From a virus (taxonomy: Duplodnaviria > Heunggongvirae > Uroviricota > Caudoviricetes): DNA of 64,000 bases. Below the pieces are notes generated by a model. The model made no database searches, was not told the DNA's origin, and saw only the letters and a list, made by a program, of their open reading frames with translations. A program made the translations under genes and the position numbers. Where the stretch lies: IMG/VR virus record IMGVR_UViG_3300037471_001511, positions 1 through 64,000 of that record; one strand, 5' to 3'. This document shows positions 1 to 64,000 of the stretch, piece by piece; within the stretch, counting starts at the first letter, position 1; each line of letters opens with the position of its first letter.

Positions 1-1320
1 GACGTCCCGGCCAAGCAGATCAAGCTGAAGATCATCGACCTGATCGGCGAGATGGCGAGCATCGAGCAGCGCATGAAGCTGTATCTGACGCCGTACCTGT
101 TCCTCACCGATCCCGAGACCGGACGGCTGTACCCGCACGTCAGCGCCATGCTGAACACGCGGCGCCTGGCGGCGGAGAGCCCGAACTCCGGCCAGATGAG
201 CAAGCGCGGCGAGTCGACCTACGTCCGCGGCTTCGTCGAGGGCGACACCCAGGACCACGTCGTGGTCAGCGTGGACTGGTCTTCGGTCGAGCTGGTGATC
301 ATCGGCGAGCTGTCGGACGACCCGCTGTTCCACGACGCGTTCGGACAGCGTCCGTACAAGGACCTGCACGCCGGCGCCGCGACCTCGGTGCTGCAGGTCG
401 AGATGCCGTGGCTGACCGAGGACCAGTTCAAGTCCCTGAAGTCGCTGCGCAAGCTCGAGGACTTCTACGACAGCTACGGCGTCCAGCCGACGGACGCCGA
501 GCGCCTGTTCACTAATCTCAAGGGCGAGCCGATCGAGGACTGCCCGGGCGCGTACAAGCTGTGGCGGACCGAGATCGGCAAGGGCGCCAACTTCAACTAC
601 TGGTTCTCGGGCTTCCTGCACACGATCGGCCAGAAGATGGGCTGGGGCCTGAACGTCACCGGCGCGGCCACCGACAACTACCGCAACCGGTTCTGGAAGG
701 CGGAAGAGTGGCGGCTCGACACCATCGACCACGCCCGGTCCTTCGGCTGGGTGGAGCTGCCCGACGGGCACCGCCGGCACAAGTACGAGGCGACCTGGCA
801 GTGGGTGGACGAGTTCAAGGCCAAATTCCCCCGCGACGAGCTGCTGGATCCCATCGTCCACGAGATCTGCCGGCGCATCCAGAAGCGGGCGCTGAACCAG
901 TGCGTCAACGCCGTGGTGCAGGGCACCTGCGCCACGCTGATGAAGCGCTCGACGCTGCGGATGCGCTCGCTGCTGCGGGAGCGGGGCTGGACCAAGGGCG
1001 ACATCGCCCGCTTCCTGATCCCGATCCACGACGAGAAGGTCTACAGCGTCCACCACGAGCTGGCGCCGTCGTTCATCACCACCCTGCGCGACGTGATGAT
1101 CGACCACCCGGACCTGTTCCGGAACCTGGTGCTCGACGCCAGCCCGGCCGTGGGCCTGACGTTCGAGCCGTGGCACCCGACCAAGGCCCCGTTCGGGCAG
1201 GTCGAGCTGGCCGAGCCGCCCGCCGAGATCGTGGGCGCCGCCCGCGCCGGCAAGCCGCTCGACGAGGAAGGTTACCGGGAGGTGATCCAGTACCTGCGGC
1301 ACACTAGGATGGCGGCATGA
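1..1320 (+). CDS. DNA polymerase I-like (family A) polymerase domain, C-terminal part; 5' end is upstream of the window
   Basis: DWSSVELVIIGELS (motif A-like, cf. DYSQIELR), KDLHAGAA, PIHDEKV (motif C-like, cf. QVHDE); strong GC3 bias in this frame; stop at 1318-1320. Confidence 0.8.
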   Translation, partial: DVPAKQIKLKIIDLIGEMASIEQRMKLYLTPYLFLTDPETGRLYPHVSAMLNTRRLAAESPNSGQMSKRGESTYVRGFVEGDTQDHVVVSVDWSSVELVIIGELSDDPLFHDAFGQRPYKDLHAGAATSVLQVEMPWLTEDQFKSLKSLRKLEDFYDSYGVQPTDAERLFTNLKGEPIEDCPGAYKLWRTEIGKGANFNYWFSGFLHTIGQKMGWGLNVTGAATDNYRNRFWKAEEWRLDTIDHARSFGWVELPDGHRRHKYEATWQWVDEFKAKFPRDELLDPIVHEICRRIQKRALNQCVNAVVQGTCATLMKRSTLRMRSLLRERGWTKGDIARFLIPIHDEKVYSVHHELAPSFITTLRDVMIDHPDLFRNLVLDASPAVGLTFEPWHPTKAPFGQVELAEPPAEIVGAARAGKPLDEEGYREVIQYLRHTRMAA

Positions 1321-1565
1321 AAAAGATTCTTCTGAACCTCATCGGCGGCCTCGGCAGCTTGTCGCTGGCTGGTGCCGTCCTGCTGCTCGCGATGCACGGC
1401 GAGTGGCGCTGGGCGATCGGCCTCTCCCCTGTCGTGATCGGTTTGGGCACGTTCGGGATGCGCTACGGGTTCGGCGGGAGCGCCCGTTCGGCGCTCACCC
1501 CGGCGCTGATCGTCACCGCCGCCTGTGCGGTGTGGGTGATCTTGGTATGGGGCAAGCTGCCGTAA
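1317..1565 (+). CDS. small hydrophobic membrane protein (82 aa)
   Basis: ATGA overlap with preceding stop; two predicted TM stretches (LLNLIGGLGSLSLAGAVLLLA, ALIVTAACAVWVILVW). Confidence 0.45.
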   Translation: MKKILLNLIGGLGSLSLAGAVLLLAMHGEWRWAIGLSPVVIGLGTFGMRYGFGGSARSALTPALIVTAACAVWVILVWGKLP

Positions 1566-1569
1566 TCTA

Positions 1570-1582
1570 GTTCCAGTGGAAC
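1570..1582. promoter_or_regulatory. GTTCCAGTGGAAC palindrome (member of recurrent motif family)
   Basis: perfect GTTCCA-N-TGGAAC in the 60-bp gap upstream of the resolvase/MTase/exonuclease operon. Confidence 0.5.
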
Positions 1583-1625
1583 CGAGCAGTCTTTTCACCC
1601 AAGACTGATAGCGTTCGGTATCCCG

Positions 1626-2063
1626 GTGTTCATGGTCAAGAACACCGGCAAGCCTTCGGAAGAGATTTTCGACAGCCACTGGCCGCTGCGCTACGGCAAG
1701 CGCGCTTGGGTGTTCAAGTTCACCGACTCCGCCGAGGCCACCGGCCAGAACAAGCGGATCACCAAGGTCAAGGCCCAGCCCAGCGACCGCGTCGTGGTCT
1801 GCAACGGGCGCACCATGTTCGCCGAGGTGAAGTCGACGTGGGACGCGTTCCGCTTCGACTTCAGCCTGCTGCGCCGGACGCAGAGCGCCATGGCCCGGAT
1901 GATCATGGTCGCCGGGGGCGAGTATTACGTGTACGTCCACGCGCTGGCCTTGGACCGATGGTTCTGTGTTCCCTACCGGACCATCCTGCAGACCAAGGAC
2001 GTGGGCCGCGCCTCACTCCGCTGGGAAGAGCTGCGCGGGCTCGAGTGGGACTGCGCGGCATGA
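1626..2063 (+). CDS. PD-(D/E)xK nuclease, Hjc-like Holliday junction resolvase (putative)
   Basis: PSDRVVVCNGRTMFAEVKST matches the D..(I/V)(I/V)A..NG....(I/A)E(V)K(S)(T) core of archaeal-type Hjc resolvases; 4-bp ATGA overlap with the downstream MTase. Confidence 0.5.
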   Translation: MFMVKNTGKPSEEIFDSHWPLRYGKRAWVFKFTDSAEATGQNKRITKVKAQPSDRVVVCNGRTMFAEVKSTWDAFRFDFSLLRRTQSAMARMIMVAGGEYYVYVHALALDRWFCVPYRTILQTKDVGRASLRWEELRGLEWDCAA

Positions 2064-3346
2064 GGTTCGCGACGGTCTGCTCAGGGGTTGAGGCCGTCAG
2101 CCTCGCGTGGGAGCCGCTGGGCTTCACGCCGGTGTTCTTCAGCGAGAACGCCAAGGCGCCGAGCAAGGTGCTCAAGCACCACTGGCCGCACGTCCCGAAC
2201 CTCGGCGACATGACCCAGATCGACGGCCGGGCGTGGCGCGGCCAGGTCGACGTGCTGTGGGGCTCGACGCCCTGCCAGAGCTTCAGCCTCGCCGGCCGGC
2301 GGGCCGGTCTGGCCGACCCGCGGGGCGGTCTGACCCTGAAGTTCGTGGACCTCGCCGACGAGATCGACCCAGCCTTCGTCTGCTGGGAGAACGTGAAGGG
2401 GGTGCTCAGTGACAAGCACAACGCTTTCGGATGCCTTCTCGCTGGTCTGGCCGGAGAAGATGTGCCGCTGGTCCCGTCAGGGACCAAATGGTCGAACGCT
2501 GGTTATGTGCTTGGACCCCAGAGAGCAGTCGCGTGGCGGCTCTTCGACGCCGAATACGCAGGCCTGGCGCAACGACGCGAGCGTGTCTTCCTTGTCAGCT
2601 GTCCTCGAGACGGGGCCGATCCCCGAGAGGTACTATTTGAGCGTGACGGCCTGCGTCGGGATCATCCGCCGAGCCGCGAAACGGGGACGGTCGTTGCCGC
2701 TCTTACTGCTCGCGGCGTTGGGGTCGGTGGTCCTGACCTCGCTCACGCCCAAGCAGGACATCTGCTCCCTGTTGTCGCTGTCCGCGGCGAAATAACCCAC
2801 CCCCTGCGCGGCGAAAGCCACGACGGCGGCGAGGACGGTCTCGGCAAGGGTACGCCGATCGTGGCGTTCTCCTGCAAGGACGACGGCGGCGACGCGGCCG
2901 GCGACGTGGCTCCGACGCTCAGGGCCATGACCCACGAGGGGTCGCACGCCAACGCAGGCGGTCAGCTGGCGGTCGCCTACGCCGTCGCCAGCCGTGGCCG
3001 GGACGACGGCGCCACCCTCGAGCTGGGCGGCGAGGTCGCCAACAGCCTGCGGGCGGCGGACGGCGGCGGCTCCCGTGAGCTGGTGCTGATCGCCGAGGCG
3101 CCCCTGTTCCAGAAGGTTCCGGTCACGCCACAGACGTTGGTGACGGCCGCACGGCTGGTCAGGGCGCGCGTTCGGCGGCTCACGCCGCTCGAGTGCGAAC
3201 GCCTGATGGGCTTTCCCGACAATCACACGCTGGTGCCGGGGATGGCCGACGCCCCCCGCTACAAGATGTGCGGCAACAGCGTGGCCGTTCCCGACGTCCG
3301 GTTCATCGGACAGGGCATCAAGAAGGTGGGGCTATGCAAGACGTAA
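2060..3346 (+). CDS. DNA (cytosine-5)-methyltransferase, orphan
   Basis: motif I VCSGVEA, motif IV GSTPCQSFSLAG, motif VI WENVKGVLS, C-terminal GNSVAVP (motif X); variable target-recognition region in the middle; start ATG 2060 in frame with track ORF 1706..3346. Confidence 0.9.
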   Translation: MRFATVCSGVEAVSLAWEPLGFTPVFFSENAKAPSKVLKHHWPHVPNLGDMTQIDGRAWRGQVDVLWGSTPCQSFSLAGRRAGLADPRGGLTLKFVDLADEIDPAFVCWENVKGVLSDKHNAFGCLLAGLAGEDVPLVPSGTKWSNAGYVLGPQRAVAWRLFDAEYAGLAQRRERVFLVSCPRDGADPREVLFERDGLRRDHPPSRETGTVVAALTARGVGVGGPDLAHAQAGHLLPVVAVRGEITHPLRGESHDGGEDGLGKGTPIVAFSCKDDGGDAAGDVAPTLRAMTHEGSHANAGGQLAVAYAVASRGRDDGATLELGGEVANSLRAADGGGSRELVLIAEAPLFQKVPVTPQTLVTAARLVRARVRRLTPLECERLMGFPDNHTLVPGMADAPRYKMCGNSVAVPDVRFIGQGIKKVGLCKT

Positions 3347-3894
3347 TGGTGGACATCGAGACCACGGGCACCGACCCGTGCCACACCTCGATCATCCAGC
3401 TCTCAGCGGTAAAGTTCGACTACGAGACCAGCCAGATCGGCGACTCGTTCGACATGTGCCTGTTCCCGCTGCCCGAGCGGTTCTGGGACGAGGACACCCG
3501 CGCGTTCTGGAACAAGAACAGCGAGGTGCTCGAGAGCATCCTGCACCGTGCCCAGGATCCGGCCGCGGTGATCCACGCCTTCGTGCAGTGGGTCCGCGAC
3601 GGCGGCAACGGCCAGCCGATGCGGCTCTGGGCCAAGCCGGCCACGTTCGAGCAGCCGTTCCTGGCCAGCTACTTCCGCCGCTTCGGCCTCGACAACCCGT
3701 TCCACTACCGCTTCACCATCGACCTGAACTCCTTCGTCCGCGGCATGCAGGGCGACCCCGGCGCCGAGCCGCTGGAGAAGAAGATCCCGTTCCAAGGCAA
3801 CATGCACGACGCGCTGGACGACGTGCTCCACCAAGTGAAGGTCGCGCTGATGGCCCGACACATGGTCGGGGGCGGCGCCGATGCGACTGCCTGA
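3334..3894 (+). CDS. DEDDh-type 3'-5' exonuclease (DnaQ-like)
   Basis: Exo I VDIETTG, Exo III HDALDD; ATG 3334 overlaps the MTase stop. Confidence 0.75.
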   Translation: MQDVMVDIETTGTDPCHTSIIQLSAVKFDYETSQIGDSFDMCLFPLPERFWDEDTRAFWNKNSEVLESILHRAQDPAAVIHAFVQWVRDGGNGQPMRLWAKPATFEQPFLASYFRRFGLDNPFHYRFTIDLNSFVRGMQGDPGAEPLEKKIPFQGNMHDALDDVLHQVKVALMARHMVGGGADATA

Positions 3895-4339
3895 CTGGCT
3901 GAAGGAGCGTCTGTTCAGTAGCGCGTTCGACGCGACCTGGCGCGACCCCGACCTGCTGATCGGGCCGGAGAACAACCCCTACCTGCGGCGCTGGTGGCTG
4001 GTCCCACGCAACCCGTTCCTGAACGTCTACCTGCACAACATCCGCAGGTCGGACGACGCGACCCGCGGCCTGCACGATCATCCATGGTGGTCGGTCAGCG
4101 TGCTGCTGAAAGGCAGCTACTACGAGATCGTGCCGCTGAACCCGCGCAACCCGAGGGGGCGGACGCAGCGCCTGTTCTGGCGATCAGGCTCGGTGATCTT
4201 CCGCGGCGCCAAGCACGCCCACCGGCTTGAGGTCACGCTTCCCAAGGCGAACGTCTGGACCCTGTTCATCACCGGTCCCCGCTTCCGCCAGTGGGGCTTC
4301 TGGGAACCCGAAGGATGGAGGGCGCACGATGCTCTATGA
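3881..4339 (+). CDS. hypothetical protein, possible cupin-fold metalloprotein
   Basis: GLHDHPWW (HxH) and a downstream AKHAHRLEV histidine, reminiscent of cupin metal-binding motifs; weak. Confidence 0.4.
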   Translation: MRLPDWLKERLFSSAFDATWRDPDLLIGPENNPYLRRWWLVPRNPFLNVYLHNIRRSDDATRGLHDHPWWSVSVLLKGSYYEIVPLNPRNPRGRTQRLFWRSGSVIFRGAKHAHRLEVTLPKANVWTLFITGPRFRQWGFWEPEGWRAHDAL

Positions 4340-4538
4340 CCTGAGCGCGTACCGTGAGGCTCGCGTCGAACCGCCTCCGGCCCCTCTGCCGGCCGAGGAC
4401 GAGGTGCTCTGCACCGTCACGATCACTTCCGAAGGGGTGCAGGTGTGGGTGTCCGACCAGGTCGCCACCCTGCCCCAGCGCGCCTGGCTGGCGCGCCGGA
4501 TCAATCAAGCGAAGGACATGCTGACATGGCGCGACTGA
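4329..4538 (+). CDS. hypothetical protein (69 aa)
   Basis: ATG 4329 in frame with track ORF 4227..4538; overlaps upstream stop. Confidence 0.35.
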   Translation: MLYDLSAYREARVEPPPAPLPAEDEVLCTVTITSEGVQVWVSDQVATLPQRAWLARRINQAKDMLTWRD

Positions 4539-5485
4539 AGCTCACCGGCGACGTCCATCTGGGCAAGAAGTTCCAGCAGAACGTCCCGCTTCACCGGCGC
4601 GGTGACCGCGAAAAGATGCAGTGGGAGCAGCTCGAGCGCGAGCTGATGGACTGCGACGGGGCCGACGCCCACATCCAGATGGGCGACATCTTCGACGGCT
4701 TCGTCGTCTCGTTCGCCGTGATCATGCGGCTGGTCGAGCTGTACAAGCGAGCCCGGGCCAAGAACCCGAACGTCCGCTTTGGCGTGCTCAGGGGCAACCA
4801 CGACGCGGACCGGGACCTGGACCGCGTGTCGGCGTTCGACGTGCTGGCCGAGCTGCTGGCCGCGATCGGCGTGGTGGTGGCCAAGGACGAGCCAGTGGAG
4901 ATCCTGCCCGGGCACTGGATGATCCCGTGGCACCCGATCATCTCGGCCCAGGCGATGGTCAACCACTACGCCGACCGGCTGGCCGGCGCCGCGGCGGTGT
5001 TCGGTCACTGGGACGTGGTCATGGGCGAGGAGAACCGCTGCCCGGCCCAGGCGCTGGCCCAGCTGGGCGTCGGCGCGATCTACACCGGCCACGACCACCT
5101 GCCGCGGATCGAGCGCGTGGACGGGGTCGACGTGTTCGTGGTGGGCTCGATGCAGCCCTACAGCCACGCCGAGGATCCGGGCGAGATCATCTACGTGACC
5201 CGCACCTTGGCCGAGGTCCGCGCCGACCCGAACGGCTTCGCCATGAAGGCGCTGCGCGTGGTGCTGGATCCGGGCGAGACCTTCGACCTGCAGATCGACT
5301 GCCTGCAGCTGCAGGTCACCCGCGGCAAGGTCGAGGCGGAGGAAGTCGACTTGGGCGAAGTCCAGTTCGAGGCCTTCGATCTGAACGAGCTGTTCGCGGC
5401 CGCCTGCCGGCAGATCGGGCTCGACGCCGAGACCCAGGCGCTCACCAGCCGGCGTCTGGAGGAAGAACGTGCGGCCCGCGCTTAG
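4526..5485 (+). CDS. sbcD: SbcD/Mre11-like metallophosphoesterase nuclease
   Basis: GDVHLG, GDIFDG, LRGNHD, GHWD, TGHDH calcineurin-like motifs; immediately followed by an SbcC-like ATPase. Confidence 0.8.
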   Translation: MARLKLTGDVHLGKKFQQNVPLHRRGDREKMQWEQLERELMDCDGADAHIQMGDIFDGFVVSFAVIMRLVELYKRARAKNPNVRFGVLRGNHDADRDLDRVSAFDVLAELLAAIGVVVAKDEPVEILPGHWMIPWHPIISAQAMVNHYADRLAGAAAVFGHWDVVMGEENRCPAQALAQLGVGAIYTGHDHLPRIERVDGVDVFVVGSMQPYSHAEDPGEIIYVTRTLAEVRADPNGFAMKALRVVLDPGETFDLQIDCLQLQVTRGKVEAEEVDLGEVQFEAFDLNELFAAACRQIGLDAETQALTSRRLEEERAARA

Positions 5486-5678
5486 CGACGCCCACGTCGC
5501 CGTGCTGACGGCCTGCCTCGAGCTGCCGCTCGCCCCGGGCGAAATGGCCCTGCTTCGATCCATCGTTCACCACGCCGGCATGGGAACCCTGCACGACTGG
5601 GGCATGGCCAACTTCATGCGCCAGGACGAGGTGAACGCCCTCTTCAACCGCTGTCAGGAGTTGCTCCGTGTTCCATAA
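5469..5678 (+). CDS. hypothetical protein (69 aa)
   Basis: short ORF bridging sbcD and sbcC, overlapping both. Confidence 0.35.
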   Translation: MRPALSDAHVAVLTACLELPLAPGEMALLRSIVHHAGMGTLHDWGMANFMRQDEVNALFNRCQELLRVP

Positions 5679-7749
5679 GCTGGACTACTCGGTCACCTTC
5701 GACAAAGGACCGAACGGCCCCCGCACGCTGCGGGCGTCGCTGAACTTCACCACCGGGTTCACCGTGATCAGCGGCCCGAACGAGGCCGGCAAGAGCTTCG
5801 TCTTCGAGATGATGCGCTTCGCCCTGTTCGGGACGCAGGCGCTGCGGGGCGCCGCTGAGGACTACAAGAGCCTGCGCATGTCGGCCGAGGTCGACATCCG
5901 CGGCGAGCGCTACCGGATCGACCGCAACATCGACAAGGCCACGCTGTACCGGGGCGGCCAGGTCGTCTGCAACGGCGTGCGCGCGGTCAACGACAAGATC
6001 GTCCGCATCCTGGGCTTCGGCCTGCAGGTGTTCGACGTGGCCTGCTCGGTGAACCAGGGCGAGGTCGAGCGCCTCGGCGCCATGGCGCCGGCGGAGCGCA
6101 AGAAGATGGTCGACGGCGTGGTCGGGATCGACACGCTGGACGTGGTGGCCAAGTGGTTCGTCGACGAGGCCAAGGTGTTCGACCGGGAGGCGGAGGCGAT
6201 CCGGTCCCGGCTCGTGGTCCCGGTCCGTCCGGCCGTGCCTGACGGCTATCGGTCCAGCGCCGAGATCCCGCTCGAGACCGCCCGCGCCCAGGCTCGCGAG
6301 CTGGCCGAGCTGACCGGCTGGTTGGCGCACGCCCGGCCCAAGCCGGCCGAGCCGACCTGCAAGGTCGATCTGCCGGCGGTGAACCTGACGGTGTTCGCCA
6401 ACAAGCGCCGCAAGCTGCGCGAAGAGATCGCCGACCTCGAAGCCGTGCCGCACGCGGTGGCGTTCTACACCGACGCGCAGCTCGACGAGGCGGAGACCGA
6501 CTGGCAGGCGTACGTCGAGTACGAGAACGCCCAAGCCTGGCTGCGCAACAACCCGGCGCCGCGGGCGACCGGCGAGCTGCAGCTCGACGTGTTCGAGGAC
6601 GACTGGACGGCGATCCACAACGTCGAGACGCGCGCCTCGCTCTGCCAGCGGATCAAGGCGCTGCAGGAGAAGGGCTTCAAGCTGTGCCCGCACTGCGGCG
6701 GCGAGATCCCGCTCGAGGAAGACGCCATCGAGCAGCTGGTCCAGCAGCACGACGCCCTGCCCGTGCCGGACAGCGGCCGGGCGCCGCCCACGCCGCCGCT
6801 CACCCCGGCCGAGATCGCGGTCGAGCGCCAGCGGCTGAAGACCTGGGACGCCGCGAAGGCCGAGCAGATGCGGGCCGTCGCGGAGATTCCCCGGCCGGGG
6901 ATTCCGAAGGAGGACATCCCGGTCCACCGCACGGTGATCAAGCAGGCCCAAGCTTGGAAGGACGCGCAGGGTCTGCTTGCGGCGACGCGGCATCAGTTCG
7001 CCGAGATGCCCGACTACGAGACCATGCTGATCGAGCGGCAGGCCTACGAGGAAGCCCTGCCCCGCTACCGGCAGGAGCTGGCCGACTGGGAGGCGTGGAA
7101 CACCGAGCGGCAGAAGAAGGAGCTGCGGCGCACCCAGCTGGCCGGCGCCGAGGCGACGCTCGCCGCGCTCGAGGCCGAGCACCGGACCGCCGTGGCGTTC
7201 GAGCAGCAGCTCGCCGTCTACGAGGCCGCCCGGCAGGCCTATGAGACCGGGGAGCGGGACGCCAACGACCTGACGGCCAAGGCCGAGCGCTACCGGAAGG
7301 TCCGCGACGTGATGGCGGTGCTGCGCTCGCTGATCAAGCAGCACCTGCTGCCCAGCCTGAACACGGTGGCCAGCGCGCTGCTGGCCGTCATGACCGGCGG
7401 CCAGCGCCGGTCGATCTACGTGGACGAGGAGTTCGACGTGCTGGTCGACGGCCAGCGCCTGAACACCCTGTCCGGCTCCGGCAAGGCCTGCGCCAACCTC
7501 GCGCTGCGCATCGCGCTCGGCCAGGTGCTGACCAACCGGGTGGTCTCGGTGCTGCTCGCCGACGAGATCGACGGCAGCATGGACGACTTCCGGGCCGAGA
7601 AAACGTCACAGATCCTATGGAACCTTACAAATAGCATCTCCCAGGTGCTGCTGGTCTCCCATAAGCAAATCGAAGGCGAACATCACGTTCGTATCGGAGG
7701 CTTAAGTGGGGACGGAGAACCAGCAGATCTCCTTGGATCGGCTGCGTGA
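5668..7749 (+). CDS. sbcC: SbcC/Rad50-like SMC ATPase
   Basis: Walker A GPNEAGKS near N-terminus, CPHCGG zinc hook in a coiled-coil middle, C-terminal LLADEIDGSMDD (Walker B/D-loop). Confidence 0.85.
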   Translation: MFHKLDYSVTFDKGPNGPRTLRASLNFTTGFTVISGPNEAGKSFVFEMMRFALFGTQALRGAAEDYKSLRMSAEVDIRGERYRIDRNIDKATLYRGGQVVCNGVRAVNDKIVRILGFGLQVFDVACSVNQGEVERLGAMAPAERKKMVDGVVGIDTLDVVAKWFVDEAKVFDREAEAIRSRLVVPVRPAVPDGYRSSAEIPLETARAQARELAELTGWLAHARPKPAEPTCKVDLPAVNLTVFANKRRKLREEIADLEAVPHAVAFYTDAQLDEAETDWQAYVEYENAQAWLRNNPAPRATGELQLDVFEDDWTAIHNVETRASLCQRIKALQEKGFKLCPHCGGEIPLEEDAIEQLVQQHDALPVPDSGRAPPTPPLTPAEIAVERQRLKTWDAAKAEQMRAVAEIPRPGIPKEDIPVHRTVIKQAQAWKDAQGLLAATRHQFAEMPDYETMLIERQAYEEALPRYRQELADWEAWNTERQKKELRRTQLAGAEATLAALEAEHRTAVAFEQQLAVYEAARQAYETGERDANDLTAKAERYRKVRDVMAVLRSLIKQHLLPSLNTVASALLAVMTGGQRRSIYVDEEFDVLVDGQRLNTLSGSGKACANLALRIALGQVLTNRVVSVLLADEIDGSMDDFRAEKTSQILWNLTNSISQVLLVSHKQIEGEHHVRIGGLSGDGEPADLLGSAA

Positions 7750-8104
7750 GATCTACGAAAAACACGGCGGCAATCTCAATCTGATCGCTGCTGAACTCGG
7801 GATTTCACAAGGGGACATTCAAGAGAAGTTCACGACGCCGCCGACGCCGCCGGCGCGGGGACGCACCCCGCCGGCGGACCTGGGGTCTGAGAGCCTGCGG
7901 CAATTCATCGTCGCGTACCGCCACGCCGACTGTCCGGTGTGGAGGAAGGAAGACCAGAAGAAAATCGAAGAGGCCCGCGCCCTGTACTGCGCCGGCACGC
8001 ACGAGGTCTTCCAGGGCCGCGACCAGAACTGGTTCATCCTCTACTGCCAGCCCCGCAAGAAACGTTGCGGCGCTCGCAAGTGGTACACGGCTTTCGGGGA
8101 ATAG
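7706..8104 (+). CDS. HTH plus Cys-cluster protein (GTG start), in a lower-GC island
   Basis: N-terminal LNLIAAELGISQGDIQEK HTH-like; C-terminal C..C..C cluster; RBS GGAGG upstream; local GC about 50%. Confidence 0.45.
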   Translation: MGTENQQISLDRLREIYEKHGGNLNLIAAELGISQGDIQEKFTTPPTPPARGRTPPADLGSESLRQFIVAYRHADCPVWRKEDQKKIEEARALYCAGTHEVFQGRDQNWFILYCQPRKKRCGARKWYTAFGE

Positions 8105-8110
8105 GGGGGT

Positions 8111-8344
8111 ATGATGCGTACAGATCCGCACGGTCCGCTGAACGCGAACCAGCGCGCGCTCATGACGAAATTCACCCGCGAGACGCTCGAGGGGAAGAAA
8201 GAGCCGCAGCGCGACTACTCAAATCGCAAGCCCTACCGCAACAAGAACCAGAAGAAGGTGGCCCGCATGACGGCCGCCCGCGGTCAGGACGGCGTCTGGC
8301 GCTCCAACGCGCCCACGATGCAGCACCCCGAGGTGCGCTCATGA
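8111..8344 (+). CDS. hypothetical basic protein (77 aa)
   Basis: Lys/Arg-rich; lower-GC region. Confidence 0.35.
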   Translation: MMRTDPHGPLNANQRALMTKFTRETLEGKKEPQRDYSNRKPYRNKNQKKVARMTAARGQDGVWRSNAPTMQHPEVRS

Positions 8345-8610
8345 CCCACAATCTAGCGGACACCAGCCGCTCGGCGTTCGAACAGAACGCTGAGCGGCTG
8401 CAGGCTACGCGCGCGCGGACGCTGGCAGAGCTTCGGCGACGCCCGCAGACCGCATTCGAACTGGCCGAGAGCCTGCACGAGCCGTTCTACAACGTGCAGC
8501 CGGCCTGCTCGAAGCTGCGTTCCGACGGCCAGATCAAGGACTCCGGCGAGCGCCGGCCGTCGCCGCGCAGCGGTCTGCCCGCCATCGTGTGGAAGGCGGT
8601 GGCGCCATGA
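8341..8610 (+). CDS. hypothetical protein, possible winged-helix
   Basis: ATG 8341; TAFELAESLHEP...KLRSDGQIKDSGERR resembles MarR-like wHTH. Confidence 0.4.
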   Translation: MTHNLADTSRSAFEQNAERLQATRARTLAELRRRPQTAFELAESLHEPFYNVQPACSKLRSDGQIKDSGERRPSPRSGLPAIVWKAVAP

Positions 8611-9161
8611 TCGTCGGGCTCACCGGCCGGAAGGGCTCCGGCAAGGACACCGCCGCCCAGGTCTTCGAAGCCTGCGGCTTCACGCACCTCAAATTCGCCG
8701 ACTGCCTCAAAGGCATGCTGGCCTACCTGCTGCGCTATCAGGGCCTGCCTCAGGAGCTGGTCCTGCGCATGGTCGAGGGCGACCTGAAGGAGACGCCGTC
8801 CCCCTACCTGGCGGGACGGACGCCTCGCTACGCCATGCAGACGCTGGGCACCGAGTGGGGCCGGCAGATGATGGGCGAGGACATCTGGGTCGACGCGGTG
8901 CTGCACGCCTCGCAGGAGTTCGATCACATCGTGATCAGCGATGTGCGGTTCCCCAACGAATTCGAGGCGATCAAGGAAGAAGAGGGCAACGTCGTCTACC
9001 GGATCGACCGACCCGGGCTCGACGCCTCCGACACCCACGCCTCGGAAAGCCACGTCGACAGCTTCGACGTGGACTGCGTGCTGCTGAACGACCGGCCCAC
9101 CCCGGAAGACTTCCAGCAGCTCGTCTACGGGGTGCTCAGCCCGGCGCAAGGAACCTGCTGA
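8607..9161 (+). CDS. deoxynucleoside monophosphate kinase (phage dNMP kinase-like)
   Basis: P-loop GLTGRKGSGKDT and ISDVRFPNEFEAIKE as in T4 gp1-type dNMP kinases; ATGA overlap upstream. Confidence 0.65.
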   Translation: MIVGLTGRKGSGKDTAAQVFEACGFTHLKFADCLKGMLAYLLRYQGLPQELVLRMVEGDLKETPSPYLAGRTPRYAMQTLGTEWGRQMMGEDIWVDAVLHASQEFDHIVISDVRFPNEFEAIKEEEGNVVYRIDRPGLDASDTHASESHVDSFDVDCVLLNDRPTPEDFQQLVYGVLSPAQGTC

Positions 9162-9394
9162 TGGACCGCTACTTCATCCCGGCCGCCAAGGCGGTCGCGT
9201 ACGTGATCGGCCTCGTGGCCGCACTGATCTTTCTGTTCCGGAACGTCGTCGGCCCCCTGTTCGGCTCGACCTCCGATCTGGGCGTGCTCGGCGCCGTGGG
9301 CGCCGCGATGCTCGGCCTGATCGGCTTCGCGTGGGCGGTCCGCGCCGCCGTCCGTGACCTTCGGCGCGAATTCCAGAAAGCCAACAAACAATGA
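9161..9394 (+). CDS. small membrane protein (77 aa)
   Basis: two hydrophobic helices; ATG 9161 overlaps preceding stop. Confidence 0.45.
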   Translation: MDRYFIPAAKAVAYVIGLVAALIFLFRNVVGPLFGSTSDLGVLGAVGAAMLGLIGFAWAVRAAVRDLRREFQKANKQ

Positions 9395-10227
9395 AACGCA
9401 TCATCACGTCTGTGGCGGCCCTCGGGGCCGCCCTGTCCCTGAGCGCCTGCATCGGCCAGACCGTCGACCCCGGCAACGTCGGGGTGAAGATCAAGCGCAT
9501 CGGCTCGGGCGCCGGCGTCCAGGCCGAGCCGCTGCCGGCCCGCTGGCACGCGCTGGGCTGGGGCGAGGACATCGTCCAGTACCCGATCATCCAGCGCACC
9601 TACCCGTTCGCCCGCGAGAAGTCGGCCGACGGCTCGACGGATAACGAGGAGCTGGTGTTCTCCGACAACACCGGCCTGCCCATGACCGCCGACGTGGCCC
9701 TGACCATGCAGGTCGACCCGGCCGCGGCGCCGAAGCTGTACACCAAGTACCGGCTGACCTTCGACCAGCTGCTGCTGGGACCGATCCGCAACGACCTGCG
9801 CTCGGCCATCGCCGCCGAGACCGAGAAGGTCGGCGTGGCCGATCTGTACTCCGGCGGCCGGCAGGCGGTGATCCACCGCGCGCTGGCGACGATCCAGCCG
9901 AAGTGGGCGGCCGAGGGCGTCCACATCAGCCAGCTCGAGTGGATCGGCTCCATCCGCTACCCGGAAGCGATCCTGCAGCAGATGCAGGAGAAAACCCGGC
10001 TCGAGCAGGAAGCCATCGCCGCCAAGGCGTTGGCCGCCAAAGCCGAAGCGCTGGCCGCCGCCAAGGTCGCCGAGGCCAAGGGCGACGCCGAGTCGACCCG
10101 GATCCGCGGCGAGGCGCTGCGTTCCAACCCCCAGGTGCTGCAGCAGCAGGCCATCATGAAGTGGAACGGCGTGCTGCCGACGGTGACGAGCGGCGGCGCC
10201 GTCCCGTTCGTCAATGTCAAGCCGTGA
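9391..10227 (+). CDS. SPFH/band-7 domain lipoprotein
   Basis: lipobox LSLSAC; SPFH-like core; C-terminal Ala/Glu-rich coiled coil as in HflK/C and prohibitins. Confidence 0.55.
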   Translation: MKRIITSVAALGAALSLSACIGQTVDPGNVGVKIKRIGSGAGVQAEPLPARWHALGWGEDIVQYPIIQRTYPFAREKSADGSTDNEELVFSDNTGLPMTADVALTMQVDPAAAPKLYTKYRLTFDQLLLGPIRNDLRSAIAAETEKVGVADLYSGGRQAVIHRALATIQPKWAAEGVHISQLEWIGSIRYPEAILQQMQEKTRLEQEAIAAKALAAKAEALAAAKVAEAKGDAESTRIRGEALRSNPQVLQQQAIMKWNGVLPTVTSGGAVPFVNVKP

Positions 10228-10325
10228 GAGGTCTAGTGGATCCTCAGAGTTAATCACTCTCGGCACGGTCGGGACGACCTAGCGTCATAGGTTCTTCCCG
10301 ACCCCTCCCGCAGGAGATCTCTCCC

Positions 10326-12536
10326 GTGATTGTGCGTGAACTCGACCCTGGCATGGGCCAGGCCGTCGCCGAGCGGACTGTGCTCCGCCGCCAGCCGGAT
10401 GGCACTTTCGAGACCTGGGGCGACGTCGCCCACCGCGTCGCGGTCGGCAACTCGATGCTGACCGGAGACGTCAGCGACTACGCCCTGATGAAGCACCACT
10501 TGGGCCAAGCGACGCTGCTGATGTCTGGCCGTCACCTGCAACACGGGGACGAAACTCAGCCACAACGCAACCAAGAAGTTTATACAAATTGCTCAACTGC
10601 TGCGTGTACATTCGCCCTGTTTCTGCTGCTGCTGAACGGCTCGGGCGTCGGCCGCTGCTACGACGACGACATGATGCAGGTCGACTGGGAGTATGCGCCC
10701 GCCCTGCGTGTCGTGCTCAGCGACAGCCACCCGGACTTCGACTGGGCCAAGCACGAGAGCCTGCGCGAGGCGCGGCACAAGTACCGGGGCGCGATCTGGC
10801 ACGTGGTCGAGGACAGCCGGGAGGGCTGGGCCAAGGCCGTGGAGCTGTGGGAGACGCTGGCGTTCGAGAAGATCCACCGGGACAAGCTCCTGGTGCTGGA
10901 CTTCAGCCGGGTCCGGCCCCGAGGCGCGCCGATCGCCGGCATGCAGAACCGCCCCGCTTCCGGCCCGGCGCCGCTGATGGACGCCTTTCTGAAGGCGAAC
11001 ACGGTCCGCGGCGCCGGCCTCGAGCCGTGGCAGCAGACCATGTACATCGACCACTACTTCGCGGAGTGCGTACTGGTCGGCGGCGCCCGCCGGGCTGCGC
11101 GCATGGCCACCAAGTTCTGGCGCGACCGCAGCGTGCTCGAGTTCATCCACGTCAAACGGCCCGTCGAGTACGAGGGCCTGACCATGGACGAGATCGCGGC
11201 GCTGCCGTTCAAACCGTCGTCGTTCCTGTGGTCGTCGAACAATTCGGTGGCGGTGGACGCGGAGTTCTGGGCGCTGCTCGAGCAACCAGCCGACAGCAGC
11301 GCCGACGCCGCCCACGCCCACCGCGTCTGGAAGGCGCTGACCGAAGCCTCCTACGGCGACGGCACCGGCGAGCCCGGGATCATCAACGTCGACAAGCTCG
11401 AGCGGAACGACGAAGGCCTGATCGAGGACGGCGACTTCATCGGGTCGCGGAAGTACCAGGTGAGCCGGGAGACCCGGCGCTACCTCGCCAAGCTGGCCAA
11501 GCGCGCCAGTCAGAAGACCTACAACGTCATCGTCAACCCGTGCGGCGAGATCGTCCTGAACCTGCTCGGGGCCTACTGCGTGATCGCCGACGTGGTGCCC
11601 TACCACGCCCCGAACCTGGACGAGGCCGAGGAGGCCTTCCGGGTGGCCACCCGGGCGCTGATCCGCGTCAACCTGATGGACTGCCTGTACGGCCGCGAAA
11701 CGCGCCGCACGAACCGGATCGGCGTCGGCATGACCGGGGTCCACGAGTTCGCCTGGAAGTTCTTCTGGGTCGGCTTCCGCGACCTGATCAACCCGGACTT
11801 CGACGGCATCGACCAGCACGATCCGCGCGTGCGGGCGGCGTGCTTCTGGCGGACCATCGCCCGCTTCCGCGAGGCGGTGAAGGACGAGGCGATCACCTAT
11901 TCGCGCGAGCTGGGCGTCGCGATCCCGCACACCGCGTTCACCATCAAGCCGGCGGGCACGACTTCGAAGCTGTTCGGCCTTACCGAGGGCTGGCACCTGC
12001 CGCCGATGCGCGAGTACCTGCGCTGGGTGCAGTTCCGCGAGGACGACCCGCTGATCGCCACCTACGAGGCGGCCGGCTATCCGATCCGCAAGCTGAAGAC
12101 CTACACCGGCACGGTGATCGTCGGCTTCCCGACGCAGCCGGCGATCTGCCGGCTCGGCATGGGCGAGGCGCTGGTCACGGCCGGCGAGGCCACGCCGGAA
12201 GAGCAGTACCGGTGGCTGCAGCTCGGCGAGCGGTTCTGGATCGGCGACGACGGCATGGGCAACCAGATCAGCTACACGCTGAAGTACGATCCCAAGGTCG
12301 TGGGCTTCGACCAGTTCGAGTCCATGATGCGTGCCTACCAGCCGACCATCCGCTGCTGCTCGGTCATGCCCCAGGTCGACATGGCGGCCTACGAGTACCA
12401 GCCGGAAGAGCGGATCTCGGAACTCGAGTACGCCCGTCTGGTGCAGCAGATCGAGCGCAAGGCCGAGGACGTCGACCGGGAGCACGTCGACTGTTCCACC
12501 GGCGCTTGCCCGATTGACTTCCGCAAGACCGCCTGA
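10326..12536 (+). CDS. nrdJ: ribonucleotide reductase class II (adenosylcobalamin-dependent)
   Basis: catalytic NPCGEIVL motif, C-terminal CSTGACPIDF redox cysteines; 736 aa. Confidence 0.9.
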   Translation: MIVRELDPGMGQAVAERTVLRRQPDGTFETWGDVAHRVAVGNSMLTGDVSDYALMKHHLGQATLLMSGRHLQHGDETQPQRNQEVYTNCSTAACTFALFLLLLNGSGVGRCYDDDMMQVDWEYAPALRVVLSDSHPDFDWAKHESLREARHKYRGAIWHVVEDSREGWAKAVELWETLAFEKIHRDKLLVLDFSRVRPRGAPIAGMQNRPASGPAPLMDAFLKANTVRGAGLEPWQQTMYIDHYFAECVLVGGARRAARMATKFWRDRSVLEFIHVKRPVEYEGLTMDEIAALPFKPSSFLWSSNNSVAVDAEFWALLEQPADSSADAAHAHRVWKALTEASYGDGTGEPGIINVDKLERNDEGLIEDGDFIGSRKYQVSRETRRYLAKLAKRASQKTYNVIVNPCGEIVLNLLGAYCVIADVVPYHAPNLDEAEEAFRVATRALIRVNLMDCLYGRETRRTNRIGVGMTGVHEFAWKFFWVGFRDLINPDFDGIDQHDPRVRAACFWRTIARFREAVKDEAITYSRELGVAIPHTAFTIKPAGTTSKLFGLTEGWHLPPMREYLRWVQFREDDPLIATYEAAGYPIRKLKTYTGTVIVGFPTQPAICRLGMGEALVTAGEATPEEQYRWLQLGERFWIGDDGMGNQISYTLKYDPKVVGFDQFESMMRAYQPTIRCCSVMPQVDMAAYEYQPEERISELEYARLVQQIERKAEDVDREHVDCSTGACPIDFRKTA

Positions 12537-12608
12537 CACCGTCGGGCTGTTGAGGCCGGGCTAGGGCTGGACCCCACACCCAACCGTGACACGCGGACAC
12601 GCGCAAGG

Positions 12609-12645
12609 CAGCGCCCCGGTCTACAGACCGGGGCGCTGTTTTCGT
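12609..12645 (+). terminator. rho-independent terminator after nrdJ
   Basis: GCGCCCCGGTCT-acag-ACCGGGGCGC followed by TGTTTTCG. Confidence 0.55.
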
Positions 12646-12656
12646 CTGTACGGCTT

Positions 12657-12702
12657 GTTCTACTGGAACCCGATACTTTCCTCCCCGACATCCACTGGAA
12701 TG
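12657..12702. promoter_or_regulatory. two motif-family half-palindromes (TTCTACTGGAACC, TCCACTGGAAT)
   Basis: located between the nrdJ terminator and the xis/int genes. Confidence 0.4.
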
Positions 12703-12751
12703 AACAACTCGCCGCCCGCAGGCCGGCGAGCGCCGAGTCATGGTCGCGTGC

Positions 12752-13054
12752 ATGGATCCGACTACGCTCCCGCCACGCCTGACGCGCTCGGAAGTCCTTG
12801 CTCTGGCGAGGATCAGCGACAACACGCTGCGCAAGCACATCCGCGCCGGTCGGTTCCCTGCGCCAATCGACCGCGGGAAAGAGCAACTCTTCGCGCGCGA
12901 CCAGGTACTCAAAGTGATACAATCACGCCAGCAAGTACCTGATGTACCTGCGCTTTCGGAGACAGAGTATGACCACCAGAGGCAAGAAGCGATCCGCCTC
13001 GAATTCGAAAGGATCGCCCGCCGAAGTCGAGCGAAGGTTTCTCGATCAACTTGA
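12752..13054 (+). CDS. xis: excisionase/AlpA-like HTH protein
   Basis: SEVLALARISDNTLRKHIRAGRFPAPI resembles AlpA/phage excisionase HTH; 3' end overlaps int, so the true extent is uncertain. Confidence 0.45.
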   Translation: MDPTTLPPRLTRSEVLALARISDNTLRKHIRAGRFPAPIDRGKEQLFARDQVLKVIQSRQQVPDVPALSETEYDHQRQEAIRLEFERIARRSRAKVSRST

Positions 13055-14222
13055 ACTCGGCCAGTACGTCGAGGCGCGGAAGCGTGCAAACGGCACGTAT
13101 GCGGTGCGGTTCAAACTGTCACCTGCCATGACGCCAAAGGACTGGCCCTCGGTCTGGCCGCTTCCCCGCACCGGCAATTGGCCTGGCAACCTACTCGACC
13201 CTCAAGAAGTCCAAGCCATCCGTGACGACGCCGCTGCGCTCCGCGTGGAAGTCCAGATGGCTCGGGCGACGCAGAAGGTCGATGAGAACCAGGCCCTGCA
13301 GCCTCGGACGTGGGAAACCCTACGTGACCGGTGGGAGGCCGATCCGGAATTTAAGCGTCTCGACGACACGACCAAGCACGGCTATCGCGCCAATGTCAGG
13401 CGGGCCATCAGGCTGGCCACCGAGGATAACGTTCGACCCTCGACCGCATCAGAACTGGAAATCACAACAGCTCTGAACCGGGTGACGCACCCAGTCACCC
13501 GTACGGCGACCCTTCACGCCTTCCGTGTGATGCTCCGTGACGCCAAACGGCTCGGTTGGCGCAAGGACAACCCTACCGAGGACATCAAGATCAAGGGCCG
13601 AGCCAAAGCATCGCAGCAATCCCGCGTCGGAATTTGGGAAGCCGACGACGTGGCGTTTTATGCCCGCAAGGCGGAGGAAGCCGGCCTAGTTTCACTGGCT
13701 GGCATCATTCAGACCGAGTGGGAGATCGGCCAACGCCTGACCGATGTGCGCCTGTTCCGCTACGCCAAGGACAAGAAGGATCGCGAGGGACAATACCTTC
13801 GCTCCGACGGCGTGTTCCGCTTCTGGCAGAACAAGACACAGCAGTGGGTGACCATCCCAGTTTCAGATCGTTTGATGGGCCTCCTGAACCGGCCCGGCGG
13901 AAGCCTGCTGTTCCCGCACCCCACCACTGGCGAAGCCTACACCAGTGACCAACTGACGAAGGAGTTTAACGGGCTCCGGAAGCTGGTCGGCCGGAACCGT
14001 CGCTTCCTCGAAATGAAGCACCTGCGCCACTCCTGCGTCGTTCAGTTGGCGACCGCTGAACCGGTCCCATGCGAGATCCTCGAGATCGCGGCGATCACGG
14101 GGCACACAGTCGCGTCTGTGAATACGATCATTCAGCGCTACTGCCCGAGGGACAATCGCCTGGCTTGGGCGGCGCAGCGGAAACGCGGACTGGTCCGTTC
14201 GGAGCCTGCGGTCGCCCAATAA
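12969..14222 (+). CDS. int: tyrosine integrase
   Basis: C-terminal HLRHSCVV..., ITGHT and terminal Y (RHRY catalytic pattern); N-terminal arm-binding-like region; start could be 12942 or 12969. Confidence 0.85.
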   Translation: MTTRGKKRSASNSKGSPAEVERRFLDQLELGQYVEARKRANGTYAVRFKLSPAMTPKDWPSVWPLPRTGNWPGNLLDPQEVQAIRDDAAALRVEVQMARATQKVDENQALQPRTWETLRDRWEADPEFKRLDDTTKHGYRANVRRAIRLATEDNVRPSTASELEITTALNRVTHPVTRTATLHAFRVMLRDAKRLGWRKDNPTEDIKIKGRAKASQQSRVGIWEADDVAFYARKAEEAGLVSLAGIIQTEWEIGQRLTDVRLFRYAKDKKDREGQYLRSDGVFRFWQNKTQQWVTIPVSDRLMGLLNRPGGSLLFPHPTTGEAYTSDQLTKEFNGLRKLVGRNRRFLEMKHLRHSCVVQLATAEPVPCEILEIAAITGHTVASVNTIIQRYCPRDNRLAWAAQRKRGLVRSEPAVAQ

Positions 14223-14323
14223 TGGCGTTGTCCCCAAATTGCGGTTCTGTGCGGCCCCATGAGGCTCTGTGCGGTTTCTTGTCCCCAAACATCAATAAAA
14301 TCAATAGCTTACCTCTGATTTCG

Positions 14324-14373
14324 GTGGATTCATAACCCACAGGTCGCGAGTTCGATCCTCGCCCCAGCTACCA
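14324..14373 (+). other. 3' portion of a tRNA-Met(CAT)-like gene (anticodon arm, T arm, acceptor 3' strand, CCA) with no 5' half; putative attP core
   Basis: GTGGA-TTCATAA-CCCAC anticodon arm, GCGAG-TTCGATC-CTCGC T arm, CCCAGCT-A-CCA; upstream sequence cannot form D arm or acceptor 5' strand; lies 100 bp downstream of int. Confidence 0.6.
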
Positions 14374-14400
14374 AATTTCCCCTTCTAAATCAGAGAGTTA

Positions 14401-14431
14401 GGCCCCCGGAAACGGGGGCCTCTTTTTGTTT
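14401..14431 (+). terminator. rho-independent terminator downstream of int
   Basis: GGCCCCCGG-aaa-CGGGGGCC followed by TCTTTTTGTTT. Confidence 0.65.
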
Positions 14432-14599
14432 GGGGACATTTTGGGGACATGACACTGTCCCCAACGTTTTCACACGTTCTCGAGAATCACTGGTCAATGA
14501 AATGTGGCGGGGCGGCGGGGCGCGTAACTCCCCTGTTAACGTGTCCGCCGCCCCGCCTCGTGGCTCTCCGTCCCCAGGTCGAGGGAGCCACGAACTTGT

Positions 14600-14672
14600 T
14601 GGACGCGGTCGGGATCGAACCGACGGCCGAGGACTTTAAGTTCCCCTGCTCTCACCACTGAGCTACGCGCCC
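14600..14672 (-). tRNA. tRNA-like gene (73 nt, no encoded CCA) with canonical acceptor, D and T arms but ambiguous anticodon loop
   Basis: reverse complement GGGCGCG-TA-GCTC-AGTGGTGA-GAGC-A-GGGGA-ACTTAAA-GTCCT-CGGCC-GTCGG-TTCGATC-CCGAC-CGCGTCC-A; the anticodon stem has a mismatch in either register, giving UUA or UAA. Confidence 0.65.
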
Positions 14673-14831
14673 GAAAAACACCGCTACTCCCAGAGCCGCA
14701 CGTGCGGCCCCTCGACCCGGCGCCAGTACCGCCATTTCAACGTCAGTAGCCGGTCGTAGCCCGACCCGCGCCGGAACGCTGCGGCGACCTTGCGCCGGTA
14801 CTTCCGCAGCCGATGGTGGTCAGACCACTTG

Positions 14832-15044
14832 TCAGCCGCGCCAAGCATCAGGCGAGCCCCTCGAGATCATCCGTTGGCCCAGCGCGGCCCTGTAGCCGTG
14901 CAGGAACCCGGTCCACAGGATCTGGATGTCGTGCCGGCGGTACTGGCCGTGCTCGGGGTGGCGCTGCAGGTAGGGCGGGCCTGGCGACCTGGCGCGCAGG
15001 TCCGCCTCGAACAGCTCGCGGATCGCGTCCTCGTTCCCGATCAC
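14832..15044 (-). CDS. hypothetical protein (70 aa, GTG start)
   Basis: very high GC3 in this frame; RBS GGGAGGA 5 nt upstream of GTG; GTGA overlap with upstream gene. Confidence 0.45.
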   Translation of the reverse strand: MIGNEDAIRELFEADLRARSPGPPYLQRHPEHGQYRRHDIQILWTGFLHGYRAALGQRMISRGSPDAWRG

Positions 15045-15331
15045 AGCCAATCCTCCCGGCCGCACACGGCGCAGCGATAGATGGTGTAGACGTTGCCGTG
15101 GATCGGCGGTGGCGACCAGTCGCAGATGTACTCGCCGCACCGGCCGTTCTCCGGCTCGTGCTGCAGCGCCGGATGGTCCGCTTGGATCACCGGCTCGTCG
15201 GGCATGGGCTTCAGGCCGGCGGCCTCGAGCAGCTCACCGGCCGCCTCTGCGGCGTCGACGAGCCCCAGCCCGCACCGACTGACCAAGAACGCCCCCACGG
15301 CGTTGAGCTGGGCGCGCGTGTAGTGGGTCAC
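15041..15331 (-). CDS. small zinc-ribbon-like protein
   Basis: C-terminal CGEYICDW...YRCAVCG; high GC3; alternative ATG start at 15205. Confidence 0.45.
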   Translation of the reverse strand: MTHYTRAQLNAVGAFLVSRCGLGLVDAAEAAGELLEAAGLKPMPDEPVIQADHPALQHEPENGRCGEYICDWSPPPIHGNVYTIYRCAVCGREDWL

Positions 15332-15516
15332 GACGCGAGCCCCATCCGCCTTGCGATCAGGTAGCCCAGTTCCGTCGCGGCGTGCGGGTCGTACTCTTCC
15401 TCGACCGTGACGCGCCGGCCCCGCCGACCGCGGTTCCGAGCCGCGGCCCGTTCGCGGGCGTAGTTCCACTCGATCTCGCAGCCCAAGGCCCACGGGCAGC
15501 GCCTATTCTTCGTCAC
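15328..15516 (-). CDS. hypothetical small protein (GTG start)
   Basis: high GC3, RBS GGGAGGG upstream. Confidence 0.35.
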   Translation of the reverse strand: MTKNRRCPWALGCEIEWNYARERAAARNRGRRGRRVTVEEEYDPHAATELGYLIARRMGLAS

Positions 15517-15691
15517 ACAGCCCTCCCCGCACGATGGTGGCCTTCCAGCCCTTGTGTTCGAAGTAGCTCCGGCACCACTGGGCGTTCCGGCCCAGGCACG
15601 CGTTGCGCAGGATCGGCGCAGCTTGGACGCAGACGTCCATCTTGAAGATCAGGCCGGCCACGAAATAGGGCGCCTCAACGCGGACCAGCAT
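15503..15691 (-). CDS. hypothetical Cys-containing small protein
   Basis: ORF in series with neighbours; weak. Confidence 0.3.
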   Translation of the reverse strand: MLVRVEAPYFVAGLIFKMDVCVQAAPILRNACLGRNAQWCRSYFEHKGWKATIVRGGLCDEE

Positions 15692-15950
15692 TTCGGTCGA
15701 GCCCGGCCGTCATCAGCGTGCGGTCGATCTCCCGCATCGTTTCTTCGGTGAACGAGAGCATGAAGGCGTGCGCCCAGTCCTGGGTGTAGTCGCACGACGG
15801 ACAGGCCCAGCCGGTCTCGTGCGCGATCAGCAGCTCGTCGGCGCCGGGCGCGTGCTTCTCCTTCGTGCCGCAGGTGAACCCATGGAAGCCGCCCCACTGC
15901 TGGTAGCGGTTCAGGTTCTCGACCTGCTCAGGCGTCCACGGGGCTTTCAT
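15675..15950 (-). CDS. hypothetical small protein with Cys pairs
   Basis: FTCG...CPSC motifs; overlaps neighbours by a few bp. Confidence 0.4.
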   Translation of the reverse strand: MKAPWTPEQVENLNRYQQWGGFHGFTCGTKEKHAPGADELLIAHETGWACPSCDYTQDWAHAFMLSFTEETMREIDRTLMTAGLDRNAGPR

Positions 15951-16306
15951 CCCAGCACCCCGTGTTTCTGCAACTGGGCGCGCAGCTCGAAGGCCTCGCC
16001 CCGCCGGCTCGCTTCGAAATTGTCGAGCAGGATCTTCAGCATGAGCGTGACCGCCTCAGGCCGGTCGAGCCGCTTGCCGCTCACCGCCTCGACGAACCCC
16101 GCCAAGCGGGCCGCGCCCGCGTTCACCCCGCCCATGGCGCCGGACATGGCCACGCTCAACAGGACCGCCGGGTTTCCTTCCAGCGAGGCGAGGTCCATCG
16201 TGTGTTCGAAGGCCCGTTCAATGTCGCCCTGCAGTTTATGGCACAGGTCCCGGGTCAGCTCGCCCTGTTGCCGGGCGTCCCAGACGACCTTGTCACGCGT
16301 TTCCAT
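15947..16306 (-). CDS. hypothetical protein (119 aa)
   Basis: ORF in operon series. Confidence 0.4.
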   Translation of the reverse strand: METRDKVVWDARQQGELTRDLCHKLQGDIERAFEHTMDLASLEGNPAVLLSVAMSGAMGGVNAGAARLAGFVEAVSGKRLDRPEAVTLMLKILLDNFEASRRGEAFELRAQLQKHGVLG

Positions 16307-16811
16307 TGACCATGACCTCGAGCACGTTGATGGCGGTGAGGCCGGCCCCGTAGTTTTCGGGCCAGACCCTGTCGGCGGTGGCGACGGTCTGTCGAAACCC
16401 GAACTCCTTCAGGATCATGTCGACCGCCACGATGTTGGGCAGTTTGCCGCCTTCGACCGAGACGGACAGATGGCGGGCCAGGCCCGGCGGCTGTTGTTCG
16501 TGGGTGTAGGTGACCGTGAAGCCCACGGGCAGGTCTATGGTGAACTTCAGCGGCAGCGTGCGCTTGCCGTCGCGCGAGCGAGGGTTCTCCGGATCGAAGC
16601 CCTTCGACCAGTCTTCCAGCTCTGCCAACGTGATCGGCTCGGCCTGCGCCAGCGCGATCAGCTCTTCGATCTTGGCGCGCTCGTCGGCGCCGATCACCAG
16701 TGGTCTCACTTCACCCTCCCCTTCAGCCGCACCCCGAGCTGCTCCACGATCTCCATGTGACCGGTCTCGGCTTCGGCCCAGGTCGCGTAGCGGTGGCACA
16801 GATCGGTCCAC
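16293..16811 (-). CDS. hypothetical protein; true start probably internal
   Basis: N-terminal approximately 35 aa of the track ORF are Arg/Gly-rich and look non-coding. Confidence 0.35.
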   Translation of the reverse strand: MDRSVPPLRDLGRSRDRSHGDRGAARGAAEGEGEVRPLVIGADERAKIEELIALAQAEPITLAELEDWSKGFDPENPRSRDGKRTLPLKFTIDLPVGFTVTYTHEQQPPGLARHLSVSVEGGKLPNIVAVDMILKEFGFRQTVATADRVWPENYGAGLTAINVLEVMVNGNA

Positions 16812-17077
16812 TCGTCGTTCTTCCAGTTCCCGTCCGCGGCCGGTCTGAAGATCATGGTCTCGAACAGGATCGGCGGCCCCTCGCCGAAGAAATTGTGGTC
16901 GAGTCCGAGGAACACGGTCGAGACCTCGAAACCCGACTCAAGCTTCGTGCGCGCCACCCTGCGGTCGGCCTGATCCATCCACAGCGCCCACGTCAGCAGA
17001 TCCGGCTCCGGCACCGGTTCGTGAGCGTCGTTGAGGGTGTAGCGGTCAACCATCCAAGTGCCGCCGCTCGATGTCAC
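16706..17077 (-). CDS. hypothetical protein (123 aa, Trp-rich)
   Basis: ORF in series. Confidence 0.4.
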   Translation of the reverse strand: MTSSGGTWMVDRYTLNDAHEPVPEPDLLTWALWMDQADRRVARTKLESGFEVSTVFLGLDHNFFGEGPPILFETMIFRPAADGNWKNDEWTDLCHRYATWAEAETGHMEIVEQLGVRLKGRVK

Positions 17078-17330
17078 GGCGCATCGCGTCGAGCGGCTCG
17101 GCCAGCTTCTGTGCGCGCTCGAGATCGTTCAGCGCGTCCTGGGCGATGGCGGCCACGTCGTTCCACGCCGCGTTCACGCCCTTCCAGAAGTCGGCGGTGT
17201 ACTCGGCGCCGCCGGTCGGACGGGCGTGCGCGCCCCCGCGCTCGACGATCTGCCGGAGCGCCACCTCCGCGATGGTCAGTTGGGCCGCGGCGCGCAGGCC
17301 GGCCTCGGCGAGTTCGTCTTCCCGGCTCAT
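17046..17330 (-). CDS. hypothetical protein (94 aa)
   Basis: ORF in series. Confidence 0.4.
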   Translation of the reverse strand: MSREDELAEAGLRAAAQLTIAEVALRQIVERGGAHARPTGGAEYTADFWKGVNAAWNDVAAIAQDALNDLERAQKLAEPLDAMRRDIERRHLDG

Positions 17331-17713
17331 GCGACGAACCAGCTCGGTGGCATGGGGATGGTCCCATGGTGCGGACGCCAGATGTGCAGGCAGTAGGGGT
17401 GGACGTTCTTGTAGTCCGACAGCGACGGGTGCAGCTGCATCGCCGTTTCGTGCGGCTCGAAGAACATCCGCTTGGTCTGTTCCATCTCATCCCAAGTCGG
17501 GCAGCGGTGCTCGAGCGAGACCGACACATGGTCCCAGCCCATCGCGTCGCTGACGATCGCACGCAGGATCGCGGCCTTCCGGCTGCTCTTGGACGGGTAC
17601 ATGAACACCCCTGCCTGGAAGACGCCGACGCCCTCCCACTCGCTGATCTCGCCGGTGAGCCGCAGTTCGTGGTCCCGCCGGCGCCACTTCTCGAGCGTGC
17701 GCAGGTCTACCAT
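17327..17713 (-). CDS. hypothetical protein (128 aa)
   Basis: ATG 17713 overlaps upstream TAG (ATGGTAG). Confidence 0.4.
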   Translation of the reverse strand: MVDLRTLEKWRRRDHELRLTGEISEWEGVGVFQAGVFMYPSKSSRKAAILRAIVSDAMGWDHVSVSLEHRCPTWDEMEQTKRMFFEPHETAMQLHPSLSDYKNVHPYCLHIWRPHHGTIPMPPSWFVA

Positions 17714-17949
17714 GGCTGAGACGCCTTGATTCCGATGAACTTCCAGTCGCCGCCCGGCACGTACCGGGCGGTGAAAAAGCCGCACCCGCGGCCCTGCACA
17801 GACCGTGCGACCCAAGGGGGCACGGCCTGCCTGCGCACGCCTTTGCGACCTTGAACGAACACGTCGTAGGCGCCCTCGAAGGCCTCGACCTTCACCACGA
17901 AAACGGCGCCCAGCTCGGCGTCGAACACCAGCGGTTTCACGTCGTCCAT
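17707..17949 (-). CDS. hypothetical protein (80 aa)
   Basis: C-terminal 80 codons of track ORF 17707..18468 look protein-like whereas the rest is Arg/Pro-rich; ATG 17949. Confidence 0.4.
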   Translation of the reverse strand: MDDVKPLVFDAELGAVFVVKVEAFEGAYDVFVQGRKGVRRQAVPPWVARSVQGRGCGFFTARYVPGGDWKFIGIKASQPW

Positions 17950-18515
17950 CATCGGCGATACCCCAACTTGACCTGTCGCATCGGCCGGGTGCCGCGGCCG
18001 GGCATGTCGTGGCTGGGGATCGCCACCTGCGCGCCGACGAACAACTGCGGGTACTGGGCGCGACTGTAGGTTTTCCCGGCCGGGGAAAAAATGGTGTGTC
18101 CTTCGGTTCCGCCGCCGACCACGACGATGGCCTTCAGGTCGATGGCGAGATTGCGCAAGCCCCGCTGCTGGGCCTTCCACGCGTCGGGCCGTTTCGGATC
18201 GACGTGGACCGTGAGCACCATCGGCGAGCCGTGCGGGTCGGACACGGCGACCACGAAGCCCACCTTCATCGGGTGCCACGCGTCGGGAATGTACTGGGTA
18301 GCCCGCCACAGGCAGTAGAACTCCTGACACGACTTGGGCCGCTCGGCGTACTTGGTGCAGCCGCAGCCCAGGCCCGGGGCCATCTGCAACGGGCAACGCA
18401 CGCCGGCCGGCTTGTCGGGCATCTCGTTGACGCCCAGCGCCTCGCAGCACAGGTCGCAGCCGCGGCACGACCGGCCGTTGGCTTCGATCTGGGCGATGAT
18501 GGCGTCGAAGTTCAT
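17949..18515 (-). CDS. Cys-rich protein with CRGCDLCC motif (YkgJ/UPF0153-like zinc/iron-binding)
   Basis: CRGCDLCC...C...CGC...C...C; the 18-bp palindrome copy at 18071 lies inside this ORF and encodes FSPAGK. Confidence 0.5.
   Translation of the reverse strand: MNFDAIIAQIEANGRSCRGCDLCCEALGVNEMPDKPAGVRCPLQMAPGLGCGCTKYAERPKSCQEFYCLWRATQYIPDAWHPMKVGFVVAVSDPHGSPMVLTVHVDPKRPDAWKAQQRGLRNLAIDLKAIVVVGGGTEGHTIFSPAGKTYSRAQYPQLFVGAQVAIPSHDMPGRGTRPMRQVKLGYRR
18071..18090. repeat. near-perfect copy of the TTTCCCCGGCCGGGGAAA palindrome (TTTTCCCGGCCGGGGAAAA)
   Basis: lies within a coding region, unlike the other four copies. Confidence 0.4.
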
Positions 18516-18805
18516 GACGCCCGCCGATGCTCCCGTTCGGACAGCGCCCGCATCAGCTCGCCCGTGGTGCGGCCCATCTCGAGCAGCAGCATGTTGGGGT
18601 TCTGGATCACCGTATCGAAATCGAGCGACGTGGTGAGCGCCCCCACGACACCGCCGTCGGCGCCCATCCGGCAGCAGACGACCTTGAACCCCTCCGGCTC
18701 AATCTCAAGCGTGGTCCGGTAGATGTTGCCGCCCTTGATCTGCGCTTCGCGCACGGCTGCGCCCAGGAACGCGTAGGCTTCGGCCACCGACGGTATGTGC
18801 GTCAC
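18512..18805 (-). CDS. hypothetical protein (GTG start)
   Basis: RBS GGGAAAGAAG upstream of GTG. Confidence 0.35.
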   Translation of the reverse strand: MTHIPSVAEAYAFLGAAVREAQIKGGNIYRTTLEIEPEGFKVVCCRMGADGGVVGALTTSLDFDTVIQNPNMLLLEMGRTTGELMRALSEREHRRAS

Positions 18806-19281
18806 TTCTTCTTTCCCTTCCCGAACAGCTCGTTCCACGTCTTTTCCGGATCGACCACCGGCGGAAACTCGACGCCGTCGTTGCGCGCCTTGGTGATCGC
18901 CGAGTAGACGGTGCCCACCTTGATGTTCAGCTCTCGGGCGATGTCGCCCGGCGGCATGCCCTCGATCCGAAGCTTGACCACCTGCGGCCACTTCACCTGC
19001 TCGCCGCCGTAGGTCCGCAGGTGTTCGTCCCCGAACTTCACCCCGAACTTCCGGGCCTGGGCGATCTCGGCCTTCACGGCTTGCAGCGACATGCCCTCGG
19101 CCTCGGCGATCCCTTCCGGGGTTTCGCCCCGCAGCCGCCGTTCGACGATCCGCGCCCCGGGGCTCTCGCTCACGTAGCCAGCCTGCTCGAGCGCGCCCTG
19201 CATCACCGCCTGACAGTTCGGCAGGTCGAGGAAGCGACGAACGAGGATCCAGAACTCCGCCTCGGTGAGGGGTTCGGTCAT
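18802..19281 (-). CDS. DNA-binding protein with two tandem sigma-70-region-4/GcrA-N-terminal-like HTH units
   Basis: GETPEGIAEAEGMSLQAVKAEIAQARKFG and GMPPGDIARELNIKVGTVYSAITKARNDG; basic C-terminal tail. Confidence 0.55.
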   Translation of the reverse strand: MTEPLTEAEFWILVRRFLDLPNCQAVMQGALEQAGYVSESPGARIVERRLRGETPEGIAEAEGMSLQAVKAEIAQARKFGVKFGDEHLRTYGGEQVKWPQVVKLRIEGMPPGDIARELNIKVGTVYSAITKARNDGVEFPPVVDPEKTWNELFGKGKKK

Positions 19282-19991
19282 GCGGCCTTCTTACGAACCT
19301 TGGGCAGCTTGCCGTGCTGGCGCATCCAGTAGATGTCGTTGTCGACCCGGTGCGGTTCGATTTTCAGCTCCTCGGCGATGGCTTTGTTGGTCATGCCGCG
19401 CAGGTGCAGCTTGCGGACCTCGGCGTGGCGGGCCTCGACCTCGGGGTCGCGTTTGTATGCCTTGCGCTGCGGCTTGGTGCCCTTCGCAAGGTACAGATAG
19501 TTGGCCACCTGCTTGCGGGTGACGCCCCCGCCCAGCGCCTTGGCGATGGCCCCCGGCTTCTGGCCGAGGTCCATCAGCGTCTTGGCCCGGAGCTTCTGGT
19601 CCTCGGTCAGCCCCGTTTTGTTGGACGGCGGGAACGGGTCGTCGCCGCCGCCGCTCAGGATCTTGCGCGCCGCCCCGCCTCGTGGCGCGGGCGGGAACTT
19701 CACCCCTTCGTTCACCATGCGCGCCAGCAGTTTGTGGATGATCGTCGGATCGACGTTTTCGTTCCTGGCGATCTGGGCGGGGATCTCGCCGCGCCGTCGG
19801 CGCTCGAGCACGCGGCTCTCGAAGTCCTCAGGCAGCGGGGCTTCGATGGCGAGCGGCGCCGGCCCGGCGATGGCACGGACGTGGTCCAGCAGCGTGCGCC
19901 GCGCCATGCCCCGCAGGCTGGCCAGCGCGTCGATCCAGTCGGCAGCGTCGTCGCTGGCGATGAAGGCGGCAAGCGACTGAGGATTGATCAT
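19278..19991 (-). CDS. DNA-binding protein with three tandem GcrA-N-terminal-like HTH units (paralogue of the previous gene)
   Basis: GEIPAQIARNENVDPTIIHKLLARMVNEG, GQKPGAIAKALGGGVTRKQVANYLYLAKG, GMTNKAIAEELKIEPHRVDNDIYWMRQHG; resemblance to GcrA SQIAKQLGGVTRNAVIGKVHRLG is from memory. Confidence 0.55.
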   Translation of the reverse strand: MINPQSLAAFIASDDAADWIDALASLRGMARRTLLDHVRAIAGPAPLAIEAPLPEDFESRVLERRRRGEIPAQIARNENVDPTIIHKLLARMVNEGVKFPPAPRGGAARKILSGGGDDPFPPSNKTGLTEDQKLRAKTLMDLGQKPGAIAKALGGGVTRKQVANYLYLAKGTKPQRKAYKRDPEVEARHAEVRKLHLRGMTNKAIAEELKIEPHRVDNDIYWMRQHGKLPKVRKKAA

Positions 19992-20341
19992 TTCGGCAGC
20001 ATGTAGGGGTTGACGTTGCGGTCGGCGCCGTCAGACCAGATCTTGGTCCAGCCGATGGCGCGCATCACCATGGTCATGGTGTAGTTCTGCGGGCGCTTGG
20101 TGCCGCCGTGCAGCCACCCGAGGATGGCGTAGCGGCTGACCTTGTTGCCCATTTTCTCGGTCTCGCGCTCGATCCACTCCGGCGTCTTGCCGCTCTCTCG
20201 GATCGCCGCGGTGACAAATTCCAGCTCGGGATCCTTGTCCCAGGTAAATCGGCCGGCGACTTCGGTCTTCGTCCCGATCTGGCGCAGGTCGTTCGGCTTG
20301 CGCCGGGGACCGGCTGGGTGTTGGGCGACAACAGCAGGCAC
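19988..20341 (-). CDS. hypothetical protein (117 aa)
   Basis: stop overlaps the ATG of the downstream gene. Confidence 0.4.
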   Translation of the reverse strand: MPAVVAQHPAGPRRKPNDLRQIGTKTEVAGRFTWDKDPELEFVTAAIRESGKTPEWIERETEKMGNKVSRYAILGWLHGGTKRPQNYTMTMVMRAIGWTKIWSDGADRNVNPYMLPK

Positions 20342-20353
20342 GTTTCCCTCCTT

Positions 20354-20596
20354 CTACAGGAACCACGTTTCGACGATCACAGGGTCGTCTTCTGGCGCCC
20401 TGTTGATCTGGTTGCAGAACCCTTCGCCCACGATGCGCTCCCGCAGCTCGTCAAGCGACTTCGAGATCAGGACGACACCGGTCGGTCGCGGCTCCGGCAG
20501 CGCGAACCACAGTCGGGCCACGTAGCTGTCCGGGCAGTCCGCCGGCTTGTCCGTCACCACCCAGTGTGGAAGCCAGTTCGGGTCGATGTTCGTCAT
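20354..20596 (-). CDS. hypothetical protein (about 80 aa)
   Basis: internal ATG (MTNIDPNWLPHWVV...); upstream part of track ORF is Arg/Ser-rich. Confidence 0.35.
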   Translation of the reverse strand: MTNIDPNWLPHWVVTDKPADCPDSYVARLWFALPEPRPTGVVLISKSLDELRERIVGEGFCNQINRAPEDDPVIVETWFL

Positions 20597-20704
20597 GGGT
20601 TTCGTTCCACGGAGACGGCGCGCCGCAGCGGGCGCACTCGGCCGAGAATGGCTGGTCCGTCTCGACGTCCCAAGCGTGGCCGACAAGTTTGCACCACAGA
20701 CGGA

Positions 20705-21016
20705 TCACAGGTCGGGCCTCTTAATCCCGCCCGGCGGTCGACGGATGATCGCGACGAGGAAGATGACGGTCAGCACCAGCATCAGGATGTTGGGCGCCGC
20801 GACCCATACAGGTTTGTGACCAGCGATGTTGCGCCCAAGCTCGCCGAGGTAGTTGCCGAGGACGGCCCCCCATCCCCCCAGCGCCATCGCCCGGAAGAAC
20901 TGGACGTCGCGGATCGCCAGGTCCATTACCCGTTCGAAGCGGGCAAACAGTTCTTCAATTGCTGTCGGCGCCCACGGCCCCCGCGCGCGTGGGTTCAGGT
21001 CGGGGAGGGTGTTCAC
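20705..21016 (-). CDS. membrane protein (C-terminal TM), co-transcribed with repressor
   Basis: NILMLVLTVIFLVAII TM segment; 4-bp overlap with repressor stop. Confidence 0.5.
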   Translation of the reverse strand: MNTLPDLNPRARGPWAPTAIEELFARFERVMDLAIRDVQFFRAMALGGWGAVLGNYLGELGRNIAGHKPVWVAAPNILMLVLTVIFLVAIIRRPPGGIKRPDL

Positions 21017-21645
21017 GCGACCTTCTCCACGAGGTAGCCGCTCCCGGTCGTCCGCACGGCGAGTCGTCCGGCCCCCACGCTGGCGGCCATCGACTTGACG
21101 GCCTGCGGCGAGCTGAAGATCCCGAACGGGAAGGTGATCTTCTCACCGGTGGATTTTTCGAGCAGCGATTCCATCTGCAGCCGCTCGGGCGACTTCTGCC
21201 GCCCGGTCTGCCGCGGCTGCACGGCGACGGTGACGGCGTCCTCACGGATCGGCGGCAGGTCGTTCCTGCAGCGAAGCTGACTGGCGCCTACGGCGAGATC
21301 CCTGATCAGCTTGCGCTGGGCCGGATGCAGTTCGAGCAGGGCGGTGACGATCTCATGACCGTAGTCGACCGCGAGCAGCTGCTCGAGCGGCGAGGAGGGC
21401 ATCTCGTACCCGGCCTCCAAGCCCTCGAAGAAGTAGGAAATGGGGACCTGCAGCTTCTTCGCCGCCATCATCAGGCTCGACGAGGAAACCCGGTTGGTGC
21501 CTTTCTCGTACTTCTGAACCTGCTGGAACGTGACCTCCATCGCGGTGGCCAGTTCCGATTGGGACACTCCGATCTGCTTGCGACGCGATCGGATACGAGT
21601 ACCCACGTAAACGTCGACTTCGTGCAAACCACTACCCCCGGTCAC
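21013..21645 (-). CDS. XRE-family HTH transcriptional regulator, candidate phage repressor (GTG start)
   Basis: IRSRRKQIGVSQSELATAMEVTFQQVQKYEKGTNRVSSSSLMMAAKKLQVPISYF is a classic XRE/Cro-CI HTH; about 110-aa C-terminal extension of unclear type. Confidence 0.7.
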   Translation of the reverse strand: MTGGSGLHEVDVYVGTRIRSRRKQIGVSQSELATAMEVTFQQVQKYEKGTNRVSSSSLMMAAKKLQVPISYFFEGLEAGYEMPSSPLEQLLAVDYGHEIVTALLELHPAQRKLIRDLAVGASQLRCRNDLPPIREDAVTVAVQPRQTGRQKSPERLQMESLLEKSTGEKITFPFGIFSSPQAVKSMAASVGAGRLAVRTTGSGYLVEKVA

Positions 21646-21797
21646 ATGTACCCGCGACGGTAGTAGCGTCGTTTCAGGGTTGTAAAGCCCCCTTGCGACG
21701 GCTGCGGCAAGAAATCACGATTTTTCACGATGAATGTTCGGTGAAAGACGATCACCTGAAAGAAATCGTGGGCCGGTGAACACGTTCGCTCATGAAC
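21646..21797. promoter_or_regulatory. AT-richer promoter/operator region with TCACGAT-type repeats upstream of the repressor gene
   Basis: AAATCACGAT-ttt-TCACGATG ... ACGATCAC ... AAATCGTG (21711-21772). Confidence 0.45.
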
Positions 21798-24434
21798 TCA
21801 TGTGTCGGTGGCGATGCTCGGAATAGCAACGCCGTTGATGCGCAGCGAATCGTTGGCCGGGATCGTCGTCGAATTGCGGCCGACGCGCTTGAGGTTCTGC
21901 GGCGTGTTGCCGCCCACCGCGGCCTGACCGGACTGGTCGAGCAGCCAGCGCTGCACCCAGATGTCACCGTAATTGAAATCGGTGCCGGTGTTCGTGTCCA
22001 TATAGAGCGCGTGGGTGGCCCAGTTGTTGGGCTTGAAGTTGTTGGCCGACTGGTTGTGCGTGCCGGCCACCACCCGGCAGTTGTTCATCACCACGTCGTT
22101 GACCTGGCCGACGAACCGGAAGGCCGCTCGGATGGTGGGGTGAGTCGCGCCCGAAACCACCGAGGTGTCCTGGAAGGTCATGCAGGCCGTGTCGTCGGCG
22201 GTGCAGCCGACCAGGTTCAGGGTGTGCATGTACTTCGAGTTGGCGATCACCCAGTTGTCGCCCATCGACTCCTGCCCGTGGCAGGCGATGAAGTCGGTGC
22301 GCCCGGCGCCCTCGAGCACCCAGTTGGCGTAGCGGTCCGACGTGCCGGGATCCGGCGGCGAGCCGGAGGTCGCCGACTTGCCGTTGAAGAACGACTTGCA
22401 GTTGGCGAAGCGGCACGAGGCGGTGGAGACGTAGAAGCCCGACTTGCTCGAGCCGCCCGCGTTCACACGGTCCAGGCTTAGGTCGAAGGAGTTGATTTCC
22501 ACGCCGCGCAGGGCCGAGTTGTAGATGCCGATGTCGCCGAACATCGACTCGCCGCGCAGCCAGTTGTAGGTCAGGCCGTTGCCGGCGATGTCCCACATGT
22601 GGATGTGGTGGAACCGCGTGTAGGTGTCGACGTAGTCGCCGACCTGCGGGAAGAACACCGAGCCCGCAGTGTCCTTGCTGGTGTCGAAGTAGATGCCGTG
22701 GACGAACGGTCCCGCGCCGCTGCCGCCGATGAAGTGCTTCTTGCCGTCCAGCCCGAAGCCGAACAGATGCAGGAACAGCGACGTGACGGAGTCGTAGCCG
22801 CTGGCCGGGCTCACATCCATCATGTTGATCATGGCGTCCCAGCGGCCGGCCTTGGAGCCGCCGGAGCCCGACGTGTCGGTCGCGCTGCTGGTCTTGTAGT
22901 TGCCCGGACGCGCCCACAGCTGGCACTGCAGCGGACCGTAGCCCATCAGCGCCACGCCCTGCGGGATCTTCAGCGGACCAGTCAGGTAGTTGCCGGGCGG
23001 TAGGACCACCACCGAGCTGGCGCGGGTGCGCGCCGAGGTGCCCTGCTTCTTCGCCGCGTTCAGCGCCGCCTGGATGGCGGCGGTGTCGTCGTGGCCCCAC
23101 AGCGCGCGACTGGCCGCCTGCGACGAGCCGGAGGCGGTGGTCAGGGTGACTTGGGTGGCGCTGTCGACCGAGCCGATGACCCGCGGGTTGAAAGTGCCGC
23201 CCACCGAGGCGAACCAGATGGTGGCCCCGACGTGCTCGGGCCGGAACGGACCGGACGCGGCGGTGACCGTCGTCGAGCCCGAGTTACAGACCACGTCGTG
23301 CGCTTCCTGGGCCGCACCCTTGGCGCCGTAGAGCAGCACGTTGAACGTGCGGCCGGTCATGGCCCGGGCCTTCTCGCCGAACGTCACGGCCTTCCACTCG
23401 CCCGACTGCCAGATCAGGTCGCCGTCGCCGTCCACCAGCTGGGAGTTGCTGTGGTTGAGGCCGGTGTAGGGCGTCATGCCGCCCCCACCCCCGCCGGCCG
23501 GCACCGTCCAGTTTCCCGTGCCGTTCAGGAACTTGGTGGCGTCGTTCGGGTAGGCCAGCAGCTTCGACGCGTGGGTGACGAAGGTGACCGCCGTGGTCCC
23601 CAGCGTGCCGCTCGAGGCGTCGTTGGTGCAGTAGAAGAACTTGTCGCCGTTGGTCGTGCCTTCCTGCACCTCGACGATGCACCCGGCCAGCTCGCCCCAG
23701 CTGTCCGCCTCCGGCGCGCGGGTCAGGGCGGCGCTCGACCCGTTGAACTTGTACACGCCGTTCTGCGACCCGGTGGTCTGCGACATCAGCAGCAGGTAGT
23801 CGCCGCTGGTCAGGGTCACGCCGTCGAAGATGGCCGCGCCAGGGTTGGTGACAGTGACGTTGCCGGTGGCCGCGGCCCGTGCCTTGACCGTCGTGGATGA
23901 CAGCGAGGTGCCGCCGGCGCCTGCGGCCTTGAGGTCGATCTTCCCGGTGGCGTCGTTGTAGGTGATGGTCACCGAGCTGTCGCTCGAGGTGAGCATCGCC
24001 GCAACGGTGTCCTGGATGAACTCGGCCGAGACGGTCAGATTGTAGGTGCCGCCGTTGTCGTCGTAGCTCAGCCCGACCGAGCCGTCGCTCGAGGTCAGCA
24101 TCGCGCCGACGATGTCCTGCACCGCCTCGGGCACCAGGCTGAGGTCCAGCACGTTGGCGGCGTCGTTGTAGGTCACCGCGACCGTGCCGCCGCTCGACAC
24201 CACGAACGCGCCGACGATGTCTTGGATCTGCTCGGTGGTGAGCGAGCTGCCGCCGCCGCTCGGCATGTCGCCGACGGTGTACGTGCCCCAGCCGTCGCCG
24301 GCCCGGTAGATGATCAGCTTGTCGGTCAGCTCGGCCGGGGCCAGGCTGCTGTAGCTGTTGATGTCGGTGGGCAGACCGCCGCTGCCGCTCAGCGTGGTCG
24401 AGCCGCCACCGGTGGGACCGAGGTTCACAGGCAT
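21798..24434 (-). CDS. tail fibre/tailspike with probable polysaccharide-depolymerase (beta-helix) domain
   Basis: N-terminal triple repeat (VAVTYNDAANVLDLSL, VGLSYDDNGGTYNLTV, VTITYNDATGKIDLKA); long Gly/Thr/Asn-rich beta-helix-like C-terminal part. Confidence 0.65.
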   Translation of the reverse strand: MPVNLGPTGGGSTTLSGSGGLPTDINSYSSLAPAELTDKLIIYRAGDGWGTYTVGDMPSGGGSSLTTEQIQDIVGAFVVSSGGTVAVTYNDAANVLDLSLVPEAVQDIVGAMLTSSDGSVGLSYDDNGGTYNLTVSAEFIQDTVAAMLTSSDSSVTITYNDATGKIDLKAAGAGGTSLSSTTVKARAAATGNVTVTNPGAAIFDGVTLTSGDYLLLMSQTTGSQNGVYKFNGSSAALTRAPEADSWGELAGCIVEVQEGTTNGDKFFYCTNDASSGTLGTTAVTFVTHASKLLAYPNDATKFLNGTGNWTVPAGGGGGGMTPYTGLNHSNSQLVDGDGDLIWQSGEWKAVTFGEKARAMTGRTFNVLLYGAKGAAQEAHDVVCNSGSTTVTAASGPFRPEHVGATIWFASVGGTFNPRVIGSVDSATQVTLTTASGSSQAASRALWGHDDTAAIQAALNAAKKQGTSARTRASSVVVLPPGNYLTGPLKIPQGVALMGYGPLQCQLWARPGNYKTSSATDTSGSGGSKAGRWDAMINMMDVSPASGYDSVTSLFLHLFGFGLDGKKHFIGGSGAGPFVHGIYFDTSKDTAGSVFFPQVGDYVDTYTRFHHIHMWDIAGNGLTYNWLRGESMFGDIGIYNSALRGVEINSFDLSLDRVNAGGSSKSGFYVSTASCRFANCKSFFNGKSATSGSPPDPGTSDRYANWVLEGAGRTDFIACHGQESMGDNWVIANSKYMHTLNLVGCTADDTACMTFQDTSVVSGATHPTIRAAFRFVGQVNDVVMNNCRVVAGTHNQSANNFKPNNWATHALYMDTNTGTDFNYGDIWVQRWLLDQSGQAAVGGNTPQNLKRVGRNSTTIPANDSLRINGVAIPSIATDT

Positions 24435-24862
24435 CAGCGGCTCCGATACGGCACGATGTTGACGGTGACGCTGCCGCTGGCCGACTTGAACTTGACGACG
24501 GCTCCCTCCTCGACCGGGAAGTTCTCAGGCCCCATCACGTAACCGGCGGCGCCGCTGGCGTCGCTGGTCGCCTTCCCGTCGGTGCGGATCCACAGCGAGC
24601 CGCCGATCGGCACCAAGCGGATGTAGCGACACGCGGCCGGGACCGTGTACGAGGCGTCCGCCGTCTCGTCGACGAAAACGTTCCGCGCGAAGTTGAAGTC
24701 GAGTAGAGGATCCTCCGCCGGGTGGAACGCGCGAGGGTCGATAGGAAGTCCCGTCTCGGGATCGGTCGCCAAGTGCATCGGCGCGTAGATCGGCACGCCG
24801 TCGTCCGCGACTTGTACAGCCGCGTAGTCGAACTGCGTCTTCCGCTCGATGGGATTGACCAT
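24434..24862 (-). CDS. hypothetical tail-associated protein (142 aa)
   Basis: first gene of the leftward tail-fibre operon; ATGA overlap with tail fibre. Confidence 0.45.
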   Translation of the reverse strand: MVNPIERKTQFDYAAVQVADDGVPIYAPMHLATDPETGLPIDPRAFHPAEDPLLDFNFARNVFVDETADASYTVPAACRYIRLVPIGGSLWIRTDGKATSDASGAAGYVMGPENFPVEEGAVVKFKSASGSVTVNIVPYRSR

Positions 24863-25067
24863 GGCGCACCTGGCATACGGCCGAGCAGCCGTAACATCGG
24901 GGTGCCCTTGACCCGGCGATTATCTTTGATGATCTAATGGAAGCGGACCCGCCCTACCCAGCATTGGGCAGGCGGGTCCGGGGGTCTCTCGACGCCGTGA
25001 CTAGACGGGGTCGAAGGATCGCTCTTATGGTGAAGACCGTCCCTCAGGCAACGGGGACGTGCGATCC

Positions 25068-25104
25068 GGTTCCAGCGGAACAGTTTCTTAGTTCCACTGG
25101 AACC
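25068..25104. promoter_or_regulatory. tandem motif copies GGTTCCAGCGGAAC and GTTCCACTGGAACC
   Basis: two copies 10 bp apart in the 310-bp gap upstream of the tail-fibre operon. Confidence 0.5.
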
Positions 25105-25172
25105 GGACAGTTCGTTGATCGGCGCTGATCAACGCAGGTGTATGTACGAGTCGGCCACGGGGTTGTGGCTCT

Positions 25173-25907
25173 CTACTCCTGACACGAACTCGGGGCGGAT
25201 CCGCAAAGGTCCGCCCTCTCTTTTAAGGCCCGGAAGGCCTTCACCCACCGTCGGCACAGGTCGCTGCGGACCACGTCCTCTTCGGTGAATTTGGTCACTG
25301 CGTGAGGGATGTCCTCCGCCCACGCCATCTGCAGCAACGTCGCAAGCACCCGTTCATCGGGAACGCGGTCGGACTGGTCGGGATCGCCTTCGATCACCAG
25401 ACGCGTGCCCGGTCCGTGCCTGGTCAGGACAGCCTCGGCCTGTTTCAACGACAGGTTTTGGGCTTCCGACACATGCACCAGAGCGTTGCTAAATGTCCTC
25501 CCTCGAATGTGAGCGATGGTGCAAAACTCGATGCGCTGTTGGTCTAACCAATTTCGAGTCCTGTCAACACCAGCGATCAAACGCACTTCCTGCAGCACCG
25601 GTTTCATCCATGGCTCAGTTTTTTGGTTTAGCGAGCCAGGCAGGTATCCCATCTCCTCGTCGTCCACCGCTATTGTTGGCCGGACGATGATGTACTTCTC
25701 GATCCCGCGCAGCGGATCTTCATCGTATTCGAGTAGACCTGCAACCGCTCTGTGCGCCGTTACATAGGTCTTGCCGGTCCCGGCGGGGCCGATCGCGAAG
25801 ACGAGGTCCGCAGAATTCAACTGCTCATGATAGCGTTGCTGGTTGGGCCGGCGGGCGCGAAAGGGCGGCAGCGGCTGGGGATCTGCCTTCTTCTTGCGCT
25901 GGGTCAA
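25173..25907 (-). CDS. phoH: PhoH-like ATPase
   Basis: Walker A VFAIGPAGTGKTY and PhoH-family core. Confidence 0.8.
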   Translation of the reverse strand: MTQRKKKADPQPLPPFRARRPNQQRYHEQLNSADLVFAIGPAGTGKTYVTAHRAVAGLLEYDEDPLRGIEKYIIVRPTIAVDDEEMGYLPGSLNQKTEPWMKPVLQEVRLIAGVDRTRNWLDQQRIEFCTIAHIRGRTFSNALVHVSEAQNLSLKQAEAVLTRHGPGTRLVIEGDPDQSDRVPDERVLATLLQMAWAEDIPHAVTKFTEEDVVRSDLCRRWVKAFRALKERADLCGSAPSSCQE

Positions 25908-26226
25908 CGCAGGCTCCCTCGATTATTTTGTTGGCCGCGAGGATGGAACAGACGCTGCGCAGCTGCCGTTCGCAGCCACGGTAGGCCTCGACGGCCTTGC
26001 GGCCCCATGTCGCAATTTCGGCGTCTGTGGCGCCCGGTCCCCAGGTCTGTGGATAGTTCGCCGGGCAGCGAAATTCAGTGGCGGGCAGTTTGAACGGCGG
26101 TCCCGGCGCCGTCGGGGCAGTCACCCTGAAGGGAGCACAGCTGGCGACGAAGCTCGACGACAGCAGGAGAAGAAGCACACTGGCGGTCCTGCGCACGGCC
26201 GGCCTCCTGGATTTTCGCGATGTCAC
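25825..26226 (-). CDS. outer-membrane lipoprotein, candidate o-spanin
   Basis: signal plus lipobox LLLLLSSSFVASC, Pro-rich mature part; start embedded in the i-spanin gene in another frame; 3' end overlaps phoH. Confidence 0.5.
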   Translation of the reverse strand: MTSRKSRRPAVRRTASVLLLLLSSSFVASCAPFRVTAPTAPGPPFKLPATEFRCPANYPQTWGPGATDAEIATWGRKAVEAYRGCERQLRSVCSILAANKIIEGACVDPAQEEGRSPAAAALSRPPAQPATLS

Positions 26227-26497
26227 GGTCCAGCCGGGCGCGGTGGACCTGTTCCGCTTGGTTGTTCTTGGAGATCGCGGTGGTGACGTCGGTCTGGACG
26301 TCGACTTTTTTCTGCAACTGGGCGTCGCTCCACGCCTTGGCCGCGTCGCGGATCCGGGCCGGGCAGGCGCCGTAGGAGCCGTGGGTCTGGATGTCCCGGG
26401 CGCAGCGGTCGACGTCGAACCAGTTCTTGGCGGACACGAAGGCCAGTGCGCCGCCCAGGACGGCGATGACGACCAGCAGGATGCGGATCACCCCTGC
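26075..26497 (-). CDS. candidate i-spanin (N-terminal TM plus periplasmic coiled region), GTG start overlapping endolysin stop
   Basis: VIRILLVVIAVLGGALAFV TM then charged/coiled region; GTGA overlap with endolysin stop. Confidence 0.45.
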   Translation of the reverse strand, partial: AGVIRILLVVIAVLGGALAFVSAKNWFDVDRCARDIQTHGSYGACPARIRDAAKAWSDAQLQKKVDVQTDVTTAISKNNQAEQVHRARLDRDIAKIQEAGRAQDRQCASSPAVVELRRQLCSLQGDCPDGAGTAVQTARH

Positions 26498-27270
26498 GCC
26501 CTCCGGATCTCGATCACCCGCTTGAGGAGCAGCGCGAGGGCCAGCAGGGTGACCGCGACGCTCGCCGCGGTGACCGCTGGCGCCCAGTCGATGCTGTCCT
26601 TGAACTGACCCAGCGCGTCCTTGATCTGGCCCAGCACGGTGATGGACCCGAGCCCCCCGGCGCCGAGCAGCCCCCACACGTCGGCGCTCTTGTGAACGGC
26701 CTTGTCCTCCGCGACGAGCGGCGCCGCTTCGACGTTGCAGGCGGCGGGTGCGAGTTTCGGGGCCGGTTTGGGCGGATCCTCGACGTGGTCGCACCACATG
26801 TGCGCCTCGGCCTGCCGGCGCCGCTGCAGGCCCGGCACCACCTTGCCGCCGTCGCGGCACCAGCGCAGGAACTGCTGCGTGATCTCCGCGTCGGACGCTC
26901 CGGCGTTGACCAGCTTCACCAGCGTCGACTTGGCGAACGCGGCGTTGCCGATGTTGTAGGCCAAGCTCACGCAGGCGTCGTACTGGTGCTGCCCGACAGG
27001 AACCTTCAGCGCCGCACGCACGGCCGGCTCGACCTTGGCCAGATCGTCCCGCAGCAGCTGCTCGGCGGTCTCCTTGGTGATCGACCGGCCGATCACGACG
27101 TCCGGCCCGGTGTGGCCGTAGCCGATCGTCAGCACCCCGATGGGTACGTCGCTCAGCTTGAGCACCTTCTTGGGCTGGCGGTCGTCGTAGGTGCGGCTGC
27201 GGAACTCTTCCCAGCCCGCGATGAACTTCACGCCTTCCGGCGAGATCTGCATGTCGGCCATCAGCCCCAT
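26488..27270 (-). CDS. endolysin, GH24 T4-lysozyme-like, with C-terminal hydrophobic extension
   Basis: ISPEGVKFIAGWEEF...D...LTIGYGHTG (E/D/T catalytic triad pattern of T4 lysozyme); C-terminal AVTAASVAVTLLALALLL. Confidence 0.75.
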   Translation of the reverse strand: MGLMADMQISPEGVKFIAGWEEFRSRTYDDRQPKKVLKLSDVPIGVLTIGYGHTGPDVVIGRSITKETAEQLLRDDLAKVEPAVRAALKVPVGQHQYDACVSLAYNIGNAAFAKSTLVKLVNAGASDAEITQQFLRWCRDGGKVVPGLQRRRQAEAHMWCDHVEDPPKPAPKLAPAACNVEAAPLVAEDKAVHKSADVWGLLGAGGLGSITVLGQIKDALGQFKDSIDWAPAVTAASVAVTLLALALLLKRVIEIRRAQG

Positions 27271-27560
27271 CCGAACAGCTTGCCGGCGCCCGCGATGGCG
27301 ATGCCGCCGATGATGGTGGCGAGGAACCCGATGACCCAGTTGATCACCTGGTCACGGCCCCGCCGGATCGCGAGTTCGTCCTTGATCTGGCCGAGCCCGG
27401 TCTCGAGGGCCTCGTGCTTGGCCTTGTTGTTCCGGTTGTCCGCCCGGATCTCTTCGAGCAGCGCGTCGAAGCGCTGGGCGAAGGTGTTGCCGAGGGCGAC
27501 GACGCGCTCGTCCAGCCGGATCAGCAGCGCGTCACGGTCGGAAGGCATGGGTTCAGACAC
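27261..27560 (-). CDS. putative holin/lysis membrane protein (single C-terminal TM)
   Basis: WVIGFLATIIGGIAIAGAG TM; immediately upstream of endolysin. Confidence 0.45.
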   Translation of the reverse strand: MSEPMPSDRDALLIRLDERVVALGNTFAQRFDALLEEIRADNRNNKAKHEALETGLGQIKDELAIRRGRDQVINWVIGFLATIIGGIAIAGAGKLFGWG

Positions 27561-27738
27561 GGCGCCGCTCTCCCGCCAGTTTCGGGTCCAGATCTCCGAA
27601 CAGCTCGAGGTACTTGGCGCGGATGGTGGCCACGAGAAAATCGCTGGCGCTGCGATGGCCCAAGGCCTTCGCGACCGCAGCCAGACGGAGGCGGTCTTCG
27701 TGTTCGCCGTAAGCGATGATGCCGTGGTTCCGTGCCAT
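27553..27738 (-). CDS. ribbon-helix-helix (CopG/ParD-like) protein
   Basis: GIIAYGEHEDRLRLAAVAKALGHRSASDFLVATIRAKY fits beta-alphaA-alphaB RHH. Confidence 0.5.
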   Translation of the reverse strand: MARNHGIIAYGEHEDRLRLAAVAKALGHRSASDFLVATIRAKYLELFGDLDPKLAGERRRV

Positions 27739-27790
27739 CGCGGATGGATGGCACGGCTTCGCTATCAGGTCTCTGGGGTCGTGCCTGAAG

Positions 27791-27801
27791 GTTCTACTGG
27801 A
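27791..27801. promoter_or_regulatory. motif half-copy GTTCTACTGGA upstream of the RHH gene
   Basis: same half-site as at 12658. Confidence 0.3.
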
Positions 27802-27804
27802 TAA

Positions 27805-28185
27805 TCACACTTCCTCACGCAGTCGAACGCCGAAGCGTTCCGGCGTGAGATCCAGTTGATCGTGCGCGTCCCACGCCCGTTCGACCAAGTCGACCACGGT
27901 GCGTTTCTGGAAGCCCAGTTCGCGGGTCAGGTCGACGGTCTGGCCTTCGGTGGTCATGATTACGGCTTGGTAGGGCGGTTGGGGCGCGATGAAATACGGC
28001 TCGAGCGCCTTGCCGTCTTCGCCGCAGACCGACCCGGTCAGCTCGAACACCAGTCGCGTCGGGTTCTTCAGCACCAGGTTCGTGCGGATCTTCACGATCC
28101 GCCCGGTCTCCGTCTCGAAGACGGTGTCTTCCGGGTTGATGTCCGTCAGGGTGTCGGTGATTTCGGTCGGGTTCTTGTTCGGCAT
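27805..28185 (-). CDS. hypothetical protein (126 aa)
   Basis: between gpJ-like gene and RHH gene. Confidence 0.45.
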   Translation of the reverse strand: MPNKNPTEITDTLTDINPEDTVFETETGRIVKIRTNLVLKNPTRLVFELTGSVCGEDGKALEPYFIAPQPPYQAVIMTTEGQTVDLTRELGFQKRTVVDLVERAWDAHDQLDLTPERFGVRLREEV

Positions 28186-28188
28186 GGC

Positions 28189-31100
28189 TCACAACCGGAT
28201 TGTGTATTTTCCACCCCCGCCGAGAGGCGGAGGCGGCGGGGGCGAGTAACCACCTGTCGTCAACTGGGTCAGCATGGCGCCGATGTAGAAGTACCGGCTG
28301 ATGTCCGTCCAATACGCGCCGGCGTTTTGCAGCGTGGCCGCGACATAGGTCATGGTCTGCAGGTCGAGGAACACATGATACCAGGTGTTCGCCGACAGGC
28401 CGTTGATCGCCGCGCCAGGCGCGCTCAGCGTTTCGGGACCGGGCAGCGTGTAGGTGTGCGCCGCGACGACGATGGCCGTTGAGAACGAGGACATCGGCGC
28501 GTCGTTGTCGCGGAAGTAGCTGTTGCCGGTCAACACGTTGCGCGCCAGCGCCCGGTAGTTGGTCATCACCCCCGACGTGTCGAAGTGCTGGGTGCGGTCG
28601 ACCACGTACTGGGAGTCCTGCAGGTTGCCCAGCGGCGTGCCCTGCGGCGCGCCGATCGTGGCGCCGAACTCGCCTTCCATGCCCTCCGTGAACGACGGAT
28701 TGGTCGTGGCGGTGCTGTGGATCTGCCGCAGGAACGGCATCTCGATCCCGAGCGTGCAGCCGCCGGTGGTCGTCGTGGCCTTCAGACCGATGAACTCCAC
28801 GTAGCAGAACTTGGCGGTGGCCGGGGCGTCGACGATCTCGAACGCCTCGGTGTCGTCCACGGTCGCGTCGAAGCTGCTCACCGGGGTCGGGTCGGCGATC
28901 GGCGTCAGGTTCTTGGTGAAGAACTTCACCCGCACACGCAGGCCGGTCGCGCCGGGACCGCGGCCGGTCAGGGTTCCCCCGCCCGCGTAGCGCTTGCCGC
29001 CCTTGATCTTGATGTACTGCGCCTTTCCCTTGGTGGTGTCGACGCCCAAGCTGCAGGCCGCGAACACGGTGTTGCCGGCCTGGCCCGTGCTGGTGCCGAG
29101 GATCATCACGGGATCCCCGGTCGTTCCGCCGAGGATCAGGCTCGAGGTGTTCAGCGTCGCCCCGCCGCCCGGGTTCTGGGTGATCGAGTGACCTTTGATG
29201 CCGAGCTGGTAGCGGGTCAGGCGGATCAGGTTGGAGCCGGCCGCGTTGATCGCGGACAGATCAGCCCCACTGGCCGACGCCGCGACATCGACTTGGGCAG
29301 GCACCGTGTACCAGTTCAGATCCTGCTGGCTGTAGGCGTCGTAGTGCGCCACCTGCACCGAATAGCTGCCCGGGGCGAGCGGGATGGTGACCTGCGCCGC
29401 CTTACCCGCGTCCTTCGCCGGTAGCCCGTTCACCTGCACCAGCGTGCCGGCGAAGTCGAGTTCGGGCGGCGGATCCCAGTCGACCAGCAGCGCGCCGGTC
29501 AACCCGGTCGCGTCCACGCCCACGGGCGTGGCCGGGGCCGGGTTGGTGACCGTCAGCTCGATTTCCGGCGACTCCTCGCCGAACTGATCGACGCAGCAGA
29601 CCTGGAAAGTGAAGGTCCGCAGGATCGTGCTCGCGAGCTGGTCGGGGAAATTGTACTTCCACGACCGCGCGTCGTTCACGTCGGCCTGCCGCACGAGCTG
29701 GCCGGTGTCGGGGTCGATGATCTTCACCCGGTAGGTCTTGAACAGCGGATCCGGGCTCAGCGGCGGATCCCACTCGAACACCGGGTCGAGCGTCTCGAAC
29801 GTCGTGCCGCCGCCGACCAGGCGCACGTTCTCGGGCGGGTCGAGCGCGCGGATCAGCAGGTCGCCGATCTCGTCGTTGTCGGAGACGTTGAAGAAGATCC
29901 GCACCGGCTTGCTTTCGCGGCCGAGCACGTTGATCGCCGTCACGTCGAAGACGTACTGACCCCGCTGCGCGTACGGCATGCGGAACTCGGTCAGGTACGT
30001 CTCCGACTCGTTGATCGGCTGGTTATTGACGTAGGCCTTGACCCGGAACCGGCGTACCCAGCGGTTCAGCGGCTTCACCCAGCTGATCACCAGGATCCGG
30101 CTGACGACGGCGCCGTGACGCTCGGTCAGCACGTCCACCTTCGCGCCGCGGATCTCGTCGACGAAGGTGTTGCTCAGGTCCGTGTAGCTCAGGTCGGGCT
30201 GTTCGACCGCCGTGTCGATGTAGGCGAACTTGTTCCGGTTCAGCTCGAGGGCGGTGAGCGTGATCACCTCGCCGGTGCTGGAGTCGTCGTCGATGTCGAG
30301 CAGACGGTACGGCTTGGGCAGGCCGGTCACCCCGTCGGCCGACAACGCGAAGGCGGCGTACTCCGGCAGGTTGTCCGGCAGGTCGTCGGCGAACTCGAGC
30401 GTGCTCAGGCCCGAGCCGGCCGGGGTGGCGACCTCGAGCTGGACGATCTTGAACGGGTTGGTTTCCCCGGCCGGGTAAGCCGGGTTCCGGATGGTGAAGG
30501 TGGCGATGTAGGTGAAGCCCGCCTCGAGCGAGACAGGGTCGCGCAGGGAGACCTGGCGCGGCCCGGTCACTTCGCGCACGCGCCCGGACAGGCCCCGCCC
30601 CTGTTTGGGATCGGCCACGAGGATCACGTCCCACTCGCGGAGGAACTTGCCCTGCCGGTTGGTGGTGAAGGTGACGAACTCCTTTTCGGTCAGGCCGCCG
30701 ATCAGGCGCCGGCGCATGCGCCGGTCGGCCTCCCACACGTTGGTGCAGCCGACCATCTCGAAGGGCTCGGTGATCCGGCCGTAGTCGGCGATGTCCTGCT
30801 CGTCGCGGAGGATGCGGGTGTCCGACTGCCAGTTCAGCTCCGGATTGATGAAGGTGCCCTGGATCTCGTTGGCGCGGGTCTGGCGGTCCGAGTAGCTGTA
30901 CTTGAAGCCGTCCTCGCTGACGTTCTCGGGCGTGAACAGCGCCACCGGATCATCGTTGGCGTCGATCAGGATCTCGACGTTGCCCGCGCCGTCGTCCACG
31001 TATTTGGCCGCGCCGATCGAGGCGATGAACTGCGCCATCTCCCGCGCGTCGCGGGGCTGCTGCAGGTAGTCGTTGTAGGTCCAGCGCGGCTGGGTCGTGC

Positions 31101-32643
31101 CGTCGGGCAGCGGCACCCGCTCGTCGCAGGACACGCCCCACTGGTAGATCTGGGCGTTGTTGACGACGTGCGGATAGACCGACGACAGGCCGTAGCGGTC
31201 GTTCTCGACGAAGTCCTTGAACACGAAGGCGGGGTTGTTGTTGCACGCCAGCTTCCAGGTGCCGTCCCACGTTCCGCTGAAGATGCGCGTGTCGGGATCG
31301 TAGTTCGACGGCACGCGGATGATCCGGCCCATGTAGATGCCGTTCCATGTCGGCAGGGCCGTGAACTGGTCGGACGCTTGGCCGACCACGCGGGCCATCG
31401 CCAGACCGTAGAAGGTCCGCGCCTCGCGCTTGATCTCCGTGAAGCTCTCGAAGGTGACGTCGCGGAACTGGGTCTTCGCGTTGCTGTCGGGGGACAGCTT
31501 GGTCACCCGCACCTCGACCGGGTATTCCTGCTTGGGGATCAGGATCCGGATGTCCTTGGGCGTGGGCGAAGTCGCCTTGGCGACGATCGACCAGACGCCG
31601 TCCTCGGTAGACCCTGAAATGATCTGGGTGGGGCTGCCCGACTTCAGCCAGCTTCCGGTGAAGTAGATGTACCACTGACCGTTGCTGGTGTTCTTCCACA
31701 TGTCGCCCGCGACCGCGTTCTTGCGCATGTCGGCGGTGAGCGAGGGCGTAGCCGGCCAGATCCGGTGGACCCGCCCCTGCTGATCGGTGAAGCTGCCGCC
31801 GGTGATGGTGCTGGCGTCGAGGATCTGTTCCCACGTCTGCTCCGGCAGGGTGTTCAGCACCACGTCGTCGGCGAACAGCGCCACCGGGTGGGATTGGGCG
31901 TAGAGCGTGCCGGTGAGCGTATCCTCGTAGACCGCGTTCGGATCGGTGACGGTCGTGGAGACCGAGGGCGGCCCCTCCCCGGTCACGATCTGGCGGGAGC
32001 CTTGGAAGGTGGCCGACGTCGGCGCCGAGGCGGTGGTGTCGCTGGTCCAGTGGTCGCCGGTCGGATCGCCGCTCGGCGGGAACGTGTCCGGCACCTCGAT
32101 GTGGGCGGCCGCCGGGATCGCGGGACGCCACGCCGCCTCGTGGATGCCTTTCCACTCGAGCTTGACCTTCAGGTCGAGTTCGAAGGTGCCGTCGTCGTTG
32201 GTCTTCTGCAGGTTGTTGACGACGAGGCGGAAGTCGATGGCGTCGATGCCGTAGGTCAGACCACGGCGGACGACGGGCGTGTCCTGGGCCAGCGGTACGC
32301 CCACCTGGATCGGGTTCGCGAAGCCGCCGAGGTGCATCGCCACCTCGTGGCCGGTCTCGTTGCCGGGCCAGGTGTCGAGCGTGAAGTTCTTGAAGTTGGG
32401 CTTGCCGCTGCCCTCGTTGATCAGCGGCGTGTCGTCCAGCATGAACGACTTCGGCCCGTTCTTCAGACCGAGGATCGGCCCCTCGGAGATCCCGAGCAGC
32501 ACCTCGACCGTATCGTCCGACCGCAGCGTGTCCGGCGTGCGTTGGGGCGAGTCGCCCGAGCCGCCCTTGCGGAAGAGCAGTTCCTGTCCCATCACGCCGC
32601 CTCGCTGAACATCTCGGGGGTGACGACGGCGCGGCCCACGCAA
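28189..32643 (-). CDS. tail tip/host-specificity protein (lambda gpJ-like), 1484 aa
   Basis: size, position after gpI-like gene, Thr/Gly/Asp-rich beta-rich sequence with fibronectin-III-like stretches. Confidence 0.75.
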   Translation of the reverse strand: MRGPRRRHPRDVQRGGVMGQELLFRKGGSGDSPQRTPDTLRSDDTVEVLLGISEGPILGLKNGPKSFMLDDTPLINEGSGKPNFKNFTLDTWPGNETGHEVAMHLGGFANPIQVGVPLAQDTPVVRRGLTYGIDAIDFRLVVNNLQKTNDDGTFELDLKVKLEWKGIHEAAWRPAIPAAAHIEVPDTFPPSGDPTGDHWTSDTTASAPTSATFQGSRQIVTGEGPPSVSTTVTDPNAVYEDTLTGTLYAQSHPVALFADDVVLNTLPEQTWEQILDASTITGGSFTDQQGRVHRIWPATPSLTADMRKNAVAGDMWKNTSNGQWYIYFTGSWLKSGSPTQIISGSTEDGVWSIVAKATSPTPKDIRILIPKQEYPVEVRVTKLSPDSNAKTQFRDVTFESFTEIKREARTFYGLAMARVVGQASDQFTALPTWNGIYMGRIIRVPSNYDPDTRIFSGTWDGTWKLACNNNPAFVFKDFVENDRYGLSSVYPHVVNNAQIYQWGVSCDERVPLPDGTTQPRWTYNDYLQQPRDAREMAQFIASIGAAKYVDDGAGNVEILIDANDDPVALFTPENVSEDGFKYSYSDRQTRANEIQGTFINPELNWQSDTRILRDEQDIADYGRITEPFEMVGCTNVWEADRRMRRRLIGGLTEKEFVTFTTNRQGKFLREWDVILVADPKQGRGLSGRVREVTGPRQVSLRDPVSLEAGFTYIATFTIRNPAYPAGETNPFKIVQLEVATPAGSGLSTLEFADDLPDNLPEYAAFALSADGVTGLPKPYRLLDIDDDSSTGEVITLTALELNRNKFAYIDTAVEQPDLSYTDLSNTFVDEIRGAKVDVLTERHGAVVSRILVISWVKPLNRWVRRFRVKAYVNNQPINESETYLTEFRMPYAQRGQYVFDVTAINVLGRESKPVRIFFNVSDNDEIGDLLIRALDPPENVRLVGGGTTFETLDPVFEWDPPLSPDPLFKTYRVKIIDPDTGQLVRQADVNDARSWKYNFPDQLASTILRTFTFQVCCVDQFGEESPEIELTVTNPAPATPVGVDATGLTGALLVDWDPPPELDFAGTLVQVNGLPAKDAGKAAQVTIPLAPGSYSVQVAHYDAYSQQDLNWYTVPAQVDVAASASGADLSAINAAGSNLIRLTRYQLGIKGHSITQNPGGGATLNTSSLILGGTTGDPVMILGTSTGQAGNTVFAACSLGVDTTKGKAQYIKIKGGKRYAGGGTLTGRGPGATGLRVRVKFFTKNLTPIADPTPVSSFDATVDDTEAFEIVDAPATAKFCYVEFIGLKATTTTGGCTLGIEMPFLRQIHSTATTNPSFTEGMEGEFGATIGAPQGTPLGNLQDSQYVVDRTQHFDTSGVMTNYRALARNVLTGNSYFRDNDAPMSSFSTAIVVAAHTYTLPGPETLSAPGAAINGLSANTWYHVFLDLQTMTYVAATLQNAGAYWTDISRYFYIGAMLTQLTTGGYSPPPPPPLGGGGKYTIRL

Positions 32644-33764
32644 CCGAAGCGGTCGTCGTAGGTCATGCAGCTGGCTTCCTGCTCGCTCAGGTACGCGTGC
32701 CGGGCGGAGTGGGAGTCGGGCGCGGCCAGCGTCGGGTGCTGGATCACCTTGACGCCCGGGAACTCCTTCTCGTCGACGTGGTGCCGGTGCCCGGTGTGGA
32801 TGTAGCGCTTGCGGGTCGCGCCCCAGACCACCGGGTAGCGCGCGGCGAACAGCAGCGGCAGGCTCTCGTTCTTGGCCAGATGGCCGTGGTGCATGCCCAG
32901 CATCACCACGCCGTGCTGGTGGACGTAGTAGGGCAGTTCGGAGTCATCGACGAACAGCCGCGGCTCGCGCTCGTACAGCGCCTTGAACATGTGCCGCAGC
33001 CACAGCGAGGACACGAGGTCGTGGTTGCCCTCCGCGAACACCACGTAGACTTCCTCGTGCGTGCGCAGCGCCAGGTCGATCATCCGCCGCAGCACCCGGA
33101 TCGCCGCCGCGATGATCTCCGAGAGCTTGCCGGCCGCGTCGAGGACGTGGCCGTGGGTGGGCGTGACCGGCAGCAGGCTGTCGAAGTGCAGGAAGTCGCC
33201 TTGGATGTTCAGCAGCGCCGTCCGGGCCGCCGGCGCCGAGACCAGCATGTGGCGAAACACCGAGAACAGCAGCCGCTCGGCGATCTCGATGTTCCAGTCG
33301 GCGCCGGTCTCCTTGCCCCAAGCCAGCATGCCGAGGTGGTAGTCGGTGAAGGTGTAGAGGTTCAGCAGGTGGGCGAAGACGTCGTCCGGCGGCGCGATCG
33401 GCTCGAGCCGAGGCAGCTCCGCGGTCATCGCCTCGAGCGCGGCCTGCCGTGCGGCCTCGAGCTGCTCGGCGTCCGGCTTGGCCTGCACCCACTGGCCGCC
33501 GACCTTGCCGTCACGGCCGTAATAGGTGGACACCTTGCTGACTTGGAAGGTGTCGGGCACCGGGCGGGTCATCCCGTGTTCAGGCGCGTAGCCGCGGCTC
33601 GCTGCCTTGGCGACCAGTCGCTTGATCGTCACCCGGATGGTGCCGTCGCTGACGCCGAGCACCCGGGCGGCGGGACGGAAGCCGCCGTACTTGTTCACGG
33701 CCTCGAGGAACTCGCTCTGCCGGGGCGAGGCGTAGCGCTTCAGGCCCTCGTCGAGCGGCTTCAT
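32592..33764 (-). CDS. N-terminal HTH fused to calcineurin-like metallophosphoesterase, embedded in tail module
   Basis: HTH GGFRPAARVLGVSDGTIRVTIKRL; phosphoesterase motifs TDYH (DxH), QGDF (GD), FAEGNHD (GNHD), GMHHGH, HTGHRHH (GHxH). Confidence 0.7.
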   Translation of the reverse strand: MKPLDEGLKRYASPRQSEFLEAVNKYGGFRPAARVLGVSDGTIRVTIKRLVAKAASRGYAPEHGMTRPVPDTFQVSKVSTYYGRDGKVGGQWVQAKPDAEQLEAARQAALEAMTAELPRLEPIAPPDDVFAHLLNLYTFTDYHLGMLAWGKETGADWNIEIAERLLFSVFRHMLVSAPAARTALLNIQGDFLHFDSLLPVTPTHGHVLDAAGKLSEIIAAAIRVLRRMIDLALRTHEEVYVVFAEGNHDLVSSLWLRHMFKALYEREPRLFVDDSELPYYVHQHGVVMLGMHHGHLAKNESLPLLFAARYPVVWGATRKRYIHTGHRHHVDEKEFPGVKVIQHPTLAAPDSHSARHAYLSEQEASCMTYDDRFGCVGRAVVTPEMFSEAA

Positions 33765-34321
33765 TTCTTGCCCACGTCCTTGGCGTCGATGTTCAAGGAC
33801 ATGATGTGGCCGCCGCAGCGGTACTCGCCGTAGAGCAGCGGGATCGGTGTCCCGATCTTCACGGTGTTCTGGGTCGAGGGAAGGTACTTGGAGCGCTTCT
33901 CGGGGCTCTCCGGCTTGGGCACCGGGTAGAGCATCTGCATGACGCCGCCGATCACCAGCGATAGGCCCATCATGAACAGCTTCAACGACAGCGTGCCGCC
34001 GGTGAATTCGTCCATGGGCGCGATGGCGATGGCCGTGATGATCAGGACCACCCCGATGATCGTCTGGATCACCCCCTGCCGCTTGGCGAAGGTCAGCGCC
34101 GGGAAGACGTGGATGTCCTCCTCGTTGGTCGGCGCGCGCAGACTCTCCAAGCTGTAGAAGCCGGCGACCTGGACGCGCTTGCGGCCGTCGAGGTCCGGCT
34201 TGAAGCCCGGGAGCTGGCGGGTCACCAGCTCGATGGCCTCCCAGACCGTGGCCGCCACCACTTCGATCGGCCCGTCGTGGAAGGCGGCGAAGGCGCCGTG
34301 CAGGTGGACACGCTTACGCAT
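33761..34321 (-). CDS. tail assembly protein (lambda gpI-like)
   Basis: size, position and hydrophobic central segment IIGVVLIITAIAIAP. Confidence 0.55.
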   Translation of the reverse strand: MRKRVHLHGAFAAFHDGPIEVVAATVWEAIELVTRQLPGFKPDLDGRKRVQVAGFYSLESLRAPTNEEDIHVFPALTFAKRQGVIQTIIGVVLIITAIAIAPMDEFTGGTLSLKLFMMGLSLVIGGVMQMLYPVPKPESPEKRSKYLPSTQNTVKIGTPIPLLYGEYRCGGHIMSLNIDAKDVGKK

Positions 34322-34658
34322 TGACCACCGCCCTTCCCTTGACGGCGTACCAGCGTACTCCGTCGGTCCCGACGATGGCGTGCAGCCACGCGGGCCAGCC
34401 CCGGAAGGTCTCCCAGTCTTCGGTGGTCAAAGTGGCGCTGGCGTCCGGATGGGTGTGCCAGCTCGCCACCACGCGGTGTTCGTACGGGATCAGTTGCCCG
34501 ACGTCGAAGACCGCCAGGTTTTCAGGGTCGTCGGCCAGATTGATGAACTCGACGACGCTGCCGTCGTCGAGGATCACCCCTCCCCGTTCAGGTCCGGGGG
34601 CCAGCCGCTCCGTCAGCGCCGCGTCGAGTTCTGAGTTCTTCCAGGCGGCGTTCGACAT
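34314..34658 (-). CDS. JAB/MPN-domain protein (lambda gpK N-terminal-like) as a separate gene
   Basis: SWHTHPDASATLTTED approximates the JAMM HxHx7Sx2D motif. Confidence 0.5.
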   Translation of the reverse strand: MSNAAWKNSELDAALTERLAPGPERGGVILDDGSVVEFINLADDPENLAVFDVGQLIPYEHRVVASWHTHPDASATLTTEDWETFRGWPAWLHAIVGTDGVRWYAVKGRAVVNA

Positions 34659-35109
34659 GCTGCGGGAGCACCGTTCGGAAATCGACAGCGGTCTCGACGC
34701 GGACCCTCGGCGCGCTCTTGTGCCGATAGACCCCGACGAGGTTGTTCCTGAAGATCCCGCCGTAAGCGGTCTCGCAGGACAGTTGTCCGACTAGGTGATG
34801 CAGGATCCTGTTATTGTCGAGCCAGATCATGCAGTGATTTCCAATGGAACTTTCCACTGCGGACACCAGCACGTCGCCGACTTTCCACTCCCGTGGATTT
34901 AATTCCACTGGAACGAAATCTTCCTCGGCCGCCAGATCACGGAACAGGTCGAGCGAGCAGAACCCCTGCCCCCAGTTGGCCGGGTAGGGGTAGTCGCTCA
35001 GCTCGAGGCCGAAGTTGTCCCGGTAGAAGTCCCGCACCAGCGTGTAGCAGTAGCGGGCGTTGGGATCCCACGGGATGCCGATCAGGTGCCGGTAGCGCAG
35101 CTCGTTCAT
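34588..35109 (-). CDS. NlpC/P60-family protein (lambda gpK C-terminal-like)
   Basis: RYCYTLV...GNHCMIW...HH Cys/His pattern; ATG 35109. Confidence 0.55.
   Translation of the reverse strand: MNELRYRHLIGIPWDPNARYCYTLVRDFYRDNFGLELSDYPYPANWGQGFCSLDLFRDLAAEEDFVPVELNPREWKVGDVLVSAVESSIGNHCMIWLDNNRILHHLVGQLSCETAYGGIFRNNLVGVYRHKSAPRVRVETAVDFRTVLPQHVERRLEELRTRRGADGAAGPRT
34837..34915. promoter_or_regulatory. intragenic cluster of four motif-family copies inside the NlpC/P60 gene
   Basis: ATTTCCAATGGAAC, TTTCCACTGCGGAC, TTTCCACTCCCGTGGA, ATTCCACTGGAACG within 80 bp; local GC clearly below genome average. Confidence 0.45.
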
Positions 35110-35906
35110 CACAGCACCACGAACGGATAACCTTCGCTCGGCGAGAAGATCCGGCGCGGCGTCTGCCATGCCGGCATGTCGAGCGGCGAACCGAGTTCGA
35201 GCGTCAGCACCTGGTCGGTGACCTCGAGCGGCCGGCGCACCAGCCACAGGCGCTTCTGGAAGATGTTGACGTTGGCGAGCACGTGCCGGCCGAGCACGCG
35301 GAAGCGCGTCACCTCCGCCAGATCGAAGAAGCCCTCGGCAGCGTAGGCGCCGAAGACGTTCTCCGGGTTGACCACGATCAGTTTCGGCCGGGCCGCCTGG
35401 TCGTCGGTCGAGCGCCGCTCGCCCTGCATCTGACAGGCCAGCGCCTCATAGGTCTCGCCCTGCCAGACAATCTCGGCGCCGTCGCTCACGGCCTGGGTGA
35501 AGCGGTAGATGATGCCCACCTTCTTCAGGCGGATCTCCCACAGGTCGACGTAGCCGTCGGCCTCGAGCTTGAGCGACTCGTCGATGTGGTCCCCGGGCGG
35601 CGCCCCCGGGCCGACCTGCGGGACGCTGGGCGGCAGCGGCGGAGGCGGCGGAGGCGGCGGAGGCGGCGGCGAGGGCAGCGGACCGGGATCGTCGGGGCTG
35701 TCGTAGAGCACCGCGAACGCGGTCAGCTTGGAGACCTTGTACTCTTCCGACGGGACGAGTACCGCGAACTTGCTGATCTTGGTGGCGACGACAGCGTCCG
35801 AAGGCGGCCCCAGCACCGCGAAGCCCGTTACCTTGGTGACGACGGGATTGCCGGTCGGGGGCGTCAGGACCGCGAACGCTACGAGCTTGGAGACGTCCAC
35901 GCTCAC
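35109..35906 (-). CDS. minor tail protein (lambda gpL-like) with N-terminal 4x repeat module and polyproline linker
   Basis: repeats VSKLVAFAVLTPP, VTKVTGFAVLGPP, ATKISKFAVLVP, VSKLTAFAVLYDSP; PPPPPPPPPPPLPP; gpL-like C-terminal half. Confidence 0.6.
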   Translation of the reverse strand: MSVDVSKLVAFAVLTPPTGNPVVTKVTGFAVLGPPSDAVVATKISKFAVLVPSEEYKVSKLTAFAVLYDSPDDPGPLPSPPPPPPPPPPPLPPSVPQVGPGAPPGDHIDESLKLEADGYVDLWEIRLKKVGIIYRFTQAVSDGAEIVWQGETYEALACQMQGERRSTDDQAARPKLIVVNPENVFGAYAAEGFFDLAEVTRFRVLGRHVLANVNIFQKRLWLVRRPLEVTDQVLTLELGSPLDMPAWQTPRRIFSPSEGYPFVVL

Positions 35907-36289
35907 AGCGGTTGCTCCACCAAGGTCAGCTCGAGCTTGTCGGTGGCCCCCGCCGCGTTCTTCAGGCTCTGCGGCGTCTCAAGCGGCTCCTTGAACCGGA
36001 CGATCAGAGTTCCATACACCGGGTGCGGGTAGAGGAACTTCTTCCAGGTCTGGTGTTCCTCATAGAACTCGATCAGCCGCTGCATGTTGATGCCCGGCTC
36101 GGTCGCGGTGTCGGCCGAACCGTCGTCGTTCAGGAACCAGACCATCGCCTCGAAGGTCAGCTTGAACGTCCGCTGCGGCGGACCGAACGGCTTGGCGGCG
36201 AACTCGTAGCCGTTGCCGAACTTGAAGCTGTCGCCCTTCGGGTAGACGTGGGTGACCGTGTGGTTGGGGAAATCGAAGATCTCCATCAC
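35903..36289 (-). CDS. minor tail protein (lambda gpM-like)
   Basis: size and position between tape measure and gpL-like gene. Confidence 0.55.
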   Translation of the reverse strand: MMEIFDFPNHTVTHVYPKGDSFKFGNGYEFAAKPFGPPQRTFKLTFEAMVWFLNDDGSADTATEPGINMQRLIEFYEEHQTWKKFLYPHPVYGTLIVRFKEPLETPQSLKNAAGATDKLELTLVEQPL

Positions 36290-39200
36290 AGCCCCCCGAC
36301 CTGGACTTGTTTGATCAGCTTCTTGGTCATCCCGCCGGTCTGGATGTCGTCGGAGATGACGGCGATCACGTCGCGCTTGGTCATCTGCGGCTTGTGGTTC
36401 GGCGCGACGACGTAGACGTTGACCTGATCGGGCTCGCGCTTCTGCTGCGCAGCCATGGGCGTGACCGCGCTGAGCCGGCGGTTGCCCATGGCGTTGACCT
36501 GCGACAGATGATCCTCGCCGATCATGTCAACCGCCGACTTGTTCAGGATCGCCTCGCCCGGCATCACCTTGGCGAGCACGCTGTCACGGAACGGCGCCGG
36601 CGTGCCCTGCGCGTAGCCGCGGACCGGCACCATGCCTTGCGCCGCCGCCATCCAGCCGGACGCCTCGCCCGCCGTGGAGAGGATGTCGGCGGTCTCGGCG
36701 GCGGGCGCCCCCATCCCGAACGCCCCCAGCACCGCGTTGGTGATGCCGCTGAACGTGCCGCCGGCGCCGAAGGCGTTGGCGATGCCTTGGATGGCCGCCT
36801 TCGCGGCGATCTCCGCAAGCATGTCGAGCGCCGCGTCCAGGATGCGGTGGATCATGCCCATGATCCCCTGCTCGACCGATACTTGGCCGGAGAGGATGTC
36901 GTGGATCGACGACCGCAGGCCTTCCTTGGCCTCGGCGAAGACGTTGCGCATGCCATCCGCGACGTCGGCGAGGACCGGCCGGTTTAGGCTCGCCTGTTCA
37001 CGGAAGCTCGCCCAAGCCGCCGCGATGGCCTCCGACGCGTTCTGGAATTCCTGGGCCGGCGCGGTCAGGCTGTCGAGCCGGACCTTCGTGGCGGCTACCG
37101 CCCGCTCGGCGTCTTGGAACGCGCGCGCGGTCTCACGCGCTTGGGCGGCGAACTCCTTGCTGCCGGTATCGGTCGCCGCCTTGTGCTGCGCCTCGACCAT
37201 CTCGCCGCGGCGCTTTTCCATCTCCGCGACGGCGCGGTTGTAGTCTGCCCGGGCGGCGTCGGCGGCGTTCAGGTCAGAGATCCGCTGCACGATCCGCTCG
37301 CGCTGCACCTCGCCGACCCGGCCTCGATTGATCGGGTTGTCGAGCGCGGCGAGCACGCCCTCGCGACGGGTGATCCGCTGGCGAACCACCTGCTCTTCGT
37401 TGATGGCGCGTTGCAGCACCGCCTCGAGCAGCGTGTTCGCGTCGGTCGCGGCCTTGTCGACGTACTCGTTGGTGATCTTCCGGCGCGCCTCGACCGCCTC
37501 GTGCGCGGTCGCCACCTGCTCGGCGGTCAGGTGCTTCTCACGCATGAACTTGGCGTCGGAGGCCGCGAGCGCCTGCTTCAGCGCATCCTGCCACGCCGTC
37601 ATGACGCCCTTGTTGGCCTGCTCGAGCGTCATCGAGCCGTTCTCGACGGCCTGGGCGGCGTCGGCGGTGGTCCGGTTGGCGGTCCGCTCGGCCTCGAGCG
37701 CCAGCAGGTCGTGGTAGGCTTCCAGGTTGCCGCCCACGATCTTGTCGAGGAACGCCTTGACGTCCTTGTCGCGGAAGGCCTCCAGACGTTCCTGCAACTG
37801 GCCGGCGTCGATCCCTTCGGCCTTGCCCTGCTGGCGGATGGCGTTCTCCTTCAACGCCTTCCACTGATCGAGCATGGCTTGGAGCTGCTTCAGTTTCTCC
37901 GGGTCCTGCAGATCCTTGGCCTCGGGGCCGAAGGACGCGACGAAGCTCTCGATCTGCTGCTGCAGGGCGTCGGCCTGCTTGGCAAAGGTGGTCGACCGGC
38001 TCTTGGCGGCCATGTCGAACTTCGAGCCGCCGCCACGCTCAGGCTTGAGCGGCGTGTTCTCAGCGATCCCGAGGTTGTCGGCGGCGGTCGCCGGGTCTTC
38101 GCCGTTGGCGATGGCCTTGTCGAACGCGGCTTCGGCCTTGAGACCCTGCGCCTTCTTACGCAGCTCGTCACGCTTCTTCTTGTCCTTCTCGTTCGCGGCC
38201 TCGGCCTCGTACTTCTTGGCCAGCACCTCTTTGGTCGACGCCGGCATGTCGGCGAGCTGCCGGCCGCCCGCCGCCGCGATCTCGGGACCACCCTCGACAC
38301 GGGACAGCAGGTATTCCTCCGCCGCCTTGTTCAGATCGACGACTTTGTTCTTGGCCTTGGGGTCGACGAAGATGCCGCGCCGATTAGCGAAGGCGGTGAG
38401 CATCTCCGTCGCGCCCGGCGTCTTCAGGAAGTCGGGCACGTTGGACTGCACGGTCTTCAGCAGTTCCTGATAGTTCTGCTGCGCCTGCGTGCGCCCTTGT
38501 AGGGCGGCGGCGGCCTTCTCGGCGGTGGTCCCGCCCGGCTGCGGTTTCTCCCGATGGATAATCGTGTCCGCCGCGCCCTGCACGTTCTGGTACGCCTTGC
38601 TGAGTACGGCGTCGGTTTGGCTCAGCTGTTCGTTCAGCGTGTCGATGTGACGATCCTGCGCCTCCACCTCGTTGGCTTGGATGGTCGCCTGGTCGAGCCC
38701 CTGTGTCAGGCCGCGCGCGTCGATGCCGCGGAATAGCCCGGCGTTCAGCGGCTTCCGGCCCGATCCCTCCGCCGGATGGTTCGCCTTGAACAGCTGGTCC
38801 TGAAGCTTGCGGAAGTCGGCCGGAGCGAGGGTCTTGCCCTGCGCCAGCACCTCGACCAGTTTTTTGTCCACGCCGGCTTCCTCGAGCGCGCCGCCGCGAA
38901 GCAGCAGCAGGCTCTGGGCGTAGCCCCGGGTCATCTGCACCGCCTTGTCGCGAGCCGACTCGGCGGCGTTGCGGGTGGCGGTGGCCTTCGAGCGCTCGAG
39001 CACGAGGAAGTCGCGGGCCTGCTTGGCCTGCTCGACGCTCAACTGGCGCAGCTTCACGATCAGGCCGTCGACATGGATCCCCACGTCGTCGATCTTCAGG
39101 CCCCAGTCCCCGAACTTCTTGATCGCGTTCTCGGTCGCGGTCCGGACGTTGTTGGTCTCGCCCGCTAGGTCGGCGTGGTGGTTGGTCAGGAACTTGATGT

Positions 39201-42200
39201 AGCCGTCGATCTCGGCCACCCGGTCCTGATACATCTTCACCTTGCCGGCCAGCTCGTCCATCTCGCCCTTGAACTTCTGCACCTGCGCCGTCGCGGACGC
39301 CTGCACCGCGTCGTAGCCGCTCAGGGCGAAGGTCAGGGCGGTGATCGCCGCCCCCATGAGGAAGACCGGGTTAGTGATCATCGCGGCCGTGAAGCCGCGT
39401 ACGGCGCCACCAGCGATGGCGGCCGACATGCCCACGTCCTTGATGTTCAGAGCGGCCAAGGCGAGACCGCTGGCGAGGATCCGCGTGGCGGGTGTCATGC
39501 CCAGGAAGCCGATCGTCAGACGTGTCAGCCACATGACCGTCGACGCCAGCCCCATGGACGCCAGCGCGATGGCGATCACTTGGAACGCGGGACCGGCCCG
39601 CGCCGCGCCGCTGACCACGGCGGCCAGCCCCTTGATGAACCCACCGAGCACCGCCAGCACCGGGGCGCCGGCCGTGTAGGTGAATTGGGTCACCGCGTTG
39701 GTGAGCTGGGTCCAGCGGGCCGCGAAGGTGTTGAGCTGGATCGCCGCCGCCTCGTTGGCCGCGTGGCTGTCCCGCACCGCTTCGGAGACCTCGTGCAGCT
39801 TGTCGAGGTTGCCGCTGAGCGCCGCGAACATGGACGCCGAACGGATCTCCAAGGTGTTCATCGCGTCGGCTGTGGTGAAGCCAGCGGTCTTCAGCGTCTC
39901 GAGCGCCCCCTCCAGCCCGTGCAGCGTGGGGTTCACGTCGGAGGCCGACAGGTGGAGCTTGGTCAGCACCGCCTGCAGCTTCTTGTTCGGCTCTTCCAGT
40001 TCGGTCAGCAGCGAGCGCACGCCGGTGCCGATTGTGGAACCGCTCTTGATGCCGGCGTCGGCAGCCGCCGACATGGCCCCGACCAGCTCCTCGAACTCGA
40101 TGCCGGTCTGCGCCGCCGTGTTGCCGGCATACTGGATGCCCAGGCTCAGCTGCTCCATCGACAGCTTCGAACGGTTCAGCGCCTCGGTCAGGGCGTTGGC
40201 CACGTAGCCTGACCGCTCGATGGACATGTTCCAGATGTTCAGCACCGAGGTGACGATGTTCGTCGCGTCCTCGAGGCTGGACCCGGACGCCGCCGCCAGC
40301 TTGGCGATGTCGCCCAGCGCCATCTGGATCTGGCTGGCGCTGTAGCCGGCCTGCGCCATGGTGGTGGCCGACTTGGCCAGTTCCGCCGTGGAGAATTTCG
40401 AGGTCTGGCCGATCTCGAAGATCGTGCTCCGCAGCTTGTCCATCGCCGGGTCGGTCGCCTGGGCGATGGCCTGCAGGTTCTTCAGCTCCTTTTCGAGCTG
40501 GATGGTCGACGACGCCGCGTAGGCCGCCGTGCCGATGCCGGCCCCGAGCAAGGCGTAGTTGCCGAGGAACCCGGCCTGCAGTCCGAGCTGGGCGGCGCCG
40601 CCCTGTGCGCTCTGCCGCATCCGGCTGTACTGGATGCCGGCTTGGACCCGTTCCTCCATGGTGGGGGTGGGTGCCTTGGTGGCGACAGGCGTGGGCGTGC
40701 GCGGCGGCTTGGGCGGCAGCGGCACGAACGACGCCATGCGGGCGTTGATTTCCTTGTCGAGCACCGCCGCCAAGCTCGCCCGGTCGGGCACGAACCCGGA
40801 CGGTCCGTAGGCCGTGCCGTGGCCGACCAGCCGGTTCAGCACCTCTTCGCGCCGGACGCCGCGCAGTGCGGCGTCGGGCAGCTTGGCGATGGTGCCGGCC
40901 GCGTTCTTGGCGAAGCGCTCGAGGCTCTTCTGTTCGAGGTCGAACCGCTCCTTGACGGCCTTCGTCTTGGCCGCGGTGACCTCGTCCTCGAACTTCTTGT
41001 AGTCGCCCATCGCGCCGCGGACGAACTCACGCCAGTTCGGGTCGCCGGGGCGGACGCCGTAGAGCTGGGCGGCGCCCGACACGTAGGCGCGGCGCGTGTC
41101 GGCCGCCGTGCCGCCGAGGGCGGAGGCGCGCTCGAACAGCACCTTGCGCAGCGCCTCGTCGCGCCCCGCCTCGGCCTTCATCAGCTTCAGACGCTGGACG
41201 GCCGGGTCGTGCTTCAGATCGTCGAGGATCTGCTGCGCCTTCGGCGCCGTCTTGGGCAGCTTGTCCACCACCGTGGCCAGATGCTGCGCGATGGCGTCGT
41301 CGAGCTTGGCGGCGAGCTTGCCCTTCTCGAGCGTGAAGCCCTCGGGCGAGAACCGGCCCGAGTAGCGCTCCAAGCCCTCGAGCGCCTTGGCGACGGCGAC
41401 GGCCCGCTCACCTTCCGGCAAGCCGGCGATCTTGCCGGCCGAGCGCGCGGCCAGGTTCTCGAGCCGCTCCTGCTCGAGCTGCATCGCCGACTTGCCGACC
41501 TTCACCGGCCTGGGTTTGGCGACCTGCTCGACCGCGGTGGCGATGTGACGCTCGATCTCCCGGTCCAGTTCGGCCGTGAGCTTCGCCGAGTTGAGCCGAA
41601 CGCCCTCGGTGTCGGCCAGATCCTGCAGGCGCTTGACCACCAGATCCCGGCGCTGGGCGCGGATCTCCGGATCCTGGATACGGGCGATGGACCGGGCCGA
41701 ACGCTTGGCTTGGCGCTCGAAGTCGGCCTGCTCGACCCGGGCGCGCTGGTCGAGCGCCTTCTTGGCGATGACCGCGCGCTCGTCCTCGAACTTCTGGAAG
41801 TTGGCGATCTCGTCGCGGCGGAGCTGCTCGAAACGCTCCTTGTCGGCCTTGGCGATTCCGACCGCCCGGGCCACCTCGTTCACGTAGACCTTCTGCAGGT
41901 CGGACGCCCGCGCGTTCTGGGGCGCCGCCGCACGGATGCGGTCGTAGAGCACCCGGCGCGCATCGAGCACCTTGTTCAGTTCCGTCTCGGTCTTGATCAG
42001 ACGCACCACGCCGTCGGCCTGGACGGTGTTCGCCAGCGCCCGCTGCTGGGCGTTGGTGAGCGCGACCTCGGGCGTGCCCTGACCGATGGCGGCCACCGCC
42101 CGGGTCAGGCTCTTCATGTTGGCGGGGAGTTTGACCTCGCCGAACTGACGCTGGATCTTCTCGAAGCCCTTGGGGATGTCGACCGATAGCGCCTGTCGCA

Positions 42201-42327
42201 GACGGACCTCGAACGCCTCGAGCACGCCGATGAGCTGCACCAGCTCTTGGGAGGTGGTCCGGATGGCGTTGTTGGCGGCTGTCGCGTCCGCCTCGACAAT
42301 GACGTCGACTTCCTGCCGGTCGGTCAT
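36286..42327 (-). CDS. tail tape measure protein (2013 aa)
   Basis: very long, Ala/Glu/Lys-rich coiled regions plus hydrophobic central segments; follows the G/GT chaperone genes. Confidence 0.9.
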   Translation of the reverse strand: MTDRQEVDVIVEADATAANNAIRTTSQELVQLIGVLEAFEVRLRQALSVDIPKGFEKIQRQFGEVKLPANMKSLTRAVAAIGQGTPEVALTNAQQRALANTVQADGVVRLIKTETELNKVLDARRVLYDRIRAAAPQNARASDLQKVYVNEVARAVGIAKADKERFEQLRRDEIANFQKFEDERAVIAKKALDQRARVEQADFERQAKRSARSIARIQDPEIRAQRRDLVVKRLQDLADTEGVRLNSAKLTAELDREIERHIATAVEQVAKPRPVKVGKSAMQLEQERLENLAARSAGKIAGLPEGERAVAVAKALEGLERYSGRFSPEGFTLEKGKLAAKLDDAIAQHLATVVDKLPKTAPKAQQILDDLKHDPAVQRLKLMKAEAGRDEALRKVLFERASALGGTAADTRRAYVSGAAQLYGVRPGDPNWREFVRGAMGDYKKFEDEVTAAKTKAVKERFDLEQKSLERFAKNAAGTIAKLPDAALRGVRREEVLNRLVGHGTAYGPSGFVPDRASLAAVLDKEINARMASFVPLPPKPPRTPTPVATKAPTPTMEERVQAGIQYSRMRQSAQGGAAQLGLQAGFLGNYALLGAGIGTAAYAASSTIQLEKELKNLQAIAQATDPAMDKLRSTIFEIGQTSKFSTAELAKSATTMAQAGYSASQIQMALGDIAKLAAASGSSLEDATNIVTSVLNIWNMSIERSGYVANALTEALNRSKLSMEQLSLGIQYAGNTAAQTGIEFEELVGAMSAAADAGIKSGSTIGTGVRSLLTELEEPNKKLQAVLTKLHLSASDVNPTLHGLEGALETLKTAGFTTADAMNTLEIRSASMFAALSGNLDKLHEVSEAVRDSHAANEAAAIQLNTFAARWTQLTNAVTQFTYTAGAPVLAVLGGFIKGLAAVVSGAARAGPAFQVIAIALASMGLASTVMWLTRLTIGFLGMTPATRILASGLALAALNIKDVGMSAAIAGGAVRGFTAAMITNPVFLMGAAITALTFALSGYDAVQASATAQVQKFKGEMDELAGKVKMYQDRVAEIDGYIKFLTNHHADLAGETNNVRTATENAIKKFGDWGLKIDDVGIHVDGLIVKLRQLSVEQAKQARDFLVLERSKATATRNAAESARDKAVQMTRGYAQSLLLLRGGALEEAGVDKKLVEVLAQGKTLAPADFRKLQDQLFKANHPAEGSGRKPLNAGLFRGIDARGLTQGLDQATIQANEVEAQDRHIDTLNEQLSQTDAVLSKAYQNVQGAADTIIHREKPQPGGTTAEKAAAALQGRTQAQQNYQELLKTVQSNVPDFLKTPGATEMLTAFANRRGIFVDPKAKNKVVDLNKAAEEYLLSRVEGGPEIAAAGGRQLADMPASTKEVLAKKYEAEAANEKDKKKRDELRKKAQGLKAEAAFDKAIANGEDPATAADNLGIAENTPLKPERGGGSKFDMAAKSRSTTFAKQADALQQQIESFVASFGPEAKDLQDPEKLKQLQAMLDQWKALKENAIRQQGKAEGIDAGQLQERLEAFRDKDVKAFLDKIVGGNLEAYHDLLALEAERTANRTTADAAQAVENGSMTLEQANKGVMTAWQDALKQALAASDAKFMREKHLTAEQVATAHEAVEARRKITNEYVDKAATDANTLLEAVLQRAINEEQVVRQRITRREGVLAALDNPINRGRVGEVQRERIVQRISDLNAADAARADYNRAVAEMEKRRGEMVEAQHKAATDTGSKEFAAQARETARAFQDAERAVAATKVRLDSLTAPAQEFQNASEAIAAAWASFREQASLNRPVLADVADGMRNVFAEAKEGLRSSIHDILSGQVSVEQGIMGMIHRILDAALDMLAEIAAKAAIQGIANAFGAGGTFSGITNAVLGAFGMGAPAAETADILSTAGEASGWMAAAQGMVPVRGYAQGTPAPFRDSVLAKVMPGEAILNKSAVDMIGEDHLSQVNAMGNRRLSAVTPMAAQQKREPDQVNVYVVAPNHKPQMTKRDVIAVISDDIQTGGMTKKLIKQVQVGGL

Positions 42328-42982
42328 CCCAGTCTCTTAAGCAGAAGGGCCTCGAGTTGGTCCGCCGTCTTGGGTGCGCTGGAAGGATCGGCGCCCTTCT
42401 TCCCGCCACCGAGAGCCCTCGCCACGACGATGCTTAGGGTCTCGTAGAACTGAGCAACATCAGCCGTCTTTTCTTCACACCGCAGATTGATCTTGGCCTT
42501 CAGATCTTCGTACGAGCACCGACCATAAAGATCGCGGAGTTCGCTCGGGACTACGCCGAACGCCCAGCAGCAAGATCTTTCGAAATTAAGTCGCGTAAGC
42601 CAGGAAGTGACGACTGAAGGGCCGCCGTGATCGGTTCCAGATTTGCGGCCTGCTTTGCTGACATCTGGAACTGCCTCGCGAAAAAACTCATCAGGTGCCC
42701 TTGCACCCACATGAGGATCTTCTCGATTTCATCGGCGGTGAGTTCGTCTTCGGCCAGCGGGTAGTCGAGACCTCCGGCCGGGCCGGCCTTGCTGTCGAGC
42801 ATGACCTTCAGGATCATCTCGCTGAGGTCCGGGTCGTAGACCAGGAACGGAAGGCGGTCCGGCTCGCCCAGCATCCGCAGACACTGGTTCAGGCGCAGGA
42901 ACGACATGAACAGTTCGCGCGGCCCGTCTCGGTGCGTGATCTCAAGTCGGGCCGGCGGGATGGGGATTTCAGCGGCTTCCAA
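42324..42982 (-). CDS. tail assembly chaperone G-T fusion produced by programmed -1 frameshift
   Basis: the -1 frame of the gpG-like gene continues as track ORF 42324..42710 (EFFREAVPDVSK...) from the slippery heptamer. Confidence 0.6.
42551..42982 (-). CDS. tail assembly chaperone (lambda gpG-like)
   Basis: position upstream of tape measure; contains slippery site. Confidence 0.65.
   Translation of the reverse strand: MEAAEIPIPPARLEITHRDGPRELFMSFLRLNQCLRMLGEPDRLPFLVYDPDLSEMILKVMLDSKAGPAGGLDYPLAEDELTADEIEKILMWVQGHLMSFFARQFQMSAKQAANLEPITAALQSSLPGLRDLISKDLAAGRSA
42680..42686 (-). other. slippery heptamer T TTT TTC for -1 ribosomal frameshift
   Basis: minus-strand ATG AGT TTT TTC GCG; X XXY YYZ pattern. 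Confidence 0.6.
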
Positions 42983-43061
42983 GGAGGGGCTCCGATACGG
43001 AAAGGGCCTGCGCCGCGAATTTCGCGTGGCGCAGGCCCCCCTTCAAGGACAAGCCTCGGAG

Positions 43062-43078
43062 CGGTTCCAGTAGAACCG
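43062..43078. promoter_or_regulatory. motif copy CGGTTCCAGTAGAACCG
   Basis: between the major tail gene and the G/GT genes. Confidence 0.4.
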
Positions 43079-43079
43079 G

Positions 43080-43874
43080 TTAGCGCTTCAGCACCTTCCA
43101 GGTCTTCAGCCCGCCGAATTCAGCATAGTGCGCGTCCGCCGGCAGCAGCGTGTACGGCGTGAACTCGAACGGCATGTTGCTGAAGTTGTCGGTCTGGAAG
43201 GCCAGATTGATGCCCTTGGTGATCTTCACTTTCGGGAAGATCAGCACGCAGGGCTCGCCCGACTCCGGCAGGTTGCCGACCAGCTTGATGCCGTACTGGG
43301 GCTGGCGGGCTTGGCCGCCCACGTTGATCGAGTGGACCCGGTAGACCGTGGTGGTGGCGACCGCCCAGCTCCGCTTGATCGGGTAGCCCGACGCCATGGT
43401 CAGGGTGTCGGTGGACTTGGACGCGACCTTGCCGACGTAGACGTCGTCGGAGTCGGTGGTCTGCATCAGCACCCAGTCGCCCGCGGCGAAGTCGGCGCCG
43501 TCGCCGGTGCCCAGAGGCAGCGTCACGTTGCTCGGACCGCCGGTGATCGCCGAGCCCAGCGCGTAGGTGTCGGTGATCGGGTCGTACGTGGACGGCGAAC
43601 CGTCGAGGCCGGCGCCGTAGGCCAGGTTGCGGGCGGTGTATTCGTAGATCTCGGCCGAGATCTTGGCAGTGTTCTGGGTGTTCACCGAGGCCACGACCTG
43701 CGCCTGCACGCCCTGCGTCAGCTCGACGAAGGACTGCTCCACGCTCACCTGGACGTTCTTCACCAGTCCGAGGCTGTGCGTGGTGGGGATCAGATCGAAG
43801 ACGTCCGCCGACGGGCCGACCATGAGGGTCGCGTTGGTCAGCAGGAAGTCATTGGTTTTAGCCTCACCGCTCAT
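43080..43874 (-). CDS. major tail protein (gpV-like)
   Basis: 264 aa, position upstream of G/GT, Thr/Val/Gly-rich. Confidence 0.6.
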   Translation of the reverse strand: MSGEAKTNDFLLTNATLMVGPSADVFDLIPTTHSLGLVKNVQVSVEQSFVELTQGVQAQVVASVNTQNTAKISAEIYEYTARNLAYGAGLDGSPSTYDPITDTYALGSAITGGPSNVTLPLGTGDGADFAAGDWVLMQTTDSDDVYVGKVASKSTDTLTMASGYPIKRSWAVATTTVYRVHSINVGGQARQPQYGIKLVGNLPESGEPCVLIFPKVKITKGINLAFQTDNFSNMPFEFTPYTLLPADAHYAEFGGLKTWKVLKR

Positions 43875-43973
43875 GGCGGAGCCCTCCGAGATCTCTGGCG
43901 AGTATCAGGAGGGTATTTGCCGACGGCCTATTCTGCTGTACATGATGGAGAATAATGAAAAGGACGGAACTAT

Positions 43974-44406
43974 GAGCAAGCAGCGCAACATCAGCTTCAT
44001 GGTCCCGAAGTATCTACTGGAACAAATCGAAAATCGGGCCAGGCTGAACGGCCGCAAGCGCAACGCCGAGGTGCGCTACCTCGTGGCCATGGCGCTCGAC
44101 CTTGTCGGGGACGAGGACTTCCGCCTCGACCTGCCGCCCGCCGCCGAGGTGCCGTGGGTCCACATCCCGGCCGGCTTCAAGCACGAGACGTTCTCCCAGA
44201 TCGAGGAGCGCGCCGAACGCTTCGAACGCTCCGTCGGCCGCGAGATCGTCCGCCTCGCCGGCTACGCGCTGCAGGAGACCGCCAACCGCGACATCAAGCT
44301 GCTCGCAGACCTGATGCAGCACCAGGATCCAGCAGGGCCTGCACGTTCAGAAACCGGACCGAGCGCATTTCCGCCTTCGCCGGAGGCGACACTTCCTGCG
44401 GCGTGA
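43974..44406 (+). CDS. ribbon-helix-helix (Arc/MetJ-like) DNA-binding protein on the opposite strand within the tail/head module
   Basis: ISFMVPKYLLEQIENRARLNGRKRNAEVRYLVAMAL; possible second RHH-like unit (FERSVGREIVRLAGYAL); AT-richer 100-bp upstream region; 3' end overlaps a convergent gene, so true stop is uncertain. Confidence 0.5.
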
Positions 44407-44761
44407 CCACCACCATCCAGGTGGCCGGCTCAGTGCTGTCGTGGTCGTAGACCGCCATCCGCGTCGTCGGCTTCAGAAGGCCGCGCAGCTCGGAAATCAT
44501 CTTGGTCAGGGTGAAGTGGTTCGGGTCCGACACCACGCACACGCCGATCGAGAAGGTGATCAGGTAGATCCCCTCCTCCTCCTCCCGCAGCGAGATCATC
44601 GCCGGCCCGACGAGGTTCCCCTCCGGCAGCTCAGACAGCTCGGCGTGGGCGTCCCAGTTCACGTACTTCAGCTTGGACGCGACGGTCTGGGTCTCGCGCC
44701 AGTCCTGCACCCACTTCACCACCGACTGGTAGACGTTGTTGAACAGGTCCACGTCCTTCAT
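44294..44761 (-). CDS. hypothetical head-tail joining/tail terminator-like protein (155 aa)
   Basis: position between major tail and head genes. Confidence 0.4.
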   Translation of the reverse strand: MKDVDLFNNVYQSVVKWVQDWRETQTVASKLKYVNWDAHAELSELPEGNLVGPAMISLREEEEGIYLITFSIGVCVVSDPNHFTLTKMISELRGLLKPTTRMAVYDHDSTEPATWMVVVTPQEVSPPAKAEMRSVRFLNVQALLDPGAASGLRAA

Positions 44762-45687
44762 CGCTGCCCCCTCGACGAACGGTTGACGAAGCCGGTCAGA
44801 CGCCGGCGCAGCACGTTGGGCAGGCGCACGAGCACCCAGAACTGCACCGCCGGGGCGACCAGCCCCCGATAGTGAGAAACCAGAGCCCCGTGTCCCCGAC
44901 CTTGGCCGTGCGAGTGCCAGTGGCGCTGTACGAGCTTGGCCGCCGTGCGCAGGCCGCCGAACATCGCTTCCTCAAGCCGGCCGGACTGGTTCACGTTCGC
45001 CCAGTTACCGCTGAACAGGCCCGGCGCGACCAGCGGGCTCAGCTTCGGGAACATGCGAACGCGCAGCGTCCCGATGATGAACTTGTCCACCGACGCGGCG
45101 GCGCCCTTGCCGGGTCCGAGCCCCACGAGCTGGCGGCTCCGGCCGCCGACGTTCAGGTGCAGCCGCTGGTTCTGCCCCTTCGAGATCGCGCCGTCCGCGA
45201 TCTCGACCTGCACGCCGCCAAGCCGGCTGTGGACGATGGAGACGCCGAAGCGGTTGAAGTAGGCCTTCAGCCCGCCGCGCAGCACGAAGAACTTGTGGGC
45301 GTTGTGCGGGAACTTTCGCCGCTTGTAGTTGGCGTAGCGGAGCGTCAGCGACCGCCACTCGACGTTGCCGCCCGCCCGCAGCACGGAGGGCACCTCGCCC
45401 AGGCTGCCGCCGGCCAGCATCTTGCCGGTGAGCAGGTTGTAGTCCGTGCCCAGTCGGGACTGGTCGATGATCTGGGCGATGGTCGGGAACAGCCTGTTGG
45501 CTTCCTCGACCGCGGCGATTTGGAGCTTCGCCCGCAGCTCTCGGAGCATCTGCGGCGAGGCGTCGAGCGTGGCCTGCTTGACCTCGTCCACCAAGATCGA
45601 CTGCAGACGGTTCTGTGCCGTGGCCAGAAACGCAGGCTTGCCCGGCCGCGACTCGAGCACCAGTTGCCGGCCGACGAACACCTTCAT
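44758..45687 (-). CDS. hypothetical structural protein (309 aa)
   Basis: internal ATG (MKVFVGRQLVLESRP...); upstream part of track ORF is Arg-rich. Confidence 0.4.
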   Translation of the reverse strand: MKVFVGRQLVLESRPGKPAFLATAQNRLQSILVDEVKQATLDASPQMLRELRAKLQIAAVEEANRLFPTIAQIIDQSRLGTDYNLLTGKMLAGGSLGEVPSVLRAGGNVEWRSLTLRYANYKRRKFPHNAHKFFVLRGGLKAYFNRFGVSIVHSRLGGVQVEIADGAISKGQNQRLHLNVGGRSRQLVGLGPGKGAAASVDKFIIGTLRVRMFPKLSPLVAPGLFSGNWANVNQSGRLEEAMFGGLRTAAKLVQRHWHSHGQGRGHGALVSHYRGLVAPAVQFWVLVRLPNVLRRRLTGFVNRSSRGQR

Positions 45688-46217
45688 CCCTGCAGCACCG
45701 CGATGGTGACGCCGAGCGCCGAGGCGACGCGGTCCACCTTCTTGCCGTCGATGTAGTCGTTGATCTGCACCGGGGCGCCGGTGGCGATGGTGTACTGTTC
45801 CTGCGAGATGCGCAGGCTCAGGTCGACGAACTCGCGTCGCACCCGCTCCCACATCACCCAGATCGTGCCGAGCAGCTCCTGCTGACCCCCTGCGCGTTCG
45901 AGCTTGGTCAGCGGATCGACGCCCACCTGCGGCCGGGTCCAGTCGACCTGACGGTCGCATCGGAACAGATGATGGATCCGCCAGTCCTGGTCGGAGAAAT
46001 GGTCGCAGACGAGGTAGTTGGCCCCGCCCTGGATGGTGATCACCTGCCCCGACTTCACCAAGCTGTCCCGCCGCACCCGGCAGGTCAGCTTGGGGTGGGC
46101 GAACTCGAGGCCGGGCTGATCGACCTGCGAGGGGCGCTGCACGATGGCGCGGGTCTTCGGCCCGCCGATGATCTGGACGGGCTCGAAGAACCGCTCGTCG
46201 GTCTTCGAGATCCTCAT
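45684..46217 (-). CDS. hypothetical head-tail connector region protein
   Basis: ORF in series, overlapping stops/starts. Confidence 0.4.
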   Translation of the reverse strand: MRISKTDERFFEPVQIIGGPKTRAIVQRPSQVDQPGLEFAHPKLTCRVRRDSLVKSGQVITIQGGANYLVCDHFSDQDWRIHHLFRCDRQVDWTRPQVGVDPLTKLERAGGQQELLGTIWVMWERVRREFVDLSLRISQEQYTIATGAPVQINDYIDGKKVDRVASALGVTIAVLQG

Positions 46218-46218
46218 C

Positions 46219-46932
46219 TCACACCCCCAAGAACGGATCGGTGCGGTCGGTGAAGATCAGCGGCTGGTAGCCGGTCAGGGTCCGCCCGGAGAGCGTGGTG
46301 ACGGCCGCATCCAGTTCGAGGGCGGCGACGCGCCGCAGTTTCTCGAGGTCGACCGGGAACCGTTCGGTCTTCAGCGCGCCGTCGGCCTCCGACTTGGTCA
46401 GCCGCAGCTGCAGCGACGGGATCAGGTTCAGCACGGCCTGGGCGACCACCGCCTTGTTGGCGGAGCGCTCGTCGACCTCGTCGCCGGCCAGCGCAGCGTC
46501 CAGCACGGTCAGGGTCAGTTTCTCGCCGACGTCGAAGTAGGCGGCGACCATGTCGATGTCGGCGTCGGGCAGCTCGCTCGGCGACACGCCGACGAAGCTG
46601 CGCACGTCGGCCGGCCCCACCGCCAGGTTCAGGAAGCCGATCAGGCGGTAGACCACCGGGATCGAGAACGGCTTGTTGTCGACCGTGCCGCTGACGATGA
46701 GCGTGCGCTTCTCGGTCTTCCGCCCGCCGCTCAGGGCGTTGTTGATCGCGCCGATCGGCACGAGCGCGACGGTGTCGGTCTGGCCGGACAGCGCCCAGTT
46801 CACCAGAACCGCGCCGGTATGTCCGCGCAGCTCGAGATTGATGCTCCCTGCGTCGGCCACGAAGGGTTCGTCGTCCCGCAGCAACGGGACGGCGAGGGTG
46901 ATGTCCGTGCCGGCGAGGAAGGCCTGCGTCAT
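46219..46932 (-). CDS. hypothetical structural protein (237 aa)
   Basis: ORF in series. Confidence 0.45.
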   Translation of the reverse strand: MTQAFLAGTDITLAVPLLRDDEPFVADAGSINLELRGHTGAVLVNWALSGQTDTVALVPIGAINNALSGGRKTEKRTLIVSGTVDNKPFSIPVVYRLIGFLNLAVGPADVRSFVGVSPSELPDADIDMVAAYFDVGEKLTLTVLDAALAGDEVDERSANKAVVAQAVLNLIPSLQLRLTKSEADGALKTERFPVDLEKLRRVAALELDAAVTTLSGRTLTGYQPLIFTDRTDPFLGV

Positions 46933-47282
46933 CCCTTGCCTCGACGGGGATAGGTCTTGCTGGCGGCCACCGATTTCGGCGCTTGCGGCGCCGGCGCCTC
47001 AGGCGCTGGCGCGGGTTCAGGCGCCGCGGCGGCTTCGACCGGATACATGGCCAGGAAGGCGGCGACCGCGAGGTCGGCCCCGTCCTGCTTCACCATGGCG
47101 GCGAGTTCCTTGTCGGTGCCGGCGTCGTTGACCTGGCCCAGCACCTTCACGCGCCCGCGCGCGACGGCCTGGTCGACCAGCGTGAACGACCGCACGACGC
47201 ACGGCCGCTGCGGACGGACCCACTGCTCTTCGCCAGCGCCGTAGATCTGGAACGGTCCCGTGGTGGCGACGACCAGTTTCAT
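46929..47282 (-). CDS. hypothetical protein with Ala/Pro-rich C-terminus (117 aa)
   Basis: internal ATG 47282. Confidence 0.4.
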   Translation of the reverse strand: MKLVVATTGPFQIYGAGEEQWVRPQRPCVVRSFTLVDQAVARGRVKVLGQVNDAGTDKELAAMVKQDGADLAVAAFLAMYPVEAAAAPEPAPAPEAPAPQAPKSVAASKTYPRRGKG

Positions 47283-47338
47283 GATGGATGCTCCAAGTAG
47301 AAAGGGCCGGGGTTTCCCCCGGCCCCCTCGTCTCGCCG

Positions 47339-48556
47339 TTAGGCGCTGTAGTCGAAGATCGACCGGGTGTCGCCGAAGACCAGGCGGTAGCCCGCGTTGA
47401 TGGTCTTCACGTACTTCACCTCTTGGGTCTCGATGGACCGCTCGGACTCGTTGATCAGCGAGCCCGCTTCGACCAGCTCTTCCAGCGTGTCGGCCTTGGA
47501 GAAGCCAATGAGCTGGTTGGCCGGCGCCGTCGAGGACAGGACGAAGTCCACCGAGCCCTGCAGGATCGGGATCCCGCGCAGCTGGTAGCCCGAACGGGCC
47601 ATCAGCTCGACGTCGGTGTGGAGCTTGTCGCTCGAAGGCACCGCGAAGAGCCACAGCCACTGCAGGTAGGCGTCCCAGTTACCGACGATGGTGTCGACCG
47701 GGGTGCCGTTCTTCGCGCGGCTGATCAGCCAAGCCGTCAGGTTGCGGTAGGCGATCTTGCCGGGCGTCGAGGCGACACCGGCGTCGGTGTCGAAGTCCGA
47801 CTGGTCGACCACGGTGGCCGCCGGGTGGGCGGACAGGCCGTCGCCGTTGATCAGCATGGAGGTCGCCGCGGCCACCTTCGAACGCTCGATCTGGGCTTGG
47901 GTGCGCTGGGCGTACGGGGTCAGCAGGTCGAGGCCGGCCCGACGAGCGAACTCGTAGGTGACCTTGTAGCCGTTGCCGTACTTCCAGAACTTCACCGAGT
48001 GCTCGGACGTGCGGATCGAGTGGATCGGCACGCGCGAACCTTCGGCGATGGCCCGGGTCGTCTCTTCGTAGTCCGCCTGCGCGTCCTCGACGACGGTGGT
48101 GAGCAGCTCCACGCCGTTGACGGTGCGGGTCTGCGCGACCATGCCGGCCGTGGTCTCGAAGTTGGTCTGGCGGTACTTCCACTGGACCATGTCGTCGATC
48201 ACTTCGGGGAACATCGCCCGAGTGCCCGGGAAGGTCTGGAAGGTGTCCGCCGCGGCCTGCAGCATGATGCCGCCATCGAGGTCGTCCCGCACCGGCAGAT
48301 GGAGGTAGCTGAGCGCCGCCTCGTAGCCGTTGATGAACTTGCCCTCGCCGTCGACGTACTGCTTGCGCTCGTCGCCTTCGGACAGACGGGGATCGACCGC
48401 CAGGCGCAGGTAGGAGCGCAGGTCCAGCCCGTAGTCACGGGCCGAGGCGATCAGCTTCAGGCCGGCCTCCTTCGACTGGCCTTCGCTTTCCGACCGGAGG
48501 CCGGAGAGCAGGGCCGAAGGAGCCTGGCGCTTGATGTCGGTGGTGCTGCGGAGCAT
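47339..48556 (-). CDS. major capsid protein (HK97-fold candidate)
   Basis: 405 aa, position after scaffold/decoration genes, RBS GGAAG. Confidence 0.65.
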   Translation of the reverse strand: MLRSTTDIKRQAPSALLSGLRSESEGQSKEAGLKLIASARDYGLDLRSYLRLAVDPRLSEGDERKQYVDGEGKFINGYEAALSYLHLPVRDDLDGGIMLQAAADTFQTFPGTRAMFPEVIDDMVQWKYRQTNFETTAGMVAQTRTVNGVELLTTVVEDAQADYEETTRAIAEGSRVPIHSIRTSEHSVKFWKYGNGYKVTYEFARRAGLDLLTPYAQRTQAQIERSKVAAATSMLINGDGLSAHPAATVVDQSDFDTDAGVASTPGKIAYRNLTAWLISRAKNGTPVDTIVGNWDAYLQWLWLFAVPSSDKLHTDVELMARSGYQLRGIPILQGSVDFVLSSTAPANQLIGFSKADTLEELVEAGSLINESERSIETQEVKYVKTINAGYRLVFGDTRSIFDYSA

Positions 48557-48575
48557 GGGTCAGGCTTCCTTCAGG

Positions 48576-48998
48576 TCAGACCTTCAGCACCCAGGCGGTG
48601 CTGCCGGAGACTTCGACGACGAGGGGGTAGGCGGGCGCGCCGAGGTCGGTGCTGCCGTCCACGGCCTTGATCTCACCGGAGCCGGCGCCCTTGACGCGCG
48701 AGCCGACGGCCACGACCGCGGCGCCCGACAGGCCCGACTTGATGGTGAGCTTGGCGGCGAAGCGCAGGGCGACGGTGCCGAGCAGCGTGCCTTCGTTGGT
48801 GCGGTCCTCGACCGTCTCGAGACGGCCGATGATCACGTCGCCGTCGCCAGCGAGCTTCACCGTGTTGGCGGCGGACGTGTCGAGCGACACGGCCTTGCCG
48901 ACGTCACTGGTGGTGATGCCGGACTTCAGCTTGAAGGTCAGCTGGCTGTCGGGGAAAGAATAGCCCGACAGGTGAACCTGAGTGTGGAAAGCAGCCAC
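48576..48998 (-). CDS. head decoration-like protein (GTG start)
   Basis: 140 aa Gly/Ala/Val/Thr-rich; RBS AGGAGGG. Confidence 0.45.
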   Translation of the reverse strand: MAAFHTQVHLSGYSFPDSQLTFKLKSGITTSDVGKAVSLDTSAANTVKLAGDGDVIIGRLETVEDRTNEGTLLGTVALRFAAKLTIKSGLSGAAVVAVGSRVKGAGSGEIKAVDGSTDLGAPAYPLVVEVSGSTAWVLKV

Positions 48999-49010
48999 GT
49001 CGATCCCTCC

Positions 49011-50117
49011 TTAACGGGCGGTCTTGAACGCGGTGCTGGACCGCGTGTTGGTGTCGGCGTTGTCGACGCCCGGCCCCTTGGACTTGCCGCCGACCGGAAC
49101 CACCGCAGCGAATTGCGCGCGATGCTCGTCGATCAGGGCCAGAAGGGCGTCGACGTCTGAGGGCAGGTTGTCCGAAGACTTGCCGCAGGCGGTCAGGACC
49201 GTGCGGGCTTCGGCCTGGAGCGCGGTGACCGCCTTCTCGACGGCGGCCTTGGCCGCGTCGCGTTCGGTCGCGGCAGCGGCCAGCGGCTCCAGTTCGGCCA
49301 CCCGGGCGTTGGCCGCCTCGAGCTGCGTGGTGGCGGCGGCCAGCTGGGCGAGCGCGGTCGCCTTCTCGGAGGCGGACGCCTCGAGACGCGTCAGGAGTTC
49401 AGGGTCCATCTTGGCGGGGTCCTGCTTGGGGGTCGGAGGCGTGGCGGTCAGGCGCACGCCCGCGAAGCCGGTCTCGGCTCGGGCGGAAGCGGCCAGGCGC
49501 TGGGTTTCGGCGCTGCGGGCGAGGACGGCGTCGGACGGGCCGACGATGCGGGCGCCGTTGGCGGCGCCCTTGCCCACGAGGGACAGTTCGAAGAAGTTCT
49601 TCAGCCCGTCGACGAAGACGTGGACGCCGTTCTCGCCGATGGCGTGGCCTTCGTCGCAGGTCAGCTCGTAGCGCTGCTCCCACGCGTCCGGACCCATGTA
49701 GTCGAAGCCGCAGGCCGAGCAGGTCAGCGACTTCATGAGGAAGCCGACCGAGACCTGGTCGATGACGCCGCTGTCGAGCTTGGCGACGACCTCGGGGTGG
49801 GTGGATCCGTCGACGGCGAACCAGCCGCGTAGCTGGTCGTCGGACCCGACCTCGCCGTAGAAGAGCCGGCCGAACGGCGCAGCCTCGGTGTCGTGCTGCA
49901 TCTGCAGCGGCACCGACTCCTTGTTGATGGCGGTCGCCATCTCGCTCAGCAGCGAGAGGCTGTTGCGCGCACCTTGGAAGATCCCGCTGGATTTCCGGAG
50001 CGGCAGAGTGTTGAGCAGCGTCGCCTCGTAGACCGCAAGACGCGACAGGTCGGCGTCCGCGCCGAAAGCGGCGCGAAGTCGCTCAAGAACCTGCGGGGTC
50101 TTCGAGATCTGCTTCAT
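49011..50117 (-). CDS. prohead protease/scaffolding protein
   Basis: N-terminal globular domain followed by long Ala/Glu-rich coiled-coil (scaffold-like); position after portal region. Confidence 0.5.
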   Translation of the reverse strand: MKQISKTPQVLERLRAAFGADADLSRLAVYEATLLNTLPLRKSSGIFQGARNSLSLLSEMATAINKESVPLQMQHDTEAAPFGRLFYGEVGSDDQLRGWFAVDGSTHPEVVAKLDSGVIDQVSVGFLMKSLTCSACGFDYMGPDAWEQRYELTCDEGHAIGENGVHVFVDGLKNFFELSLVGKGAANGARIVGPSDAVLARSAETQRLAASARAETGFAGVRLTATPPTPKQDPAKMDPELLTRLEASASEKATALAQLAAATTQLEAANARVAELEPLAAAATERDAAKAAVEKAVTALQAEARTVLTACGKSSDNLPSDVDALLALIDEHRAQFAAVVPVGGKSKGPGVDNADTNTRSSTAFKTAR

Positions 50118-50194
50118 GCGGCCAGATAAATGACCGCACGACAGGTTGAAGCAACAGCTTCACTCTATGACGACTGATGAGAACTGATGATCTA

Positions 50195-50431
50195 CTAGAA
50201 ATTTCCGAGCAGAGACTGCCCGGCGAACGCCGCCCGGGGCTTCAGCACCGCGAACGCCGCGACCTTGCTGACCATGAACTTGTCAGATGGATTCAGCACC
50301 GCGAACGCGGTGAACTTGGTCACCCCCAGGCCGCTCATGCCCAAGACCGCAAAGGAGGTCACTTTGGTGACCACTTCGCGGTCGCTGGGCGGCCCGAGGA
50401 CCGCAAAGCTGGAGAGCTTTGAAACGTCCAT
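50195..50431 (-). CDS. small protein made of four copies of the same VSK..FAVL repeat found at the gpL-like N-terminus
   Basis: VSKLSSFAVLGPP, VTKVTSFAVLG, VTKFTAFAVLNP, VSKVAAFAVLKP. Confidence 0.5.
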   Translation of the reverse strand: MDVSKLSSFAVLGPPSDREVVTKVTSFAVLGMSGLGVTKFTAFAVLNPSDKFMVSKVAAFAVLKPRAAFAGQSLLGNF

Positions 50432-50434
50432 GGC

Positions 50435-51410
50435 TTAGGCGATGGACTTCACGCCGATCTCGGCGGCGTTCAGGTTGGTGGCGCCCCAGATCGACCCGGT
50501 CGACGGGTCGGTGGCGAAGATCCCGACAACCGGTCCGAACCCCGACGACACGTTCGACAGGTTGCTCGAGAAGTAGTTGGTGCCGCCGATGCGCAGGGCC
50601 GCCTGCAGGTTCTGCGGACCGGTGGCGCCCTTCTTGGCCCGGGCGGTGACCACCAGCGCCTTGATGTCCAACGACCCGATGGTGGCGTCGGTGCAGCCGT
50701 AGGTCTCGACGTCGCCAGCCGAGGTCGAGCTGATGAAGTCGGTGTCGTCGAACGTCGTGGCCTCGTCGACCGCGTTGAAGTCGCCGGTCCACGCCGTGTT
50801 GGTGGCGCTGTTGGCGTTCGGATACATAGTCGCCAGCTTCATGCCGACCGTGCTCTCGTCGGCGCAGATGATCTGTGACCAGTTCAGCGACCCGCCGGTT
50901 TGCGAATGGCGGAACCGGGCCGAAGCGATGTTGGTCACCGCCGACGTGGTGATGGCGCCGGTGGTGGCGACTTGGCTCCCACTTTGGAACAGGGTGGCGG
51001 TCGTCGTCGCGCCGACGACGATGTGGACGTCCCAGGTCTGCAGGTTGGTGTAGTCGAGGGACGTGGGCGACGTGCCCGCCTGCCACGCCGACCCGTCCCA
51101 CACCTCGAGACGCCAGACGTTGCTGCCCGAGGAACTGTTGCGCAGGCGCACGACGTTGGTGCCGCTGCCGTTGAACCACTGGATGCAGTCCGCCACCGCC
51201 GAGCCGAAGTTCGAAAGCTTGGCCTCGAAGTGGCACCAGTAGTCGGTCGTGTTCGCGTGCGTCGGCGTGTCGAAGTAGCTGGTTTGGTTGCTCACGCTTA
51301 TCGCCGACCGGGCGTAGGTCGAGTTGAACGTCCCGGCGGTGGTGACTTCAGTCACGGAGCCGGTCGGGGTGAAGGCGGAAAGTTCGCCGCCAGCGTGAAG
51401 GATCGTCATG
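50435..51410 (-). CDS. hypothetical structural protein (Ser/Thr/Gly-rich, 325 aa)
   Basis: ATG 51410. Confidence 0.45.
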
Positions 51411-51783
51411 CGGCCTCCAGTGCGCCGAAGAGGGTCCAAGTGTCGGTGCCGGTCTTCAGCAGCTGCAGCACGCCGTACTGGCCGGTCGCGGAAGCGTTGA
51501 AGTTGGTCACCTTGTTGATGGTCACGCCGCCGGCGCCGACCACGCTGACCTTGCCGGCGCCGCTCTGGTGCAGCGCGATCGGCGTCCACAGCGGGAAGGC
51601 GACCGAGGCGTTGGTCGGCACGGTCACGGTGACCGCCGAGGCGCTGGTGTAGTCCACCACCCCGCCCAGGTCGGCCAGCACCAGCGTGTCGGTGGTCCCC
51701 GACACGGTGCGGGAGGGCATCGCGTTCTTGGCGAACGCGTCCCGGCTCTGGCTGTCGGTCAGGGCGGCGCCGAGGTACTGCAT
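51406..51783 (-). CDS. hypothetical structural protein (125 aa)
   Basis: TGATG stop/start overlap with upstream gene. Confidence 0.4.
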   Translation of the reverse strand: MQYLGAALTDSQSRDAFAKNAMPSRTVSGTTDTLVLADLGGVVDYTSASAVTVTVPTNASVAFPLWTPIALHQSGAGKVSVVGAGGVTINKVTNFNASATGQYGVLQLLKTGTDTWTLFGALEAA

Positions 51784-52580
51784 CAGCCGACCACCACGAC
51801 GCGGTAGGCGTTGGTCGCCGGCGCCGAAGCGAAGGCGACGGTCACCTGGTTGACCGAGGTGCGGGTGACATCGGCGAGCACCTCGTCGTAGCTGCCGCTG
51901 TTCTTGTAGACCGCGACGGTCACGTCCCGGGTGTTGAGGTTGTGGTTCAGCACGAAGCTCGTCGCCGAGCCGTCGCCGAGGTTGCCAGCCGCCTTCTTGA
52001 TCCGGCCCGACCACGTCGCGAGCTTCAGCGGCGTGACGATCCGCGCGTCGTCGGTGCCGGCGTCCACTTCCGATTGGGTGGCGATCTCGGCGATGCCGGC
52101 GGTGCTCTCGCTGGCGCTCGGCGCGGTCGGAATGAAACTGGTGAAAGTGATGGCGGTGGTGCCGACGGTCGGATCGGCGACGGTGCAGCGCCACGTCGTG
52201 CCGCCGTTGTTGGCGCCACCCGGCTTCACCGGGACGATCGCCGAGTTGAACTCGGCGGAGACGCTCATGTCGGCGGCGCGGGTGGCCGCGCTCGAGGCCC
52301 CGTTCCAGACGTAGATCCCGTTCTCCGAGGGGTCGGTCTGGTTGGGCGCAAGGAAGCGGTCGTTCAGGCCCATGGTCACGCCGTCCAGGCTCGCGCCCGG
52401 CGAGGCGAGGTTCACGTTGACGGCCGGGGCGGCCACCACGTCGTCCTTCCACGCCATGCCCTCGACGGCGGCGTTGAGCTGCTCGTAGACGACCGGCTGG
52501 CCGCTGGCGGTCGCGACCGGCAGGCCGTCGATGCCGGCGCCGCCAGCGAACAGGAGGGAGGTCAGGACGGGTTTGGACAT
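51783..52580 (-). CDS. hypothetical structural protein (265 aa, Ig-like/beta-rich)
   Basis: Ala/Gly/Thr/Val-rich. Confidence 0.45.
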   Translation of the reverse strand: MSKPVLTSLLFAGGAGIDGLPVATASGQPVVYEQLNAAVEGMAWKDDVVAAPAVNVNLASPGASLDGVTMGLNDRFLAPNQTDPSENGIYVWNGASSAATRAADMSVSAEFNSAIVPVKPGGANNGGTTWRCTVADPTVGTTAITFTSFIPTAPSASESTAGIAEIATQSEVDAGTDDARIVTPLKLATWSGRIKKAAGNLGDGSATSFVLNHNLNTRDVTVAVYKNSGSYDEVLADVTRTSVNQVTVAFASAPATNAYRVVVVG

Positions 52581-52590
52581 CGGTGTTCCC

Positions 52591-52890
52591 TCAGATGCAG
52601 CGGACCGAGCCCGTGAACGGGACGGCGAAGGTGACCTGCAGCAGGTTGTCGGTGAGGTGCGCGACGGCCGCCTCCACCTCGAGGCCGCCGTCGCTCAGGA
52701 CGGTGACCACGGGCTTGCGGCCGAGGTTGTGGTTGACGTTCCAGGTGGCCGAGATGCTCGACTGGACATGGACGAAGTCGTCGATGGTCCCGGTCGGGCC
52801 GGCCGGGCCACGCGGACCGCGGATCACCTGCGACACGCCCGCGCGCAGGATCTCGGTGGTGCGGGGACGGCGGATGACCTGCGTCGTCAT
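52591..52890 (-). CDS. small protein with collagen-like GPRGPAGPTG segment
   Basis: Gly-X-Y triplets then beta-rich domain. Confidence 0.4.
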   Translation of the reverse strand: MTTQVIRRPRTTEILRAGVSQVIRGPRGPAGPTGTIDDFVHVQSSISATWNVNHNLGRKPVVTVLSDGGLEVEAAVAHLTDNLLQVTFAVPFTGSVRCI

Positions 52891-53216
52891 GGATCGACGC
52901 TTTCGATCACGATGACTTCGCCACGCAGGAAGGCTTCGGTCTCGAAGTCGATCTGCAGGTCGTAGGTCCCGACCGTGGCGTCGTCGGGCACGTCGTAGAC
53001 GATCTGGAAGCCGGCTCCGCCCGTCTTGCCGACGGTGAGCGTGATCGGCGCCGGCCGGACCTTCCCCGGGCCGACGCGCAGCCGCATGGAGGCGGTGATG
53101 GTGGTGCCCGACAGATCGTCAGGGTCGGTCAGGTCTTCGCCATAGCTTTCGAACGGCTCGATCCAGCGTCGGCCGGTGTAGGCGTAGTACGGCTCGGTCG
53201 CGATGGCGGCTGACAT
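52887..53216 (-). CDS. hypothetical protein (109 aa)
   Basis: ORF in series after portal. Confidence 0.4.
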   Translation of the reverse strand: MSAAIATEPYYAYTGRRWIEPFESYGEDLTDPDDLSGTTITASMRLRVGPGKVRPAPITLTVGKTGGAGFQIVYDVPDDATVGTYDLQIDFETEAFLRGEVIVIESVDP

Positions 53217-53253
53217 GCGGCAGAGCAGATGCCGCAGTCTAGATCAGACGCAA

Positions 53254-54756
53254 TTATGAGGTCTGATGATCCAGTAGATCGAGCGCGGCTTTCACCTTGT
53301 TGTCCCGCGTCTTCTTCGCGCCGTCTGAAACCATGCTCTTGCCGACGGTGCCGCCGTTGACGTTGGAACTGACGTTGTCGGTGTTCACGCCGGCCGGCTG
53401 GGGTTGCATGAAGTTGGTGCCCGACAGCGGCGGCGCGCCGTCGTTGGGCAGGCGGCCGTACATCTGCAGGGTGTACTCCTCGTCGGTGATGATCCCGCTG
53501 CTGAGATCCGCCAGCAGGCGGGTCGACTTCAGCACCCGCTGCGGCTCCAGCTCCAGTTCCGGGCGCAGTTCGGCCGGGGCGAAATGCACCTCGACGAAGC
53601 CGGGGATGCCGTTGGCGTTGAGCAGGAAGGTCAGCAGCTGGTCGAAGAACTGCTTCAGCGGCACGTTCAGCTCGTCGGCGGTCATGGCCGCGATCCGCGC
53701 CTCGACCGAGGCCATGTTGACCCCGCCCTGCCCGCCGCGGCCGATCACCGTGGCCATGGTCTTCAGGGCGGCCTGGTTCTGCGCGTTCAGCACCTCGATC
53801 ACCGAGGTGATGTCGAGCCCGGCGCCCGGGTTCTTCTCGTTGATCATCGACGGCTCGACGCTGTCGAAGTGGACCACCGGCTCGTCGGCGCGCACCGTGC
53901 TCCACGCCTGGGCGATGGCGGTGAGCTGGTCCTTGGCCCACTTGGTCAGTTCTTCCGGCTGGTCGCGGACGTTGGCCGGCGCGTTCTTGAGCAGCACCTC
54001 CTCGACCACCTTGACCGAGATCCGGGGGAAGCCGGTCACGTTCATGATGCGGTAGAGATCGTTGATCACCTGCTGGCGGGCGGCCACGATGTTGATGGCC
54101 GAGACCAGGCTCGAGGTCGGGTAGATGTCGAGCGGGTCGCGGCGATGGAAAGCCACGAAGAAGCTCGGGATGTCGAGCATCACCGGGTCGGATTTGCCCG
54201 GGATCTGCTGGCCGGGCTTCAGGACGCCGGCCTCCTTCTCGAACCACTTGATGGTGTCGATGTCGACGAGCTGGATCCGGTTGGGGACCAGCTTCTTGTC
54301 GAACACCAGTTCGCCCGCGATGGCCCCGCGCAGCAGCAGCATGTAGCGCAGGTCGGCGCACAGGTTGGGCAGGTCGAACTTGAGCTGGAAGCCCTGCGTG
54401 TAGTCGACCGGCCGGGTCAGGATGGTGACCGCCTTGTTCAGTTCGAGGGTGGCGGCCGGGTCGATCTGGCCGTCCGGGTCCTTGACCAGCCAGGTCATGG
54501 GCGTGTTGGCCAGGGTCAGGTGACCGTGGACCGCGGCCGACACGTCCGGGTCGCCCTTGAACAGATCCCGCAGCAGTTCGCGGGAGGTCTTGATCGGCCG
54601 GTCGTCGTACAGCGAGGCGATGTGCTCTCGGTACTGCGGCGCGGTCAGGACCTGGTCCTTCTGCGTCGGCTGGAAGGTCGGGGTGATGGACTGCGCAGCC
54701 TTGGGCTGGCGCTTCACGCCGATCGCGGTGAGGACGGAGTCGAAGACGCTGGCCAT
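53254..54756 (-). CDS. portal protein
   Basis: 500 aa; start ATG 54756 overlaps terminase stop (TGATG); position immediately after large terminase. Confidence 0.7.
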   Translation of the reverse strand: MASVFDSVLTAIGVKRQPKAAQSITPTFQPTQKDQVLTAPQYREHIASLYDDRPIKTSRELLRDLFKGDPDVSAAVHGHLTLANTPMTWLVKDPDGQIDPAATLELNKAVTILTRPVDYTQGFQLKFDLPNLCADLRYMLLLRGAIAGELVFDKKLVPNRIQLVDIDTIKWFEKEAGVLKPGQQIPGKSDPVMLDIPSFFVAFHRRDPLDIYPTSSLVSAINIVAARQQVINDLYRIMNVTGFPRISVKVVEEVLLKNAPANVRDQPEELTKWAKDQLTAIAQAWSTVRADEPVVHFDSVEPSMINEKNPGAGLDITSVIEVLNAQNQAALKTMATVIGRGGQGGVNMASVEARIAAMTADELNVPLKQFFDQLLTFLLNANGIPGFVEVHFAPAELRPELELEPQRVLKSTRLLADLSSGIITDEEYTLQMYGRLPNDGAPPLSGTNFMQPQPAGVNTDNVSSNVNGGTVGKSMVSDGAKKTRDNKVKAALDLLDHQTS

Positions 54757-56489
54757 CAGATGACCCTTTCGAGGCGGCGGCCTTTGCCGGGGAGCTGGCC
54801 GAGCGTGGCGAGGGGAGCGGTCCGGACCCCGAGCAGCCCGACGAGCGTGCGCAGCTCGGTCTCGGACTGGGCGAGGATGATGTTGCGGATCTTCACGCTG
54901 GCCTTGAGCATCACCAGCGAGTGCATGAAGTGGTCGGCCCCGGTGGTCTTCTCCCAGGTGGCCGGCTTCTCGTCCGTCTCGATGCGGACCATGTCGCACA
55001 TGTGCTCGATCAGCACCGAGGCGAGCCCGCCGTAGCCGCGCATCTCGAAGCTGCGGTTCAGCACCGCCTTGACCACCGCGTCGATGGCGGCGGTGCGGTT
55101 GATCTGCACGAAGTTCAGGTTGTCGTACTCGTCGTGGACCAGGTTCACGAGCGGGGCGCCGCGGTACTCCACCGGCAGGACCACGCCCCTGCTCAGGATC
55201 CGGATCCGGTCGGCGGTGGGCGTGTACGGGTGGCGGTCCACCGCGCCGGCCACGATGTTGTAGCTCCGCAGCAGCTGCTCGATGCGGTCCTCAATCTTCT
55301 CCGAGGGCACCTGCTCGAAGTGGAACGGGTCGACGTCGTCACCGCGGGGCACGCCCAGCACGAGGTGGCAGGTCTTGCCCATGTCGCAGCCCAGCGCGAC
55401 GGGAACGGTGGATCCGACCTCGACGCGTTCGGGACCGCGCATGATCAGCTTGACCTTGTCGGGCTCGAGCTTGGAGTTGCCGTCCGAGTAGGTCTGGCCG
55501 AGCACGGTGTTGTACCAGCCCTTGAGCTGGTTGAGCTGCTTCATGCGCAGCAGCTGCTGCAGGATGTACTGGACGGTGATGCGTCCGTGGCAGGGCGAGA
55601 ACGGCGACACCCGGTAGCCGCGGCCCATTCGCGCCGGGTAGGCGGCGACCCACTCCCGCTTGCCGGGATCCCAGAGGTCGAGCTTGGCCGAACAGTGCTC
55701 GCACTTCACGTAGCAGCCGTCGAGGTCGATGCCGGCCACGCCGTCGGCGTCCAGATCGTCGAGCTTTCCGTCGCCCGCGTAGCCGGGCAGGTGCAGGAAG
55801 CCCATCTCGAACCCCGGCGCCTGCCAGTGCCCGCAGCCGTCGCAGCGGACCATGTACTGGCGCTGGTCGGAGGCCTGGTAGGCGGCGTCGATGCCGAAGC
55901 CCGGGTGGGTCGGGGTCGAGAACCGCTGAGTGATCTTGAAGTCGGAGTTCTGCAGGCGCGACTGGTACAGGCCGATCATGGCTTGGTCGGACAGGTCCAG
56001 CTCGTCGTGGAACAGGATGTCGGCCGGTGTCGAGGTGGCGTCGCCCTCGGTCATGCCCAGGATGTGGGCGAAGGAGCCGTCGATCTCGTAGAGTTCCATC
56101 GACCGCGAGGGCTTGGTCTCGTTCAGGGTCGAATTGAACACCGGCTGCGAGACCACGGGCTTGATGCGGGTCTTGCTGTTCTTCTTGAACATCTTCTCGT
56201 CGGGGAAGGTGAAGATCCCAGACGTCGAGCGGTGCCGCTTCAGGAAGGCGAGGAACTTGCGGATCTGCGTTTCGGTCAGGCCGATCTGCGAGCATTTGAT
56301 CACCGCCATGTCGGGGTGCATGTCGTCGACGATCGCCTGCTGGAACTCGAAGCCCTTGAACCCGAACGGCCGCACGCCCAAGCGCGTGTTGGCGGCCAGC
56401 CACTGCGAATAGGTCATCGTCGCGCCGTCCAGCGGGTAGCGGGCGCGCAAGTCCTGATGGAACTGCTCGAGGTGGGGGTTCCGGGCCAT
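54756..56489 (-). CDS. terL: terminase large subunit (lambda gpA-like)
   Basis: 577 aa; CDGCGHW...CEHCS zinc-finger-like pairs as in GpA family; first gene of leftward morphogenesis operon. Confidence 0.7.
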   Translation of the reverse strand: MARNPHLEQFHQDLRARYPLDGATMTYSQWLAANTRLGVRPFGFKGFEFQQAIVDDMHPDMAVIKCSQIGLTETQIRKFLAFLKRHRSTSGIFTFPDEKMFKKNSKTRIKPVVSQPVFNSTLNETKPSRSMELYEIDGSFAHILGMTEGDATSTPADILFHDELDLSDQAMIGLYQSRLQNSDFKITQRFSTPTHPGFGIDAAYQASDQRQYMVRCDGCGHWQAPGFEMGFLHLPGYAGDGKLDDLDADGVAGIDLDGCYVKCEHCSAKLDLWDPGKREWVAAYPARMGRGYRVSPFSPCHGRITVQYILQQLLRMKQLNQLKGWYNTVLGQTYSDGNSKLEPDKVKLIMRGPERVEVGSTVPVALGCDMGKTCHLVLGVPRGDDVDPFHFEQVPSEKIEDRIEQLLRSYNIVAGAVDRHPYTPTADRIRILSRGVVLPVEYRGAPLVNLVHDEYDNLNFVQINRTAAIDAVVKAVLNRSFEMRGYGGLASVLIEHMCDMVRIETDEKPATWEKTTGADHFMHSLVMLKASVKIRNIILAQSETELRTLVGLLGVRTAPLATLGQLPGKGRRLERVI

Positions 56490-56535
56490 CCAAGTGACGG
56501 AAGGGCGAAAACCTACTGAAAGCAAGGTTTGATAC

Positions 56536-56565
56536 TTCCACTGGAACCAATGGTTCCAGTAGAAC
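56536..56565. promoter_or_regulatory. 30-bp compound palindrome TTCCACTGGAACCAATGGTTCCAGTAGAAC in the divergent region between terminase and the primase operon
   Basis: two overlapping motif copies sharing a CCAATGG centre. Confidence 0.55.
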
Positions 56566-56626
56566 CCGACAGTTACCACGACCGTCCTACTAGACGATCC
56601 GAGCATTTAATGAACAGCTCGGACTC

Positions 56627-57088
56627 ATGACTGAAAATCCCACCTACCCGACCCTGACGGACGCCGCCCTGGTTCCGTTCCGCGCGCTCGAGGTCCAGCT
56701 CGACAAGTTCCCTGACCTGTTCGACCGGCCCGACTGCCCCTACCCGCCTCACATCCGCACCGTCGTGCAGCGCCTGTGCGGCGTGACCGCGGAGGCGCCC
56801 ACCGCCTACGACGACGAGAGTCTCGAGAGCGAGATCGTCAGCCTCTACAACGAGCTGAAACGCGTCGGCCTGAACGTCACCGGCGTCGACGCCAAGGAAA
56901 AAATCGCCCTGCTCAAGACTTCGGGCGATCTGCTGACCAAGATGGTCCAGCTCCGAGAGCGTCAGATCAACGTACGAGAGATGGGCGCCTTCCAGCGACT
57001 GGTGATCCAGTTCATGGAAGAGAGCATGACGCCTGCTCAGCGCAACGAATTCATTGAAAAGATGGGGAAATACCTCGATGTTCGCTGA
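56627..57088 (+). CDS. hypothetical protein (153 aa)
   Basis: first gene of rightward operon. Confidence 0.45.
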   Translation: MTENPTYPTLTDAALVPFRALEVQLDKFPDLFDRPDCPYPPHIRTVVQRLCGVTAEAPTAYDDESLESEIVSLYNELKRVGLNVTGVDAKEKIALLKTSGDLLTKMVQLRERQINVREMGAFQRLVIQFMEESMTPAQRNEFIEKMGKYLDVR

Positions 57089-59513
57089 GTACGCCCCGTT
57101 CTACTGGGCCAAGGGCCTGCCGGCGATGCCGCTGCGGCCCAGGTCCAAGATCCCGGCCCTGATGTCGTGGCAGCACTTCGCCAAGAAGATGCCCAACGCC
57201 GACGAACAGGCGGCCTGGCTGGCCGCCTACCCCGACGGCAACATGGGCCTGCCGCTGGGCGAGCAGTCGAGGATCGTGGTGATCGACCTCGACACCGACG
57301 ACCCCAAGGTGCTCAGGATCCTCGAGAGCCTGATGCCGCCGACCCCGTGGGTGAGACGGGGCAAGAAGGGCGCGGTCTACGCGTTCCGCTTCAACGGCGA
57401 GCGCAGCTTCCGCATCAAGGACGAGGACGGCGCGTCGATCCTGGAGGTGCTGTCGAGCGGCACGCAGGTGGTGCTGCCGCCGTCGATCCACCCCGACACC
57501 CAGCTGCCCTACGAGGCCAACGCGCCGCTGTACGAGGTGCTCGACCGGCTGAACCCGCTGCCGGCCAACTTCGAGGGCGCCGTCCGCAAGGCGCTGATCG
57601 ACGAGGGCTACAAGCTCACCACGCGCGGCCAGACCAAGCTGATCGAGTGGGTGCCGGCCGGCGGCCGGGACTCGGCGCTGGTGTCCGTCGCCGGCCTCAC
57701 CGCCCGCGACATCCTGAGCGGGCGGATTTCGCTGCTCGAGGGGCTGAACCAGATCGCCACCTGGGTGTCCGCGTTCACCGAACGGGTGATCGGCGACAGC
57801 ATGAGCGCGGCCAAGGCGCAGGAGAAGGTGCTCGAGTTCCTCCGCCGCGACGTGGTCGAGCACAAGAAGATGCTCCCGCCCGGCTGGGACGCCGGCATGG
57901 ATCCGAGCGAGGTGATCCGCCTGCGCACCTACTTCGGCGAGGACGTCGAGGAATGGGACCAGGCCCGGCTGCTGGACTACCTGACGCAGAAGTTCATCGA
58001 GATCCCGCGCGAGGACATCCTGGGCCGCACCAAGATCATCGACGAGACGGTGATCAGGATCGCCCGCTCGACGGCGCTGACCAGCATCGACGAGGACGTG
58101 ATCGTCCGCTTCATCGTCTCGGCCAACAACCGGCTGATCACCGCCGAGTCGCTGCGCAAGGAGCTGAAGAAGCTGCGGGCCGGCGAGATGCAGGGCAACG
58201 ACCACACCGAGATCGCCACCGCCCTGCTGGAACGGCTCGAGGCCTACGGCGAGATCCGCTTCTACGGCACCACCTTCTACCAGTGGCGGGGGTCGCACTG
58301 GCAGGAGCTGCCCGAGACCCGGCTGTTCGACGAGCTGGCCAAGGAGTTCGGCAAGCTGCCGGCCGCGCGCCGGCACGCCGACCACAAGGGCATCATCGCG
58401 GTGGTCCGCACGCTGGCCAGCAAGCCGCTGGTCGAGCTGTCGGTCCCGGGCGTCAACTTCGCCAACGGCTACCTGACCCTGGACCTCGAGCTGCGCCCCC
58501 ACGAGCCGAAGTACGGGGCCACCTACGTGCTGCCGTACCGCTACATGCCCGAGTGCGGCACGCCGCTGCGCTTCCTGTCGTTCCTCGACCAGTGCTGGGG
58601 CGAGGATCCCGACTACCCTGAGAAAGTGCAGGCGGTGCGCGAGGCGGTGGCGGTGACGCTGTTCGGCCTGGCCGCCCGTTTCTCGAGGGCGATCTGCCTG
58701 TACGGCGTGCCCAACTCGGGCAAGTCGACCCTGTCGAAGATCGTGCTCGGCCTGGTCCCCGAGAGCGCCGCCTGCAGCGTCCCGCCGCACGACTGGGGCG
58801 ACAAGTTCCTGCCCAGCCAGATGGCCGGCAAGTTGGTCAACTTCTGCGGCGAGCTGTCGGAGTCGGCGATGATCTCGGGCTCGGCGTTCAAGTCCATCGT
58901 CGAGGGCGAGGAGATGAACGGCCAGCACAAGGGCAAGGACATCTTCAAGTTCCGCCCGTTGTGCGCCCACTGGTTCGCCTCCAACCACCTGCCCCGCACC
59001 CGGGACACCAGCGCAGGCTTCAACAGGCGGTGGCTGTTCCTGCACTTCACCCGGGCGATCAGCCAGGCGATCAAGGTGCTGGGTCTCGAGAACGACATCC
59101 TGGCCGAAGAGCGCGAGATGATCGCGTCGTGGGCGGTGGGGGTCCTACCAGAGCTGCTGCAGCGGCAGGAGTACACGCTGCCGCGGTCGCACTGGGAGCT
59201 GGTGTCGGAGGTGGCGGCGTCCAACAACAGCATCCGTTTTTTCTTGCTGTCGGGAGCGGTCGAGGTCCGCGCCGCTCCCGAGGACGGGGGATCCTCGATC
59301 CGCACGTCCGAGAGGGACCTGTACGGGCGCTACTATGCCTTCTGCAAGACGTTGGCCAATGTACCGCCTGTTGCCTTGAAGCGCTTCAGGCTGATGGCCC
59401 AGGAGCTGCAATCCGAGCTAGGGTTCAACATCCGCGTCACCACGGGCAATTGCGGGGAAGAGTGCCACTACGAGAACCTCATGCTCGTCACTGCAGCAAA
59501 GAGGGCCTCGTAG
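57078..59513 (+). CDS. primase-helicase (N-terminal PrimPol-like domain, C-terminal P4/D5-type SF3 helicase)
   Basis: VVIDLDTDD acidic primase motif near N-terminus; Walker A GVPNSGKST in C-terminal half. Confidence 0.7.
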   Translation: MFAEYAPFYWAKGLPAMPLRPRSKIPALMSWQHFAKKMPNADEQAAWLAAYPDGNMGLPLGEQSRIVVIDLDTDDPKVLRILESLMPPTPWVRRGKKGAVYAFRFNGERSFRIKDEDGASILEVLSSGTQVVLPPSIHPDTQLPYEANAPLYEVLDRLNPLPANFEGAVRKALIDEGYKLTTRGQTKLIEWVPAGGRDSALVSVAGLTARDILSGRISLLEGLNQIATWVSAFTERVIGDSMSAAKAQEKVLEFLRRDVVEHKKMLPPGWDAGMDPSEVIRLRTYFGEDVEEWDQARLLDYLTQKFIEIPREDILGRTKIIDETVIRIARSTALTSIDEDVIVRFIVSANNRLITAESLRKELKKLRAGEMQGNDHTEIATALLERLEAYGEIRFYGTTFYQWRGSHWQELPETRLFDELAKEFGKLPAARRHADHKGIIAVVRTLASKPLVELSVPGVNFANGYLTLDLELRPHEPKYGATYVLPYRYMPECGTPLRFLSFLDQCWGEDPDYPEKVQAVREAVAVTLFGLAARFSRAICLYGVPNSGKSTLSKIVLGLVPESAACSVPPHDWGDKFLPSQMAGKLVNFCGELSESAMISGSAFKSIVEGEEMNGQHKGKDIFKFRPLCAHWFASNHLPRTRDTSAGFNRRWLFLHFTRAISQAIKVLGLENDILAEEREMIASWAVGVLPELLQRQEYTLPRSHWELVSEVAASNNSIRFFLLSGAVEVRAAPEDGGSSIRTSERDLYGRYYAFCKTLANVPPVALKRFRLMAQELQSELGFNIRVTTGNCGEECHYENLMLVTAAKRAS

Positions 59514-59579
59514 ACTTCGACCTGTGGGAACACGGCTGGGCGTGGAAGATCCTCCACGCCCAACCGGAGAAGCGCCCCG

Positions 59580-59813
59580 TCACGTCGAAGCGGCGGTGAA
59601 CGTCAGGTAGTAGGCCTTGCCGGGCTCGAACTGGATGGCGGCGTCAGGGTTGTCGATCGTCATCCAGAGTTCGCCCGACGGCGTGGCCTTCGTGAACCGC
59701 TTGTTCTCCTCGTTCTCGCCGAGCGCCCCCTCATAGACGGGGATCAGCTTGACCTTCTTCGAGTAGCCGTAGTCCTCGACAGAAATGCAGGTGAATTTCG
59801 CGCGCACGGACAT
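59580..59813 (-). CDS. hypothetical protein (77 aa)
   Basis: protein-like composition. Confidence 0.45.
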   Translation of the reverse strand: MSVRAKFTCISVEDYGYSKKVKLIPVYEGALGENEENKRFTKATPSGELWMTIDNPDAAIQFEPGKAYYLTFTAAST

Positions 59814-59956
59814 GCGTGTGCTCCTATGGCTTTCAAGGTTTGGGGGAGGCCTCCCCAGTCTCTGTCGGCCCGGAATTGGATCGTCGGGCGAGACGGGCTG
59901 GGGATCAGCTCGAACGGCCTAGCACGGCCTCGGTCGGCGCGGTCGGAAACCTATTC

Positions 59957-59979
59957 GGTTCCACTGGAACACTGGTTCC
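59957..59979. promoter_or_regulatory. motif copy GGTTCCACTGGAAC plus partial ACTGGTTCC
   Basis: 145 bp upstream of the 59813 gene start. Confidence 0.45.
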
Positions 59980-60101
59980 GGACTTGCGGACCTTTTCCCG
60001 TAATGACCACCTCGCTGGCACGAGGCCCACCCCACGGGTAGCAGGTCCGCCTTGATGCCCGCCCTGTCCAGACATGGGCCGCGGGGAGTCCCTGGGGTGG
60101 C

Positions 60102-60302
60102 TTAGGTGTGTTGGTCGAGAAAGTTGCGGAGCGCTTCCAGCTCGAGCTGGTCGATCCTGTGCTCGAGCAGCTCGTATTCGGTCTCGACGGCGAGGACCGC
60201 GCCGCCCTCGGGGCGGATCGCGAGGCTGAAACCGCTGTCTTCGGGCCGGCCTGGCCACCCGTAGGTGTCGCCCGACACCACGCCGAACTGGATCTGGCTC
60301 AT
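60102..60302 (-). CDS. hypothetical protein (66 aa)
   Basis: ATGA-coupled to upstream tiny gene. Confidence 0.4.
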   Translation of the reverse strand: MSQIQFGVVSGDTYGWPGRPEDSGFSLAIRPEGGAVLAVETEYELLEHRIDQLELEALRNFLDQHT

Positions 60303-60400
60303 CGGTTGGCCACCCAAGTGCAGAAAGCGAGCGCCACAAGGCCCATCACCCAGACGATGCCTTCGATGGCGGCGATTTTGACGTCGTTGTCGGTCTTCAT
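60299..60400 (-). CDS. tiny membrane protein (33 aa)
   Basis: MKTDNDVKIAAIEGIVWVMGLVALAFCTWVANR. Confidence 0.3.
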   Translation of the reverse strand: MKTDNDVKIAAIEGIVWVMGLVALAFCTWVANR

Positions 60401-60530
60401 GCTCGGCTCTCCGGCCTCGGTCGGCGGGGTACGGCTCGGGACCGTCCCCGCCGGCCTCGGTGCGTTGCCAGGGAGGCTACACAGCGAAGCTAGACCCGAA
60501 AAACGCGATTGGGGGCCGGAATCGTCACTA

Positions 60531-60542
60531 TTCCACTGGAAT
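60531..60542. promoter_or_regulatory. motif copy TTCCACTGGAAT followed by an AT-rich stretch
   Basis: in divergent intergenic region 60401-60835. Confidence 0.45.
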
Positions 60543-60787
60543 TGGCGAAAAATGGGCCGTTTTTGAGTAAATCCGGCTCATTTTTGAAGATTTCGCTATG
60601 ATAGCAGTCAATTTTCGAAAATTTCCGCGAGGTATTTTCGAGATGGTCGGCCTGGGGCCATTGATTTTGCTCAATAAATCGGTGTACGGCTCCTGGCCGA
60701 GGTCCTCATCCGCGACCATAGGTCCGTCAGTTGTATTGTTCGGGTGCGAGTATCCTTCTGTCGCTGCGGCGACGGGGGCCGCGCCTC

Positions 60788-60809
60788 GGTTTCCCCGGCC
60801 GGGGAAAAC
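60788..60809. repeat. palindrome GGTTTCCCCGGCCGGGGAAAAC, copy 1
   Basis: 27 bp upstream of ATG 60836. Confidence 0.6.
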
Positions 60810-60835
60810 GCAACGCAACCGAGAGGCTTAGACCC

Positions 60836-61714
60836 ATGACCGTTGTCGATACCGCCGCCCCCGTGGCCCCCGCCGCGACCGTGGCCCCCGCCCCCGTCGC
60901 CCCCGTCGCCCCCGCGACGCAAACCGCGTCGGCGCCGCTCGCCGCCGCGTCGGCTCCGGCCGAACAACCGGCCGTCCTGTACTCGGCTGAAGTGTACGTC
61001 GCCCCCTTCCGCGACAACGTGTCCAACGCGGTGAACGTGTTGATCGAAGCGAACAAATCGCTCCTCGCCCGCACGTCCGAACTCGCCTTGGCGTACATGG
61101 CCGCGTTCCCCGCCGCGTCGGTCGGGGATTGGACGAAATACATGAAGGACGCGGAACCCTCCGACGGTTCGGTTTCCACCTCCACGCTCAACAACAACCG
61201 GACCTATGTGAAGAACTGGCTGAACGCGGGGCACATGGCGGGGGTCCGTCACCACGTCGGCGACCCGTCGCGACTGACGGCCGAACAGTTCAAGGCGGCC
61301 GTAGTGGCGTACGCGGAAAAGAACGGGACGGCGCCCCGCCCGACCGAAACCCGCACCACGCGGGCCGCGCAACCCCCCGCGCAACCGGCCCCCGCGCAAG
61401 GGACCATCGGCACGTCGCAACCGGCGCCCGAACCGGCCCCCGCCGCGACCACGCAACCGGCGCCGGAACCGGCCCCCGCGACCACGACGGCGGACCCGGC
61501 CCCCGTCGCGGCCACGGGCGACGGCGCGGCCAAGGCGGACAACCTGCGGGGCCGCGTGTGCGACTTGATCGCCATGCTGGAGGCCGACGCGGTGACGGGC
61601 GACGGCCACGCGCTCGCCGCCTTGGAGGCGATCGCCGAACGGGTGACGGTCGCGCTCGCCGCCGCGACCGCTCCGGCCCCCGCCACGGCGGCGACGGCCC
61701 CCGCCGTCCACTAA
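60836..61714 (+). CDS. Ala/Pro-rich protein (292 aa) with central globular domain
   Basis: APVAPAATVAPAPVAPVAPA and QPAPEPAPA low-complexity flanks. Confidence 0.5.
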   Translation: MTVVDTAAPVAPAATVAPAPVAPVAPATQTASAPLAAASAPAEQPAVLYSAEVYVAPFRDNVSNAVNVLIEANKSLLARTSELALAYMAAFPAASVGDWTKYMKDAEPSDGSVSTSTLNNNRTYVKNWLNAGHMAGVRHHVGDPSRLTAEQFKAAVVAYAEKNGTAPRPTETRTTRAAQPPAQPAPAQGTIGTSQPAPEPAPAATTQPAPEPAPATTTADPAPVAATGDGAAKADNLRGRVCDLIAMLEADAVTGDGHALAALEAIAERVTVALAAATAPAPATAATAPAVH

Positions 61715-61739
61715 CGGTTTCCCCGGCCGGGGAAAACCG
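61715..61739. repeat. palindrome CGGTTTCCCCGGCCGGGGAAAACCG, copy 2
   Basis: starts 1 bp after stop of the 292-aa gene. Confidence 0.6.
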
Positions 61740-61744
61740 ACCTC

Positions 61745-61777
61745 GCCCCCCGGGCTCCGGCCCGGGGGGCCTTTCCC
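61745..61777 (+). terminator. GC-rich hairpin GCCCCCCGGG-ctccgg-CCCGGGGGGC followed by CTTTCCC (weak U-tract)
   Basis: perfect 10-bp stem. Confidence 0.4.
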
Positions 61778-61831
61778 GCATCGACGCCCAGGATCCTGGG
61801 CCGCGCCTTCCGTGCGCGAAGGGAGATCCGC

Positions 61832-62048
61832 CATGACCGTTTCCGCCGGCCGCGCCGCCGAATGGCGCGCCCGCGCTCACGCCGCCTTGACGCGGCGCGA
61901 GGCGATTTTCGACGAACTCGAAACCGAGACCGATCCGGAGCGCGCGGCCCTGTTGCGCCGCTCGCTGGAGGACGAACGCGCCCGCTTCGAGACCGCCCTG
62001 CAGACCGCCGGCCGCTACATGCGGTTCCGGCCCCGGTCCGCCGCCTGA
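61832..62048 (+). CDS. hypothetical protein (72 aa)
   Basis: ATG 61832. Confidence 0.4.
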
Positions 62049-62066
62049 TTTCCCCGGCCGGGGAAA
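62049..62066. repeat. palindrome TTTCCCCGGCCGGGGAAA, copy 3
   Basis: fills the 35-bp gap between two small genes, starting 1 bp after a stop; RBS AAGGAG follows. Confidence 0.6.
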
Positions 62067-62083
62067 CCGCCAAGGAGACCGCC

Positions 62084-62470
62084 ATGCCGATCACGATCAC
62101 GACGGTGATCCGCCGTCGCGTCGAGCCCCCGCCCCCGCCCGAGGCGGTGGACGGAACCATCCACTACGACCCGCGCGACCCGGCCGGGTTTTCCGATCCC
62201 GGTCGGCGCCGCTACGACGACCGCTCCGGCACGTGGCTGCGCGTGCCCGATCCCGATCCGCGGGACACCCGACGGCCGGCGTTCAAGACCGTGACCCCGC
62301 GCACCGTGGCCGGGGGATCGCCCTACGTGGTTCGGGACCGCGTCACGGGCTCGATCCTGTGGCGCTTCCGGGCGTGGACGCGCCAGGCCGCGCAGTCGGA
62401 GTGCGACCGCCTGACCCTGCTCTCGGGCGGACGCGTGCATTGGACCAGGCTGGAGGACGACGCATGCTGA
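62084..62470 (+). CDS. hypothetical protein (128 aa)
   Basis: RBS AAGGAGACC; ATG 62084. Confidence 0.45.
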   Translation: MPITITTVIRRRVEPPPPPEAVDGTIHYDPRDPAGFSDPGRRRYDDRSGTWLRVPDPDPRDTRRPAFKTVTPRTVAGGSPYVVRDRVTGSILWRFRAWTRQAAQSECDRLTLLSGGRVHWTRLEDDAC

Positions 62471-62601
62471 TCCGCTCGAACCCGTACGGGGCCTACCGGC
62501 CGTCGCTGACGCTCGACCTGCGCCGTCGCGAACTGGTGTGGATCGCCCGCACCTTCATCGTGGTCTGGGGCCGCTATGTGGAGTACGCGTGGCGGGTCTG
62601 A
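62464..62601 (+). CDS. hypothetical small protein (45 aa)
   Basis: ATGCTGA overlap with previous stop. Confidence 0.3.
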   Translation: MLIRSNPYGAYRPSLTLDLRRRELVWIARTFIVVWGRYVEYAWRV

Positions 62602-62689
62602 CCGGGAGGGGGGTGCCGTCGCCGCCGCCCGGGAGGCTTGCGTCGGTAGAATGTGGCCTTTTTGCGCCCGAAAAGTGCCTTTACGCCTC

Positions 62690-62860
62690 AAGTCTCCTTA
62701 CTTTGATTTCTTCAGACACAGATTGTTCTATTAGAAATATATATAAGATTTGATGCTAAATTAGGGACGATGAAGCGTTTAATGCTATCATCGTTTGTCG
62801 ATAAATAACCTAGCCAGCCCGCAAATTTCACGCGAGCCAAGCTTTTGTATTGCTTGTTGA
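62690..62860. other. AT-rich island (about 30% GC in a 65% GC genome)
   Basis: ctattagaaatatatataagatttgatgctaaattaggg...atcatcgtttgtcgataaataacc. Confidence 0.6.
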
Positions 62861-62880
62861 TTTCCCCGGCCGGGGAAATC
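62859..62880. repeat. palindrome GATTTCCCCGGCCGGGGAAATC, copy 4 (perfect 22-mer)
   Basis: 75 bp upstream of ATG 62953. Confidence 0.6.
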
Positions 62881-62952
62881 CGAGCCCGATCCCCACCCTG
62901 AACCTTCACCCACGCCGCTCGATCCTCGGGCCGCTGCAAAGGAGCCTGCGTC

Positions 62953-63318
62953 ATGCACGTCTTCGTCGATCTCACCGACCCCCAGCTCGACCAGCTGCTC
63001 AAGAACAGCATCGAGCGGGTCGTGAACACCAGCATCAGCATCATCGAAACGACGCCGTCGGACGAGCCCGACCTGATCGAGACCAACCTGCTCGACTGGA
63101 AAGCGCTCAAGCCGATCGTCGTCGCCCTGTGGAGCGCGGCCCAAGCAGCGCGCAGACAGGATCTGCAGCCCGCACCCCCGATCATGGTCGACGCGGACAC
63201 GACCAAGATCCGCACCGTCCAACTCATGGGTATGGTCCACCACGCCTTCGAGGTGAATGGTGAGCTGTATGTCAGCCCCAAGCCGATCGGCCGGGTTGGC
63301 GACTGCATCCGCCCCTAG
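62953..63318 (+). CDS. hypothetical protein (121 aa)
   Basis: RBS AAAGGAG; protein-like. Confidence 0.45.
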   Translation: MHVFVDLTDPQLDQLLKNSIERVVNTSISIIETTPSDEPDLIETNLLDWKALKPIVVALWSAAQAARRQDLQPAPPIMVDADTTKIRTVQLMGMVHHAFEVNGELYVSPKPIGRVGDCIRP

Positions 63319-63330
63319 AAGGAGCTAGCC

Positions 63331-63606
63331 ATGTGGCCTGTCGTCGACGTTCCTGTACCACCCGCCCAGGTCCAAGCCTACGTGGTCGAGACCTGCATGC
63401 GCCGGCCCAGCTCGACGCCGCTGATCGTCACCAACGAGCGGCAGATCGACTGCGTAGGGCGCTTCGGGACCACCCGCTACGTGCTGCTGCCCACGCCCAA
63501 GGGCACCAAGGTGCAGGTGTCCGCCGAAGAACCGCTCATGACGCCGCAACAGGCCGAGGAGGACGCCCAGCGCTGGGCCGACGGCGTGAGGGAAGAATTC
63601 CCATGA
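63331..63606 (+). CDS. hypothetical protein (91 aa)
   Basis: RBS GAAGGAG; overlaps downstream start. Confidence 0.45.
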   Translation: MWPVVDVPVPPAQVQAYVVETCMRRPSSTPLIVTNERQIDCVGRFGTTRYVLLPTPKGTKVQVSAEEPLMTPQQAEEDAQRWADGVREEFP

Positions 63607-64000
63607 GATACAGCACCTTGGACGGCATGCGCGGCGTGGCCGCACTGGCCGTCGTCGTCGCCCACGTGTGCGAAATGCTGTTCGAGCTGCGCCTCGAGAA
63701 CATCAGCTTCGCGGTCGACTTCTTCTTCGCGCTCAGCGGCTTCGTGCTGGCCGACCCCAAGCCCGGCTTTCTCAAGCAGCGCGCGATCCGTCTGCTGCCG
63801 CTGAGCCTGCTCGGCCTCGTCGCCGGCCTGCTGCTGGACCCCTCTCCACCCTACAACTACGTGGTGCCGTGGAACGGGCCGCTGTGGTCGCTGGTGGTGG
63901 AGGCCGCAGCCAATCTCGTGTGGGGGCTCGCCGCACCGTACCTGCGGACGCGCCACCTCGTCCTCATCACCGCCACCTTCGGCGCCGTCCTGCTGGTCGA
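63603..64000 (+). CDS. acyltransferase-3 family membrane O-acetyltransferase (Oac/OafA-like), 3' end beyond the window
   Basis: N-terminal LDGMRGVAALAVVVAHV signature followed by multiple TM helices. Confidence 0.65.
   Translation, partial: MRYSTLDGMRGVAALAVVVAHVCEMLFELRLENISFAVDFFFALSGFVLADPKPGFLKQRAIRLLPLSLLGLVAGLLLDPSPPYNYVVPWNGPLWSLVVEAAANLVWGLAAPYLRTRHLVLITATFGAVLLV

Follow-up and report, generated by a model that had tools for sequence, protein, structure and literature searches.

Accessory adhesins and the way in which they are attached to the virion shape host range, and the attachment interfaces are mostly idiosyncratic and hard to predict from sequence. In siphophages with "evolved" Dit or baseplate proteins, folded CBMs are inserted in Dit and accessory modules are grafted on conserved scaffolds. 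Choline-binding repeats and chaperone-usher donor strands, in turn, are tandem units of ~20 aa or single strands with conserved aromatics that stack or complete the sheet of a partner. In the head spike of RcGTA, the small base protein forms a pentamer on which a single 325-aa fibre is docked through a short, repetitive N-terminal peptide (PMC7296036). This spike mediates capsule binding (PMC7296036; PMC5026251), and its genes are patchy, fast-evolving and phage-borne (PMC5026251). Similarly, the N-terminal collar domain of gpStf docks the side fibre of Ur-lambda on gpV/gpM, with flexible linkers (PMC12617516). At the tail tip of lambda, three gpL HDI domains help form the last tail ring, and gpL also carries a C-terminal Cys4 iron-sulfur domain (PMC10721106).

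Here, we describe a short tandem repeat that one phage carries both on a gpL-like tail-tip protein and as a small stand-alone protein. The conserved pairing of repeat-bearing genes with the gene for a 324-aa protein is the main new finding; it is the most informative feature of the locus and was absent from the first-pass annotation. The window, i.e., the whole stretch of DNA that was analysed, is 64,000 nucleotides of a phage contig (66.5% GC) from a JGI metagenome. Its nearest cultured relative is Caulobacter phage Seuss, with scaffold/protease-like proteins that are 48% identical. The repeat, V/A-S/T-K-x-x-x-F-A-V-L, occurs four times in a 78-aa ORF (orf78) and four times in a 265-aa gpL-like ORF. 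The features discussed below are as follows.

50195-50431, minus strand: orf78, stand-alone four-repeat protein and last gene of a four-gene cassette; translation MDVSKLSSFAVLGPPSDREVVTKVTSFAVLGMSGLGVTKFTAFAVLNPSDKFMVSKVAAFAVLKPRAAFAGQSLLGNF
50396-50425, 50342-50371, 50294-50323 and 50243-50272, minus strand: the four units of orf78, VSKxxxFAVL
15 aa after the fourth unit, minus strand: C-terminal tail of orf78, KPRAAFAGQSLLGNF
50435-51409, minus strand: 324-aa beta-rich protein, third cassette gene; phrog_6368, a PHROG with no assigned function
51406-51783, minus strand: 125-aa ORF, second cassette gene; matches the C-terminal domains of tail-fibre, minor-tail and virion-structural PHROGs
51783-52580, minus strand: 265-aa fibre-like protein, first cassette gene; phrog_2647 ("head decoration") over most of its length, tail-fibre/collar PHROGs locally
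35109-35906, minus strand: gpL-like tail-tip hub protein of 265 aa, with an HDI domain at ~35112-35585 and an added N-terminal repeat module; N-terminus begins MSVDVSKLVAFAVLTPPTGNPVVTKVTGFAVLGPPSDAVVATKISKFAVLVPSEEYKVSKLTAFAVLYDSPDDPGPLPSPPPPPPPPPPPLPP
35706-35894, minus strand: N-terminal four-repeat module of the gpL-like protein, with units at 35865-35894, 35811-35840, 35757-35786 and 35706-35735
35595-35696 (residues ~71-104), minus strand: Pro-rich tether from the repeat module to the hub domain, with 11 Pro and then Leu-Pro-Pro at 35628-35669

The tandem repeat is real. Six-frame translation of the full 64 kb contains eight FAVL motifs, four in orf78 and four at the N-terminus of the gpL-like ORF, with none elsewhere. 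A looser tandem-unit detector returned one spurious two-copy run for the window, two for 50 kb from an unrelated phage, and zero spurious runs of three or more copies in either. The first-pass annotation was thus right to report four copies in each of two proteins, but several of its measurements need correction. Instead of the claimed 13-14 aa, the period is 18/16/17 aa in orf78 and 18/18/17 aa in gpL, each unit being made of a 10-aa core and a Pro/Gly/Asp-rich linker of 6-8 aa, and the gpL repeat region, put at 60 aa, spans ~67 residues. What was described as a 14-residue polyproline linker is indeed a Pro-rich linker, but it consists of 11 consecutive Pro followed by Leu-Pro-Pro, within a longer Pro-rich stretch. 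The orf78 and gpL modules share 60% protein identity. Different codons are used for 19 of the 36 residues that are identical in the aligned repeats, so both modules are under purifying selection and a recent duplication or an assembly artefact is ruled out. Compared unit by unit, identity is 10, 10, 8 and 8 of 14 on the diagonal and ~8 off it. All eight units have Phe, not Tyr, at the aromatic position, which is unusual within the wider repeat family.

By its domain matches, the gpL-like ORF is an HDI-only member of the Phage_tail_L family. Pfam Phage_tail_L (PF05100) matches residues 134-253 at 32.6 bits (cut-off 25; E=6e-8), within the C-terminal 160 residues that correspond to this family; phrog_18 matches at E=2e-30, and TIGR01600 reaches 40.9 bits, under its equivalog cut-off of 70.75. 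The tail-tip operon runs from a 2013-aa tape measure through a 128-aa gpM-like gene and the gpL-like gene to an NlpC/P60 gpK-like gene, a position that fits the lambda-like order M-L-K-I-J. The genes that follow encode proteins of 114, 186, 390 and 1484 aa, the last of J size; identities for the 114-, 186- and 1484-aa genes come from size and order alone. No Cys cluster is present at the C-terminus, which ends ...GYPFVVL, nor in the closest gpL homologs, P0002 and P0003 (59% and 53% identity; 161-163 aa); the more distant homolog P0004 does retain a recognisable Cys-rich C-terminal domain. P0002 and P0003 start at the hub-domain start and have neither the repeat module nor the Pro-rich tether, so that module and tether are an addition in the window lineage. 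The exact gpL product of the window is also present on a 74-kb contig. Single-sequence AlphaFold of the full protein gave a pLDDT of only 36.7. An adenovirus-type triple beta-spiral shaft was considered for the repeats and rejected: the sole Adeno_shaft (PF00608) match (E=0.17) falls at gpL residues 225-243, outside the repeats.

The gpL copy lies 15 kb from the 324-aa gene, whereas the stand-alone copy, orf78, adjoins it. On the minus strand, the gene order is terminase large subunit, portal, 265-aa fibre-like protein, 125-aa ORF, 324-aa protein, orf78, scaffold/protease-like protein and major head protein. Judged from their junctions, the four cassette genes are translationally coupled: the start of the 125-aa ORF overlaps the stop of the fibre-like gene (TGATG); the 324-aa gene truly begins with the ATG at 51409 (MTILHAGGE...), in overlap with the stop codon before it (ATGA); and the ATG of orf78 is in frame, 3 nt past the TAA of the 324-aa gene (TAA-gcc-ATG). 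No strong Shine-Dalgarno is visible for orf78, a search of the cassette surroundings gave no sigma-70-type promoter or intrinsic terminator, and orf78 is not listed among the called genes of the source collection. Programmed readthrough from the 324-aa gene into orf78 was rejected as a general rule, being in frame in the window and in four of eight other loci, the chance level. A defence-system reading was likewise set aside, with no PADLOC matches.

The first-pass annotation had placed orf78 between the scaffold and head-protein genes. Its upstream neighbour is instead the 324-aa protein, and it is the portal and scaffold/protease-like genes that flank the cassette. To call orf78 a head-region protein is thus to describe map position only; the other members of the cassette match tail-fibre and virion-fibre PHROGs, and Seuss lacks the cassette at the corresponding site, from the gene in portal position to the scaffold-like gene. 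Together with the closest gpL homologs, which lack the module, this indicates that cassette and gpL module are both accessory add-ons.

The repeat, which the first-pass annotation did not recognise, is undescribed as judged against Pfam, NCBIfam, PHROG, PADLOC and PDB sequences. For orf78, searches of Pfam (E<=1), PHROGs, NCBIfam and PADLOC return no family; in the 10 relatives checked, the repeats lie outside every Pfam match; a profile of 28 repeat modules finds nothing among PDB sequences at E<=5; and no paper on the motif was found. Relatives are nonetheless numerous. A HMMER search with a profile built from both window modules, run on 1.84 billion representative proteins, gave 64 matches at E<=1e-3, of which about 60 are genuine and three are low-complexity false positives. 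A second, word-indexed profile search added 42 further small proteins; the word-indexed homology search with orf78 alone as query returned no matches, and tblastn against phages gave only weak matches that later proved to be true relatives. Across 344 units the consensus is [V/I]-[S/T]-K-[L/V/E]-[N/T]-[G/A]-Y-A-V-[L/V/I]-x-P-P, with Lys at 96%, Tyr at 92% plus Phe at 8% (Y/F 100%) and Ala at 79%. Units of the family are spaced 15-21 aa apart (mode 18), in runs of 2-9 or more in this set and with copy numbers of up to 13 overall. We take two or more tandem units that match the family profile at this spacing as the mark of a member; the window modules, with four units each at 16-18 aa, qualify.

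Repeat-bearing relatives take three arrangements. In one, the repeats are N-terminal to virion anchor proteins. Most often the anchor is a Dit/DUF2460 protein of the TIGR02217, Rcc01695 family (at least eight proteins: P0008, P0011, P0014, P0019, P0031, P0034, P0049 and P0063; also gp56 of Brevundimonas phage Polewnik). Other anchors are a gp84_N-type hub (L018, a weak match), a Pam3_gp18 baseplate plug (L019), an RcGTA Rcc01079-family head-spike base with nine repeats fused (P0006; NF048002, E=1.4e-19) and, in the window phage, gpL. In the second arrangement, the repeats are C-terminal to a lectin-like domain (ALK/LTK-type glycine-rich, Laminin_G_3 or F5/8 type C); in some of these proteins a ~200-aa domain with no family assignment precedes the repeats. 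The third arrangement, which includes orf78, is that of stand-alone proteins of 48-135 aa with 2-7 repeats and a short hydrophobic C-terminal tail, for which RPxVFVCT, IVNCCx and PSVQIIQ are recurrent forms. The N-terminal domains of P0012-type fusions were tried as homologs of the 324-aa protein and rejected (hhalign E=0.85).

A search for relatives in other phage structural proteins thus found the repeats on Dit, hub, baseplate plug and head-spike base. Judged from these fusions, the array behaves like a portable connector that occurs on heads as well as tails. The earlier suggestion of a shared docking or adhesin module is partly supported, at the level of the family, in that the repeats are fused to several virion anchors (the head-spike base and tail-tip proteins) and are linked to one partner gene; the head location that it gave orf78 is not supported.

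That partner is the 324-aa gene. A homolog flanks the repeat-bearing gene in 16 of the 20 distinct loci examined; of the 10 small stand-alone repeat proteins that were looked at, nine have it directly upstream. Homologs at linked loci are 25-38% identical, with E from 1e-10 to 2e-36, and mostly match over their full length. The linked loci are the window, L004/L014, L007/L008, L009, L010, L015/L016, L017, L018, L019/L020, L022, L025, L026, L036, L040, Polewnik, Delta and DSS3P8. Where the homolog lies upstream, individual matches are as follows.

L004, a phage with a GTA-like tail: 30% identity, E=2e-36
L007/L008, plasmid-like, with RPA, ParA, ArdC and Hachiman genes: E=5e-29
L009: E=5e-34
L010: E=1e-23
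L025: E=2e-23
L026: E=6e-26
L040: E=1e-87 against the family profile
P0006, the spike-base fusion: E=1e-21

L040 was also the one true locus returned by a back-translated SKLNAYAV pattern, with the partner gene present, alongside three chance matches. The linkage also appears from the other side. When IMG/VR and cultured phages are searched with the 324-aa family, the gene that directly follows starts with the repeats in L017, L018, L019/L020 and L022 and contains them internally in Polewnik and Delta; in DSS3P8 they end the gene before it, and in L015/L016 they are one ORF distant. The repeat protein of the plasmid-like element and its 372-aa partner each have a Sec signal peptide, and the mature N-terminus of the partner, TILFAGGE, has the phage counterpart MTILHAGGE. 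With signal peptides on both proteins and this shared start, the pair travels and is exported as a unit.

The association is not strict in either direction. No repeats were found near the 324-aa homolog in N4-like roseophages (DSS3phi2, 56 kb scanned) or in Erythrobacter phage XM05, so the 324-aa family is not obligately repeat-dependent. P0098 (L027), a small repeat protein and a weak relative, comes after a portal-MuF gene, and its surroundings contain no homolog of the 324-aa protein. For the 324-aa protein itself, family-model searches detected no lectin or other domain, and its family profile found no solved relative among PDB sequences. Names exist as depositor labels only: "tail assembly protein" for the XM05 homolog and "glycoside hydrolase" for that of RcKickapoo. 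We call the protein adhesin-like because of its composition, its context and the lectin-like domains fused in relatives, and the term should be read as a putative one.

An AlphaFold2 model of orf78, built from a 41-sequence alignment, has four strands, one per repeat (residues 2-11, 21-30, 36-46 and 53-63), each 10-11 residues long and joined by loops of 5-9 residues. The model is of low confidence (mean pLDDT 63.6, pTM 0.39), and Foldseek searches of PDB and BFVD returned generic beta-sheet matches only, all at E>0.01. The beta-solenoid suggested in the first-pass annotation is accordingly not what AlphaFold2 predicts, at this low confidence, and no Foldseek match is significant; the 18-aa period and the Asn/Thr at position 5 are compatible with a solenoid in an oligomer. 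Face A of the modelled strand (positions 1, 3, 5, 7 and 9) presents V, K, N/T, Y and V, and face B presents S, L, G/A, A and L, small residues suited to tight packing. If the model is right, a lone four-stranded sheet with no core would argue that the array folds against something else.

We tentatively propose, as a reading that falls a little short of probable, that the repeat array docks the 324-aa beta-rich protein to the virion as accessory, adhesin-like cargo. The repeat units, ~18 aa apart and with one predicted strand each, would form a small portable connector array that lets mobile elements fasten an adhesin-like accessory protein at an anchor on the particle; the most likely cargo would be the protein encoded beside the repeats. 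The gpL-borne connector, on its Pro-rich tether of ~34 residues, would by analogy with lambda place three arrays around the tail tip. Orf78 may be a soluble adaptor or a co-subunit of the 324-aa protein, made together with it by translational coupling; it could tether that protein elsewhere through its own tail, or pair with the gpL-borne array. The binding between repeats and 324-aa protein, the adhesin role of the latter and a place for orf78 in the virion are all what we infer from gene content and context. A bolder version, which we consider unlikely, would make the VSKxxxYAVL array and the phrog_6368-type protein a universal plug and socket, in which each strand pairs with or completes the beta-sandwich of the partner. 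A few repeats on any exposed protein (Dit, hub, plug or spike base) would then mount multiple copies of the same adhesin, and plasmid-like elements would use the Sec-exported pair on the cell surface.

Other readings draw on the same observations. The array itself might be the adhesin, its ladders of Lys and Tyr/Phe binding cell-surface polysaccharide, with the 324-aa protein an independent second adhesin of the same cassette. The near-invariant Lys and the aromatic do share one predicted strand face, the repeats are the outermost N-terminal element in the Dit fusions P0019, P0031, P0034 and P0049 and in the window gpL, and a copy number of 2 to 13 is what avidity-based binding would predict. 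The reading is unlikely, however, as it leaves unexplained both the recurrence of the 324-aa neighbour on unrelated backbones, in those 16 of 20 loci, and the existence of stand-alone proteins as small as 48-105 aa with 2-4 repeats and nothing more; a free, anchorless 78-aa adhesin would compete with the virion. A more modest role, as a passive beta-rich spacer or stalk of adjustable length, would suit an array that lies between distal lectin-like domains and anchors, varies in unit number and is followed by a polyproline tether in gpL. Orf78 would then be a remnant or a small structural filler. Yet a near-invariant K...Y-A-V-L core across very distant lineages is rare for spacers, orf78 is under purifying selection, and the stand-alone proteins and the conserved neighbour are again unexplained, all of which makes this reading improbable. 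We give much the same low standing to co-assembly of arrays from different chains, with the orf78 sheet packed on the gpL sheet through the small-residue face as a two-layer sandwich and binding of the 324-aa protein optional. Each window module has exactly four units, identity between the two in register is 60%, one strand face is small/hydrophobic and fit for sheet-sheet packing, and the single sheet modelled by AlphaFold has no hydrophobic core of its own. Against this, the register signal (diagonal versus off-diagonal identity, as above) is weak, and most other loci have one repeat-bearing gene only, within the stretch available.

The partner could instead act on the repeats. Small genes downstream of fibre genes often encode chaperones, and the invariant Lys in each unit, together with the depositor labels of the XM05 and RcKickapoo homologs, would fit a 324-aa enzyme or chaperone that modifies Lys or folds the repeats, or else an orf78 that serves the 324-aa protein as a chaperone of the fibre-assembly type. 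The 324-aa protein matches no catalytic or chaperone family, though, and its Sec-exported version speaks against a cytoplasmic cofactor-dependent enzyme; nor does a chaperone role for orf78 work where the repeats form part of large baseplate proteins. Both forms of this reading are very improbable. Finally, orf78 might be no real gene at all and only a decaying duplicate of the gpL 5' end, as its missing gene call and the lack of a visible strong Shine-Dalgarno would allow. This is scarcely credible for an intact ORF that starts 3 nt past the upstream stop, differs from gpL in codon usage at 19 of 36 conserved residues and has dozens of stand-alone homologs in the same position relative to the partner gene. 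Docking of the 324-aa protein by the repeat array is, in our view, the most economical reading.

Three things are new in the present analysis: a family of repeats that is fused, in modular fashion, to various anchors; a partner gene that is strongly conserved; and a fibre-like accessory cassette of four genes. One short, recognisable repeat occurs on at least five anchor proteins, of heads and tails, and one neighbouring gene family is its likely cargo. If the binding is true, an annotation could be given to phrog_6368 and to the small repeat proteins, of which many are too short for gene calling; a sequence rule would serve to find accessory receptor-binding proteins in phages of alphaproteobacteria, in GTAs and in related elements; and a compact tag of ~70 aa would be available for protein display on phage particles. 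For plasmid-like elements, the Sec-exported version would point to a use outside virions. The plug-and-socket version, if true, would provide a new, transferable rule for building and re-targeting the adsorption devices of phages and GTAs.

Relative to the systems described at the outset, the choline-binding repeats and donor strands are an analogy in form, and the repeats here match no Pfam family of either kind. The window gpL-like ORF shares the Phage_tail_L domain and the operon order with the HDI hubs of lambda gpL and T5 pb3; unlike lambda gpL, it has N-terminal repeats and a polyproline tether and lacks the Cys-rich iron-sulfur domain. Ur-lambda likewise joins an accessory fibre to the tail tip by a dedicated docking element. 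That element, however, is on the fibre, its platform is an unmodified tube/Dit surface, and there is neither a repeat array nor any sequence similarity. The evolved Dit proteins may be compared with the many DUF2460 Dit relatives that have lectin-like domains and repeats at the N-terminus; the difference is that a recurrent short strand repeat and a separately encoded partner stand here in place of a CBM inserted in Dit.

The RcGTA head spike (Rcc01079/GhsA and Rcc01080/GhsB), the closest precedent, is also a two-gene accessory adsorption module composed of a small protein and a ~325-aa protein, and P0006 is itself a fusion of nine window-type repeats to an Rcc01079-family base, with a 324-aa-family gene just upstream. 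Unlike GhsA, orf78 has no spike-base domain (NF048002; no NCBIfam match), the gene order of the pair is reversed, and the RcGTA docking peptide, IALGLGLGL, is unrelated to VSKxxxYAVL. Membership of the 324-aa family in the RcGTA head-fibre family was rejected, with an hhalign probability of 0.16% for its profile against RcapMu58; this protein was taken to be the reported Rcc01080 homolog, judging from its size of 326 aa and its position after the spike-base-like RcapMu57. The resemblance, an analogy, is thus functional and not one of family membership. In summary, accessory adsorption hardware and its attachment are a kind of thing already known, of which the repeat and its partner are an undescribed variant.

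Near the repeat protein orf78 (78 aa, window 50195-50431, minus strand), two reading frames are misrepresented in a mechanical ORF list:

51406-51783, minus strand: 125-aa gene with matches to tail-fibre and minor-tail PHROGs, in their C-terminal domains
50435-51589, minus strand: mechanically listed 384-aa ORF, whose start lies 60 codons too early

The 125-aa gene is masked in that list by a longer alternative-start ORF, and it overlaps its neighbours at both junctions (TGATG and ATGA). The 324-aa partner gene directly upstream of orf78 starts at the ATG at 51409, the position of MTIL(H/F)AGGE. Every homolog opens with this sequence, and so does the mature form left by Sec cleavage in locus L007. 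At the other end of this gene (50429-50437, minus strand), a single codon separates its TAA stop from the orf78 ATG, which lies in the same frame; stop-codon readthrough would therefore yield a 324-aa/orf78 fusion. Since only four of eight other loci share this in-frame arrangement, as counted from locus coordinates, it is probably coincidental.

When the orf78 product was looked up by exact sequence, the public collection had no called gene for it, although it does contain the gpL product of the same contig. Small proteins of this repeat family may often be left uncalled.

Two loci place the gene pair on elements that may not be tailed phages:

L007/L008, 6863-8258: Sec-signal-bearing version of the pair on a plasmid- or ICE-like element
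L025 (6.6-kb contig): 339-aa protein plus a 126-aa protein with seven repeats

The L007/L008 pair adjoins RPA, ParA, ArdC, a methylase, a PIN toxin and Hachiman-like HamA/helicase, and no virion genes were found in 16 kb. The small L025 contig also encodes a REP_ORF2-G2P rolling-circle initiator, which suggests a small non-tailed element.

Many repeat-family members (P0007, P0012, P0013, P0027, P0030, P0032, P0050, P0051, P0054, P0056-P0058, P0082; P0068-P0090) end in a short conserved hydrophobic tail directly after the last repeat, with the observed forms R-P-x-V-F-V-C-T, I-V-N-C-C-x, P-S-V-Q-I-I-Q and Y-S-Y-L-P-V-V-N. This tail may serve as a second, C-terminal anchoring peptide; that of orf78, KPRAAFAGQSLLGNF, differs from the conserved forms. 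In Dit (DUF2460) fusions (L001 3059-5509, L002 2170-3549, P0008, P0011, P0014, P0031, P0034 and P0049), a second, different short repeat, for example R-V-S-x-x-x-A-E-x-h-T-G-G or A-R-x-x-H-A-A-L-x-V-L, separates the VSK..YAVL array from the DUF2460 domain.

Downstream of the tail genes lie two further features:

25173-25907, minus strand: PhoH-like ATPase
26488-27270, minus strand: phage lysozyme

Whereas lambda gpL carries a C-terminal iron-sulfur domain, the window gpL-like protein (35109-35906, minus strand) and its closest homologs lack one; the Cys-rich C-terminus is retained in P0004, a more distant homolog. A likeness to the repeat is seen in a spike base:

L037, 17917-18183: RcapMu57, a GhsA-like spike base with an N-terminus reading ...GPALSSFAVTPNDAADLP

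Apart from the missing Lys, this N-terminus looks like a single repeat core with its linker, which in orf78 reads KLSSFAVLGPPSD. The likeness could be chance, or it could hint that the spike base's first strand gave rise to the repeat.

Follow-up and report, generated by a model that had tools for sequence, protein, structure and literature searches.

Phage-specific palindromes between the first genes of a Seuss/JWF-like siphophage are candidate sites for an early-gene regulator

The window analyzed here, 64,000 nucleotides of the IMG/VR virus record IMGVR_UViG_3300037471_001511, comes from a Seuss/JWF-like siphophage. Just downstream of its primase gene, in and just past the stretch that aligns with the direct terminal repeat of Seuss, lies an array of small genes interspersed with a perfect 18-bp palindrome. 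Alignment to the repeat boundary and physical end of Seuss predicts a direct terminal repeat of about 2.1 kb at positions 60647..62768; the repeats of Seuss and Lumi measure 1,748 bp (PMC4591317) and 2,298 bp (PMC9959647), respectively. Just before the predicted boundary is a non-coding block, GCTATGATAGCAGTCAATTTTCGAAAATTTCCG (60595..60627, plus strand), common to Seuss and to the relatives L005, L006 and L007, and alignment with the same four phages reveals a second conserved block, GGTGTAC, at 60681-60687. An AT-rich patch (62640..62850, 37% GC) lines up with the physical end of Seuss, which is AT-rich as well, and with its counterparts in L005, L006 and L007.

The first gene of the predicted repeat, g1 (60836..61714, plus strand), encodes a Pro/Ala-rich protein of 292 amino acids that is a weak homolog of Seuss gp003 and of the products encoded at the corresponding place in L006 and L007 (BLASTP in a small database, 7e-9 to 6e-5). 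Beyond these it is an ORFan, as searches of 5.8e9 and 1.84e9 proteins returned g1 only, and its single-sequence AlphaFold2 model, with a pLDDT of 45, was unusable. A GC-rich hairpin, GCCCCCCGGGC-TCCG-GCCCGGGGGGC followed by CTTTCCC (61745..61770, plus strand), lies 3' of g1, and a comparable hairpin is found 3' of the g1 homolog in all close relatives. It looks like a terminator or 3' stabilizer of g1; it is absent from the output of a strict terminator scan. The next gene, g2 (61833..62048, plus strand, 71 amino acids), has no homolog in any relative and is a lineage-specific insert. It is followed by g3 (62084..62470, plus strand, 128 amino acids), a conserved terminal-repeat gene of the Seuss gp001 family (tblastn against L005, L007 and L006, 9e-15 to 1e-6), whose family alignment has 12 invariant columns, four of them Trp. 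The two large protein searches matched g3, too, to itself only, and neither g1 nor g3 had a sequence match in Pfam, PHROG or PDB. A 45-amino-acid reading frame, g3b (62464..62601, plus strand), overlaps the end of g3 and by eye resembles a 42-amino-acid ORF before g3 in L007. The first gene past the predicted repeat is g4 (62953..63318, plus strand, 121 amino acids); together with g5 (63331-63606) and an Acyl_transf_3/O-acetyltransferase gene (63603..64000, plus strand, cut at the window end; 280 amino acids in L004) it separates the terminus from a gp117-like gene that adjoins the terminus directly in relatives. The original prediction had described the array as small genes of unknown function ending at an O-acetyltransferase, and both points hold: the genes between the palindromes had zero Pfam or PHROG matches.

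The palindrome, TTTCCCCGGCCGGGGAAA, occurs in four perfect copies within 2.1 kb. Copy 1 (60790..60807) lies about 145 bp past the start of the predicted repeat and 28 nt 5' of the g1 start codon at 60836. Copy 2 (61718..61735), in an extended form that begins at 61715, directly follows the g1 stop codon (TAA, 61712-61714), is itself followed by the strong GC-rich hairpin, and ends 97 nt before the g2 start codon. Copy 3 (62049..62066) directly follows the g2 stop codon (TGA, 62046-62048) and lies 17 nt 5' of the g3 start codon at 62084, while copy 4 (62861..62878), about 93 bp past the predicted repeat end, is 74 nt 5' of the g4 start codon at 62953. The predicted abutment of two copies on stop codons thus stands, as do three of the four start codons; the fourth, given as 61832, is at 61833, and 'immediately before' the ATG describes copies 1 and 3 but not copies 2 and 4. 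The longer forms reported earlier are present as well: copy 4 extends to a perfect 22-mer, GATTTCCCCGGCCGGGGAAATC (62859-62880), and copies 1 and 2 have in common a 21-mer, CGGTTTCCCCGGCCGGGGAAAAC, which copy 3 carries as the reverse complement. The outer flanks of copies 2 and 3, if joined, would give a perfect 24-bp palindrome, CGGTTTCCCCGGCCGGGGAAACCG. The Shine-Dalgarno (SD) sequences of the four genes behind the palindromes are unlike one another.

Allowing up to three mismatches, the window holds seven matches to TTTCCCCGGCCGGGGAAA versus 0.07 expected by chance, and none of 100 shuffles reached seven. The three near copies lie at 18071 (one mismatch), 30462 (two) and 6886 (three); the first (18071..18088, 17 of 18 positions) sits, as had been predicted, inside a coding sequence, a Cys-rich ORF of 188 amino acids (17949-18515, minus strand). 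Throughout IMG/VR, TTTCCCCGGCCGGGGAAA had a single occurrence, in an unrelated contig, which looks like a chance match in a coding region. A search for near relatives gave no megablast match in the phage collection and no close primase relative in IMG/VR. The only other contig with the same primase, from Logan SRR35147325, is 100% identical to the window and therefore yields no variation.

At least 17 relatives each carry a palindrome of their own, 13-19 bp long and repeated 2-10 times. L007 has TTTCACAT(C/G)ATGTGAAA four times, L006 has TTTTCAC-N5-GTGAAAA four times, and L005 has GGTTACC-N2-3-GGTAACC four to five times. The Seuss palindrome, TTTACCTGAGGTAAA, is found at five early-gene starts and nowhere else in 85 kb. 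Phages JWF and 2-1 have GTTCGTWACGAAC ten and nine times, respectively; L092 has GTATTACGTAATAC seven times, L108 has AAGGTTGACGTCAACCTT eight times and L102 has CCATATCSGATATGG nine times. The palindrome is identical within one genome and common to close relatives (JWF and 2-1; L026, L101 and L102); it differs in distant ones. Half-sites of the five closest phages are related (TTTCCC, TTTCAC, TTTACC, GTTACC), and the relatives' own palindromes occupy the same position before the g1 homolog as copy 1 does before g1. Comparison with relatives had been proposed as a check on whether the palindromes are kept or lost, and the outcome was neither: the positions are the same and the sequence is another. 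Across the 15 relatives' loci scored, 75 of 76 sites lie downstream of primase (P=1e-26). Sites within 60 nt upstream of an SD sequence and start codon make up 55%, versus 18% of random positions (P=6e-13), and the commonest gap from palindrome to start codon is 15-35 nt. The literature searched, on Seuss, Lumi and Achromobacter phages (the primary JWF genome paper lay outside that search), does not mention these repeats.

Given that relatives carry their own, different palindrome at the same places, the explanation we prefer, with a probability of roughly 40%, is that the palindromes are double-stranded DNA recognition sites for a dimeric, phage-encoded regulator of early genes. Among the roles proposed originally, a shared operator giving coordinated control is the one that the comparative evidence favors best, as far as sequence can tell. 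Predicted RNA hairpin energies range from 0 to -10 kcal/mol across families (L092, -0.2; Seuss, -2.8; L101 and L102, -3.0 or 0), so that what the families share is dyad symmetry rather than structure. Five of the eight even-length families are self-complementary through the center (rough P=5e-5), and this symmetry at many sites, together with the varying hairpin stability, favors recognition of double-stranded DNA by a dimer. From these patterns we infer binding by a protein, the candidates for that protein and a repressive effect.

The genes that enter the cell first, those in the terminal repeat and the one next to it, would have the sites 5' of them or between them, and binding of the regulator would control these genes jointly. 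The most likely effect would be silencing, during the prophage state or when early expression gives way to later expression. Copies 1 and 4 lie downstream of AT-rich non-coding stretches, where a bound regulator could cover a promoter; at copies 2 and 3, between cistrons, it could halt elongation as happens at the stoperators of mycobacteriophages. Co-evolution of regulator and site, as in immunity specificities, would predict that each phage has its own palindrome at equivalent places. A need for prophage silencing is plausible because the window has genes for an integrase, an excisionase-like protein and three helix-turn-helix (HTH) proteins, one of them of XRE type, and because many relatives are located in large bacterial contigs.

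The first candidate binder (21013..21645, minus strand) is an XRE-type protein of 210 amino acids (HTH_3, 8.6e-11) with a repressor-like architecture, and it matches PHROG transcriptional regulator and repressor families. The second (18802..19281, minus strand) is a 159-amino-acid Sigma70_r4_2/HTH_23-like DNA-binding protein, identified by domain and PHROG matches; the gene next to it (19278-19991, minus strand) has a similar HTH. The candidate HTH genes do not adjoin the sites but are about 40 kb away, which speaks against the regulator explanation. The early regions of the relatives have almost no protein families in common by BLASTP, and homologs of the window HTH proteins are absent from the stretches of relatives compared, except in L092, where an XRE-type gene lies directly 3' of a palindrome. 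The integrase (phrog_1, 12942-14222), about 47 kb from the array, sits beside the excisionase-like gene and a tRNA-Leu, and the three form a phage lysogeny module.

A different explanation, tentative and on the unlikely side, is that the palindrome acts in RNA, as a short hairpin 5' of the ribosome-binding site in a polycistronic early mRNA. It could be read by a phage-specific translational repressor or activator, by a boxB-type antiterminator or by a specific endoribonuclease, or it could shield the next cistron against decay. In their native surroundings the four window copies all form one and the same hairpin of 6-9 bp (-9.6 kcal/mol alone), and the sites occupy very short intercistronic gaps, after stop codons and 0-35 nt before an SD sequence and ATG. 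In JWF and 2-1, AAGGA begins 4 nt past the palindrome and the ATG comes 6 nt later, a fixed module that puts the palindrome 15-16 nt from the ATG, and in Seuss and L005 an arm of the palindrome holds the SD sequence, with the Seuss ATG only 1-6 nt after the palindrome. Within L005 (2 or 3 nt) and within L108 (two of eight copies), half-site spacing differs by 1 nt, a change of loop length that a hairpin would tolerate. Copy 2 directly precedes a strong terminator-like hairpin, recalling the cro-nutR-tR1 order of lambda. However, hairpins are negligible in several families (0 to -3 kcal/mol), and a conserved stem with a free loop is the reverse of what known hairpin-binding proteins such as MS2, PP7 and N (at boxB) read. 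An RNA loop would not need perfect symmetry at the center, and the asymmetric centers of L007, L006 and L026 point either way ahead of genes that share a strand. Rfam 15 gave no match at the gathering score; the best, ctRNA_pGA1 (27.3 bits versus 45, E=0.02), covers copy 2 and the hairpin that follows.

Several of these observations also weigh against a regulator. One-nucleotide spacing shifts of the kind seen in L005 and L108 are poorly tolerated by dimeric DNA binders and well tolerated by hairpins, the window palindrome is among the most stable of the predicted hairpins, and the fixed SD spacing in JWF and 2-1, like the SD sequence within the Seuss and L005 palindromes, suggests a coupling to translation and so a role in RNA.

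It is extremely unlikely that the palindromes simply separate early genes as factor-independent terminators or RNase III sites, like those in the early region of T7. The stems are GC-rich and intergenic, and the repeats of L100, an AT-rich relative, do look like terminators, with an A-run, a stem and a T-run. Yet the window stems are followed by AAA(A)C or AAAT on both strands (AAAACG, AAAACC, AAACCG, AAATCC) instead of a U-tract, and the terminator scan flagged none of the four, so the attenuator proposed originally finds no support here. RNase III needs about two helical turns of double-stranded stem, some 20 bp or more; as the stems measure only 6-9 bp, the proposed RNase III site is unlikely too. 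Neither role, moreover, would need an identical sequence at every site. L100 also has a TTGACA box behind three of its six repeats, in one case with N17-TATAGT. Its terminator-like repeats count against a regulator, as does the lack of a clear palindrome family in roughly half of those relatives whose downstream sequence was long enough, in which a looser search for degenerate palindromes returned mostly GC-rich noise.

The repeats might instead be phage-specific promoter elements for a phage-encoded or phage-modified RNA polymerase, for example extruded DNA hairpins as in N4, each starting a short-leader transcript for the gene downstream; we consider this very unlikely. Phage-specific repeats of 13-19 bp before many early genes would suit it, as would the gap of 15-35 nt, room for a short leader with an SD sequence, the proximity of the genome end that probably enters first, and the lack of conserved sigma-70-type boxes beside the repeats (a promoter scan of 59400-63400 found zero sigma-70-like sites). 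But a perfect palindrome gives no direction although all the genes served lie on one strand, asymmetric centers are of mixed orientation, and in Seuss the ATG is too near, with the SD sequence inside the palindrome itself. No RNA polymerase domain was found in about 90 proteins of the window and L004, which together cover all but about 8 kb of the source contig; the 1484-amino-acid window protein is GpJ-like, and a 2013-amino-acid ORF outside the scan sits at the tape-measure position of Seuss. The early promoters of N4 have a stem of 5-7 bp and a 3-nt loop and are read by a virion RNA polymerase. Both systems place short inverted repeats before the first genes at a terminal-repeat genome end, whereas the sites described here are symmetric, in mixed orientation, in up to ten copies per genome and accompanied by no virion RNA polymerase homolog that we could find; a hairpin promoter of N4 type was therefore rejected. 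A terminase or repeat-boundary signal was rejected as well: the distance to the predicted boundaries varies between phages, and a genome may have up to ten copies.

The original prediction also saw in the array a mobile-cassette or moron hotspot, and it seems highly doubtful that the main role is recombinational, with the palindromes marking junctions of exchangeable modules and having no regulatory function. Part of the evidence agrees. The gene unique to the window phage, g2, is bracketed by copies 2 and 3, whose outer flanks would restore CGGTTTCCCCGGCCGGGGAAACCG; in L005 a palindrome copy accompanies each of two additional small ORFs; and homology between JWF and 2-1 in several cases starts or stops exactly at shared palindromes (for example at 12534/11748, 8330/7331 and 1071/1065) that enclose different genes, with three places where only the palindrome and SD sequence align between unrelated genes. 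On the other hand, g1 and g3 are conserved and syntenic, breakpoints at gene boundaries are expected anyway, and the collections hold no closer relative of the window phage. The sites before and after the g1 homolog are kept across phages whose palindromes differ completely, so exchange junctions alone are insufficient. In integron cassettes a promoterless ORF carries at its 3' end an attC site, an imperfect palindrome of 57-141 bp that has extrahelical bases and R''/L''-L'/R' boxes; perfect palindromes of 18-22 bp at syntenic positions across phages with different sequences are not of this kind. Nor does the array adjoin an integron integrase with attI and the Pc promoter, the sole integrase belonging to the distant lysogeny module. 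Under the regulator explanation, the same short sequence at gene boundaries would also offer points of recombination, which could account for the g2 insert.

The PeSL of T4-like phages, a terminator stem-loop with a sigma-70 early promoter (PMC2839356, PMC4122927), is likewise a repeated stem-loop motif that bounds small variable early genes, with breakpoints at the motif; breakpoints coincide with the palindrome between JWF and 2-1 and may do so around g2 in the window phage, which has no close relative. The window palindromes differ in having no promoter consensus, and gaps are often too short for one (17-28 nt at copies 1 and 3), so they do not have the composite build of a PeSL; PeSL-like shuffling by recombination at the repeats has partial support from these sequences.

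Operators of CI and Cro in lambda, 434 and P22 are dyad sites of 14-18 bp that diverge with the repressor and cluster at two promoters beside its gene. Dyad symmetry and divergence between related phages are common to these and the window-type sites, but the latter come one per gene or gene pair, with the candidate HTH genes far away. The stoperators of Cluster A mycobacteriophages, sites of the L5 gp71-type immunity repressor, which halts RNA polymerase during elongation, are 13-14 bp long, asymmetric and orientation-dependent; a monomer recognizes them, and they are distributed along both arms of the genome (PMC9283540, PMC6550527). They, too, are many copies of one short phage-specific sequence in short intergenic gaps of transcribed operons, with a consensus that varies among related phages and tracks specificity, and a coordinated silencing by blocked transcription is what we propose here. 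Unlike stoperators, the window sites are palindromic, occur solely in the early region beside the terminal repeat and have candidate binders only; asymmetric centers in relatives occur in both orientations. In Cluster K mycobacteriophages, a 13-bp asymmetric SAS contains an SD sequence and is paired with an ESAS, whose two imperfect arms are 17 bp each and stand 4-13 bp apart (PMC3203893). These inverted repeats also lie just 5' of some non-structural gene starts and nowhere in the structural half, their consensus varies by subcluster, and the placement of our sites agrees with this in its proximity to starts, its position past primase and the early-gene starts of all Seuss sites. The window sites, however, are compact, contiguous perfect palindromes before four different SD sequences, and only some relatives (L092, L098, JWF) have a conserved leader that holds the SD sequence.

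A bolder version, which we think quite unlikely, is that the palindromes and the ORFan terminal-repeat genes of the g1/gp003 and g3/gp001 families form a self-contained circuit at the first-entering end, in which one of their unclassified products, or a sequence-specific endoribonuclease yet to be recognized, reads the palindrome and rapid co-evolution of reader with site sets mutual-exclusion or immunity groups. It would parallel the stoperator system, but with palindromic sites, a base in the terminal repeat and a new binder family, and across Alpha- and Betaproteobacteria its groups would span a widespread, unstudied lineage of siphophages and prophages with terminal repeats.

Phages and prophages of the Seuss/JWF type are frequent in Caulobacterales, Rhizobiales, Sphingomonadales and Burkholderiales, and many of the 249 primase relatives listed are in bacterial genomes. 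Their early regions are nearly all ORFans. Because the palindrome is phage-specific and marks early genes, it offers a direct handle on the regulator and its early regulon, a means to sort phages by sequence into likely specificity or immunity groups, and a marker of the module boundaries where accessory genes such as g2 and the acyltransferase block are gained.

ParB and Noc sites were considered and rejected: the window proteins scanned include no ParB-like protein (no ParBc match), and the half-sites are 2-6 bp further apart than in the 16-bp parS and NBS, where they abut. The Noc binding site is ATTTCCCGGGAAAT (PMC7383237). The resemblance, which we regard as coincidental, is that ATTTCCC of copies 3 and 4 equals an NBS half-site and that L006 and L007 have TTTCAC/GTGAAA arms identical to half-sites of parS.

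Palindrome TTTCCCCGGCCGGGGAAA (18 bp) occurs in perfect form at four sites in the window, starting at 60790, 61718, 62049 and 62861 (copies 1 to 4). Near copies lie at 18071 (one mismatch), 30462 (two) and 6886 (three), giving seven matches at up to three mismatches versus 0.07 expected from shuffles. The original prediction of four perfect palindromes before small genes, some in longer forms, is thus borne out: copy 4 is a perfect 22-mer, and a 21-mer common to copies 1 and 2 recurs in reverse orientation in copy 3. Also correct were the placing of two copies right after stop codons (copy 3 and the extended copy 2) and of an imperfect copy within a coding sequence, the 17/18 match at 18071 being inside a 188-aa Cys-rich ORF. 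Three of the proposed start codons (60836, 62084 and 62953) stand, but the second is at 61833, not 61832. The palindrome-to-ATG gaps are 28, 97, 17 and 74 nt for copies 1 to 4, such that 'immediately before' fits copies 1 and 3 but not copies 2 and 4.

The genes of the array were described as lacking an assigned function and ending at an acetyltransferase. Indeed, g1 (60836..61714, 292 aa), g2 (61833..62048, 71 aa), g3 (62084..62470, 128 aa), g3b (62464..62601, 45 aa), g4 (62953..63318, 121 aa) and g5 (63331-63606, 91 aa) have no match in Pfam or PHROG, and an Acyl_transf_3 acetyltransferase gene comes next. A phmmer search of 1.84 billion representatives still left g1 an ORFan, and structure prediction from its single sequence gave no usable model. 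GC content is 73-81% at 60800-62600, compared with 66% for the whole window, with AT-rich patches on either side (60500-60720 and 62640-62850). The window is part of a 74-kb JGI contig. Over 8.2 kb it is 100% identical to a Logan contig from SRR35147325, which reaches 1.9 kb past the window and carries no further palindrome copies in that extension.

The gene just upstream of the array (57054-59513) encodes an 819-aa primase. The primase of Caulobacter phage Seuss is 56% identical to it; for Xylophilus phage Lumi and for Achromobacter phages JWF and 2-1 the identity is 40-44%. Gene order is as in Seuss: genes for DNA polymerase, ribonucleotide reductase and nucleases on the plus strand, a long minus-strand block that starts with terminase and continues to the genes for tail and lysis, then primase and array. 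The window also contains a lysogeny module, consisting of an excisionase-like HTH_17/Exc gene (12740-13054), a divergent tyrosine integrase (12942-14222; phrog_1, 1.5e-11, matched in PHROG only and not in Pfam) and a minus-strand tRNA-Leu(taa) (14600-14672). The phage is therefore probably temperate, despite the direct terminal repeats of its characterised relatives.

The original prediction called for a comparison of relatives, to see whether gene content varies while the palindromes stay constant. Instead, the sites are kept and the sequence is phage-specific: TTTCCCCGGCCGGGGAAA at up to two mismatches is absent from the ~165 loci examined, save one unrelated IMG/VR contig, and relatives carry a palindrome of their own at equivalent places. 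Locus L007 has four copies of TTTCACAT(C/G)ATGTGAAA: two precede the g1 homologue, a third follows the terminator-like hairpin of that gene, and the fourth stands ahead of the first genes past the AT-rich terminus. L006 has four copies of TTTTCAC-N5-GTGAAAA and L005 four or five of GGTTACC-N2-3-GGTAACC. Seuss has five TTTACCTGAGGTAAA sites in its whole genome, all 1-17 nt before early-strand gene starts (gp003, gp002, gp116, gp101 and rIIA), and JWF and 2-1 have 10 and 9 copies of GTTCGTWACGAAC. More distant relatives, from metagenomes and genomes, carry GTTCCCGTTAACGGGAAC (L013, three copies), CCATATC-N-GATATGG (L026, L101 and L102, four to nine), TTGCCAGNTGGCAA (L035, three), GTATTACGTAATAC (L092, seven), GGAGTC-N4-GACTCC (L098, five), ACTAGGT-N5-ACCTAGT (L100, six), AAGGTTGACGTCAACCTT (L108, eight), AGTCGC-N3-GCGACT (L110, six) and GTTCAASTTGAAC (L113, four). 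Across 15 loci, 75 of 76 sites are downstream of the primase (P=1e-26), and 55% are followed within 60 nt by an SD and start codon on the strand of the primase, versus 18% of random positions (P=6e-13), the commonest site-to-start gap being 15-35 nt. Since no clear palindrome family emerged in about half of those relatives for which sufficient downstream sequence was available, we regard the feature, on these comparisons, as widespread in the lineage without claiming universality. The array is one instance of a lineage-wide system in which early genes beside the terminal repeat are marked by palindromes specific to each phage. We found no description of this system in the searchable literature; the palindromes would be a variant of known phage regulatory repeats such as stoperators, ESAS and PeSL.

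Several features favor a two-fold symmetric DNA site read by a putative, co-evolving dimeric protein. Of eight even-length families, five keep their self-complementarity right through the center, a symmetry for which an RNA loop has no need. Odd or asymmetric centers are free in sequence (all four bases occur in L026) and stand in both orientations before same-strand genes (L007 and L006). The palindrome is identical within a genome, common to close relatives and different in distant ones, with related half-sites (TTTCCC, TTTCAC, TTTACC and GTTACC) among the five closest phages. We therefore favor, at a probability of about 40%, regulator-binding sites on DNA, operator or stoperator-like, which makes the shared operator the best placed of the original proposals; intercistronic sites would then act as stoperator-like roadblocks and not as classical operators. 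An element working at the RNA level is the next most probable reading, in whose favor four points count: in L005 and L108 the spacing is not constant but shifts by 1 nt; palindrome, SD and ATG form a fixed module in JWF and 2-1; the SD is inside the palindrome in Seuss and L005; and intercistronic gaps are too short to hold separate promoters. One small hairpin is predicted alike for all four window copies (-9.6 kcal/mol for the 18-mer), and predicted stability over the lineage spans 0 to -10 kcal/mol. Against RNA recognition, it is negligible in several families (L092, -0.2; Seuss, -2.8; L101/L102, -3.0 or 0; L113, -1.7 kcal/mol), and the central symmetry would be superfluous.

All other readings are rated lower. 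The attenuator proposal fails as an intrinsic terminator, because an A-run follows the stem and a terminator scan flags none of the four sites; the RNase III proposal fails because predicted stems span 6-9 bp. Integron attC cassettes have the wrong size and architecture, and an integron integrase is absent. N4-type hairpin promoters are disfavored by the symmetry of the sites and by the lack of a polymerase among the proteins scanned. ParB/Noc sites have similar half-sites, but with different spacing, and the window proteins scanned include none with a ParB domain. No known RNA family reached threshold.

Three window proteins are candidate binders: a 210-aa XRE-type HTH_3 protein encoded at 21013-21645, a Sigma70_r4_2/HTH_23-like one at 18802-19281 and an HTH_23-like one at 19278-19991. 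Their minus-strand genes cluster near the lysis genes (18802-21645), ~40 kb from the array; the copy at 18071 is 0.7 kb downstream of them. In L092, an XRE-type gene is directly 3' of one palindrome. Upstream of the window's XRE-type gene is TTTCAC-N12-GTGAAA, with the half-sites used by L006 and L007.

The mobile-cassette or moron-hotspot proposal survives in part. g1 and g3 are conserved core terminal-repeat genes, not cassettes: g3 has homologues in Seuss (gp001), L005, L006 and L007, and g1 has weak ones in Seuss (gp003) and, at the same position, in L006 and L007. On the other side, copies 2 and 3 flank g2, which has no counterpart in the relatives compared, and the outer flanks of these two copies, if joined, would give a perfect 24-bp palindrome. 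In L005, two additional small ORFs each come with a palindrome copy. Between JWF and 2-1, which share one palindrome, homology breaks exactly at the palindrome in several places, and in three only palindrome and SD align between unrelated flanking genes. Recombination at the repeats, of the kind reported for PeSL motifs (PMC2839356, PMC4122927), is thus a plausible by-product, but offers no explanation for palindromes kept at syntenic positions with completely changed sequence.

Seuss has a 1,748-bp direct terminal repeat (PMC4591317) and Lumi one of 2,298 bp (PMC9959647); in JWF and 2-1, the first two genes are present again at the other record end. The Seuss repeat is the region downstream of the primase, carrying gp003, gp002 and gp001, with an AT-rich physical end. 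Its boundary aligns at ~60646/60647 of the window, and its physical end (…GAGTTGGAC|GG) roughly at 62768/62769. By these alignments, copies 1-3 would lie inside a predicted ~2.1-kb terminal repeat, with copy 4 ~93 bp beyond. Non-coding blocks before g1, GCTATGATAGCAGT...TTTTCGAAAATTT (60595-60627) and GGTGTAC (60681-60687), are conserved in five phages and could be packaging, terminus or first-promoter signals; they surround the predicted boundary.

In Seuss, L005, L006 and L007 the terminus is immediately followed by a gp117-like gene; here the two are separated by g4, g5, two small ORFs and the acyltransferase gene. The gp117-like gene encodes a conserved Cys/His-motif protein (…C-x4-CC-x-P-H-H…) with a weak PHROG endonuclease match (L005 16474-16986; L007 15184-15510), the first gene after the terminus in relatives, and in the window phage is displaced ~2.3 kb by inserted genes including the acyltransferase (L004 9111-9599, ~64930-65418 in window coordinates, outside the window). 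AT-rich terminus-like patches lie between inverted repeats GAGTTCCATTAACTC … GAGTTAATGGAACTC in L005 (16355-16475) and between copies of its own palindrome in L110 (~16371-16656). Tandem direct repeats adjoin the terminal-repeat region in L006, where a unit of 35-37 bp occurs five times (14689-14840), and in Seuss, where the five copies of GACCCGCGAGCGG are spaced 20-32 bp apart (14845-14968). These repeats could be iterons or packaging signals; none like them were seen in the window. Between the hairpin after the g1 homologue and the next palindrome, relatives carry alternating purine-pyrimidine GCGCGC/GTGCGC tracts (L007 14140-14190; L006 13760-13820; L005 15150-15190; Seuss 16030-16075), found also upstream of palindromes in L026, L101 and L102; the window has only a short GTGCGCG at ~61812.

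A second palindrome family, GTTCCANTGGAAC, is genome-wide (16 matches at up to two mismatches versus 1.9 expected), with sites at 1570, 12657, 25069 and 25091, 34838 and 34902, 43064, 56535 and 56553, 59958 and 60530. The best matches fall in gaps between predicted genes, often in pairs 18-64 bp apart; one location is immediately ahead of the excisionase-like gene, another the region where the terminase and primase operons diverge. Two sites enclose three small minus-strand ORFs. One of these, between primase and array (59580-59813, 77 aa), has a match (1.8e-11) to the C-terminal portion of phrog_6978, a family of unknown function. A similar second family, GGTACG-N3-CGTACC, is present in L101 and L102, where it extends to the structural region.
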